A DNA stretch of 64,000 nt from Phoronis australis. Its lineage: Eukaryota > Animalia > Phoronida. The notes below the pieces were generated by a model that searched no databases, was not told where the DNA came from, and saw nothing but the letters and a program-made list of their open reading frames with translations. Numbering within the stretch: position 1 is the first letter of the stretch; each line of letters starts with the position of its first letter. The stretch spans positions 1 through 64,000 of the forward strand of contig NMRA01000532.1 in NCBI GenBank assembly GCA_002633005.1, read 5' to 3'. This document shows positions 1 to 64,000 of the stretch, in pieces. The translations under genes were made by a program, and so were the position numbers.

Positions 1-1508
1 TACAAAGGGATGTTGAATGTAACCATGCCAAAAATTGAACTTTGACACTTGGCTTACCTCAAAATCCAACTGCTGCCTGTGGTTTGGTAATTGGCTCAAT
101 TATGTTGCACACCCAGCGGAATGAACGAGGAACATCGGGTGGCAACATTATACAATTTTGTCAGGTTGTAAAGCTCGTATTTCTTGTACAGGTTTCAAAA
201 ATATAAAATCCTGCTCGTGTACTTTTTATGGACTTTTTCCTGTTTAAAAGCTTTCAAAACGCAAACTTAAAATACTAATGCCACACCCAATGTGGTTATG
301 ATGGGTCTGATTTTCTAGATAACGGTAACATCAGCAGCCCAAGGCAATGTTATTAACTGCTGCAGCATGGTGTCATTGATCAATGCCAAGGTGCGAAAAC
401 CGGTCGAGTTTGCCATTCTTGACCAGTGAGGGTGTCAAAATGTCTAAATCTCCACTATTATAACTCACGTGTGGCTTAGCATCCACTTCTAATATATGTA
501 AGTGGGACGTACTCAAGGGTGTTCTCAGTCAAACAAGAGTCCCGCAAAAGCTAAGTTTCCAAAATGTATGTGTCACGTCAATTCATTTTTCAGTTATTCG
601 TGCTGGAAAAGACACAATAAAGAAATTATGAAATGGTTTTCTATTTTTTTATGCCATCACAGTTATAGTACTTACATGAGTGCAAAAGAGGTCAAGATAT
701 TCTGTTAAGAAACTCGACTTTTCTCAAAACTTCTAAATTTTTGTGCGGCCTTGGTCGGCTTAATGCCCACTTGCTGATTTTTATGTGTCTCAATTTGAGT
801 GCCCAACTGCATTTATGTTAATGTGTATGAGTAAGGTAATAATTGTGAACTTGTAGTAATTGATCATTCTTGGCTTTTTTTTATTTCTTTAGGTTAGTAT
901 CTTTGTGACCATCACCGCCTGTCATTGACGATGATGCCGCCTGTCATCGACCATCAGCCAATCGACTGCATGCATTAATGAACATGACATCTACGCTTGC
1001 CCTCATCGACTAGTGGCGTATTGACTACACCAAAGAATGACACCTGCCTGCCATCAACTGTGCATAGTAAAGATGAACTGAAGTTCAGGGAGTTCTTTTA
1101 CACCTTTAGTGCTAATCATACTTAGAAGGTTTCACAGGCAAGTTTGGCCGAATGCCAACTGCCCAAATTTACAAATTTTGACATTTGAATGTTTACACTT
1201 TGCGTATATGTCCACATTTAATTTCTACACCTGCATGAGACTTTCATAAAAGTGTGTCTTTGGGAGTCCCAGTTTGCCAAAAATTTTAGCTCCAAAAATA
1301 GTTATTTTGGTAACTCGTAATTTCATGTAAATCCATTTCACGGTTCACGACAACCACCCGAAGTAGTTTGGCAGATGGGCGAGGAATTCATGGTCATAAC
1401 CGCTAATTCTGTCATCATGTTGGGGAATTCCAGGTCGTTCTGGTTGATCACTGTGCTGTGTACTGTGCTGTCCGCATATCAACTGTGCATGTATCGGCGA
1501 CTGTCCAT

Positions 1509-1781
1509 NNNNNNNNNNNNNNNNNNNNNNNNNNNNNNNNNNNNNNNNNNNNNNNNNNNNNNNNNNNNNNNNNNNNNNNNNNNNNNNNNNNNNNNNNNNN
1601 NNNNNNNNNNNNNNNNNNNNNNNNNNNNNNNNNNNNNNNNNNNNNNNNNNNNNNNNNNNNNNNNNNNNNNNNNNNNNNNNNNNNNNNNNNNNNNNNNNNN
1701 NNNNNNNNNNNNNNNNNNNNNNNNNNNNNNNNNNNNNNNNNNNNNNNNNNNNNNNNNNNNNNNNNNNNNNNNNNNNNNNNN
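1509..1781. other. Assembly gap with duplicated flanks (1072-1508 vs 1784-2224)
   Basis: N run; the segment is single-copy in repeat copy 2. Confidence 0.9.
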
Positions 1782-2040
1782 ACAGATGAACTGAGGTTCA
1801 GGGAGTTCTTTTACACGTACCTTTAGTGCTAATCATACTTAGAAGGTTTCACAGGCAAGTTTGGCCGAATGCCAAGAGCCCAAATTTACAAATTTTGACA
1901 TTCAAATGTTCACACTTTGCGTAGTGTCCACATTTAATTTCTACACCTGCATGAGACTTTCATAAAAGTGTGTCTTTGGGAGTCCCAGTTTGCCAAAAAT
2001 TTTAGCTCCAAAAATACTTATTTTGGTAACTCGTAATTTC

Positions 2041-3883
2041 ATGTAAATCCATTTCACAGTTCACGACAACCACCCGAAGTAGTTTGGCAGATGGGCGAGG
2101 AATTCATGGTCATAACCGCTAATTCTGTCATCATGTTGGGGAATTCCAGGTCGTTCTGGTTGATCACTGTGCTATGTACTGTGCTGTCCGCATATCAACT
2201 GTGCATGTATCGGCGACTGTCCATTGATCGAAGATTGCCGTTTAATCTCTGAGTATCGGCTGTTCGTGTGTTGATGCCTTGGGTCAACTGGTCGCATATC
2301 AACCATCCACTTCCCGAGGAATGTCTATACATTGAAGATCGCCATCTGCTGTCTACATATCGAACATTCACGTATCAAAGGAGCATTCAGATATCGAGGA
2401 TTGGTATCTTCTGTCCACAAACTGATTGTTCACGCATCAATGTCTGCCATCGGCTGTTCACATATCGATTGTCCACACACTGAGTAGCATCCCACATCAC
2501 GGATTGCCATCTGTCGTTCGCATGTCAACCTTCCACACATAGAGGAACGTCCACATATCCAGGATTGCCATCGACTGTTTGTGTATCGGCTACCCACACA
2601 TTGTGGAACTTCCAGACATTCGAGGATTGCCCTCTTCTGTCCGTATGTTGACCATCCACATATCGAGAACTGTTCATGTATCAAAGATTGCCATCTTCTG
2701 TGCACATGTCAACCATCCACACACTGAGAAATGTTCACTTATCAAGGATGACCTTCTACTGTCTACAAACCACCTGTTCACGCAACGATGTCTACCATCA
2801 GCCATTAGCATTTCGATCTTCTTCACATCAAGGAATGTTCACACATCTAGGATTTTCATCTCCCATCCTCCTGCTGACCATAGTTCCATTGATGTTTGCC
2901 CTTGATCATATGCATCTTGACTGTCCCCCCACCGGGATAGTCAATATGCATATGGTCAATGGACTGTATGTATAATGACTGTCCCGGTGGGGGGACAGTC
3001 ATTATGCATACGGTGGATGGCAGGCATCACTGGACACATGATCGGTAGGTGAATGGTAGTTGACGATTCTAGCTGTGTGAATGTTCCACGATGTGTGGAA
3101 GGTTGTTATGCGGATGGCCAATGGTAGATGTTGTTGTGGGAACAGTTGTTTTGTGGCCGGTAGATGGTGAACCTTGATGAGTGGATGTTTATCGGTGTGA
3201 AGGTGGTTGATATGTGTACGAAAGATGGCGATCCTTGATGCATGGACATTTCTTGGTATGGGGAAGGTTGACATATAGATAGTAGATGGTAATGCTTGAA
3301 TGAATGGATGTTCCACGATATGTGGGCTGTCGATATGCAAACAGTTGAAGGTAATCTTGGATATGGGATGTTCCACTATGCGTGGATGGTTGACATGTGT
3401 ACAACAGATGACAATCTTTGATGCTAGGATGTTTCTTGGTGTTTGGAGGATCGTCATGCGAACAGTTGATGACAGCCATTGATGTGCAAACAGTCGGTTT
3501 GTGGACAGAAGATGACGACCCTCGATGTGTGGATGCAGGCCTTGATATGTGAATGATCGGTATGTAGATGTTAGATGGTGAACTTTGATGCATGGATGTT
3601 CCTCGATGTGTGAATGGTTGACATGCGAACAGTTGATATCAGGTGTCGATGTTCGAACAGTTTTTATTTGGAGATTAGACGGAAGGCTTTGATGTATGGA
3701 CACTCTTTGATGCCTGCACAGTTGATATAGGGATTCCATAATACACTGCAAAGGGATCAGATGAATTGATCGAGAATTCACCAATAAGATGGCCGAATTA
3801 GCTCTAAGTGAACAGAACTTCCTGCTGATTCAGTCTCAGTACTTCTGCTGGCTACGTCGTAAACTATTAATATGTTTAACATC
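2041..3883 (+). ncRNA. Putative ~1.8-kb rod-like hairpin RNA (long inverted repeat, 4-nt apical loop at 2958-2961), copy 1
   Basis: Arms pair in register (2957:2962, 2919:3000, 2118:3802) at roughly 70% identity, with transition mismatches mostly G:U-compatible on +. The inverted repeat is certain; RNA function is inferred. Confidence 0.55.
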
Positions 3884-6800
3884 CATGTATCGAGAAATAT
3901 CCAAACTATTGTTTGTGCATTAATGATCGTGCACTATGATTGTTTGAAAAATGGATAAGGTCACTGGCAATTTGACAGTTTGGGTTAACAGCCATCCCCG
4001 ATTATCTCAAAAATTCTCCTTAGGCATTGATGCGCGGCTTAACTTGCATGTCACCGTGATGGGCACTTATCTTGTAGTTAATTTGGTGATTATCAGATCT
4101 TTTCAGCATGATGCCCTGTGGTAGTGTCGTCTGCTCACCATCCGTGTAACCTGGATCACCATCTGCAGACCTTCACCTATACTGATGCAAGTGTTAATGA
4201 GTTTCAAGACCGTGAGTTGTGTTATGACAATGTTGTTACTGTATAAAAAAGAACTGAAGGTGTTCAGGGACACCAATCCCTAGTTTCAGCCATTCACTCT
4301 AGTAAAGAGGATGATGGGATTGCAGATGGCTATATGTACCGTCAACAATCTGACTTCCAGCATCAGCACATATGATTGACAGCTATCGATGGGCAAGGTA
4401 ATATGAATGTATGAGGACATGTTTAGGATGAGTGTGACAATATGCCGAGGCATGAATGTGATGATGACGACAACGATGTACGTGAGTGTGTGCATTATGA
4501 GTTTTTTGCATGACGGGATGTCAATCAAGTTAAATAGGTAAAAGTCTTCCTCGTGAAAATGGTAAAACTTTCCTGTCAATTTTTTTCACGACAGGATGTC
4601 CATCAGGTTAAAGGGGTAAAATCTTCCCCCATGAAAAGCTGAAACTTTCGTTGAGTTTTCTCAACAGAGGATGTTACTTGAGGGGAGATTAGCGCCACTG
4701 CTACTGAACTGAAGAAACAGCGGATCATTAAATTCAGTCTTGCAAACTGGGTAAAGTCTTGCCTGGTGGGTTGATGACAATTCTTTAAGTGTCAGTGGTT
4801 AATGAATCCAGAACGTGTGACGAATTAATTGTGAAATGATATGAAACTGAAGAACCCATGATATGCTGTGACTAAATTGAAACCATTGAGTGACAAAGCT
4901 AATTGCGAAAAATAAATGAACCCAAAACATACGAAAATTAATGAACCAAGGAAGTGCGAGTTAATGACAAAAACCTGAAAAAGAGTGTAAACCAAACGAA
5001 ACTATGAAATATGAAAAATTGATGGACCAATGAAATGGGAAACTTTAATGAATTCATAAATTATCACAAGGCTTAGAAGGTGTAACGAACCAACTGAACT
5101 TGTAAAATGAGAGGGTGACATATAAAGACATGCTGGTAAAAACCCACTTGAAAAAGCAAGAACCCATAAAATGTTGAGTGTGATGAATAAAATGGGAGAA
5201 ATAACTGAATCCACAGAATGTGAGAATTTATGAATGAACAAAATGCTACTCAAACAAACCTGTGGTTGCCCAAATTAAACGCAAGCGATAAATCTGTAAA
5301 ATGCTATGACTAAATAAAACCACTGAGAGCAATGAAGGAAAATGTGAAAAACAAATGGAGGAAATACCAGGGTATATTCACACACTGTAAATAAGTTAAG
5401 TCTGGACTGTTGAGTAAAGGTACTAAATTCTTTGCCATCAATATGTTTCCAGGTAAAAGAGAAATTCCTTACCCCAAGGAAATTCGAGGAGATGAAAGCA
5501 AACAAAGTGGGCTGGAACAGCGACTAGTTATTGAATTTGTAAAATCTGAAAAATTAAAGAAAAGTGCAAAAACAGGATGATCTTGTAATGAAATGAGAAA
5601 ATTAAGAAAACCACAATAGACATTGAAAAATTTACAAAATGTGTATAAAATGATCGCTAAAAAACAAAAAGTAAAGTACAGTCATGGATGAGTGAAGGGA
5701 TTAATTGCTAAAAAGTCATGAAACAGGTGTTCAGTGATGAACTTGAAATTATGCAAAAATTACCAATTATTGAATTACTAGGTCATAAGGCAATGATCCC
5801 ACCAAAATGAAATGGCAAAATGCGATGGACGTAATGAACACACCAAATAGATGAACTTGCAAAATGTGGTATTACTGATGCACAAGGACACCTATATGCT
5901 GGCAAAAACCAGTTAATATAAGAAAAATTTGCTAAGCTAATGAAACTTTAATTAATGGAACGAGCGAATGATGACTATGTAAAACGAGTCCTGTAGCAGG
6001 ACTGATAGACCAACAAAGGTGCAGAGAGGAATTGTTTGATAAAAGAACAGTCATCTGATCAGCTATATCTGGAATACATGAGAATAATAACTCGGTGAGA
6101 GAAAGCTTATGCATATGGTAGACAGTGCTTGATGAGATCCATTGTCGACATGCCAAGTTTAGGTAAATACTATCAAGGAAAGCAGGAGATACAACACAGA
6201 TAATCAATAAAAGGAACAGGACCCCTTGGAAAATCTCAAGAACTGAAAGTCTACGAAAAACAATTGGCAAAATTCAGATGGTAGTACTTTATGCAACCTT
6301 ATTCATACACCAAATTTCAAAAAATCCCATGTTTCCGTAATGCAGCAAACTGAGAAATAGATGTCACTGCACCATCTCGCATCACTCAAACAATAGGCCT
6401 TGAGCTAATACAGTAACCTGGAGTGTGAATTTCATGTCGATCTAGTAGGTGAAAAAGTGACCTGTAGCACGAGTGTCATACAAACATAGGTGCAGAAAGG
6501 AATTGGTTAATAACAGAGCAGTCATCTGAATATTGAGTATTTCAATAACAGTAAGTTGAATTAAAACTAATACTGCAACGCATATATCACTTCATGAGGT
6601 CCAGCCATCTGCCTAACTTCAGAAAAATACAGCAATGCCACATCTTGGCAATGTGAAATATCGAAAAACGGCCATCACATGCCATCTTGAATTCCAACCA
6701 AAAACAGTTGAGCTTGAGCTATGAACAAGATGCATGTCAACTGGATAAGAAATTCGACCTGTTGCATGATGGTAGTATGATAGAGCAACACTAAGGCTTT

Positions 6801-9749
6801 GTCAATAAAAGAACAATGATCTAAAGAGAAGAGCAAATTTGAGTGAGAAGCATAAGATGCAGTGCTTGACAAAATTGTTTACATATTAATCATTTTGAGA
6901 AAGATTCATCGAGGGATGCCAGCATGAAAAGTCATTCAACTGAACAGCTGTACCCGAAAAATCCTGAATAACGCGAGATCTGTTGTTGCAAAAGCTAGAT
7001 AGACTATTTATGATAGTCTGCTCTTGAAGAGATTCATCCACATTTACCAACTTTCAAAGAATTTTTTTTCTCCCATTGATGATAGAGCTGTAGCTTCACC
7101 AATCAAAATATCCAAAACAATTGGCCTTTAACTTTGAATGAGACAGTTGTGCGTAATTACATGTTAAGTGGATAAGAAATGCTGTCTGTATCATGCAAAC
7201 AAAGATAAGAAGGTACTCATCCTCTCTTTAATATGTTTGACTAGAGACATCTAATTTATGTTTGGCATATGTGCCGTAATGAACATAGACCATGCGTCAG
7301 GGAAGGTCTGTTATCAGAAATAAATAGGATAGATGGATTTGGGAAAATGTCATTTATTATGATGCAACAGTGAAAATAATGCAAAATACAGTCTTTGAAA
7401 AGAAGGGCATAAAAAATAATAAACAAGAGATGTTTGGGACAGTGCAGGCTCATCTGAGACTAATAGGTTTTTAAGGTGCTGCTCTGAATGGATTTGCCTT
7501 GTGTTATCAACTGTTTCGGACGTTCGGGGTGCCGAAGTGTAGTACATTTCTATACATACATTTTAACATGTAGCAGAGAAGTGTAATAAACCAATAGAAC
7601 TTGCAAGTCTGTTTTTGACTTGCAAAACCAGCTATTTGAGAGATCTGACAACCATTTCAAGGCTATTGTGTGTGAGTTGAATTTTTCGAGACCACTGAAA
7701 AGTTTGCGAAACCAATGCTGAAAAAGTGAACTACACCATTGAACTTAGACGTGGAATGAAGGCATCGAAATAGCCTTCACTTGGAACCGAATCATAAACT
7801 GAGAATCTAGTATACTACGTTCGAACAGTATGTAACATTAACTTTCAACTTGCATAAAGGTTCTTATGGATGAGTACTGTGCGAATTCAAGGCAGATACG
7901 GATCGTATCATTGAGACAATCATTTCTAGCTGTTCAGAAGCAGTAAAAATGAAACTGACTGAAACTGAGTAATCTCAACTGAGACTTGACTGTGGACAAA
8001 ACTACAGCACATACTGCCTAATGTCTTCTCAAGTTTGTAGTATGGACGAGTTGCTGTTCAAACAAATTGTAAGACTGCGTAGACATCAGTCCCACCCATG
8101 TATACAGTGCCACATCCCCAAGTTGTGATAATGAAAATCACCAGGCAAGAACTTTGCAAAAACCAAACCATGAACTGATGAGTTTATACCTGTCATATTT
8201 GAGTGCGCGTGATGCGAAGGTTGTCGAGATGGGTAATAAAAAGTGCAGCACTTGGGTAAGAGAAACCACCGAAAAAGGGGGTAGTAATGGGTGGGAAAAA
8301 ATGAAGAGAGATTAAACTCAAATGCAAGTGCTGCTAATGCGAAGGAATGACAGGAAACATATGGTTACTGAGAACAAAAGGCACGTGATAATCATCAACC
8401 TATAGGTGCCAGAAGCGACCAAACTCGAGGCACAAGACAGAAACAACCAATAGTGAGCCTGGGAAAGAAATGTCCTAGTGCGCTGTGTGTGTGTGCAAAA
8501 GAGCCATATGCGAATCTACACAAGCGATTAATGGACCAGTCCGGAAGCAGGAAAAAGGGGTTCATATTCTCACATTAATATGTTTAACGAGTGAAACAGT
8601 ATTTACATTTGAAGTATGTCTCGAAAATAAAAGGTGTGTCGCAAGCTGTTTCCAGAGATAAAAGGAGACCTGATATAAAAATTGTAAAATTATGGAATTC
8701 ATTGTCACTGACAAGTAATTTACCATGTGTTGCGTTTGTGAGAAAAAAAAGTGTGATTCTTTGTTGAATTGCGCCAAACACCATTGTATAATATGTTGGT
8801 GCAACAAAATAGGGACTTGACCACTGCTTGTCACAATGAACTAAAGGCATTATTAATTGAACAAAACAATGCATCAAGTTAATGGAGTTTTGTGAAATGC
8901 AATAATTGAATGTGTCTGTAGAGTGTCATTAAATAAACAGAGAAATAAATGACCTGTAAAATACTAAATATAATTGAATTCATGAAATTGAGGGAAATAA
9001 AATTCTGCAATCTCATTGATAAACAAGCGTTTCAAGTGGTAAAGAATCCATGAAATGCATCAAGTAAATGGCGTCTTGAGCTACAGCAAGATAATGAAAC
9101 TGAAATTACATGAATTAATGAACTCTCAAATGTGTAAAATGCAGCTATCGAAGGAATGTATTTAATGATAAATCATTAAAAGTTGAGAAATTATTGGTTT
9201 GTTAAAAGCAGTTTTGGAGTACGGAACAAATTAATAATCCCTCAAAATATCACAATCATTAAGCTGTTGTAGTATGACAGAACCCGTAAAATGAACTCAA
9301 TATAGTGTGAAGAAGCAAAATTCTAACTATAAGTGAATCTATAAAATGTAAAAAACAAGTGACCCACAAAAGACGAGTTAATAAACAAGTACAACATGAG
9401 GGTAACCGTAAACGTGAGGGTAACCAAAGTCTCGGAAATTTAAATCGTAAGATGCATCATGGAGTGAAGAAGTAGTGCATCAATTTCCGTGAAGTACGAC
9501 AATTTAATGACTCTGTAGACTGTCATGAAATGAACACAGAAATAAATAACCTGTAAAATTTCAAAAATAAGGAACTGGAACTTGGGAATTAATGAACCCC
9601 TAATCTGTCGGGGATAAAGAAACATTTCATGTGGTAAAGGACCAAGATATGCAACAAATCAATAGGGACCTGAGGTACTGCCAAGTGAATGATATTGGGA
9701 AATTTCTTTGAATAAATGAATCTTCAAAACGTGTTGAATGAACAAGCTG

Positions 9750-11455
9750 ACAACTGATTGAGCCCATCAAATGCATTGAATTACTGAATTCTTAAAATTT
9801 ATGAAATGAACAATTAAGTGCAAAGTAATGAATTAATACAGCCAGAATGTGGTACATTGAAAGTAAATTGAAATTGGATTAAATAAACAAGTGAAAAAAG
9901 GAAAGTAGGGATGGTGAATGAGCAGGTGAAAACAAACCAAATAGCGAATTGACTTTAAATTCAGCTCAAGGAAACACGTTGATCAAACGTGGCTATCAAA
10001 AACCATAGCCTTCTTTACATCAGTATTCTTTCAAGGAACTGACAGACACAGCTCTGGCTAAAACTAAAGTTCATTCACTGTCCTGAGGCTTAAGGGCAAT
10101 GCAGCATTTTTTTCTGCGAGAAGTCATCTGCTAGCATTTGATTCGGTTTACATTTATTTTATGCTGCATCGAATGGTGGTTCCTTTTTTCACAAACTATA
10201 AAATTATGGAATTCTTTGTTGTCGCTGACAATTATCATTGTGTCTCCATTATGTGAGTGAAGCAAGTTGCGTTTCTTGGTTGGATTGAGTCATACACCAG
10301 TGTATAACATGCTGAAACAACACAATGTGTGATTTTGTGTACACAACAAGTTATAAGAGAAATCTTAAATGTTAAGCGAATGAAAAATAGAGACAGCTCA
10401 TTGAACCAATCAAATGCATTGAATTACTGAATTCTGAAAACTTCTAAAATTAACAATTAAGTGCAAAGTCAAAAATTAATACAGCCAGAACATAGTACAT
10501 TGAAAGTAAATTAAATTAATCGAAAGTGCAAAATAAACATGTGAAAAAAGGAAAGTAGGGATGGTGAATGACCAGGTGACAAAAGATGAATAGCAAATTG
10601 ACTTTAAATTCAGCCCAAGGAAACATGTTGACCAAACATGGCTATCAAAACTGTAGCCTTATTTACATCAGTATTCTTCAAAGGAACTGACAGACTCACC
10701 TGGGCCCGGTCTCCAATCTTTTTACTCGAAATGGAACTCGAAATTAGGTTTGGCATTTCTACACTACTTTTGGGCAAACTCAAGATAAGTGTCTATTATT
10801 CTATGCTCGAGTACACAATAACTTACGTAGATAATTTATTGACGTTAGTTCACATTTTGTAAACCCAATATTAAAGCAATTAAAGAAATTTCGAGTTTTT
10901 ACTCGAGTTTGCATAAACTACTATATATTCGAGCACAATCTGACAACCAATTATCTTAAGTTTGCACAAAAGGAGCAGAGAAATTGCCAAAAATAGTTTC
11001 AAGTTCGTTTCGAGTACAAAGATTAGAGACCGGGCCCAGGTTAAAACTAAATTCATTCACTGTCCTGAGGCTTAAGGGCATGCAGCATTTTTTTCAATAC
11101 TCTATTGGGAGAAGTGATTTGGTTGGGTTTACAATTATTTTATGCTGCATCAAGTGCTGGTTCCTTTTTTCACAAATTGTAAAATTATGGAATTCAGTGT
11201 TATCACTGACAATTGCCATTTTGTCTCCATTATATGAGGAAAGCAACTTGTGTTTCTTGGTTGGATTGTGCCATACACCAGACTGAGTGTATAACATGCT
11301 GAAACAGCACAATGAGTGATTTTGTGTACACCACAAGTTATAAGAGTGATCTTAACAAACCAAAGAATGTAATGAAATTAGAAAGGAGTAATGCTTCATG
11401 AATAGAACAAATAAGTGCATTGAATTAATGGAGCTGTGTGAAATGGCACAAAGGA
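9750..11455 (+). repeat. Tandem ~650-bp modules (A/B dimer) of the composite unit
   Basis: Anchor gtgaaaaaaggaaagtagggatggtgaatga at 9891, 10541, 50804, 51452, 53300, 53950 and inverted near 56228, 56851, 61830, 62428. Confidence 0.92.
10703..11036. mobile_element. MITE, probably PIF/Harbinger-type with CWG flanks
   Basis: ~45-bp TIRs (GGCCCGGTCTCYAATCTTT.TACTCGAAA...), flanked by CTG/CAG; absent from sister modules (e.g. 51601-51625). Confidence 0.85.
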
Positions 11456-11665
11456 CCTCTGATTCGTCGATTCAATCGAGGCCTCTGATTGGTCGATTGA
11501 ATCGAGGCCTCTGATTGGTCGATTGAATCGAGGCCTCTGATTGGTCGGTTGAATCGAGGCCTCTGATTGGTCGATTCAATCGAGGCCTCTGATTGGTCGG
11601 TTGAATCGAGGCCTCTGATTGGTCGATTCAATCGAGGCCTCTGATTGGTCGATTGAATCGAGGCC
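11456..11665. repeat. 26-bp minisatellite (CCTCTGATTGGTCGRTTSAATCGAGG) x ~8
   Basis: Near-perfect tandem units visible directly. Confidence 0.97.
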
Positions 11666-11726
11666 AGTTGAATCAGATGAATGAAGGTAAAGAATTGTAC
11701 TTCAAATGAATTAATGACAGTGTTTC

Positions 11727-12045
11727 ATTTTTATGTGCCTATATAAACATATACATATCATATGGGCGTCGAGTGTCTGCTACTATATCTCCTAAGCCGC
11801 TAGCACGATCTTTATGAGATTTGGGGGATGTGTTTCTGTGAAGCTGACGACAGATATGACGACAAGTTTTGGACAGATCCAGTCACAGCTGTACTCCTTA
11901 GAAATAATTCTCTTTTTACCATTTGCGTCTGTACCTTTGGGGTTGCTTGTCGGATTTTCATATAATTTCACAAACAAGTATGGGGGAGTTGGCAAGCTCT
12001 TCCCACCTGCAAACGGGTTTGACAAATTTTGTAGTACCTAATGCT
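11727..12045 (+). mobile_element. Short member of the same interspersed family
   Basis: tttttatgtgcc start, ctatatctcctaa...tttatgagatttgg core. Confidence 0.4.
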
Positions 12046-12083
12046 TACCACCCTAGGAAGCATACTGTTTGCGATGCAGTCGT

Positions 12084-12236
12084 CAGTGGCGGATTTTGAG
12101 GGGGGGCCAAGTGGGCTATGCTCCCCTAAAATTCTCCGAGATTCCATTTGGCAGTTCGGGGGTGCGATTGTCTGACGGGCAACATCCCGGCAAATACTTG
12201 GCCCTGACCCCCACCCAAAATCTGGATCCATTGCTG
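12084..12236. mobile_element. Small MITE with CAGTGGCGGAT-type ends and 5-bp TSD
   Basis: GTCGT|cagtggcggat...ggatccattgctg|GTCGT with subterminal G/C runs. Confidence 0.7.
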
Positions 12237-12607
12237 GTCGTTGGAACATTTCAGTGCTTTGTATTCTTGTTAAATATCTGGTGATTTGACTGTGAACGAG
12301 TGCAATTTGAAAAAACACTTGGACAATTTACGTAAACTTTAAATATATCGGCAAATCTATGCAGTATGACAAATACTGTACTGGAAAATTACAAAATTTA
12401 ATTCTATAGGGTATTACACTTTTGGACTTGATACTCAATCTGTCCATGACTGTCAAGACTAAGGCCTTGACTTATTCTAGTCTTCTAGTCAACACTACAA
12501 TGCAGATTTTGCTTCTTAGCTCCGTGTTCAGTTGGATCTAACTATCCAAGTTGAAGTCCAGTGGGTACTGTGACATATTGTGTTATATCTATAATTGTTC
12601 CTTATAG

Positions 12608-12707
12608 AGGATATGTGCGGCAAGTTTACCTTTGCTGCACCAAGCTATTCTGTTCTGGAGAGTGCTGGCACGCTAGAAGTGGATGTGTTGTTTCACCGCA
12701 AGAAAAT
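12608..12707 (+). CDS. NCX: NCX exon: start of Calx-beta domain CBD1 ([32 protein letters not shown])
   Basis: ttatag acceptor (12610 is an alternative AG), gtgagt donor at 12708; F.F.AP.Y.VLE..G Calx-beta A/B strands. Confidence 0.9.
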
Positions 12708-15700
12708 GTGAGTGTTTATAAGTGATCTTAGAGCTCGTGAGGGTTCCTAAAAATTCAGTGTTACCGTGATTTGGTCCGCAAAGCGTATCTCTACTATCTT
12801 AGTTGTTGTGGACATTTTTATTCCACTGTGGTTTCCTCAGTCGATAATGTTCCCACTGTATTGTTGGTCTTCAGCACAGTTTTTGTAATCGATGTAGGAT
12901 TCGTGATAATTTTGAATGGTACCTCATAAGCTTTTCAGTTATCCTTTCAGAATTGTATAATATTATGTTGTATCCTGAACTTATCGAGTCAAACTTCTTC
13001 TGACCTATCTAACGTCTTCATGGCACTGAACAAGAAAATCTATAATATGTGAGATGAAATTATTAATAAAAAACAAACGAAATGTTGACTTTTGCATGTG
13101 GAAATCAATTTGTTTTAAATTTTGTTTTTCAGATCCAAGTCCACTTTAAAAGTTGCTGTGAGTAGTCTTTAAGTTCTAATTGTTGAAAAGACAAGTAATT
13201 TTCTCTAGTTTAGAATACCGTACTTGCACTGGCTCAAAAATACTCGATTGAGACACTGTATATATGTTGCTGCTCTTGAACAATTTTTTCAATCCAGATT
13301 TTTATTTCCAATGTTTTACAACTTGATGAATCCAGGATTAAGTAATTGTGTGCAGACCAACTAAATCCGGTAATGTTTTTCACAGTTACTACCCTTACTA
13401 AATTAATACGGTAACCAACAGTTACAAAACTGTTAAAACCCAAGTTCCTGGTTATAGCATCCTTTGTTATGTGAAGAGCATTAATTATAATGGGGCTTTT
13501 GCATTTCTGCTTATACTGTTGAGTTCAGGTTATAACTTTACAAGTGCTTTCTAAACCCACTCACAGAGGTGTAGAACGGAGTGTTGTAACCCTTTGGTGG
13601 TATGGGACATTTGTAAAAAACAAAATTTTTAGTCTCCTAAAACTACAGTACATTACTGTGTCCTGTGGTATGGAGTTATGGTATGCTCGGGGTAACAATG
13701 GAAGTTATTTTACCCCCAAGTTATTTTCCTTTTCTCAGAATGGTGGAACTACCATTGCCAACAACAACACTGACGAAAAGGAAACCACTCTAACAGAAGT
13801 GACACCTATGGACAGGGAACTGGAAGACATTATCACAGGAGTTGTCTCAGTTGATTTTGAGACACGCGAAGGAACCGCTAAGATGGACAAAGATTTCAAA
13901 TTTGCTCAAGGAAAATTGGTAAGCTCAGTTTCAATTCCAGTGCAATAATTTATCGTATTATTTTGGAAATTAATCATTCAATCCGAATGCATTGTCAAGT
14001 TCAAATTTGAATAAATCAATTTAACTGCAATCACTTGAAAATTGTCTGATATCATTTTTGGCTTTAGTAATGGACTTACCCAGAGTATGCAAGTGATATC
14101 TTTATACTAAACATGGAACTTGAGAGATCAGTGAAATGCGTTATTAGCTGGACACTCAGGTCTCAGTTGTGCAATGCTCCAATCTATGTTTCATGAAACA
14201 TCCAGAAAACAACTGAGAAACCTGCATGTTAGGCAAACCGATGCAATGTTTTTCTGGATGATGCTTTCATTTTTATGTGTCCCCCCAGGCTTTATATTGC
14301 CGTCATAACCTCTGTTTGGGCATCTGGTGTAGGCTGCTGTATCTCCTAAATTCCTTGCCCGGTTTTCATGAGATTCAGTAGAGTCGACGTGTTCCTTTGA
14401 AGCTAACTGCAGACAAGTTTCGGACTGAACCGAATGCTGCAGTTACTGCTTAGTAGCAGATTTGGTTTTTTAACTTTGCTTCTGTTTCTACGAAGTTCCT
14501 TGACAGCTTTTTTTTCAAAAAATGGCAAATAGGTTTCGATTGAAACACCAGCAGCCTTCGAATTGTGAATGCATTTGACGATTTTCAACCACTGTCGGAC
14601 ATCTTAATTTATTTTTAGTCTGCTTCTCTATTTGCCAAATCCCTTGAAGGTCATGATTGTGAAGTTTGGAAGATATATTCTTATTGAGGAGAGCACTTCT
14701 GACATTGATTTTTCGACAGGTATTGCTACTGTGGTGTCCCCTAGTGGCCATTTTTTTGCTTTGCTTCTGCCTCAGTATCTACTAAGTTTGTGGATGGACC
14801 CGAGTATTGTGCTGTTTCCTTGTGGAAATTATGATTTTCTTTACATCTGCCTCAGTATTTTCCAACTTCCTTCTATGGAACTTGGTGTAATAGAGCATAT
14901 GTGCTCCTACACTCCTTATTCTGAAAATTGTATCTCGCGTAATGGTTCCAGATTTTAGTTATATCTTATACATGGATGGTAGTATGTTCCCAGTTTTGGA
15001 TGGATATAAACTATTCTGTGCTCCTAGTGACCAATTTTTGATTACTTTTACCTGTGTCTGTGGCATTTGCTTCTATATGTGCCAAAGTGCTTGAAGGATC
15101 ATTATGAAAATTGACGGGTGTGTTCCTACTGAGAAGACTGACTTTGATATTCAGATGGTCCTATCTATTGTGGCAGTCCGTAGGTGCATTTATTTCATCT
15201 GTGGCTATATTTCCTTTATCCTTTGTGGGATGTCCGTGGCAAGTCTTTCCCAGGAATGTGAGAACAACTTTTTACTTTTGGACATATCTGTGCCCCCTAG
15301 TGGCAGTTTGATTTTTTACCACGGCCTGTTTTATTTGACGGATTTTCTGGAATTACAGAGACAACAGCACCTTTTCAACTTTTGAGAGATTTGGTTATTC
15401 TGTGCCACTCAGTGGCCATTTTTAGATTTTTTATTTTATTATTCATTATTTATACATCAATTACCTAAAAAACCACTGAGTCACTGATCAGTCTATTTAA
15501 TCATGCTTTCATTGTCCATTAATTATCACCACGTACCTAAAAACCACAGCCATTGATCTACCTACTGAGTCATTTTTTCATCATTCACTAATTATCCACC
15601 ACTTATACCTAACAAACCACTCATCTGTCTACTCAATCATCCTTTCATTATTCACTAAGTATCCTCCACTTAACTAACAAACCACTCATCTGTCTACTCA

Positions 15701-18700
15701 ATCATCCTCTCATTATTCACTAAGTATCCTCCACTTAACTAACAAACCACTCATCTGTCTACTCAATCATCCTTTCATTATTCACTAAGTATCCTCCACT
15801 TAACTAACAAACCACTCATCTGTCTACTCAATCATCCTCTCATTATTCACTAAGTATCCACCACTTATAACTAACAAACCACTCATCTGTCTACTCAATC
15901 ATCCTCTCATTATTCACTAAGTATCCACCACTTATAACTAACAAACCACTCATCTGTCTACTCACCTACTTTCATTGGCCATTGGCTCAAAAATACTCGC
16001 TAAACTCATTGAGGCACTGTAAATATGTTGCTGCTCTTGAACGTTTTTTTTTTTCAATCCAAAGTTTTACTTCCAATGTTTTACAAACCACTGAGTCACT
16101 GATCTGTCTTTTCAATCATGCTGTCCTTATCCATTAATTCCCATCACTGACCTATCATCCTGTCATTACCCATTATCAAATTACGTAACAAACTCTTACT
16201 AGATATTACTTTCTTGATTCTCTTGTGTTTGAAGACTGTTGTTTTTTGCCATCTTATGATTTTAGAGAATGTGAGATTTTTTTATGTAAATTTGTAATTT
16301 TACTTACAGTTAAGTAACTATGTAAGTAAAAGTATGCATAACCTTTAAAATTTCGGTAAGATTAGAGATTACTCAACTTCCATTTTCCTTCTGAATAATG
16401 TGATTTTGAAGAGATAATTGAGACTCATTTTAGATGTAAAATATTTTTCGTTTCACGTATATCGCTTTAAGGCAAATGTCCTAAAGAGCCAGTCACATGC
16501 TGTTAAAAGACGTCAAGTAAATGCAACTATTTTTGTTGAATCTCGTACTCTCTTCTACTCATTAAGAGATCCTGTAATATGTCATTTAATTGTTGTTTCT
16601 ATGGATGAGTTTTGTGATCAGAGAGATTCCACTGTTTTAGATTTTCCACGAGGAAGAATTCTGTAAAACCATCTCCATACCCATAGTGGCTGATCACCAG
16701 TGGGAAGGAGACAATGAGTTTTACGTTATTTTGAAAAACCCACAAGGTGACTCGGGCCTTGGGGACCCCAGTGTTACACGCGTCCTGATTATTGATGATG
16801 ACGGTAGGTGCAGACATGGTTTGAAGAGATCGCTTGATCGGCTTGGGTATGAGCAACTTCAAATTTGGCAAGCCAAGTGATTTTTATCAAAATAACTTTT
16901 TAGCTGCCGTAGTTGTGTTGGGCACCAATTGGTGCATTATACTGGCAGTGAGACTCGTAAAACAGATGGAGAGAAATTTTAGTTTTTTAAGTTGCTCAGG
17001 CTTGCTGATTAAGTGACTTGTTTGTTATGAGTTTGTGTGTGTTTTCAACGATACCACATTTGTTCATTTTAGGTATTTGCAGAGCACGAGTATAGGAAGA
17101 CAATTTCGGTTCCGATTATCAACGATTTGAATTTCCATAATAATGTTGAGTTCTACGTTATATTAAAAAATCCCGATGGGGACGCGGGTATTGGCGACCC
17201 AAGCATCACCCGTTGCACAATAGTTGATGATGATGGTAAGATAGTCCCCAGTTTTGCACTCCTCTATCCAACTTTTCGCTGTTTTGCCTGTGTGTTTCAC
17301 CTCTATGCCTTCCCGGGAGTTTCTCTTCACTGTTTTAAATGATTCAGCCCGTGCCTTTGCATACACTGAGCTTTAAATGCACTCTCCAGGTGTCACTCCT
17401 CAGCAATGGTCATAAGATAATCCAATGATTTGGACTTTTGTTACTAATACATAATGTCTGTTTTCTCTCCTCTATGCTTAGTTCTAAGGAGTGACCCAGG
17501 GATACCCACTGTAATTTCGCTCACACACAGTTAACCCAAGGGAGTTGACCACAAACAATATAACTTTTACTGTTGCTGTGTTTTATCTCACATATTAAAA
17601 TACAGAAAGCTGCTCATCTTATATATGTTTGTAAGTGAGATTGCCAAATTCTGTTTCGCTGGAGTGTCAAATGTATTTATAAGTTGTTTATTTTTGCCAC
17701 ATTTTACTTTGGGAAAATGAAAAATGTGGACTACACTTAATCTAATCTAACTTGAACAGATCTCTGTAAAAATTGTATCACCAATCACATTTGACAAACT
17801 TAAATACTCGTAAGACGTGTTTTGCGTGACTACCTCGGTCTTTACTGAATTCTTTCCCATCGCACTAGTTGCTACATCCTAACGCATGCTCCTCAAGCCA
17901 GTGAGCTGCGAAAATAGTCACTGGAGAACATCTTCACTCAGTGAAGGTCACATTTTATTGAGCGATGAAACTAACAATGAGATGTCACACTGCCGTTATT
18001 CCGTTTTGCAACATTCTTGCTGTCTCCACTGCTAGCCTATCTGACAGCACTACAGTAGTATAGCTCAGGCTTTTGCTGGTGTTGGAAGGTAGAATGCACA
18101 AAAACAAAATTAATGTAAGGTGTACTCAACATAGTAGAACTCGCCCAATAAAACTAGCTCAGCACACACAAGTGTGAGACCCTCAGCAGAGACTAGCTGT
18201 ATACAACAATGTGATGATAGACAGCACAGTTTTTGGAGAGCGTAGTTTGATTTCAGAATGAAGCTCATCTTTAGCAATCCTTTGGTAAAGTAATTTCTGT
18301 ATCCTCATTTAACACACCCCCTTCCACACAGTGCAACGTCCTACACACATCCTAGCTTTCATTTCCTTTCTTTTAGTCACGCTCTCAAAACTCAAGGGTA
18401 ATAATCCTTTCTATAGTTATTGAGTACATAGCATGTGCTTTTAAGACCTAGTAGTCATTGGTATAGTCTTGGTGTTACATGTGACAGGGACGGATATGAT
18501 TAGTTTAAGGATGGGGGCGTCACTAATATCTCTATGGTGCATCCCGTCATTATCGTCTGTGTGAAATGATCCCTCAGAGTCAACTATGTGGAGTAACCCC
18601 CGTCATCTACTCTCAACCACGAGGCTATTTCAGTCACTGAGTTTAGTTTTAGAATATGCAACTGCATAAGGCCAAAAAGCGTAAGTGATTCTGGTCTTTT

Positions 18701-21700
18701 TTGCAAACCGTTTCCATGGTGAGGTATTTTTTCTTGCTTGTTCATAATTTTAAAAGGAAAATGCACCTGAGGTTAAACCAAAATGACGAGGGATTTTTGT
18801 TAATTTTACCCATTGTTTTGTAAATCATTGTCTTCAAAACCTTGCTTGTTCTTGCTGACTGGCTTTTGTGCATCTTTTTAAAAAAGCACAAGACCAGTAG
18901 GCTGACATTGATGGGGCAAGCAATTTTTTTCTTAGTCGAAGAGTACTGGTCTCAAAGTGAGTCTGAGTAACGACCAGAACCAACCAATGCTTTTTTGGCC
19001 TAAAATCAGATACGATTGTGGGAGTAGTGAGTTAATCCGTCCCTGTTCACTTTGCTATATAGTTGTATCTGGGTTACCATAGTAACTTTGCTATTCAATT
19101 CTAGATGTATATAGCTGAAACTCGCTAAGCATTGATGTGTAGAGTTTGATTAGAATACATTTTAGCACTTGCTTGTTAGATTTTATTGAATGATGTGTTG
19201 TGATTAAGGCGTATTTAGTTATTTTAACTAAAATGTTATTGGTGTGATGTGTAGGTGACACCAGCTTGCAAGTTTTAGTAAAATGGACAAGACTGATATA
19301 GATCTGTCATTATCTTGCAAAAATCGCTACATGTAAACAATGCACTTACTGTGCATTTGGAATTATAATTAATGTTTTAGTCTCATTTTCTTAAATAACA
19401 CCAGTGGGATCATATGTTAGATTCTGTTGACTCTAAACTGATTCTGCATTTCAATACATTTTTCAGATACACTTTTATGCGCCTACGATATATGGCGTCA
19501 TCCCCATCCATCCGTCCTTAAGGCGTCCGCTTCTGTATCTCCAAAACCCCTTCATGGATTTTGTGAAATTTTGCAGTCATGCTTGTGTCATGAATGAGAC
19601 AACACAAATGAATTGTTTTGACAGATCTGACTACTGCTGTGCCTCCTAATGGCAATTTTATTTTTTACGTTTGTCTCAGTCTGTCAATTAAAGATCTTTC
19701 CTTGACGAATTTCCATCTGTGACGAATTCAACATAGTCTGCACCACTTAGTGGCCATTTTACTGTGGCACCCCGTAGTGGCTGTTTTTGCTAAGACCCCT
19801 GCAGGATATTTGTTAAATTTGGCAAGTGTATTTCTATGGACGTGACAACGACGACAACTTTCGGAGGTAATTGCAGCAACAGTTGTACTTCATCCCTGGT
19901 GGTAATTTTAGTTTTTCACTATCTTTTGAATATTCAAAATTCCTTGATTAATTTTCATGAAATTTGGCCATAAGTTTACTTTTTTGGATAAATTTGACGC
20001 AAATAGTATGCCACCTACTAGCCATTTTTATTATTTTTTTCAAATTTCATTTTGGTGTCTGCCTTTCTATCTCCAAACCACTAAGAATTGATAATGAAAA
20101 TTTATTTGGCAATTGTGTTTCTTCTGGAAAGTTCCTGGCAAAACATGATGTTTGGACAGACTTACTGATTTGGTGCCCTCTATTGACAATTTTGTTATTT
20201 TTGCCTCAGTGGTTCCATATCTACCATGTACCTCAATAGATAGTCTTGAAATATAAATGATGCGGATTTTGTGTCAAATTTAACTACTGTGGAATCTCCT
20301 ACAGGCAATGCTTGTCTTTGTGTTTGCCTTAATATCTATCAAGTTCTGTGATGCATGTTCATGAAATTTGGCTAATAAGTTACTATCATGAACACATCAC
20401 AAATCCTGTTGCAGACGGATTTGACCTACATTGCCCCCCTACCGGCCTTTTTATTGTTTTTTTTTTGTCTGTTCTTTGTTGTCCTCCCCATAATCTTCCA
20501 AACTTTGTGGAGAATCATGATGAAAAGTGACAGGTGTGTTCCTATTAAGGAAAGCATTGCTGACTTCTTTTGCACCCTATAGGGGTTATTGTTTTAAACT
20601 TACTGGCATTGCTCCCTCTGGTGGGAATGTTTAAAATAGTAACTATCTCTTGTATCTGCTCTGTGTGTGATGCAAGCAGTGGGTACTTATTAATTTTTGC
20701 TTTGTTTACATTCAAAAAGATTTTAAAAGCCAGTGCAGGTACAAACATCAAAAACTGATTAAAACTGTGCTGGATTAGTTGTAGTGAATGATCTACTTAT
20801 CACCCTGAGTATGACAAAGATGGCACATTGATCACTTGTGAAAATATTGGGTACATCTAAGCTGTTTGACGTTGACTTTTACCTTGTCCTGCAGTCTGTC
20901 ACAGCCATTGAGAAAGAGCAAGGCTTATATGTTTGGAAGATTTACTCAGATTTATTCTGCTTCTTCCGTACTTGGTAATGGAGTAGCCTTTATACAGTCA
21001 TATAGTTTTCATAAATTCAATACCTAACAAGCCTTTGGGACCTTCTTTTGCAACACAAATTTGCACTTCTTTCACTGCGACAATGTCCATAGTTTTAATT
21101 TCCTGTGATTGTGTTTTCCTGTCAATGAAATGCAAGCACTCAGATGACCTTTTAACTTTTTCGCGTACATGCATGTTGACCTTTGACCTGCGAACGTCAC
21201 AGTAATGACACCGCAACTGCATGTGAGTGCTGGATCAATTCACATAGAATGTAGCTATCCACTTTTTTGATGAGTATTTAGTTCACGGAATGATTCCATA
21301 TTCACAAGACTAATGTGCATAAGCCATAACCTTTTGTTCAGACACCTGGGGCTGAAACATTTCAATACTAATTTAGTTTCCATTGTTTTATTTCACCAAC
21401 TTACCGCATTCCTATGTGTTTTTAAACTCTTTTTCAGAACCTGGGGAGTTCACTTTTGAAAAATCTCATTTGTACGCTGACCCCAGCAATGGGGTCGCTA
21501 CGGCAACTGTGATGCGTCAGAAAGGCTGTGATGGGACTGTTACTATAGAGTTCTCAACAATGTAAGTTTCTTCAAACACTTTAACTTCGGATTGTTTAGG
21601 ATAATTTGAATATGATGAAATTTTTAAGATATGGAGTAATCATTTTGAAGTAGAACAAAATGACACATTTCCTTTCAAGGTCAGTCAGTGTGAAGTAATT

Positions 21701-24700
21701 GCCTCTATTGGTGGAGAACTTTTAACTTATAACTGGCAATTTACATTGTGCTATCATCTGAGGTATCCTGTTGGGGCTGAAAGGAAAACATCTTGGTAAT
21801 CTTCTATTTTTGTGGTTAGGTGTTATTACTTCAGTGTTGAAAATCCTTTATTCACTCACTTTAGAAATTTGTTCACAATTTTTGATTCTTAGAATTTAAG
21901 GAAAATATGCCTTGTAGTTAAATGAAAACCAGTGGCTCGGTTGTTTATTTTTGCTAATTGTGTTTCCACCAACAGTGATGGTCTGGCTAAAGGGGGTCCG
22001 TCAGATAGTGAGGAGGCCGACTACGTAGCAAGTGGCGGTATTTTGGAGTTTAAGCACGGGGAGACCAGCAAAGAAATCAGCGTCCAGTTGAATAAAGCAC
22101 TTACTACAAAGGTATAATGAGGAGTAGTATTGAGAAAATATAACGAGATAAGGAAGGTGTAAGGATGGGTAATAAATGGAGGTCCTCTGATAGTGATGGA
22201 ACTTGAAGTAACAGGAATTACGTATTTTAAACAAATGAGTACCTTTTGCTTATTACAAAAATATCACAAACTGAGTGGTATTATTTGTTATTTGAGCTTG
22301 ATTAAAGTTTTAGTTTTCAGAGGAAACTATAAGCTGCTAGATATAAAAATTTGTGTTTGCGAATTGCGATTTTTCCCCGTAGCATTGGCTGTATGCAAGT
22401 CGACTCCTTAACAAATGATGTGAAGTGTGCAAGAACATGGAATACATTTTAAATTCTTAGAGAGGCTTCATTGTTTTGTTTTCAGGGCTTCAAGAACTTT
22501 ATCGTTGCATTGAGGAACCCAAGCTTAGGAGCAAAAATTGGAGAGCACAGCGCCACAGTGGTCAATCTTACACAAGGTGGGATATGGTGATGGGCAGTTT
22601 GTGTTTTGGAGCTTTGTTTCTTGCTTTACATTTAAGAAATCCAAATTGGATCACTTTGTTTCTTGCTTTACAATTAAGAAATCCAAAATGGATCACTTTG
22701 TTTCTTGCTTTACATTTAAGAAATCCAAAATGGATCACTACAGCTATAACCACGTCTAATGAAAATGAATATTGTCGGAAAGACAACTAATTGAAGTTGA
22801 ATCTCATTAAGTCAAATTAACATTTTCTGTAGAAGTGACGTGTATTTGATAAGTGACTTTACGGGGGAGGTGCAGGCCCTCTACTGACATGACAAAAAAT
22901 GTCATCGTTGGCATCTTTCAAAGCTTTGTAGCTTTTGAAAATCTCGTCTAAGTGGCAAATATGTATTTAAAGTACATTGTTTTACGCCACCAAATTTTGT
23001 GATTTTTCAGTGTCTGCTATGAATTTGTTCAATTAGGTGTGCTACTTCTTAACTGTACGTCTTGAGTTTGCATGAAATTGTCTACTATTCCAGATGAAAT
23101 AGGCGACCGCATTGCTGAAATATTGGACGATGACGAAGACGAAAAAATCTCTTGGGGGGAGCAGTTCAGGAAGTATGTATTTTCAGTTATTATGTTATTC
23201 CATGTGTTATTTTATTTTACGTTATTCCAAGTGTTATTTTATTTTATGTTATTCTAAGTGTTATTTACATTTATTTATTTCAAGTGTTATTTTATTTTAC
23301 ATTATTCCAAGTGTTATTTTATTTTACATTTTTCCAAGTGTTACTTTTTTGAGTTCAGCTATTTTTAAAAAGTAGACAGTGTACGTGTTTGCACAGCTTT
23401 TTCACGTACGACAAATTGAAACCAGGCACATATTAACTACCACTGAAATTCTAACAGTTACGAGCGGTGTTATGTTGCTGTATCAGCACATGCTTTGGTA
23501 CTGTCAAGCGACTTGACAATAGTAAACCCAGTAAGTCACCGACTGCCTCCCGTACAGTATTGATAACCATAAACATACTGACTTTCTCACTTACAGTATC
23601 ACTACAGCCCAGACATCGATAATCTCGCCTGTATAAATAATTACAATTCCACACCGACTGCACAATTAGGGTACCAATCTCGGCGACAAACGCACATTTG
23701 CAGCACAATTTCACATTTTATTCTCAGTACAGTTGACACAGTGACTATACGATCATTTTTCAAAATTGTAACTTACACCTGTCCCACTTAATACCAATTA
23801 CGTTAGCTCACCACATAGCTTGGTCATTTTTCCTGTTCATCTTTAGGTATTACAGCGTAATAAATACTCTGGAGGTTGGTGTAAATAGGCCAATAGGTTA
23901 TAAATGATATGTTAGTACATGGCCATTTTAAAGCAGTTTCGGGATGTCTAACTGAAAATGGCAACTGTAGTAAGACCGAACATTAACTGCCATATTATAA
24001 TAGGAATGAGAATTATGGTTATGGGAGTGCCTGTAATGAGTCAGTGTACTGATATTATAATTATTATAATTTCAAATAATGCAAATGGTGTTTGTGCTTG
24101 TTCAGTTCCATGAAGATTGAGGCAGACGAGGACGAGGATGGGAACGAGATACCCCTTAAGTGGTACGACTATGCGCTGCACTTCGTCATGTTTGCATGGA
24201 AAATCTTCTTTGCCTTTATTCCACCCACGTGAGTATTACAGGGACGTGCATGAGACGCCTGAGTGTCTTTCCAGTTATGCTATAACTTCCTCTCTTTTAA
24301 TGGCCATGTCAGACTAGAGTGGTAATGTGAATTAATTTCTGATAGTAGGCATCTGTGCATATGTTGGGAGAATGCTACGTTTTTTTCCTTTCTGGTACTC
24401 TGATATTTAGCTAGCCCAGGCATACTTTTGGAATTAGGAGGTCTATCAACCAAAAACGGTTAATTTATAGTAGGTTGTGAAGTGTGTTTGCAAATATGAA
24501 AAACTAAAAACAACATAATGATTAAAATGGGTTTCTAAAACTGCAGACTGACGTGATAATTGACTGTAAATTTAGCTTTTGCTGACACTGTTCATTATTG
24601 GGAACCCTTCAGGACCTGAGAAATTACATATAACTGGGGCCCAAAAATAGCTAGGCTATGGGCCTATACGTGGATAATTTTTCTAATATAGGCTATGCAG

Positions 24701-27380
24701 CTGCTCTCTGAGTAAGTGAACTTTGTGAATTATTTAAATATTAAGTTATTGGATATTCTATTGATCAGATCCTCAGTGTCAATGTTTGGCCAATCCCCTT
24801 TAGCATACATATCATCCCCTGTAAACATCCATAAGGAAAAACATCCATACGTAAAAGGAAAAATCCATAAGATCTCTAAACTGGATTGCAAGGTGACATT
24901 TTATTAATTATTCGGTGAAATAAGACCTGCTCCTACAAGTTACGCCATTGAAAAGATCCTTCCGTTCACGGAGAAATCCACTGCTTTATTGCGTCCTGAA
25001 TTTCCTTACGGGAGACCCCATTCAGAATCTTTTCAGTCACAACTGAAAGTCGCTTTCGAAACAAAACGTTACTTCACAGTTGTCGGGATTCTCGAAATGC
25101 AGTGTGCACATGATCAAAGTGGAAGGAAATCTAGCTACCATGAAATAATGCGCGATTTTATAAGACCGTTTACTGGCTGTTTGTGCTCTCTGTGGTGTAC
25201 AGTACATTTGTAAACGTTGACATCATAGGAATTGTTTATAGCTCTGAATTAATATAATTGAAGTTTTTTTTAAAAGAATCGTACACACGTATACTATTTT
25301 ATTGATTCAAATCTGTATAAAATACAGACATTCTGAATAGGTTGACATGTTGAATTGTTTCCCATTGGCAGGCACATGGGTGGAGGCGGGCCTGCCTTCT
25401 GCTTGTCACTCGCCTTCGTAGGCTTCTGTACAGCCGTTGTGGAAACATTGGGTCACTTGTTGGGGTGTGTCGTTGGACTCTACGTCCCTGTGACAGGTAT
25501 GTTGAGTTAGCATTGTTAAAGTCATTAGACTCAATGTCGCTGTGACAGGTATGTTGAACTATAGCATTGTGAAAGTCACCGGACTCTATACATTTATGTG
25601 GTAGACATGTTGAACTAGCATGTGGAAAGTGTCCTCTGACCACTTTGTCAGCGTCAAAAGAAATAATAATTTTAGAACTTGGAATGCAAGCTTACAATTT
25701 ATGCTTTCTCCTTCTGTGTCAGGCTCATTTCAGATTTTCCACATTTTGACATGACTTTGTTATCCAATGCAGGTATCACTATTGTTGCTTTTGGTACCAG
25801 TTTGCCAGACACCTTTGCTAGTCGGACGGCCGCATTACAAGATGATGGTGCAGACGCTGCCATTGGCAACATCACAGGTAACATTCATTTCAATGCATCA
25901 GAGGACTTGCTATGTTTCACCTGTTGATAACACGGTGTTTGTCCAATTTAACACTGCATGGGAAATAGTGATATTAGTGACCCAAATTTTGAGGTCGGTA
26001 CAAGAGGAGTTTAACTCTTTGTCAACCTCCTGACATGCAATTATCAAAACACGACAACAGGTGGAATATAGACCTGCTGCTGTTTTGTTTTCATGGGGAA
26101 CTGAATTTCAGTTTGAAGGAGCTTAATTGACTGCATGCGAAAGTAATTTCTGTAAACTCTTTTTTAAATGCATTCATTTTTTTATCAGTGGAATAGCAGC
26201 GCCACAGATTGTGACATTTTTGTCCAATGGGATCAAGTTCTGTAGTAAACATGAGGTTTCATTAGGCCAAAGAAAATGGCATAGTTGGTTCTCAATGGTC
26301 TGCACCTGACTCAGTTTTAAATTTGTGTCCCATTTTTAAAGAAAAAAATCCTGCCTTACTTTTGCAATTTTCGCTAGCACCACCACAGTGTTTTGCATCA
26401 CCTTTTCGTAATGTAAGATTGAGTCTTGTAAGTTGTCCTGCCTCGTATGTCACAGTCTTTTGTTGATTGATTATAGGTAGTAATAGTGTCAACGTATTCC
26501 TGGGTCTGGGGTTGCCGTGGGTGATGAGTACACTATATTACTATTTCACAAACAAGAACAAGGGTGTCTACACAGTGTCACAGGCGAGCCTTCCACAGTC
26601 CGTCATTATTTTCACCACATGTGGCACCATCTGTATAATCATGCTGCTGGTTCGGAGAGTGGTGAGTCCTGCTCTTTGGCTTTATTCTTTAGATGGATTG
26701 TTGAGAGCCACGTAATAATTCGGATCTCATTGAAGTGGCAAACACTATTCATGTGAGATATTTTTTCATTTGGTATGATAAAGCTTTTCATCGTATTGTA
26801 AGATTTTTCATGTAAGAGAATTTTTTTCTCCATTTTCACATTTTCATATAATTCTAAAGTTCCGTGCACCTACATGATACAAATGATGCATGCGTATTGC
26901 TGTCATCTCAGTCTGGGTGTCCTACATCTGCTACCTGGCATCATCTTAGTCCTGGCTTACTGCATCATTCTGTATTTGCGTCTGCTTCTTTATGCCAAGT
27001 CACTCGCGGTGTGTAAAATGGAGCAAATGTGTGTCACCAAAAAGATGCTGCCTGTAAATGTTTAACTGCTGCATCCCCTGAGGTGATTTTAACGTTTTTG
27101 TGTTCATTTTGCACCCTGCTCTCTACAAGTATATCTACCGAACAGTTTGAGGATTGTCATGAAATTTGAGGGATGCTCTTTCGTTTTCTTTGTTGTTACT
27201 TCTCTAGACTGTCAAATTTACCGAATTATTATGTGTATTTGTTCACAGGTGATTGGAGGAGAACTAGGGGGATCTAAAGTTGTCAAGTGGGCGTGCAGTA
27301 TTGTTCTCCTAATTCTCTGGTTCACATACATTATTATCTCTGCTGCTCTTGCCTATGGGTGGTTCAAGTGGGAAATGTGA
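12608..27380 (+). CDS. NCX: Na+/Ca2+ exchanger (SLC8/NCX family), 5'-partial multi-exon gene: CBD1, CBD2, alpha-2 repeat and C-terminal TM helices
   Basis: 14 GT-AG exons that join in consistent phase when one of the two duplicated exons is used. Two Calx-beta domains, [49 protein letters not shown] and GGELGG motifs are typical of NCX. Stop TGA ends at 27380. Confidence 0.96.
13133..13157 (+). CDS. NCX: NCX 25-nt microexon ((I)SKSTLKVA)
   Basis: tttgtttttcag acceptor and gtgagt donor; converts the phase-2 end of the previous exon to the phase-0 start of the next. Confidence 0.8.
13230..13321 (+). repeat. ~95-bp dispersed repeat, second copy at 15983-16086
   Basis: tggctcaaaaatactcg...atatgttgctgctcttgaac...ttccaatgttttacaa in two NCX introns. 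Confidence 0.8.
13739..13918 (+). CDS. NCX: NCX exon: CBD1 insertion plus C/D strands (NGGTT...[25 protein letters not shown])
   Basis: ttttctcag acceptor, gtaag donor, 180 nt open, V.F.T.EGTA..DF Calx-beta motif. Confidence 0.92.
14270..15425 (+). mobile_element. Degenerate interspersed element with ~120-bp core repeats (Helentron-associated/DINE-1-like)
   Basis: Recurrent ctgtatctcc, gattttcatgaaatttgg-like and ccctagtggcca motifs shared with 11727-12045, 19472-20640 and 38270-38430; family assignment by resemblance only. Confidence 0.5.
15580..15965. repeat. 65-67-bp intronic minisatellite x ~5.5 with degenerate flanking copies
   Basis: aacaaaccactcatctgtctactc at 15611, 15676, 15741, 15806, 15873, 15940. 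Confidence 0.93.
16641..16803 (+). CDS. NCX: NCX alternative exon A, CBD1 E-F-G strands ([54 protein letters not shown])
   Basis: gttttag acceptor, gtagg donor, 163 nt, phase 0 to 1, ends in DDD. Confidence 0.9.
17073..17235 (+). CDS. NCX: NCX alternative exon B, CBD1 E-F-G strands ([54 protein letters not shown])
   Basis: cattttag acceptor, gtaag donor, 163 nt, same phase as exon A and paralogous to it. Confidence 0.9.
19472..20640 (+). mobile_element. Degenerate interspersed element with core repeats (Helentron-associated/DINE-1-like)
   Basis: Starts ttttatgcgcc, then a short catccatccgtcc microsatellite, then repeated core motifs. Confidence 0.5.
21438..21561 (+). CDS. NCX: NCX exon: CBD2 N-terminal part ([41 protein letters not shown])
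   Basis: tttttcag / gtaagt; phase fits either exon A or B. Confidence 0.92.
21976..22111 (+). CDS. NCX: NCX exon: CBD2 middle (DGLAKGG...[31 protein letters not shown])
   Basis: aacag / gtataa; G.LEF..GET.K.I.V Calx-beta motif. Confidence 0.9.
22486..22576 (+). CDS. NCX: NCX exon: CBD2 F-G strands ([30 protein letters not shown])
   Basis: ttttcag / gtggga; phase-consistent; GA.IGEH motif. Confidence 0.88.
22613..22739. repeat. 42-bp tandem repeat x3
   Basis: tttgtttcttgctttacatttaagaaatccaaaatggatcac. Confidence 0.92.
23094..23172 (+). CDS. NCX: NCX exon ([26 protein letters not shown])
   Basis: ttccag / gtatgt; SW.EQF motif. Confidence 0.9.
23185..23345. repeat. AT-rich ~27-bp tandem repeat x ~6
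   Basis: gttattccaagtgttattttattttac units. Confidence 0.85.
24106..24228 (+). CDS. NCX: NCX exon ([40 protein letters not shown])
   Basis: gttcag / gtgagt; DY..HF....WK..FAF.PP motif. Confidence 0.93.
25372..25496 (+). CDS. NCX: NCX exon, TM segment ([41 protein letters not shown])
   Basis: ggcag / gtatgt; phase-consistent; GG...F..SL..G..TA.V...L.GC..GL motif. Confidence 0.92.
25773..25877 (+). CDS. NCX: NCX exon, alpha-2 repeat ([35 protein letters not shown])
   Basis: atgcag / gtaac; GTSLPD ion-binding signature. Confidence 0.96.
26477..26661 (+). CDS. NCX: NCX exon ([17 protein letters not shown]...IIMLLVRRV)
   Basis: ttatag / gtgagt; GSN.VNVFLG.G.PW motif. Confidence 0.95.
27249..27380 (+). 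CDS. NCX: NCX terminal coding exon ([43 protein letters not shown])
   Basis: tcacag acceptor; GGELGG and LW..YI..S motifs; TGA stop. Confidence 0.95.
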   Translation: MIGGELGGSKVVKWACSIVLLILWFTYIIISAALAYGWFKWEM

Positions 27381-28979
27381 AATGGCACCTGAATTCATGA
27401 CAGTGTTATATGAAGGACCAAAGCTATAATGTCACGTGTCGACCTGGCTGCTCTCCACCCGTCCACATATGAAGCAAACGCCGCTACTTGAATCCATTGT
27501 GTTACGTAGTGACTTCTGTAGAGCCCAGGAATGCTGGACATGGGGAAAATGTCTTCAGAAATAAAAAGAGGTGAACTCTGTGAAGTCTGAAGAATTTCAA
27601 AGATATCTTGTTTGACATTGTAAAACAAGGAACATGGTGGACAAAACTGCTGGCATCTGTGAAAATGTGAAGTATTTATGTGAAGCCAATCAAGGATGAC
27701 AGGCTGTCAGGAGCAGTTTATGAATCAATGCCTGAGACATGTCAACCAATCTTGTCGATTGAAAAACAATGGCCAAGTGTGATTGGTTGATTTTTTAGGG
27801 AAACCAATGTTATTATAAATTCAGCAGGCAGTCGTGTAGGCCCTGCATCAACACGATGTTGAATTTGGCTAGCAATATACAGGTGTTGGGGCCTATTATC
27901 GACTCGCACATAAACATGCAGCTGTGTGCGTGTCACTTGAAAGTAGCTGAATGTGTATTTATATTTTTATAGAAACAATTCTGAATCTCTTAACGATACT
28001 CTTTCCGCTTCATTTCAGTTAAGTTTCGCAAAATGACTTTTACCACAAACCAATTAACTTTAAGCGGATTCCCGAATCATACTCATCCAACACGTTATCA
28101 AAATTACTTAAATTAAATATGAAATTTCCAAAATAACTTTTGATTTTCTGACTGTTCACCAACAAAATGACACGTTTGAAGAAATTGAACTTCATATTTT
28201 ATGAAATACCAATAAAAAGCTTAAATACAAGAAAGGTTGTAATTACCTAATATGGTTCTGTTTCAGTGATGTCTCTTCTAAAATGAAACTCTTTACTGTT
28301 CTAAACTCATGAAAATGACGGAAAGAATATCTTTATACTATGTGTTCTTGACTTGTGGTCACTGTGTTGTATAAAAGGTATAGTACACCCATTGTCGGGA
28401 GCTGGTTACACTTACTCTGTCCCGGCCGTTTAGGCTGTGAAAATTCAAGAGATTCTCCGAAGGATGACTATTTCATCAATCAAAACTTCTATGGCCATCA
28501 TACATCTGTTTATAACCATCGATATTAACGTCTTGTGCTTACTCTAAACTGGTCCTCTTAGCTGGAATTAATGTGGATCTGGGTTCGTATTGTTGACATT
28601 TTACCAAGTGAGATGTATCATTCAATGTACTTATGTAACACTCCCTATTATAACATTAGTTAGCTGTGAAATAGGGTGAATATTTTATGTTGTGAATGGT
28701 TCTTGTATTGTTATTTCATTCCAAGTTTCAGTGGCTTAGTCGAAAGGAACCATGTTTCAATATCTTGAAACCTGAAACATGGCACCTCGAATATGGTTCC
28801 AGGTTGCTAGAACCGATTCATTCCAATCTTAATCTGTGACATTGCAAAGTGAAAACTGCAACCTACAGTGCATATTTCCGGTCTTGTTCATGCTGAAACC
28901 TGCAACTAATCGCACTGATTTTCAATTCATTTAGGCAATAGCATTTAAGCTTGATGTGACATCATTAATACTATTTTGA

Positions 28980-29129
28980 TTAATGGACCATGGTTTATAA
29001 TTTGGTTCTTTCGCAAGTCGGGCACCTTTGAAGGAGGGCGGAAAGGGCCATGGCACAATTGGTCAATATAATCACTTTCTAACAATGAAAACAAACAGAA
29101 TTACAGCAAGCATCCATGGTCCACTTTAA
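28980..29129. mobile_element. Short TTAA-flanked inverted-repeat element (possible Kolobok/piggyBac-type MITE remnant)
   Basis: ttaa-tggaccatgg ... ccatggtcca-ct-ttaa. Confidence 0.35.
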
Positions 29130-30639
29130 GAGATTTAGGTCACTGGAACCTGTGACATCACCATTAAACCAGGTCAAAGGTTTCAAGAAAATGAAACCGT
29201 TGGAAATATGCTAAGTTGCTGTAACCATGACTGAAAAAACAATACACATATCAAGAATCAATGGTAATATTCAGAATCTCAGCTGGGGCTCACTTCACAA
29301 AGTTGTTTTTGTAAAAGTTTACGTGTCCATTCTGCAGTGATATAGACCAGGGCTTTGTTGATAACCTCCGATTATAACGACAACTTTTCATGCCTGTCTT
29401 GGTCGCTAAGAATTTGTATCCCTGAGGACTAAGGTATGACAAACCTAACTTACTGTGAAATGGCCGCAGACTTTTCCTTGAGGAAGTTTAATAGAATTAC
29501 TTAAATAATATTTAATAATTCATTGTTAGTGATGTGAAGCATACATATATTATTTCAGTTTTAGCACACTAACTCGTCAGGTGTCTGTTTTTTTTTCTGA
29601 TTCGTTGTACAGTAGAGGCTAAATTGCCTTTATTCGAGGCACTTTTACTGATTATGTCTTAACCAGTTTATTGTAACGTATTTTGAATCTCATTTTAGCA
29701 GGGTTGTTTTTACCTTTGGATAATGAGCACAATCATAAATTTGAAAAAACGACCAAAAACTACTGACTCACTGGTGGGTCTAAATGTTTTGTTACTTCGG
29801 CATAGGAAGTGTTGTGATACTGGTACTCCTTTCTGAGATGGGATAGTTTTTGGAAGTCTCCAATGTCAACATTACCCAACAATTCTGTGAAGTCTCAAGT
29901 AGTGGCCAACCGTTCTGTGATAACATTTAATATTGAGAAAGCTTTATTTTTATTTTGTGCTGTAGATACTTGTAAATATCGATTTTAACTCGACAACAGT
30001 GTATTTTACTTTAATTGTAAATTTACGACTATGCTCAGTAGTTTCTCAACAGATATCGCGACTGAACCACTGACACCTGAAAATATTTTTTTCACTTTAT
30101 TTGTATCACCTTGTTTAGTGCTGCTCAGTTCATTTTCTTTTTAGCGATTTTTAATGTTGATAAAATACATTTACAATTTGAACCTTTTATTTCTTATGGC
30201 AACGTTTCTTCTGACAGATTTGAATTGGATGTTAATAGATTGCCAGATAGAATCTTTTCATCAGAAATTCCTTATGTGCCCAGGCAGTACCATCTGTGCA
30301 CATTCATAACTATGGCCTGCAGTTTAGCTTATAACGTCTAAAATTACTCGACTCAGGTGGGCAACATTATGTGTGCACAGTTCAGGTCTTGTAATTTTCC
30401 TCTTTTATGTGGATTTCCTGTTATTTGATTTCCAGTTTTCTCTTTTATGGACTCTTTTTATCATTACTTGACTTTATTGATGCAAAAACGTTTATTTCAG
30501 TTAAATTTTACAATACAAACAATCTTTCTATCACATAAGCCTATTTATTTATGGAACTATACCTGACCTGGAATTTTTTTTCTTTTTTGTCATTGGTCAT
30601 TCGAAGCCTTTAGGGTAAGAAGTATTGACTGACCTTTAT

Positions 30640-30760
30640 ATCATTTGGTATTGTTTAAAGCCGTATTATACCTGTGTTTTCTTATCATTTGATATTGTTT
30701 AAAGCCATATTATACCTGTGTTTTCATATCATGTGATATTGCTTAAAGCTGTATTATACC
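30640..30760. repeat. 44-bp tandem repeat x ~3
   Basis: atcatttgatattgtttaaagccgtattatacctgtgttttc units. Confidence 0.85.
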
Positions 30761-32194
30761 CGTTTTGATTTAGTCCACTTATCTTTACAAAATTGGTCTT
30801 GCATTGTTCCTTACTCGTGTGATCTCTGTACTCGGGAAGAATTTTCAGGGTGTTATTTCTTCTGATTAAGCTGATGACATGTCTCAAGACATAACAATTT
30901 GTCAACTTTTTCCCAGTCCTGAGGTCACCTCTAATTTGACTGGAACTATTTGACCCCAATTTCATAAGAGAAGTGGCCTAAGTCAAACCTTGTTTTTTTG
31001 ACAGAGAGCGCAGGTTTAATGCTGCTTTTACTCATACAGGCAATGCTATTTGTGGCCTTCACAAGTATTGACTGTCACTTAAAAACTGTCTTCTTGAATG
31101 CTGGGTGTGTTGCCATCTTTTCAGGTTGCTTTCTGGGCGAATGTTTAAAAACCATGAAATTGCACTTGACCATGGCTTACATGTGTAATTCCCGTAGTCT
31201 CCACGAGTGTCACTGTAAAAGCATGTTACCTCTTCACCTGTGTATTATACACCAAGACATTAATGTCAGAAAGTTTTATATTCATAATTATTTGTAGTTT
31301 CTGTTAAGTTTGCCACCTATTCACCAAATTATCTGGTCATATGTTTAGAGTTATGTTGTTCTTGAAGTTTTTGTTTGTATTTTCTTTTTAAGTCACACAA
31401 ACATGTACTTTTGTCGTAATCTCGTCTTTGATGCTCATTGAATCAAAAATCCTATGTTCCAATATCACGTATATTTAAGCTGTTGTTTTTTGAAAGTTAT
31501 AGACGACATCCCCATACTGTTAAGACGGTACGTTTTGTAACAATAGTTCTTTTTCAAACTGGCTTTGCTTTACGTGGGCTGTGTTTCATGAACAGTAACT
31601 TAAACTCGTAAGGCAGAAGTTTGGTCGTACACTACCACTTCACAATTTTCAAATATAAGTTAAGCCCTGTAATTTTTAACACATAATTGCCTGGAAATAG
31701 TTTGTACAAACATTCTCAATAAGTAAGTCAATTATGGGTTTCTTCTCAAATAATTTATTCGTTTCCTAAAATGAGTTTTAATTATTTTTCAGAAATTGTT
31801 ATGCGATATGTTAGACCAAATTTCTGTCTTAGGGCACTTTTCATGAAACATTTACCCTGAGCGATTCTCTTTATTCGTCTTAGGCATGTATGCAAATTGT
31901 ATGTTGGTCTACATCTGAATTTCGTCTATTTCTGTTTCGTAACAGTACGGCTATCGGAAATAACATTTCGTCTACGCCAGTGATCTGTTAAACAGGGTTT
32001 TTGTATCTACTTGTGACAGTTCGAGACTTGCATGTGATCTAGTTTACTTTTGTTGGAGATCACGTTTTCATTTTGTTATCCTGTTAGGCATAAAGGTTTT
32101 GTACGTTTGTAGGTTGCAGATTGCAGCGCTGAATGTGTTTGACGGTTGAACAATGAAATTGTACATAATTCGAGTGATGGTGTGTTAAAATGAG

Positions 32195-32200
32195 AATAAA
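32195..32200 (+). terminator. Candidate distal polyadenylation signal of NCX (proximal candidates at 27560 and 28211)
   Basis: AATAAA followed by a GU/U-rich tract (gatttgtgtgaggtttcatttt); AATAAA is common by chance in AT-rich DNA. Confidence 0.3.
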
Positions 32201-32425
32201 GATTCACAATGCCCCGATTTGTGTGAGGTTTCATTTTATACTTGTTATGAGACTTTCTCTAAAACAACTTGTATTCACTACTTGTTCACTTTGGTTGCGT
32301 TGCTAAACTGATCGTTTTACGTTGTTGTTTAGAACACAATGCCTCGTTTTCATGTAAATTTTAACAACGAAAACGTGAGAGCGCGCGTGTTCCAAAGATG
32401 CAGAACCAATGTTTGTTTAGACACT

Positions 32426-32677
32426 CAGTGGCGGATCTAGGATATCATAAGAGTGGGGGGGCAACTTGTTGTCTGGGGCAACCGCTCAAAGCACGGGGGG
32501 CTCGAACTTTCGGGTTAGCGGAGCTTCAGATAAAAATCAAATCGGAGGACTAAAATTTTGTTCCAGTCGCAAGTTAATTACCGTGTGTGTGAATAAAGTC
32601 AATATTTCCTAACGCTCTTGCTGTTTTATTTTTTCTGCGGCAGCCAAGGCCCCCCCTTCCCCTTAAGTCCGCCTATG
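32426..32677 (+). mobile_element. MITE with CAGTGGCGGATCTAGG ... TCCGCCTATG ends
   Basis: Imperfect TIRs with G-run/C-run subtermini; no clear TSD. Confidence 0.6.
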
Positions 32678-33538
32678 GATACAACACCTCGCTTTCAACC
32701 AAAGATGGTGAATTTGTGGTAAGGCCTAGGGTTGAGTGAATTCAAAGATTCTAGCGGAGCCCGCGATAAGGATAACAATATGCTAGGAAGAAAAGCACCC
32801 AACTTGTCAATGAGACGACAATTACAGCGACGCTGTAATAGAGATGGTATGTTCTTTCCATCTGGGCTAGTTGGAAACAAACAAAAAGCCAATTTTTGTT
32901 TTAGTTTTTTAGTCGTACAGAAAACTGACAAGGAAATGTTATTTCAAATCACCAGCATCCCACGAATTTGCGCCCAAAGCACCTCATAAAGGGCTAAGCA
33001 CAAAAGTGGGCAAAATTTACCACATCTTTGCACTCCAATTTCGGTGGGAAACCATTTTAAAAGCGTAAAGATTGTCTTCTGATAGAGAGGTTAAATTTTT
33101 ACAAACATATTATTAACAGTTTTTCTCTACCTCTAATTTGCACCGTTTTAAAAGTGCTTTACTTACTTTACCTATGTGAATCAAAAATGGGCTATTTTGG
33201 GTCAAAATGTTGATGATGCTCTTTAAAAATACTGGCCCGAATAATTTGCAATAAAACCTTTTGAAAGAAAAATTACCAAGATGTATGAACACGCATTTTT
33301 AAAGATCTGAGTCGGTGATCCTAGAATCGACCGCGTAGAATGGCAGTTAACAATGGTAAGAAAATCCACAGTTAAAGCGTACAACGCAAATTTATCACCG
33401 TCAGTGAGTCCTCATGAAACACTTTTTTCCCATCTGAAATGTTCCACAATATGAATGAATTTCTTTGCCCACCGTTTTCTTTCCTTGCCCAACTACTGCC
33501 AAGCCGCCTTGTACAGTTATACTTGTGCTATGAAAATA

Positions 33539-34917
33539 ACCGCGGCACCAGAAGCAATCTGTCACACGAATAAAGCTCACAGTTGATGTGATTTTGTCAG
33601 TCGTCTATGAATGGGCTCATGCTGGGGACTTATTCTTGTCACGTGACTTTTGTATTTCCCGCCAATGAGATTCAACTGAATTGCTATTTCGAACCACACT
33701 GCTATTGAGACAAGAGAGATTGACACGTGCGATTACTTCTGCGATATACGAAACCTATATATATTGTGAAACCTTTATTACTACTGCTACGAGATCTATA
33801 CAATATATTGTGTGGAGTGCCTGAACAAGTGAGAATGCTTTTCATAGATTTCCTCAACAGCTTTAATTTGTGGATCCATCACAAAGTAAGTACTCTGCTT
33901 TTATCATGTGTTAAGTCACAGGCACCTTTAAGTAGCCCTCGATCATATACTGTAATAAAGAGAAAGTCTCTTTATTTAGTGTATAGTTGAGGGCTGATCA
34001 AAAGTGCCTGTGGTTAAGCGTTATGTTTTTTCGAACACGGTTGCCAGGCAAACACTAATAATTGAAAACAAAAAGCATAACGACACAGGTCATGAGGCTT
34101 TGTGTATTTGGGATGTGACCATCAATAATCGTCCATTTAGATGAGCAAAAATAAAAAGTTTGGTAAGGATAGAAAAAGCCCGACGAGGAAAGATGTCATT
34201 CAAGTGAGACACTTTTGAAATGTGTGATTGCATTTTGNACCGCGGCACCAGAAGCAATCTGTCACACGAATAAAGCTCACAGTTGATGTGAATTTGTCAG
34301 TCATCTATGAATGGGCTCATGCTGGGGACTTATTCTTGTCACGTGACTTTTGTATTTCCCGCCATTCGAACCACACTGCTATTGAGACAAGAGAGATTGA
34401 CACGTGCGATTACTACTGCGATATACGAAACCTATATATATTGTGAAACCTTTATTACTACTGCTACGAGATCTATACAATATATTGTGTGGAGTGCCTG
34501 AACAAGTGAGAATGCTTTTCACAGATTTCCTCAACAGCTTTAATTTGTGGATCCATCACAAAGTGAGTACTCTGCTTTTATCATGTGTTAAGTCACAGGC
34601 ACCTTTAAGTAGCCCTCGATCATATACTGTAATAAAGAGAAAGTCTCTTTATTTAGTGTATATAGTTGAGGGCTGATCAAAAGTGCCTGTGGTTTAGCGT
34701 TATGTTTTTTTCGAACACGGTTGCCAGGCAAACACTAATAATTGACAACAAAAAGCATAACGACACAGGCCATGAGGCTTTGTGTATTTGGGATGTGACC
34801 ATCAATAATCGTCCATTTAGATGAGCAAAAATAAAAAGTTTGGTAAGGATAGAAAAAGCCCGACGAAGAAAGATGTCATTCAAGTGAGACACTTTTGAAA
34901 TGTGTGATTGCATTTTG
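33539..34917. repeat. ~690-bp tandem duplicate separated by a single N (probable haplotype/assembly duplication)
   Basis: 33539-34237 vs 34239-34917, near-identical with small indels, junction exactly at n34238. Confidence 0.85.
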
Positions 34918-35798
34918 ACTCTTTATGTGTTTGTGATCAATTTACCTTTCTTTTCAATTGCGGATTTTGTTATCATTAGGTCTATTAAGTTTTGTTGTCA
35001 ACTCCTTTGGTAATAAATCAAGATCTGGAGCCTTTTAATGTTTTGAAACCCCGAACGCTTCGGAATTCAAGTTGGCTAAACGTTGGCGTTAGCTTTAAGA
35101 TGCAACGTCGTTAGTTATCGCTGAGTTGTTGAAACGGCAGTCTCTTTTAAAATATTTACTAGCTTGAGTTCCTGCAAAATGTCAATGGTTTACATATTTT
35201 GATAGGGCTTCATCACAAAACGTGAACCAACACATTAGTTTTCAAGTGTTTTTTGCCGCCATAATGGAAACAATCGTGGAAATTTGTTGAAAACCATGTC
35301 TAGAATACACGTTATCGTTCGTGAGCATTGTGGAGGTTTAAATAGTCCTTTCTGACTAAAGTTTATAGGCGAGACATGACGACTGTTGGACGACGTCAGG
35401 CTACGAGAAGAATTAATCCGGGGCTCTCAAATCCAAAATACATGAAAGACTAGACAAAATGCAGAAAATGACGTCCTGGTCAAACTTTTTGATGTGTAAA
35501 AACCAGACTTAATTCGACCATAAAGTAGAGCCACAGATAACAGATTTCCACGATGATTTAAATTAAGGCGAAAAAGGCCACGCAGAACAAAGTCTTGAAC
35601 GGAGAAAAATGTTTAAATACATCACGTCAAGACGATTGATAAAACAGTAGCACACTCAAACGCTTAGACATCCGTACTGGGTAATCTCTCTATAGACCCC
35701 TGGGCACAGAGATCACTACACTTAAATTCATTACTTATTTGCTACTCACTGTACTAGAATTTTTTTTGAGAAGCCCGACTATAGTTGGACACAATGAT

Positions 35799-36114
35799 CA
35801 TAGGTGGATTTAGGGGGGGGGGGGGGCAGGGGNGCGGAAGCAAAGGACAGCGTTAGGAAATATGGGGTACACACTAACTAGGAACGGCGCGGACGAAGGG
35901 GGGAGGGGTTAAGCCGCTCACGCCCGGGGTGCGGCGGAATCACTATGTCGCCGTTTTTTGGTTTTTTTTGTCCTCCGATAGATTTGGGAACACCAGGGGT
36001 CACAACGCTGGCCCCCGCAACTTTCGAGGCGCGTGTGTATACGATCGCGCTTTGCCCAATTCTTCGAGGCAACATATGTTGGCCCCCCCTTATGTTATCC
36101 TAGGTCCGCCACTG
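35799..36114 (-). mobile_element. MITE with the same end sequences as 32426-32677, opposite orientation
   Basis: cataggtggat...cttatgttatcctaggtccgccactg. Confidence 0.6.
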
Positions 36115-38820
36115 AGTGCCGATAGCTCATTGTTTGACCTAAAACCTTTCATGCAAAGGTAGAGTTCAATAACGCTGGGACCTCACTAAAAAGCAAGACT
36201 TCGCGAGATTAGATATTGTCATGTATTTTAAATTAGAACACCCTGGCGATTTTGGCTAGATTTTAGCAAGGTCCTAGCGTAAGTCCTAGCTTTACTAAAA
36301 CTTAAATATGGCGCGGCGAATATATACATGTAGGGACCACGACCACGTATTCGGAATAGAATTTCGTTGAGTACAGGCTACAAAGATTTCAAAAAAGTAT
36401 CCGGGTCATATAAAAACCCAAACTCTTGAGTACAAGGGGTGCGGTGGTCCCGCCCGTGGCGTCCCATAGGGTATCACACCGCATGGAACTAGCCAGCCAG
36501 CTAACTGTATGAAGAATATCGTCAAACTATATTAGTACACAGCTTTGTACCAAGGCTACCCGATTGAACGAGAACCTGGGCTTTCAATTAACACTTCTCC
36601 GAATCCCGGACCGAACTAGGGCAAAACTGAAATTACTTAAAAATTTTTAACGCTGATAACAGTAACATTGCCCGTGCACACGGCGCTAAAGTGACTGCTA
36701 CGGTTAGTCGGTTCAAGCGTTGATTTCCACTGAGGTATGCATTCTGCAATTCAGTGCCCCTGTGGCATGAATCACGCTTTGATTCTGAGCATTACGAAAA
36801 TTGTCCTATCTACTGGCTGAGTCTTTTCTGCTTAGCGAAGGCATGGAATTAGTCTGGAGTCCGGAAGTATCATGGCAGTGGTGTTATGATGAGCAGAACA
36901 GGCAACACACACGACACGTGTTTCATTGATCGAAGTCGTGCTCCTAGTCCCAAGTGTTACTGATACAGTACGGGTCTGATCAGTATTTGAGCTGTCAAAA
37001 ATTATGTTTGTTGGCGCGCCAAGCATGAAATTTGAATACATTGCTGAATAGGCCTCACTTCCTCAGACTAATTTAATACCGTAATTTACCAACCATGCAA
37101 ATGAATGTGTCAGCAAACTCTCAGTTGAAACTCAGACCACTGGGGTTGAAATGGACTAAGAATTAGCTTGAACATTATTCTTGATAAAATTTTATTAAAA
37201 ATCATTTATCGTACTCGAGAGAGGGATTTTGAAAATTATTTATCATGATCATTGTTTGTTCAACAAATTTTGTCAGTTGAAGACCTTTTGTAAAATATTT
37301 GAACGATGCGGCTATCAAACTTTTAAGAAGTCATTTGTCCTTCTCATTGCTTTAGTTTTGTTTTGGTTAAATGAACAACACAAACCATGTTGTTTACAGA
37401 CAACGCTCGCAGATAAGCAAGATCTTATTGCATTTGTTCGGTTCATGGAAGATGTTCACTAACATTCCTGTATTCCACCAGCTCGACCGCCTGCTGAGTG
37501 CATTCAACCTATCGACATACGCTGGGAAGACGGTTTCTTCGCCATCTGAGAACCGTCATCCTGAGGAGTCTGAGCCATACTCACCACCTGCGTGGAGACG
37601 CATGTCACCTGTGCCCAAGAAGAGGCACATCACGCCATTTAATGAGCGATGCCTACTGGTGAGCATTGTCTGTCTTTGATTTGTAGATTCCATTAAGAAT
37701 ACAGTGAAATTTTACCAATTTAAAAAACAATATGTCTGGCGAGTGAATTTTAATTTTTTTTATTTGTTTGAACTTAAAAGATAGGTAGGCACCAAGTCAA
37801 TGCTTTTCATTTTTAAGAGCTATGAAATAGTTTTAACCATCGGACATTATAGCCTTTGACAATTAATGAACAAAGATCAATTTTAGCAATTTACTTTCAT
37901 TCAAAGTTGGTGACAATTTAACCATATGTTGACGCAGATGCTCTCTATTGTGCACCTTTATGCTCACAGCGGGCTTAGATCCAAAATAATATTTTTTGTG
38001 AGTGGGTTGCATAATGGCTCATGCGCCTAAGTTTCACACGTAAGCCCAAGTTGTGTCCCCTGCATAGGCCCATACATTTGATTAATTTGTTTATAGGTAC
38101 ACTTTTTTGACTTAATGCTGTGCATCCAAATGGCATTTTTACTTTTTCCTCTGTATCTTTTGTTTTTTAATACCATATTGCCACGCCTTTAATCCCATTG
38201 GTCTACTTTGGAAATAATGCCTTTTTTCGCATCTTTTTTGTACCCAAGTGACATCCGCTCCTGCTGTAAAGAAGACATACGTGGCGCCTCCTATAGTTAC
38301 AGTTTTTTTTTGGTGCACGGCTTGATCTCACAAGCCCCTTGCAGGAACTTTGTTAAATGTGGCAAGTGTATGTACTATTTCTATGAAAGTGACAACAGAT
38401 GGCAGGGATATTCCTGGACTTAGCCTTTGTGACATTAGCGCATAAAAGATATTTTGTATTGTGAGAGTGACCTGTCTCGTTTAACTATCATTTTATTTGA
38501 GAAACCCAACTTGAATTCTCAGGGGACTGGTCTCAGATAAATTTTGAAGTTAATGTTGTAGCGTTATTTTATTTTGCCAAACTCGTCTCCTCAGCTTTTG
38601 TAAGTTACAATGCGCACTTGAATATTGTTTATCGCATCTTTTACACAATTTTTTCCTGTTGGTCAATGTACTCCTAGGTACTGCAATATATATTTACTAA
38701 TATTTTTACTGTGTGTCCTCAGTTTTACCATTCCCCTGGACTGTTAAAACCAAGAAATTTACGTCGCGGTCTGAAAGAGGTTTTTCAAATATTGTCGGAG
38801 ACATAAAAGCATCCGTTTAT

Positions 38821-39870
38821 GAAGAGTTAATGCAGGAAGACAATGCTAGTTTGGAAAAATTCAAGAAAATTATGTAAAAGGCAACACAATTCTTTTTTGG
38901 GTTAGAAAAATGAAACTTTGTTAATAATACAACAATAACTAGGACGATAAAGCCTTCTGGTGAAACTTTGATGAATCAAAAAGAAATTGAAAAGTCTTAC
39001 GAAAAAGTATCTTCTAGAGAAAATGTATGTTGAATTGAGAATATCAGAGATATTGTAGAAATTGAGAATATCAATGATACTGTAGAAATTGAGAATATCA
39101 GTGATATTGTAGAAATTGAGAATATTAGTGATATTGTAGAAATTGAGAATATCAGTGATATTGTAGAAATGGACGATGGCCCAGTGTTGCGACAAGACAA
39201 CGAGATCACGTGGTACAATTAAACGAACCTGAGAATCCAAACAATATGATAATGAGGACGAAGCAGTATAGCTTACATAAAATAATTTAATACTTAAATG
39301 ATATTTATATGCGCTAACCGCGAAGCGATATTGAAGCTAGTTTAAATAGTGAAACAACACGTGAGGGTGAGATAAAAGGACATATATATTATGACAAACT
39401 AAACTACTACAGATATGGATAATTACAAAAGTTATACACTTGTTGAGCTGTAAAGGTGGGTGACATTCTGCCACAGACGCAGCAGAAGGATGCATCTGCC
39501 CACCTTTTGGTTTTGCAAGATCAATGACCGAATGGAATTTGTGTTCGCAAACTTCTGTTTTTTGTTCTTCAAATATTATTAGAATCAGAATTGTCCGCAG
39601 AATTTTGGCAACTAATAACTTTTTAATCTGATTGGTAGTTCTCCAACTGACCAATGTACCATTTATAGGAATGAACCTGAAAGTTAAGAACATTTGTTTT
39701 GGGATTGCATTTTTGTTATAAGTCTTTTTGGGGAAGAATAGATGAATATTATATTAATTTGCTGCAAAAATGTGGAATCCGATATGTCTGTTATATTTGG
39801 TAAAACTGGAGAAGCGAATGAACTGTTGAATATTCTCATTCTTTTAGCCAAAAAGCGAAATACATTGAAA
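38821..39870 (+). mobile_element. Degenerate L1/Tx1-type LINE ORF2 remnant with most of the RT deleted
   Basis: Stop-riddled translation K.TQFFFGLEK*NFVN..IT...SGE...NQKEI (EN-RT linker); RILATN at 39599; QCTIYRNEPES*EHLFWDC with HLFWDC at 39691 (zf-RVT-like); LLNILILLAK C-terminal motif. Confidence 0.8.
39032..39170. repeat. 27-bp minisatellite x5 (gaaattgagaatatcagtgatattgta) inside the LINE remnant
   Basis: Direct inspection. Confidence 0.92.
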
Positions 39871-42800
39871 GTTGAACCTCGGGTAAAAGAATGGGAAATT
39901 TATTTCACTTCCAAGAGTTTGATGAATGTTTATGAAACTTTACTATCATATCATTGTCCGAAATTCCAAGAGACTTTCCCAAACTGGAAACTTTTTACCA
40001 CACATGTTTGGGACTCAGAGTACTACGCTGTTTGAAAATTATGATTTAACCAAACATTGCTTAATTGCTGTTACTCGCTGATATTCCCTAAAAGTTCCTG
40101 GAAAAATGCTGAAAGCATGTTTTTTAGGTTTTCATTTCTGTTTCAGGGATTCAGAGAAATTCATTAGGATGGAATGTTACAACTCCAAGTACAATACTCT
40201 TGTGATTGAAGAATATCCACCGATAGAGGATGACCTGACCTTCAACCTATCGACCTCATCATTGAGAATCCCTCGCTTACCTTTCCGAAACAACTGATAG
40301 CTAGTAAGTGAAATTTGCAGTTGATTCCGAGATCTAATTTTGTTCTACAGCATCCATAACCTTTGAGTTTATGTGACAATTCAAAGCTAATGACTGCTCT
40401 GCATGTTTATCTTGAAATTTAACTGGAGCAAGGTAATTGCATGAACTCTAGGATTATTTTCCGACCTTATAACACCGACTTCCTTATTGGTTGCATTTTA
40501 AACTACATATCGTTAGAAGACTTAGTATTTAACACTGTGAAGGCTAAGTTTTCGGAATGTAGTGATTTAGATGGTTAAAATATAGTGGGGTTAAAATTTG
40601 AACAATTTGATCATTATACACTAATGGTGGTTAAAAAATACCAAAAACTCAGCGGCCAACACGGGATGAAGACATCATTCTATATTACCGTCATGCACTC
40701 TATAGTTCAAAGATGAATGGATTGTACTAAAAAAGTTTATTAACACACTGTCAACCTCAGCCCGGTCCTCTCAGATTAGCACTTTCTCGATACAATTCTT
40801 ATCATTTCTCTTCATATCAAGTGCTAATTTCCTATATAGCATCATTTCACTTTCAAATTGGAAAACTTGGTCCAACTGAAAATTCCCACACAAACGGCCA
40901 ATGAGCATTCAGAAGTTCTCAATGAATTCTTTCTGTAACTTGCAATTTAAATTGTCATTCAATGGTCACAAAATGTTCACGTAAGTCAAATCAATTGTCA
41001 CTAAAGAAGTAACTATGCCTGGAATTCCCACCAGCAACTGAATAAAGTAAACTTATTCAGCTCTCCGTGGATTCTAATTTGTTTTTCCTACTTTCTGTTC
41101 CATAAGGGAATTGGTTGCCTTCCGATGGACATCATCTCTGAACCCTCCATAGAGTACTTCCCACCCCTGGAACCATAGGATCATTCTGTCTGTAAGTCAT
41201 TTATGACGTAATATAGGTCAAACCCCTAGTGTTTGAGGATTGAAGAAAACCCACACTCCTTCACACGTTTGCTGATAACATCGAAGAGAATTACTTCCTG
41301 CTTTCTCTCGCATACTAGAAACCTTTCCATAATATGTCATTTGGAGCTCCGCCCACGGGTTAATCAGTATTAATCAACCTCAGTTTTTTTGACAAGATTC
41401 TCATAAAAATCCGATTGTTAACTGCCACATAGATCATAAGCATGCAAGACATGGTTTTTCAGGATTGGGTTCTTTCATTTATTGCAGAAACATTGTAGCT
41501 TGAATGGAAAAAAATGTGTAACTTAACAGAACAACACGTTAATTTGCTGGTCACTCAGCTTCAGTTGAGTTTATCACTGTCTGATGATAATCATATCTAC
41601 CCATGGTAAAAATGCGGGCATCATATTAAGCTTGTTACCATGAAAAGGAGACGAATGTCATTTGTTATGATGTAATACAAAGACGAAGTGAAGGGATTGA
41701 GTAGTAACAAAGTCATTTTTTATTTTTTCCGATGGGATGTGTTCTAGCAACTCACATTGTTCTGTGCGTGTGTAAAAATGAGCAAATTGTACAAAGGGAT
41801 GTTGAATGTAACCATGCCAGAAATTGAACTTTGACACTTGGCTTACCTCAAAATCCAACTGCTGCCTGTGGTTTGGTAATTGGCTCAATTATGTTGCACA
41901 CCCAGCGGAATGAACGAGGAACATTGGGTGGCAACTATACAATTGTGTCAGGTTGTAAAACTTGTATTTCTTGTACAGGTTTCAAAAATATAAAATCCTG
42001 CTCGTGTACTTTTTATGGACTTTTTCCTGTTTAAAAGCTTTCAAAACGCAAACTTAAAATACTAATGCCACACCCAATGTGGTTATGATGGGTCTGATTT
42101 TCTAGATAACGGTAACATCAGCAGCCCAAGGCAATGTTATTAACTGCTGCAGCATGGTGTCATTGATCAATGCCAAGGTGCGAAAACCGGTCGAGTTTGC
42201 CATTCTTGACCAGTGAGGGTGTCAAAATGTCTAAATCTCCACTATTATAACTCACGTGTGGCTTAGCATCCACTTCTAATATATGTAAGTGGGACGTACT
42301 CAAGGGTGTTCTCAGTCAAACAAGAGTCCCGCAAAAGCTAAGTTTCCAAAATGTATGTGTCACGTCAATTCATTTTTCAGTTATTCGTGCTGGAAAAGAC
42401 ACAATAAAGAAATTATGAAATGGTTTTCTATTTTTTTATGCCATCACAGTTATAGTACTTACATGANCACCGCCTGTCATTGACGATGACGCCGCCTGTC
42501 ATCGACCATCAGCCAATCGACTGCATGCATTAATGAACATGACATCTACGCTTGCCCTCGTCGACTAGTGGCGTATTGACTACACCAAAGAATGACACCT
42601 GCCTGCCATCAACTGTGCATAGTAAAGATGAACTGAAGTTCAGGGAGTTCTTTTACACCTTTAGTGCTAATCATACTTAGAAGGTTTCACAGGCAAGTTT
42701 GGCCGAATGCCAACTGCCCAAATTTACAAATTTTGACATTTGAATGTTTACACTTTGCGTATATGTCCACATTTAATTTCTACACCTGCATGAGACTTTC

Positions 42801-42879
42801 ATAAAAGTGTGTCTTTGGGAGTCCCAGTTTGCCAAAAATTTTAGCTCCAAAAATAGTTATTTTGGTAACTCGTAATTTC

Positions 42880-44722
42880 ATGTAAATCCATTTCACGGTT
42901 CACGACAACCACCCGAAGTAGTTTGGCAGATGGGCGAGGAATTCATGGTCATAACCGCTAATTCTGTCATCATGTTGGGGAATTCCAGGTCGTTCTGGTT
43001 GATCACTGTGCTGTGTACTGTGCTGTCCGCATATCAACTGTGCATGTATCGGCGACTGTCCATACATCGAAGATTGCCGTTTAATCTCTGAGTATCGGCT
43101 GTTCGTGTGTTGATGCCTCGGGTCAACTGGTCGCATATCAACCATCCACTTCCCGAGGAATGTACATACATTGAAGATCGCCATCTGCTGTCTACATATC
43201 GAACATTCACGTATCAAAGGAGCATCCAGATATCGAGGATTGGTATCTTCTGTCCACAAACTGATTGTTCACGCATCAATGTCTGCCATCGGCTGTTCAC
43301 ATATCGATTGTCCTCACACTGAGTAGCATCCTACATCACGGATTGCCATCTGCTGTTTGCGTGTCAACCATTCACACATAGAGGAACGTCCACATATCCA
43401 GGATTGCCATCGACTGTTTGTGTATCGGCTACCCACACATTGTGGAACTTCCAGACATTCGAGGATTGCCCTCTTCTGTCCGTATGTTGACCATCCACAT
43501 ATCGAGAACTGTTCATGTATCAAAGATTGCCATCTTCTGTGCACACGTCAACCATCCACACACTGAGAAATGTTCACTTATCAAGGATGACCTTCTACTG
43601 TCTACAAACCACCTGTTCACGCAACGATGTCTACCATCAGCCATTAGCATTTCGATCTTCTTCACATCAAGGAATGTTCACACATCTAGGATCTTCATCT
43701 CCCATCCTCCTGCTGACCATGTTTCCGTTGATGCTTGCCCTTGATTGTATGCATCTTGACTGTCCCCCCACCGGGATAGTCAATATGCATATGGTCAATG
43801 GACTGTATGTATAATGACTGTCCCGGTGGGGGGACAGTCATTATGCATACGGTGGATGGCAGGCATCACTGGACACATGATCGGTAGGTGAATGGTAGTT
43901 GACGATTCTAGCTGTGTGAATGTTCCACGATGTGTGGAAGGTTGTCATGCGGATGGCCGATGGTAGATGTTGTTGTGGGAACAGTTGTTTTGTGGCCGGT
44001 AGATGGTGAACCTTGATGAGTGGATGTTTATCGGTGTGAAGGTGGTTGATATGTGTACGAAAGATGGCGATCCTTGATGCATAGACATTTCTTGGTATGA
44101 GGAAGGTTGACATATAGATAGTAGATGGTAATGCTTGAATGAATGGATGTTCCATGATATGTGGGCTGTCGATATGCGAACAGTTGAAGGTAATCTTGGA
44201 TATTGGATGTTCCACTATGCGTGGATGGTTGACATGCGTACAGCAGATGAAAATCCTTGATGCTAGGATGTTTCTTGGTGTTTGGAGGGTCGTCATGCGA
44301 ACAGTTTATGACAGCCATTGATGTGCAAACAGTCGGTTTGTGGACAGAAGATGACGACCCTCGATGTGTGGATGCAGGCCTTGATATGTGAATGATCGGT
44401 ATGTAGATGTTAGATGGTGAACTTTGATGCATGGATGTTCCTCGATGTGTGAATGGTTGACATGCGAACAGTTGATATCAGGTGTCGATGTTCGAACAGT
44501 TTTTATTTGGAGATTAGACGGAAGGCTTTGATGTATGGACACTCTTTGATGCCTGTACAGTTGATATAGGGATTCCATAATACACTGCAAAGGGATCAGA
44601 TGAATTGATCGAGAATTCACCAATAAGATGGCCGAATTAGCTCTAAGTGAACAGAACTTCCTGCTGATTCAGTCTCAGTACTTCTGCTGGCTACGTCGTA
44701 AACTATTAATATGTTTAACATC
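42880..44722 (+). ncRNA. Putative ~1.8-kb rod-like hairpin RNA, copy 2
   Basis: Same architecture offset by about 40839 nt; apex at 43758-43839. Confidence 0.55.
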
Positions 44723-47700
44723 CAAGTATCGAAAAATATCCGAACTATTGTTTGTGCGTTAATGGTCGTGCACTATGATTGTTTGAAAAAAGGATGAGGT
44801 CACTGGCAATTTGACAGTTTGGGTTAACAGCCATCCCCGATAATCTCAAAAATTCTGCTTAGGCATTGATGCGCGGCTTAACTTGCATGTCACCGTGATG
44901 GGCACTTATCTTGTAGTTAATTGGAGATTATCAGATGTACCTTTCAGCATGATGCCCTGTGGTAGTGTCGTCTGCTTACCATCCGTGTAACCTGGATCAC
45001 CATCTGCAGACCTTCACCTATACTGATGCAAGTGTTTGTGAGTTTCAAGACCGTGAGTTGTGTTATGATAATGCTGTTACTGTATAAAAAGATCTAAAGG
45101 TGTTCAGGGACACCAATCCCTAGTTTCAGCCATTCACTCTAGTAAAGAGGATGATGGGATTGCAGATGGCTATATCTACCGTCAACAATCTGACTTCCAG
45201 CATCAGCACATATGATTGACAGCTATCGATGGGCAAGGTAATATGAATGTATGAGGACATGTTTAGGATGAGTGACAATATGCCGAGGCATGAATGTGAT
45301 GATGACGACAACGATGTACGTGAGTGTGTGCATTATGATTTTTTTGCATTACAGGATGTCAATCAAGTTAAATAGGTAAAGTCTTCCTCGTGAAAGTGGT
45401 AAAACATTCCTGTCCAGTTTTTTCACGACAGGATGTCCATCAAGTTAAAGGGGTAAAATCTTCCCCCATGAAAAGCTGAAACTTTCGTAGAGTTTTCTCA
45501 ACAGAGGATGTTACTTGAGTGGAGATTATTGTCATTGCTACTGAACTAAAGAAACAGCGGAGCATTAAATTCATACTTGCTAACTGGGTAAAGTCTTGCC
45601 TTATGGCTTGATGACAATTCTTTAAGTGTCAGTAGTTAACGAATCCGTAACATGTGACGAATTAATGGTGAAATGGTACGAGACTGAAGAATCCATGATA
45701 TGCTGTGACTAAATTGAAACCTTTGAGTGACAAAGCTAATTGTTAAAAACAAATGAACCCAAAACATGCGAAAGTTAATGAACCAGAGAGTGCAAGTTAA
45801 TGACAAAAATCTGCAAAAGAGTAAATCAAACGAAACTATGAAATATGAAAAATTGATGGACCAATGAAATGGGAAACTTTAATGAATTCGTAAAATATCG
45901 CAAGGCCTAGAACGTGTAACGAACCAAACTGAACTTATAAAATGAGAGGGTGACATATTAAGATGTGCTTGTCAAAACCCACTTGAAAAAGCACGAACCT
46001 GTAAAATGTTGAGTGTGATGAATAAAATGGGAGAAACAATTGAATCCACAGAATGTGAGAATTTATGAATGAACGAAATGCTACTCAAACAAACCTGTGG
46101 TTGCCCAAATTAAACACAAGCGATAAATCTGTAAAATGCTATGACTAAATAAAACCACTGAGAGCAATGAAGGAAAATGTGAAAAACAAATGGAGGAAAT
46201 ACCAGGGTATATTCACACACTGTAAATAAGTCAAGTCTGGACTGTTGCAAGAGTAAAGGTACTAAATTCTTTGCCATCAATATGTTTCCAGGTAAAAGAG
46301 AAATTCCTTACCCCAAGGAAATTCGAGGAGATGAAAGCAAACAAAGTGGGCTGGAACAGCGACTAGTTCATGAATTTGTAAAATCTGAAAAATTAATGAA
46401 GTGTAAAGTGCAAAAAACAGGATGATCTTGTAATGAAATGAGAAAATTAAGAAAACCACAATAGACATTGAAAAATTTACAAAATGTGTATAAAATGATC
46501 GCTAAAAAACAAAAAGTAAAGTACAGTAAAGTATATCTGGAATACAGGAGAATAATAACTCGGTGAGAGAAAGCTTATGCATATGGTAGACAGTGCTTGA
46601 TGAGATCCATTGTCGACATGCCAAATTTAGGTAAATACTATCAAGGAAAGCAGGAGATACAACACAGATAATCAATAAAAGGAACAGGACTCCTTGGAAA
46701 ATCTCAAGAACTGAAAGTCTACGAAAAACAATTGGCAAAATTCAGATGGTACTTTATGCAACCTTATTCATACACCAAATTTCAAAAAAATCCCATGTTT
46801 ACGTAATGCAGCAAACTGAGAAATAGATATCACTGCACCATCTCGCGTCACTCAAACAATAGGCGTTGAGCTATTACAGAAACCTGGAGTGTGAATTTCA
46901 TGTCGATCTAGTAGGTGAAAAATGTGACCTGTAGCACGAGTGTCATACAGACATAGGTGCAGAAAGGAATTGGTTAATAGCAGAGCAGTCATCTGAATAT
47001 TGAGTATTTCAATAACATTAAGTTGAATTAAAACTAATGCTTCAACGCATATATCACTTCATGAGGTCCAGCCATCTGCCTAACTTCAGAAAAATACAGC
47101 AATGCCACATCTTGGCAATGTGAAATATCGAAAAACAGCCATCACATGCCATCTTGAATTCCAACCAAAAACAGTTGAGCTTGAGCTATGAACAAGATGC
47201 ATGTCAACTGGATAAGAAATTCGACCTGTTGCACGATGGTAGTATGATGGAGCAACACTAAGGCTTTGTCAATAAAAGAACAATCATCTAAAGAGAAGAG
47301 CAAATTTGAGTGAGAAGCATAAGATGCAGTGCTTGACAAAATTGTTTACATATTAATCATTTTGAGAAAGATTCATCGCGGGATGCCAGCATGAAAAGTC
47401 ATTCAACTGGACAGCTGTACCCGAAAAATCCTGAATAACGCGAGATCTGTTGTTGCAAAAACTGGATAGACTATTTATGATAGTCTGCTCTTGAAGAGAG
47501 TCATCCACATTTACCAACTTTCAAAGAAATCTCCCATTGATGATGGAGCTGTAGCTTCACCAATCAAAATATCCAAAACAATTGGCCTTTAACTTTGAAT
47601 GAGACAGTTGTGTGTAACTACGTGTTGAGTGGATTAAAAATGCTGTCTATCATGTAAACAAAGATAAGAAGGTACTCATCCTCACTTTAATATGTTTGAC

Positions 47701-50700
47701 TAGAGACATCTAATTTATGTTTGGCATATGTGTCGTAATGAACATAGACCATGCGTCAGGGAAGGTCTGTTATCAGAAATAAATAGGATAGATGGATTTG
47801 GGAAAATGTCATTTATTATGATGCAACAGTGAAAATAATGCAAAATACAGTCTCTGAAAAGAAGGGCATAAAAAATAATAAACAAGAGATGTTTGGGACA
47901 GTGCAGGCTCATCTGAGACTAATAGGTTTTTAAGGTGCTGCTCTGAATGGATTTGCCTTGTGTTATCAACGTTCGGGGTGCCGAAGTGTAGTACATTTCT
48001 ATACATACATTTTAACATGTAGCAGAGAAGTGTAATAAACCAATAGAACTTGCAAGTCTGTTTTTGACTTGCAAAACCAGCTATTTGAGAGATCTGGCAA
48101 TCATTTCAAGGCTATTGTGTGTGAGTTGAATTTTTCGAGACCACTGAAAAGTTTGCGAAACCAATGCTGAAAAAGTGAACTACACCATTGAACTTAGACG
48201 TGGAATGAAGGCATCGAAATAGCCTTCACTTGGAACCGAATCATAAACTGAGAATCTAGTATACTACGTTCGAACAGTATGTAACATTAACTTTCAACTT
48301 GCATAAAGGTTCTTATGGATGAGTACTGTGCGAATTCAAGGCAGATACGGATCGTATCATTGAGACAATCATTTCTAGCTGTTCAGAAGCAGTAAAAATG
48401 AAACTGACTGAAACTGAGTAATCTCAACTGAGACTTGACTGTGGACAAAACTACAGCACATACTGCCTAATGTCTTCTCAAGTTTGTAGTATGGACGAGT
48501 TGCTGTTCAAACAAATTGTAAGACTGCGTAGACATCAGTCCCACCCATGTATACAGTGCCACATCCCCAAGTTGTGATAATGAAAATCACCAGGCAAGAA
48601 CTTTGCAAAAACCAAACCATGAACTGATGAGTTTATACCTGTCATATTTGAGTGCGCGTGATGCGAAGGTTGTCGAGATGGGTAATAAAAAGTGCAGCAC
48701 TTGGGTAAGAGAAACCACCGAAAAAGGGGGTAGTAATGGGTGGGAAAAAATGAAGAGAGATTAAACTCAAATGCAAGTGCTGCTAATGCGAAGGAATGAC
48801 AGGAAACATATGGTTACTGAGAACAAAAGGCACGTGATAATCATCAACCTATAGGTGCCAGAAGCGACCAAACTCGAGGCACAAGACAGAAACAACCAAT
48901 AGTGAGCCTGGGAAAGAAATGTCCTAGTGCGCTGTGTGTGTGCAAAAGAGCCATATGCGAATCTACACTAACGATTAATGGACCAGTCCGGAAGCAGGAA
49001 AAAGGGGTTCATATTCTCACATTAATATGTTTAACGAGTGAAACAGTATTTACATTCGAAGTATGTCTCGAAAATAAAAGGTGTGTCGCAAGCTGTTTCC
49101 AGAGATAAAAGGAGACCTGATATAAAAATTGTAAAATTATGGAATTCATTGTCACTGACAAGTAATTTACCATGTGTTGCGTTTGTGAGAAAAGTAAATT
49201 GTGATTCTTTGTTGAATTGCGCCAAACACCATTGTATAATATGTTGGTGCAACAAAATAGGGACTTGACCACTGCTTGTCACAATGAACTTATACCCCCA
49301 AAGAATGTAGTAAAATTTGAATGGTAAAAGGCATTATTAATTGAACAAAACAATGCATCAAGTTAATGGAGTTTTGTGAAATGCAATAATTGAATGTGTC
49401 TGTAGAGTGTCATTAAATAAACAGAGAAATAAATGACCTGTAAAATACTAATATAATTGAATTCATGAAATTGAGGGAAATAAAATTCTGCAATCTCATT
49501 GATAAACAAGCGTTTCAAGTGGTAAAGAATCCATGAAATGCATCAAGTAAATGGCGTCTTGAGCTACAACAAGATAATGAAACTGAAATTACATGAATTA
49601 ATGAACTCTCAAATGTGTAAGTTGCAGCTATCGAAGGAATGTATTTAATGATAAATCATTAAAAGTTGAGAAATTATTGGTTTGTTAAAAGCAGTCTTGG
49701 AGTACGGAACAAATTAATAATCCCTCAAAATATCACAATCATTAAGCTGTTGTAGTATGACAGAACCCGTAAAATGAACTCAATATAGTGTGAAGAAGCA
49801 AAATTCTAACTATAAGTGAATCTATAAAATGTAAAAAACAAGTGACCCACAAAAGACGAGTTAATAAACAAGTACAACATGAGGGTAACCGTAAACGTGA
49901 GGGTAACCAAAGTCTCGGAAATTTAAATCGTAAGATGCATCATGGAGTGAAGAAGTAGTGCATCAATTTCCGTGAAGTACGACAATTTAATGACTCTGTA
50001 GACTGTCATGAAATGAACAGAGAAATAAATAACCTGTAAAATTTCAAAAATAAGGAACTGGAACTTTGGAATTAATGAACCCCTAATCTGTCGGGGATAA
50101 AGAAACATTTCATGTGAAAAATGACCCATGATATGCAACAAATCAATAGGGACCTGAGGTACTGCCAAGTGAATGAAATTGTGAAATTTCTTTGAATTAA
50201 TGAATCTTCAAAATGTGTTGAATGAACAAATCTGTGATCAGTAATCGAATAATCCCTGTTTAGAATGGAACTATCAAGGGAATGTTGATATAATTGGAAG
50301 CTTTGAAGAGTCATGATGAATTGACAAACCTTTAAAAGATAAGAAATTGTTGTTTCTGTGTAATGCAGGGAATTAAGGATTGGTGAAACAGTGCAATAGT
50401 ATCTGGTGAATTGATGAATTTAAACCACCACAAATCAACAATAACACAGGTATAGCATAATAATAGATCCTGTAAAATAAACAAAAGCGTTGAGTGCGAG
50501 GAAGCAAAATGCTAAAAATAAATGAAACGTTAGTATAAAATGCGAAAACCAGTGGGCCCTTGAAGTATCATGATTTAATGTAAAGGCATGGTAATCAAAG
50601 TCCTACAGTGTTGCTAGTCAAATATGTCATGCCAATGCTAAATGTTAATGGAAATAAAATAGAGACAACTGATTGAACCCATCAAATGCATTGAATTACT

Positions 50701-53700
50701 GAATTCTTAAAATTTGTGAAATGAACAATTTAGAGCAAAGTAACAAATTAATACTGCCAGAAAATGTTACATTGAAAGTAAATCGAAATTGGATTAAATA
50801 AACGTGAAAAAAGGAAAGTAGGGATGGTGAATGAGCAGGTGACAACAAACTGAATAGCAAATTGAATTTAAATTCAGCTCAAGGAAACACGTTGATAAAA
50901 CGTGGCTATCAAAACCATAGCCTTCTTTACATCAGTATTCTTTCAAGGAACTGACAGACACAGCCTGGCTTAAACTAAAGTTCATTCACCGTCCTGAGGC
51001 TTAAGGGCAATGCAGCATATTTTTCTGCGAGAAGTCATCTGCTAGCATTTGATTTGGTTTACAGTTATTTTATGCTGCATCGAGTGGTGGTTCCTTTTTT
51101 CACAAATTGTAAAATTATGGAACTCTTTGTTGTCGCAGACAATTATCATTGTGTCTCCATTATGTGAGTAAAGCAACTTGCGTTTCTCGGTTGGATTGGG
51201 TCATACACCAGTGTATAACATGCTGAAACAACACAATGTGTGATTTTGTGTACACCACAAGTTATAAGAGAGATCTTAAATGTTAAGCGAATGAAAAATA
51301 GAGACAGCTCATTGAACCCATCAAATTCATTGAATTACTGAATTCTGAAAACTTCTGAAATAAACAATTAAGTGCAAAGTCAAAAATTAATACAGCCAGA
51401 ATATGGTACATTGAAGGTAAATTAAGTAAATCGAAAGTGCAAAATAAACCTGTGAAAAAAGGAAAGTAGGGATGGTGAATGACCAGGTGACAAAAAATGA
51501 ATAGCAAATTGACTTTAAATTCAGCCCAAGGAAACATGTTCATCAAACATGGCTATCAAAACCATCACCATCTTTACATCAGTATTCTTCAAAGGAACTG
51601 ACAGACACAGCTCTGGTTAAAACTAAAGTTCATTCACTATCCTGAGGCTTAAGGGCAATGCAGCATTTTTTTCAATACTCTGTTGGGAGAAGTCATCTGC
51701 TAGCATTTGGTTGGGTTTACAATTATTTTAGGCTGCATCAAGTGGTGGTTCCTTTTTTCACAAATTGTAAATTTATGGAATTCATTGTTATCACTAACAA
51801 CAAGCAACTTGTGTTTCTTGGTTGGATTGTGCAATACACCAATGTTTAACATGCTGAAACAACAGAATTTGTGATTTGATTTTGTGTTCACCACAAGTTA
51901 TAAGAGTGATCTTAACAAACCAAAGAATGTAGTGAAATTAGAAAGGAGTAATGCTTCATGAATTAAACAAATAAGTGCATTGAATTAATGGAGCTGTGTG
52001 AAATGGCACAAAGGAATGAATTGAACAAATAGGACAATGGAATGACTCTGTAGTGTCATTAAGTGAACATCAAAATAAAAGACCTGTAAAATACTAAAAA
52101 TTACTGAACTCACGAAATTTGATGGTTTGTTGATCTCTCATGGATACAGAAGCATTTGAAGTGGTAATTAAAGGCATGAAATGCACAGACTAAAAGGTTT
52201 CTCGAAGTTTGACAAGTGAGTGAAATTGTGTAATTCAATGACTTAATGAATCTTCAAATACTGCAATAAATTGATCCCTGTGTAGAACACACATATCAAA
52301 GGAATCCTTTTAATGATGTAATTGGAAACCGGCAATGTTATAAGGAATCGTGAAATGTGGTGAATTGACAAACCATTAAAAGGAGAGAAAATATTGCTTG
52401 TGTGAAAAGCAATGCAGTAATCACTGCATGGATTTGTGGAACAGAACAAACTAATGGTACAATGATGTCTTAAGAGCCTTTCATACTAACGTCAACGCGT
52501 CGATGGTTTGGGGAGTTGCGGTCAGTATGAACGCTTAAGTGTATCTGTAAAATGTAAAAAACAAGTGACCCACGAAAGACAAGGTAATAAACAAGTACAA
52601 CATGAGGGTAACTGTAAACGTGAGGATAAGCAAAGTCTCAGAAATTTAAATCGTAGGATGCATCATGGAGTGAAGAAGTAGTGCATCAAATTCCGTGAAG
52701 TACGACAATTGAATGACTCTGTAGAGTGTCATGAAATGAACAGAGAAATAAATAACCTGTAAAATTTCACAAATAAGGAACTGGAACTTGGGGGAATTAA
52801 ACAACCCCTACTCTGTCGGGGATAAAGAAACATTTCATGTGGTAAAGGACCCATGATATGCAACAAATCAATAGTGCCAAGTGAATGAAATTGTGAACTT
52901 TCTTTGAATTAATGAATCTTCAAAATGTGTTGAATGAACATATATATGATCGGTAATCGAATAATCCGTGTGTAGAATGGAACTATCAAGGGAATATAAA
53001 AATGCTAAAAATAAATGAAATGTTAGTATAAAATGCGAAAACCAGTGGGCCCTTGAAGTATCATGATTTAATGTAAAGGCATGGTAATCAAAGTCCTACA
53101 GTGTTGCTAGTCAAATATGTCATGCCAATGCTAAATGTTATTGGAAATAAAAATAGAGACAACTGAATGAACCCATCAAATGCATTGAATTACTGAATTC
53201 TTAAAATTTGTGAAATAAACAATTTAGAGCAAAGTAACAAATTAATACTGCCAGAAAATGTTACATTGAAAGTAAATCAAAATTGGATTAAATAAACATG
53301 TGAAAAAAGGAAAGTAGGGATGGTGAATGAGCAGGTGACAACAAATTGAATAGGAAATTGACATTAAATTCAGTTGAAGGAAACACGTTGATCAAACGTG
53401 GCTATCAAAAACCATAGCCTTCTTTACATCAGTATTCTTTCAAGGAACTGACAGACACAGCTCTGGCTAAAACTAAAGTTCATTCACTGTCCTGAGGCTT
53501 AAGGGCAATGCAGCATTTTTTTCTGCGAGAAGTCATCTGCTAGCATTTGATTCGGTTTACATTTATTTTATGCTGCATCGAATGGTGGTTCCTTTTTTCA
53601 CAAACTATAAAATTATGGAATTCTTTGTTGTCGCTGACAATTATCATTGTGTCTCCATTATGTGAGTGAAGCAAGTTGCGTTTCTTGGTTGGATTGAGTC

Positions 53701-54111
53701 ATACACCAGTGTATAACATGCTGAAACAACACAATGTGTGATTTTGTGTACACAACAAGTTATAAGAGAAATCTTAAATGTTAAGCGAATGAAAAATAGA
53801 GACAGCTCATTGAACCAATCAAATGCATTGAATTACTGAATTCTGAAAACTTCTAAAATTAACAATTAAGTGCAAAGTCAAAAATTAATACAGCCAGAAC
53901 ATAGTACATTGAAAGTAAATTAAATTAATCGAAAGTGCAAAATAAACATGTGAAAAAAGGAAAGTAGGGATGGTGAATGACCAGGTGACAAAAGATGAAT
54001 AGCAAATTGACTTTAAATTCAGCCCAAGGAAACATGTTGACCAAACATGGCTATCAAAACTGTAGCCTTATTTACATCAGTATTCTTCAAAGGAACTGAC
54101 AGACTCACCTG

Positions 54112-54497
54112 GGCCCGGTCTCCAATCTTTTTACTCGAAATGGAACTCGAAATTAGGTTTGGCATTTCTACACTACTTTTGGGCAAACTCAAGATAAGTG
54201 TCTATTATTCTATGCTCGAGTACACAATAACTTACGTAGATAATTTATTGACGTTAGTTCACATTTTGTAAACCCAATATTAAAGCAATTAAAGAAATTT
54301 CGAGTTTTTACTCGAGTTTGTAGGACGAATAAAAGGGTCTTCAAGGGCAAACTTGAACTAGGAACTCCTATGCATAAACTACTATATATTCGAGCACAAT
54401 CCGACAACCAATTATCTTAAGTTTGCACAAAAGGAGCAGAGAAATTGCCAAAAATAGTTTCAAGTTCGTTTCGAGTACAAAGATTAGAGACCGGGCC
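54112..54497. mobile_element. Same MITE in copy 2 (52 bp longer)
   Basis: Same TIRs and insertion site as 10703-11036. Confidence 0.85.
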
Positions 54498-54928
54498 CAG
54501 GTTAAAACTAAAGTTCATTCACTGTCCTGAGGCTTAAGGGCATGCAGCATTTTTTTTCAATACTCTATTGGGAGAAGTGATCTGCTAGCATTTGGTTGGG
54601 TTTACAATTATTTTATGCTGCATCAAGTGCTGGTTCCTTTTTTCACAAATTGTAAAATTATGGAATTCAGTGTTATCACTGACAATTGCCATTTTGTCTC
54701 CATTATATGAGGAAAGCAACTTGTGTTTCTTGGTTGGATTGTGCCATACACCAGACTGAGTGTATAACATGCTGAAACAGCACAATGTGTGATTTTGTGT
54801 ACACCACAAGTTATAAGAGTGATCTTAACAAACCAAAGAATGTAATGAAATTAGAAAGGAGTAATGCTTCATGAATAGAACAAATAAGTGCATTGAATTA
54901 ATGGAGCTGTGTGAAATGGCACAAAGGA

Positions 54929-55496
54929 CCTCTGATTGGTCGATTCAATCGAGGCCTCTGATTGGTCGGTTGAATCGAGGCCTCTGATTGGTCGGTTCAA
55001 TCGAGGCCTCTGATTGGTCGGTTGAATCGAGGCCTCTGATTGGTCGGTTGAATCGAGGCCTCTGATTGGTCGATTCAATCGAGGCCTCTGATTGGTCGGT
55101 TGAATCGAGGCCTCTGATTGGTCGGTTGAATCGAGGCCTCTGATTGGTCGATTCAATCGAGGCCTCTGATTGGTCGATTCAATCGAGGCCTCTGATTGGT
55201 CGATTCAATCGAGGCCTCTGATTGGTCGATTGAATCGAGGCCTCTGATTGGTCGATTGAATCGAGGCCTCTGATTGGTCGGTTGAATCGAGGCCTCTGAT
55301 TGGTCGGTTGAATCGAGGCCTCTGATTGGTCGATTCAATCGAGGCCTGTGATTGGTCGATTCAATCGAGGCCTCTGATTGGTCGATTCAATCAAGGCCTC
55401 TGATTGGTCGATTGAATCGAGGCCTCTGATTGGTCGATTGAATCGAGGCCTCTGATTGGTCGGTTGAATCGAGGCCTCTGATTGGTCGATTCAATC
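54929..55496. repeat. 26-bp minisatellite (CCTCTGATTGGTCGRTTSAATCGAGG) x ~22
   Basis: Near-perfect tandem units; same left junction (ggcacaaagga) as the array at 11456. Confidence 0.97.
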
Positions 55497-58400
55497 ACTT
55501 GTCAAACTTCAAGAATCCTTTTAGTCTGTGCATTTCATGCGTTTACTTACCACTTCAAATGTTTCTGTATTCATGACAGATCAACAAACCATCAAATTTC
55601 GTGAGTTCAGGAATTTTTAGTATTTTACAGTTCCTTTATTTTGATGTTCACTTAATGACACTACAGACTCATTCCATTGTCCCAGTTGGCACGACTCCAT
55701 TAATTCAATTCACCTATTTGTTCAATTCATTCCTTTGTGCCATTTCACACAGCTCCATTAATTCAATGCACTTATTTGTTCTATTCATGAAGCATTACTC
55801 CTTTCTAATTTCACTACATTCTTTGGTTTGTTAAGATCACTCTTATAACTTTGCTCACATAATGGAGACACAATGGCAATTGTTAGTGATAACAATGAAT
55901 TCCATAGTTTTACAATTGGTGAAAAAAAGAACCACCACTTGATGCAGCACAAAATAATTGTAAACCAAACCAAATGCTAGCAGATGACTTCTCCCAACAG
56001 AGTATTGAAAAAAATGCTGCATGCCCTTAAGCCTCAGGACAGTGAATGAACTTTAGTTTTAACCAGAGGTGTGTCTGTCAGTTCCTTTGAAGAATACTGA
56101 TGTAAAGAAGGCTACAGTTTTGATAGCCATGTTTGATCAACATGTTTCCTTGGGCTGAATTTAAAGTCAATTTGCTATTCAATGTTTTGTCACCTGCTCA
56201 TTCACCATCCCTACTTTCCTTTTTTCACATGTTTATTTAATACACTTTCGATTTACTTTCAATGTATTAATTTTTGACTTTGCACTTAATTGTTTATTTC
56301 AGAAGTTTTCAGAATTCAGTAATTCAATGGATTTTATGCATTCAATGAGCTGTCTCTTTTCATTCAATTAACATTTAAGATCTCTCTTATAACTTGTGGT
56401 GTACACAAAATCACACATTGTGTTGTTTCAGCATGTTATACACTGGTGTATGACCCAATCCAACCAAGAAACGCAAGTTGCTTTACTCACATAATGGAGA
56501 CTCAATGATAATTGTCAGCGACAACTAAGAATTACATAATTTTACAATTTGTGAAAAAAGGAACCACCACTCGATGCAGCATAAAATAACTGTAAACCGA
56601 ATCAAATGCTAGCAGATTACTTCTCGCAGAAAAAATGCTGCATTGCCCTTAAGCCTCAGGACGGTGAATGAACTTCAGTTTTAGCCAGAGCTGTGTCTGT
56701 CAGTTCCTTGAAAGAATACTGATGTAAAGAAGGCTATGGTTTTTGATAGCCACGTTTGATCAACGTGTTTCCTTGAGCTGAATTTAAAGTCAATTCGCTA
56801 TTTGGTTTGTTTTCACCTGCTCATTCACCATCCCTACTTTCCTTTTTTCACTTGTTTATTTAATCCAATTTCAATTTACTTTCAATGTACCACATTCATT
56901 ACTTTGCACTTAATTGTTCATTTCATAAATTTTAAGAATTCAGTAATTCAATGCATTTGATGGGCTCAATCAGTTGTCAGCTTGTTCATTCAACACGTTT
57001 TGAAGATTCATTTATTCAAAGAAATTTCCCAATATCATTCACTTGGCAGTACCTCAGGTCCCTATTGATTTGTTGCATATCTTGGTCCTTTACCACATGA
57101 AATGTTTCTTTATCCCCGACAGATTAGGGTTTCATTAATTCCCAAGTTCCAGTTCCTTATTTTTGAAATTTTACAGGTTATTTATTTCTGTGTTCATTTC
57201 ATGACAGTCTACAGAGTCATTAAATTGTCGTACTTCACAGAAATTGATGCACTACTTCTTCACTCCATGATGCATCTTACGATTTAAATTTCCAAGACTT
57301 TGGTTACCCTCACGTTTATGGTTACGCTCATGTTGTACTTGTTTATTAACTCGTCTTTTGTGGGTCACTTATTTTTTACATTTTATAGATTCACTTATAG
57401 TTAGAATTTTGCTTCCTCACACTATATTGAGTTCATTTTACGGGTTCTGTCATACTACAACAGCTTAATGATTGTGATATTTTGAGGGATTATTAATTTG
57501 TTCCGTACTCCAAAACTGCTTTTAACAAACCAATATTTTCTCAACTTTTAATGATTTATCATTAAATACATTCCTTCGATAGCTGCATTTTACACATTTG
57601 AGAGTTCATTAATTCATGGAATTTCAGTTTCATTATCTTGTTGTAGCTCAAGACGCCATTTACTTGATGCATTTCATGGATTCTTTACCACTTGAAACGC
57701 TTGTTTATCAATGAGATTGCAGAATTTTATTTCCCCCAATTTCATGAATTCAATTATATTTAGTATTTTACAGGTCATTTATTTCTCTGTTTATTTAATG
57801 ACACTCTACAGACGCATTCAATTATTGCATTTCACAAAACTCCATTAACTTGATGCTTTGTTTTGTTCAATTAATAATGCTTTTTACCATTCAAATTTTA
57901 CTACATTCTTTGGGGGTATAAGCTCATTGTGACAAGCAGTGGTCAAGTCCCTATTTTGTTGCACCAACATGTTATACAATGGTGTTTGGCGCAATTCAAC
58001 AAAGAATCACAATTTACTTTTCTCACAAACGCAACACATGGTAAATTACTTGTCAGTGACAATGAATTCCATAATTTTTGTATCAGGTCTCCTTTTATCT
58101 CTGGAAACAGCTTGTGACACACCTTTTATTTTCGAGACATACTTCGAATGTAAATACTGTTTCACTCGTTAAACATATTAATGTGAGAATATGAACCCCT
58201 TTTTCCTGCTTCCGGACTGGTCCATTAATCGTTTGTGTAGATTCGCATATGGCTCTTTTGCACACACACAGCGCACTAGGATATTTCTTTCCCAGGCTCA
58301 CTATTGGTTGTTTCTGTCTTGTGCCTCGAGTTTGGTCGCTTCTGGCACCTATAGGTTGATGATTATCACGTGTCTTTTGTTCTCAGTAACCATATGTTTC

Positions 58401-61400
58401 CTGTCATTCCTTCGCTTTAGCAGCACTTGCATTTGAGTTTAATCTCTCTTCATTTTTTCCCACCCATTACTACCCCCTTTTTCGGTGGTTTCTCTTACCC
58501 AAGTGCTGCACTTTTTATTACCCATCTCGACAACCTCCGCATCACGCGCACTCAAATATGACAGGTATGAACTCGTCAGTTCATGGTTTGGTTTTCGCAA
58601 AGTTCTTGCCTGGTGATTTTCATTATCACAACTTGGGGATGTGGCACTGTATACATGGGTGGGACTGATGTCTGCGCAGTCTTACAATTTGTTTGAACAG
58701 CAACTCGTCCATACTACAAATTTGAGAAGACATTAGGCAGTACGTGCTGTAGTTTTGTCCACAGTCAAGTGTCATTACTCAGTTTCAGTTGGTTTCATTT
58801 TTACTGCTTCTGAACTGCTAAAAATGGTTGTCTCAATGATATGATCAGTATCTGCCTTGAATTACCACAGTACTCATCCATAAGAACCTTTATGCAAGTT
58901 GAAACTTAATGTTACATACTGTTCGAAAGTTGTATACTAGATACTCAGTTTATGATTCCGTTCCAAGTGAAGGCTATTTCGATGCCTTCATTCCTCGTCT
59001 ACGTTCAATGGGGTAGTTCACTTTTTCAGCATCGGTTTCTCAAAGTTTTCAGTGGTCTCGAAAAATTCAACTCACACACAATAGCCTTGAAATGGTTGCC
59101 AGATCTCTCAAATAGCTCGTTTTGCTAGTCAAAAACAGACTCGCAAGTTTTATTGGTTTATTACACTTCTCTGCTACATGTTAAAATGCATGTATAGAAA
59201 TGTACACTTCGGCAACCCGATCATCCGAAACAGTTGATAACACAACGCAAATCCAGTCAGCAGCACCTTAAAAACCTGTTGGTCTCGGATGAGCCTGCAC
59301 TGTCCCAAACATCTCTTGTTTATTTTTTTTCCTATGCCCTTCTTTTCAGAGACTGTATTTTGAATTATTTTCACTGTTGCATCATAATAAATGACATTTT
59401 CCAAAATCCAACTATCCTATTTATTTCTGATAACAGACCTTCCCTGATGCATGGTCTATGTTCATTACGGCACATATGCCAAACATCAATTAGGTGTCTC
59501 AATTTAAACATATTAATGTGAGCACGAGTACCTTTTCATCTTTGTTTGCATGATACAGACAGCATTTCTTATCCACTCAACATGTAATTACACACAACTG
59601 TCTCATTCACAGTTCAAGGCCAATTGTTTTGGATATTTTGATTGCTATGTCTGTATGACACTCGTGCTACAGGTCACATTTTTCACCTACTAGATCGACA
59701 TGAAATTCACACTCCAGGTTTCTGTAATAGCTCAAGGCCTATTGTCTTAGTGACGCGAGATGGTGCAGTGACATCTATTTCTCAGTTTGCTGCTTTACAG
59801 AAACATGGGATTTTTTTGAAATTCGGTGCATGAATAGGTTACATAAAGTACCATTTGCATTTTGCCAGTCGTTTTTCTTAAAGACTTTCAGTTCCTGAGA
59901 TTTTCCAAGGAGTCCTGTTCCTTTTATTGATTATCTGTGTTGTATCTCCTGCTTTCTTGGATAGTATTTACCTAAATTTGGCATGTCGACAATAGATCTC
60001 GTCAAGCACTATCTACCATAGGCACTTTTCTCTAACCAAGTTATTGTTGTCCTGTATTCCAGATACAGCTGATCAGATGACTGTTGTTTTATCAAATAAT
60101 TCCTGGCTGCACGTTTGTTAGTCTATCAGTCATGCTACAGGACTCGTTTTACATAGTAATCATTCGCTCATTTCATTAATTAAACATTTGACTACCAACC
60201 AACACTGTACGGCTCATCGGTTTATTTTTAGCATTTTGGTTCCTTACACTCTATGAAATTGTTTATTTTACAGGCTTTGTCATAAAGGGAAACCCAGTTT
60301 ATTGATTGTGATATTGTGGGGGCTTAGTAATTTGTTAAGGCCCTTTCATATTCATAGTCTGACGGGAGCGTGGACGTAAACAGCGCAGTTAACTGGACCG
60401 TTCATTCCGGCTTCACTAGTTAATGAATATCAAAGCAAGCAGTTGTGTGCCGCTGTTGTCATCGAAGTTATCGCAAGGTAGTCTTGCACGCTAAGGTTTT
60501 ATCAGTGTTTCAATTCGGAAATATTATTTTTAAACCGGTTGCCTATTATTAGAGCAAAATATACGCAGCTATTAGTGACGGCACTACCCTGTAACTATTG
60601 ACGATGACAGTGGCACCTGCCGATAAGTTTGATTGGACCGGAGTTAAGCGTTCGTGCTGCACCGCAGTGTCAACCTGTTAATTGCGATGTTAACTGCGAT
60701 CCAGGACCAGAGTTGAGCATTCATACTGACAGCAACTCCCCAAACCATAGACGCATTGACGTTAGTATGAAAGGCCCTTTAGACATCATTGTACCATTAA
60801 TTTGTTATGTTCCACAAATCTAGCAAGGATTACTGCATTGCTTTTCACACAAGCAATCTTTTCTCACCTTTTAATGGTTTGTCAATTCACCACATTTCAC
60901 GATTTCTTATAACATTGTCGTCTTCCAATTACATCATTAAAAGGATTCCTTTTGATAGCTGTGTTCTACACAGGGATCAATTTATTGCGGTATTTGAAGA
61001 TTCAGTAAGTCATTGAATTACACCGTCAATTTCATTCACTTGTCAAACTTCAAGAATCCTTTTAGTCTGTGCATTTCATGCGTTTACTTACCACTTCAAA
61101 TGTTTCTGTATCCATGACAGATCAACAAACCATCAAATTTCGTGAGTTCAGTAATTTTTAGTATTTTACAGGTCTTTTATTTTGATGTTCACTTAATGAC
61201 ACTACAGACTCATTCCATTGTCATATTTGTTTAATTCATTCCTTTGTGCCATTTCACACAGCTCCATTAATTCAATGCACTTATTTGTTCAATTCATGAA
61301 GCCTTACTCCTTTCTAATTTCACTACATTCTTTGGTTTGTTAAGATCACTCTTATAACTTGTGGTGAACACAAAATCAAATCACCCATTGTGTTGTTTCA

Positions 61401-64000
61401 GCATGTTAAACAATGGTGTATGGCACAATCCAACCAAGAAACACAAGTTGCTTTGCTCACATAATGGAGACACAACAGCAATTGTTAGTGATAACAATGA
61501 ATTCCATCAATTTACAATTTGTGAAAAAAGGAACCACCACTTGATGCAGCATAAAATAATTGCAAACCCAACCAAATGCTAGCAGATGACTTCTCCCAAC
61601 AGAGTATAGAAAAAAATGCTGCATTGCCCTTAAGCCTCGGGATAGTGAATGAACTTTAGTTTTAACCAGATGTGTCCGTCAGTTCCTTTGAAGAATACTG
61701 AGATGTAAAGATGGCGATGGTTTTGATAGCCACGTTTGATGAACATGTTTCCTTGGGCTGAATTAAAGTCAATTTGCTATTCATTTTTTTTTCACCTGGT
61801 CATTCACCATCCCTACTTTCCTTTTTTCACTGGTTTATTTTGCACTTTCCATTTACTTAATTTACCTTCAATGTACCATATTCTGGCTGTATTAATTTTT
61901 GACTTTGCACTTAATTGTCTATTTCAGAAGTTTTCAGAATTCAGTAAGTCAATGAATTTGATGGGTTCAATGAGCTGTCTCTATTTTTCATTCAATTAAC
62001 ATTTAAGATCTCTTATAACTTGTGGTGTTCACAAAATCACACATGTGTTGTTTCAGCATGTTATACATTGGTGTATGACCCAATCCAACCAAGAAACGCA
62101 AGTTGCTTTACTCACATAATGGAGACACAATGATAATTGTCAGCGACAACAAAGAATTCCATGATTTTACAATTTGTGAAAAAAGGAACCACCACTCAAT
62201 GCAGCATAAAATAACTGTAAACCGAATCAAATGCTAGCAGATGACTTCTCGCAGAAAAAAATGCTGCATTGCCCTTAAGCCTCAGGACGGTGAATGAACG
62301 GTGAAGAAGGCTATGGTTTTGATAGCCACGTTTGATCAATGTGTTTCCTTGATCTGAATTTAAATTCAATTTGCTATTCAGTTTGTTGTCACCTGCTCAT
62401 TCACCATCCCTACTTTCCTTTTTTCACATGTTTATTTAATCCAATTTCGATTTACTTTCAATGTAACATTTTCTGGCAGTATTTATTTGTTACTTTGCTC
62501 TAAATTGTTCATTTCACAAATTTTAAGAATTCAGTAATTTAATGCATTTGATGGGTTCAATCAGTTGTCTCTATTTTTATTTCCATTAACATTTAGCATT
62601 GGCATGACATATTTGACTAGCAACACTGTAGGACTTTGATTACCATGCCTTCACTTTAAATCATGATACTTCAAGGGACCACTGGTTTTCACATTTTATA
62701 CTAACGTTTCATTTATTTTTAGCATTTTGCTTCCTCGCACTCAACGCTTTTGTTTATTTTACAGGATCTATTATTATGCTATACCTGTGTTATTGTTGAT
62801 TTGTGGTGGTTTGAGTTCATCAATTCACCAGATATTATTGCACTGTTTCACCAATCCTTAATTCCCTGCTTTACACAGAAACAACAATTTCTTATCTTTT
62901 AAAGGTTTGTCAATTCACCATGACTCTTCACAGCTTCCAATTCTATCAATATAAATACATTCCCTTTATAGTTCCATTCTAAACAGGGATTATTCGATTA
63001 CTGATCACAGATTTGTTCATTCAACACATTTTAAGATTCATTAATTCAAAGAAATTTCACAATATCATTCACTTGGCAGTACCTCAGGTCCCTATTGATT
63101 TGTTGCATATCATGGGTCCTTTTTCACATGAAATGTTTCTTTATCCCCGACAGATTAGGGGTTCATTAATTCCCAAGTTCCTGTTCCTTATTTTTGAAAT
63201 TTTACAGGTTATTTATTTCTCTGTTCATTTCATGACACTCTACAGTCATTCAATTGTCGTACTCCTGGCACCCACTGTATAGGTTGATGATTATCACGTT
63301 TCTAAGGGTTAACCTTTTGTTCTCAGTAACCATATGTTCCTGTCATTCCTTCGCTTTAGCAGCACTTGCATTAGTGCAATATTCAGATGACTGCTCTGTT
63401 ATTAACCAATTCCTTTCTGCACCTATGTCTGTAGGACACTCGTGCTACAGGTCACATTTTTCACTCCTACTAGATCAACATGAAATTCACACTCCAGGTT
63501 TCTGTAATAGCTCAAGGCCTATTGTTTTAGTGACACAAGATGGTGCAGTGACATCTATTTCTCAGTTTGCTGCTTTACGGAAACATGGGATTTTTTTGAA
63601 ATTTGGTGTATGAATAGGTTGCATAAAGTACCATCTGCATTTTGTCGGTCGTTTTTCGTAAAGACTTTAAGTTCTTGAGATTTTCCAAGTTGTCCTGTGA
63701 TGTATCTCCTGCTTTCCTTGATAGTATTTACCTAAATTTGGCATGTCGACAATAGATCTCGTCAAGCACTGTCTACCATATGCACTTTTCTCTCACCAAG
63801 TTATTATTGTCCTGTATTCCAGATATAGCCCATCAGATGACTTCTTTTATTAAATATTTCCTCGCCGCACGTTTGTTGGTCTGTCACAGTCAGGCTACAG
63901 GACTCGTTTTACATAGTCATCATTCGCTCGTTCCATTAATGAAAGTTTCATTAGCTTAGCAAATTTTTCTTATATTAACTGGTTTTTGCCAGCATATAGG
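55496..64000 (-). repeat. Inverted, shuffled copy of the distal part of the composite unit
   Basis: 56340-59640 is the reverse complement of about 10380-7100; 59645-60180 of 6490-5950; 60780-63250 of 52470-49980; 63375-64000 of 6535-5890. Confidence 0.93.
60338..60778. mobile_element. PIF/Harbinger-like MITE with TTA target duplication
   Basis: tta|AGGCCCTTTCATA ... TATGAAAGGCCCT|tta; one truncated end also at about 52472-52540. Confidence 0.75.

Follow-up and report, generated by a model that had tools for sequence, protein, structure and literature searches.

A hairpin of 1.8 kb, present in two copies within the 64,000-nt stretch of DNA analysed here (the window), is real and is expressed as a kilobase hairpin RNA that is very probably edited, and there is fair evidence that selection has acted on its duplex. 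The hairpin is a candidate hpRNA locus by analogy with the hairpin RNA (hpRNA) loci of Drosophila, whose anatomy, transcription from one strand and local amplification it shares. To our knowledge, the animal hpRNA loci with demonstrated function are mainly those of Drosophila. The rod described here is a test of whether invertebrates other than Drosophila purposely maintain long dsRNA of their own, and whether they dice or edit it; if its base-pairing bias is merely mutational, it would be an ordinary edited inverted repeat.

Anatomy of the hairpin and of the repeat that carries it

The hairpin is composed of two long arms joined by a minimal loop, and its features are as follows:

2041..2957 (+): 5' arm of copy A, made up of a non-repetitive base of about 180 nt, about 640 nt of degenerate 61-nt units and an apex region of about 100 nt
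2472..2749 (+): best-kept part of the 61-nt array (TRF, autocorrelation), with sub-blocks of about 18, 18 and 25 nt seen by eye
2908..3011 (+): apex region, with a small hairpin in each arm (sequence by eye; MFE)
2958..2961 (+): terminal loop AATG, 4 nt, closed by the pair 2957:2962
2962..3883 (+): 3' arm of copy A (arm alignment, MFE fold)
42880..44722 (+): copy B, onto which the RNA reads were mapped, with 38 substitutions and no indels relative to copy A

Global alignment of the 5' arm with the reverse complement of the 3' arm gave 916 pairs, comprising 666 Watson-Crick pairs, 109 G:U pairs, 37 A:C mismatches and 104 transversion mismatches (G:U over A:C, binomial p = 2.0e-9). Seven gap columns occur in six events, one of them terminal and five internal, of 1-2 nt each. 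Self-BLAST of the palindrome spans 2118-3802 at 73% identity over 1688 columns. These results bear out an earlier sequence-only reading of the window, which had described a palindrome keeping its register up to a 4-nt AAUG loop, nearly free of gaps, with a strand-specific G:U bias and a recurrence at 42880-44722; the latter copy yields 666 Watson-Crick, 113 G:U, 33 A:C and 104 transversion pairs (p = 1.9e-11). Because copies A and B are only 38 substitutions and no indel apart, they represent one evolutionary observation and not two. The G:U bias extends along the stem from about position 2141 inwards, and the outermost 100 pairs are free of it (4 G:U, 4 A:C and 26 transversions).

The strand comparison proposed in that reading favours the + strand, with an RNA MFE of −1094 kcal/mol for the + strand against −868 kcal/mol for the − strand; under DNA folding parameters the + strand is again the better of the two (−494 against −432). 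The MFE fold of the + strand is a straight rod in which 1550 of 1843 nt are paired (84%), closed by the 4-nt loop and with a longest unbroken helix of 26 bp. Alternatively, the tip could fold as a Y, in which each arm forms its own hairpin of about 20 bp with a 6-nt loop (2908-2953 and 2966-3011, by eye).

Two features had been missed in the first reading: the arms are arrays of 61-nt units, and both hairpins lie inside a repeat of at least 11.7 kb. The middle 640 nt or so of each arm form a degenerate tandem array with a period of 61 and also of 43 and 104 (TRF, autocorrelation), and the order and identity of the 61-nt units are the same in both arms. No match to this repeat that could serve as a candidate target was found elsewhere in the 64-kb window or in protein space; a segment at 906-1075 resembles the unit by eye, and its score of 83 against a shuffle maximum of 80 was not counted. 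The hairpin occupies an inner part of the large repeat, two copies of which lie within the window:

1..11665 (+): repeat unit A, its left end beyond the window; ORF-poor, with modules of about 300-650 nt, ending in a 26-nt array at 11456-11665
1325..1508 (+): repeat of the 5' arm's start, where a contig ends ahead of an N run (1509-1781); likely an assembly overlap
41790..55496 (+): repeat unit B, closed by the 26-nt array at 54929-55496; the left end is placed approximately
55490..64000 (−): downstream part of the unit in a third copy, inverted and rearranged, which leaves the window before reaching its hairpin position

Unit B is about 95-99% alike to unit A, block by block. The ORF list and Pfam revealed no convincing coding ORF in the unit, and neither an RT ORF nor a poly(A) tail was seen in it. 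The inverted third copy may carry another hairpin just past the end of the window.

Several smaller features accompany the repeat. Segments 46532-55496 and 55490-64000 form a multi-kilobase inverted arrangement with 88-99% identity, and the 26-nt array of unit B is located at the junction. The two 26-nt arrays, of 8 and 22 copies that are about 95% alike, contain a CCAAT-box-like core and inner palindromes, and end the large repeat. Both units contain, at 10698-11041 and about 54110-54500, a palindromic, MITE-like insertion about 340-390 nt long that has terminal inverted repeats; the inverted copy lacks it at the corresponding place near 56064. The assembly breaks in or near both hairpins, at the N run 1509-1781 and at an N at 42467: sequence 1071-1508 repeats 1784-2224 across the first, and about 230 nt are missing at the second. 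At a further join, at 34238, sequence 33539-34237 repeats 34239-34917.

Transcription and very probable editing of the + strand

Three paired-end stranded RNA runs from one study, carrying the same species label, were mapped with the same settings to 39300-50400 and to 42880-44722; 18-19% of each raw run was sampled (11-13 million reads), and reads less than 88% alike were excluded. Orientation was calibrated by the single GT..AG joint (40303-41107) of a + strand gene, at which all 17 pairs, 4, 8 and 5 in the three runs against 0, had the first mate on the minus strand. On this calibration the + strand supplies 96%, 98% and 87% of the hairpin depth, in agreement with the + strand transcription that the sequence-only reading had expected of stranded RNA-seq. 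Hairpin reads (229, 199 and 94) occupy all 30 bins in every run, and no single read spans both arms. Only 1 of 229, 0 of 199 and 0 of 94 are at least 99% alike, and the outer ends of the hairpin appear among the reads as several alternative sequences, so that several family members or alleles contribute reads. Transcription of the + strand is therefore shown for the hairpin family and not for a given copy. The region of raised depth is:

42268..45235 (+): raised + strand depth around the hairpin, giving the approximate transcript extent in copy B coordinates, with ends unmapped

Read depth falls beyond about 42.3-45.2 kb, and coverage runs into both hairpin flanks. In the RNA contig run X4 the hairpin had almost no depth, a result that does not prove it absent. 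A very deep two-strand pile-up of reads with many loose ends at 41832-41924 is a high-copy repeat common to other transcripts, and perhaps the end of the large element.

Inside the hairpin, places with A>G changes outnumber those with G>A by about five to one (105:21, 95:21 and 84:17 in the three runs), with no such imbalance between C>T and T>C (28:40, 33:38 and 21:23). Outside the hairpin, A>G and G>A are level as well (49:52, 50:47 and 35:31, obtained by subtraction and approximate at the edges), and the contrast between inside and outside is strong (Fisher p = 3e-8, 4e-6 and 4e-5). Since differences between alleles or paralogues should be symmetric, as they are outside the hairpin, the A>G excess points away from such a source. 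Reads of the opposite orientation provided a further test, drawing on 40 of 319 variable places. Fourteen A>G places had such reads; eight of these carry G there too and look genomic, and six do not (0 of 17 reads), although G is present at the six in 68-94% of sense reads. Strand-limited behaviour was thus seen at 6 of 14 A>G places against 1 of 17 places with other changes (p = 0.028). The six all lack a 5' G, which matches the neighbour preference described for ADAR in the accessible text of PMC4408787. Seven of the 18 displayed A>G places sit opposite C, as would fit ADAR and also plain ancestry.

Because the A>G excess is confined to the hairpin, formation of the + strand duplex in vivo, and its A-to-I editing, are very likely; the first reading had proposed A-to-I edits in mapped reads as a check. 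Editing is evidence of structure and not of function, because in animals generally the transcripts of inverted repeats undergo it, according to the part of PMC5625713 available.

Selection or mutation as the source of the wobble bias

The sequence-only reading had gone further and taken the hairpin to be selected as a + strand dsRNA, naming strand-biased mutation, including fixed editing, as an alternative for the bias. The bias is local to the hairpin. Three-copy polarisation of the large element outside the hairpin (2686 columns) gave C>T 11, G>A 17, A>G 15 and T>C 15, which is no bias; four other inverted repeats of the window have G:U to A:C ratios of 8:16, 30:19, 12:20 and 4:3; and the transcribed flanks show little GC skew (−0.09 to +0.04). 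Within the hairpin, changes polarised on the 61-nt unit run in the wobble direction for both transitions, with C>T 34 against G>A 10 (p = 4e-4) and A>G 19 against T>C 7 (p = 0.03). This polarised bias weakens as the column thresholds tighten, to 19:9 (p = 0.087) for C>T and 17:4 for A>G at a threshold of 0.7, and to 13:3 and 9:3 (p = 0.15) at 0.75. Changes between copies A and B number C>T 11, A>G 5, G>A 5 and T>C 3.

C>T makes up at least half of the wobble bias, and the reads have no C-to-U excess; fixed editing is therefore not the whole source of the bias. It may contribute a share of the A>G part. A 5' G precedes the G of G:U in 22 of 109 cases (20%) and the A of A:U in 120 of 370 (32%; p = 0.017), and precedes the G of G:C in 65 of 296 (22%). 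Of the alternatives set out in the first reading, fixed editing accordingly falls for the C>T part, which it cannot give, and may hold for some of the A>G part.

Gaps are also scarce. The arms differ by 5 indels per 250 substitutions. Nine other comparisons within the element gave 75 per 610, or 57 per 610 when homopolymer indels are left out; relative to the latter figure the deficit is 4-5-fold (p = 1.8e-4). A point against reading the deficit as selection is that homopolymer runs are rarer in the hairpin (3.8 per kb) than in the control (21.5 per kb). The bias and the indel deficit, both confined to the hairpin, favour selection on the + strand duplex, since the bias is local, includes a C>T part that lies beyond fixed editing, and is accompanied by few indels. 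Selection as + strand dsRNA, as first proposed, is thus partly supported as a whole, by the + transcription and the hairpin-confined A>G excess together with the wobble bias and the indel deficit. Covariation adds little: one pair, 2514:3404, is double-changed between the copies with pairing kept, and a possible second double change at the base, 42895:44706 (A:U to G:C), was read by eye from loose read ends that are unlinked on one molecule. These are too few for a claim of covariation.

A palindrome without function, carried in a mobile or duplicated element, is a rather unlikely alternative to selection on the duplex. One-sided mutation would have produced its bias, either by deamination of the non-template strand or by edits copied back through reverse transcription, conversion would have kept its gaps few, and editing would be clean-up. 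Its location in a young multicopy repeat is as expected, and inverted repeats of great length abound (77 invertebrate genomes contain 297,317, as given in the available part of PMC8728187) and are edited by default (PMC5625713, likewise in part). Conversion between the arms could also remove gaps, and the A/B differences are indeed clustered in short tracts. The lower frequency of 5' G before the G of G:U than before the A of A:U agrees with copied-back edits, but the share equals that of G:C, C>T on the + strand is no rarer than A>G while the reads lack a C>T excess, and the element displays neither of the hallmarks, RT ORF and poly(A) tail, noted above. Nor is there any bias in the flanks of the same transcript or in the remainder of the element. 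In the inner stem, G:U pairs number 93, exceeding the roughly 35 expected from 62 transversions, and A:C (28) is near expectation; this excess fits wobble tolerance, and also raised deamination.

A candidate hpRNA pathway and its rivals

Under selection on the duplex, the observations can be arranged into a six-step pathway. By their anatomy, the arms are a head-to-head duplication of a segment that bears the minisatellite, with 4 nt between them, probably of fold-back origin. The carrier unit of at least 11.7 kb was later amplified, as the two copies and the inverted third part show. Transcription of the + strand, observed for the family, would then yield an RNA that, as the reads strongly indicate, forms a duplex and is A-to-I edited in vivo. 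Judging from the spectrum of changes, those that keep pairs (C>T and A>G on +, giving G:U) would have been tolerated, and mismatches and bulges purged. Finally, as in Drosophila hpRNAs, Dicer might cut the rod into siRNAs directed against transcripts containing the 61-nt repeat. We regard the transcription and editing steps as highly probable and selection that lets wobble through as reasonably probable. The entire chain, a multicopy non-coding hairpin-RNA locus whose rod of about 915 bp is selected and diced into silencing RNAs, is a tentative though quite possible reading; the transversion mismatches that remain (104) and the absence of any unbroken helix beyond 26 bp stand against it. No target or homologue of the hairpin was found in the window, in protein space or among metagenome and viral contigs. 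Molluscs and Capitella are reported to be without endo-siRNAs in the available portion of PMC12479628; if the host belongs to that group, the dicing step becomes less likely, and more interesting if found.

The likeness to Drosophila loci is considerable. The hairpin is an extended-duplex inverted repeat that is transcribed, at the family level, from one strand over both arms, and it is non-coding: its only long ORF (275 aa) lies on the minus (antisense) strand, is broken in copy B, has no codon-position pattern, and matches no Pfam family and none of 64 protein candidates at E ≤ 0.01 (candidates of 151-482 aa in length). Nmy/Tmy, hp-CG4068 and the hp-tHMG cluster are likewise described as long, imperfect, non-coding inverted repeats with one-strand transcription and recent local copies, whose arms can derive from repeats and whose small RNAs, as reported for long inverted repeats, carry A-to-G changes (PMC10317233 and PMC8728187, in the parts available). 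The stem here, about 915 bp with a 4-nt loop, is longer than the hpRNA stems of several hundred bp given in PMC12553114 (in part), and its arms are a minisatellite array, 27% diverged. Dependence on Dicer-2 and Ago2, with a precursor that rises in the mutants, characterises hpRNAs in the accessible text of PMC10317233. In a literature search judged by titles and the starts of abstracts, with subscription papers mostly outside its scope, no description of wobble-biased long invertebrate hairpins was found. The broader reading, that a selected rod RNA family of about 900 bp exists in a marine invertebrate lineage reported without endo-siRNAs, is doubtful; it would comprise either non-insect hpRNAs with longer stems or selected, hyper-edited rods that are not diced, and the second of these, if true, would be a class spread by a giant non-coding element.

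A functional long dsRNA that is edited and not diced is a fairly improbable substitute for the siRNA-producing pathway. It would resemble rncs-1, which resists dicing, and would titrate or bind ADAR, Dicer or dsRNA sensors, or form a structural part of the element's RNA. Transcription, editing and the signals of selection are equally expected of such an RNA, and the changes listed at about 100 of the 457 hairpin adenosines, some in 70-90% of reads, would blur the sequence of any siRNA. ADAR-edited inverted repeats are typically two nearby TE copies with a spacer; the hairpin shares with them the missing 5' G at its six best sites, but is a single fold-back, and its wobble bias, old and strand-specific, points to selection together with its scarcity of indels. 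Its sense A>G excess, clustered and limited to the duplex as in ADAR hyper-edited dsRNA, likens it to the editing-enriched regions of C. elegans and to rncs-1 (PMC5625713 and PMC4408787, both in part). A precedent for a long non-coding dsRNA is provided by rncs-1 (PMC4408787), and the endo-siRNAs reported missing in molluscs and an annelid (PMC12479628) are in keeping with it, as far as these sources are available. Recent clustered amplification, described as typical of hpRNA loci in the available text of PMC10317233, speaks for the diced pathway instead.

A giant pri-miRNA, with a basal miRNA duplex and a stem extension of more than 1.5 kb, is very unlikely. The kilobase, highly paired stem recalls the giant miRNA hairpins of invertebrates such as lepidopteran mir-12, precursors with more than 1 kb of structured inter-arm sequence are known, and the base of the hairpin is less well paired; yet molluscs, cnidarians and planarians appear to be without such hairpins (PMC12553114, in its available part). 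No conserved basal miRNA duplex was found, the hairpin is multicopy, and its base is the most variable portion among expressed members (42883-42946 and 44690-44719), unlike a conserved miRNA duplex. Rfam gave no miRNA near its cut-off in the hairpin, the best being mir-2733 at the apex with 30 of 72.9 bits, from models that expect no 1.7-kb insert.

An integrated HDV-like or viroid-like circular rod, which the sequence-only reading had entertained, or the terminal hairpin of a single-stranded DNA element, is largely refuted and exceedingly improbable: the size of 1.8 kb, the 84% pairing, the DNA-parameter fold favouring + and the apex able to form a Y agree with it, but there were no back-splice joints or go-back reads in any of the three raw-read runs (the unspecified library selection could lose circles), no ribozyme family in Rfam (three weak matches, all far below cut-off), no delta antigen ORF by Pfam or protein homology, no family or homologue for the minus-strand ORF, and no resemblance to the window beyond the 26-nt motif at any of the 30 loci (24 metagenome, 6 viral) matched by apex-motif scans, and the arms are an inverted minisatellite duplication with coverage continuing past them into both flanks. 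Foldback DNA transposons (Drosophila FB/Galileo, sea-urchin TU) have long inverted arms of tandem units, as the hairpin does. This reading fails as well, since the arms are 73% alike with no internal spacer, the two copies, each an inner part of a far larger duplicated unit, have kilobases of flanking sequence in common to the left and right, and the target-site duplications that would have marked such a transposon were not seen at the hairpin ends.

Between the two repeat units lies a multi-exon Na/Ca-exchanger gene (12608-27380, +) with Calx-beta and Na_Ca_ex exons by Pfam, including two near-duplicate Calx-beta exons at about 16641 and 17073; the best protein matches of one exon are molluscan (57-63%), cnidarian and annelid (54-63% overall), which makes the host an invertebrate animal and probably a marine one. 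Just upstream of unit B is a spliced gene (37371-41500, +) with candidate exons near 37371-37660, 38726-38874 and 40148-40303, whose intron at 40304-41106 is seen in the reads; the pieces tried gave no convincing Pfam match. A small hairpin of about 90 nt at 33919-34010 has 33 Watson-Crick pairs and scores weakly for MIR9563 (31.6 of 90 bits). Other tandem arrays are located at 15562-15964 (period 65), 22612-22739 (42), 23190-23348 (27) and 39033-39170 (27).
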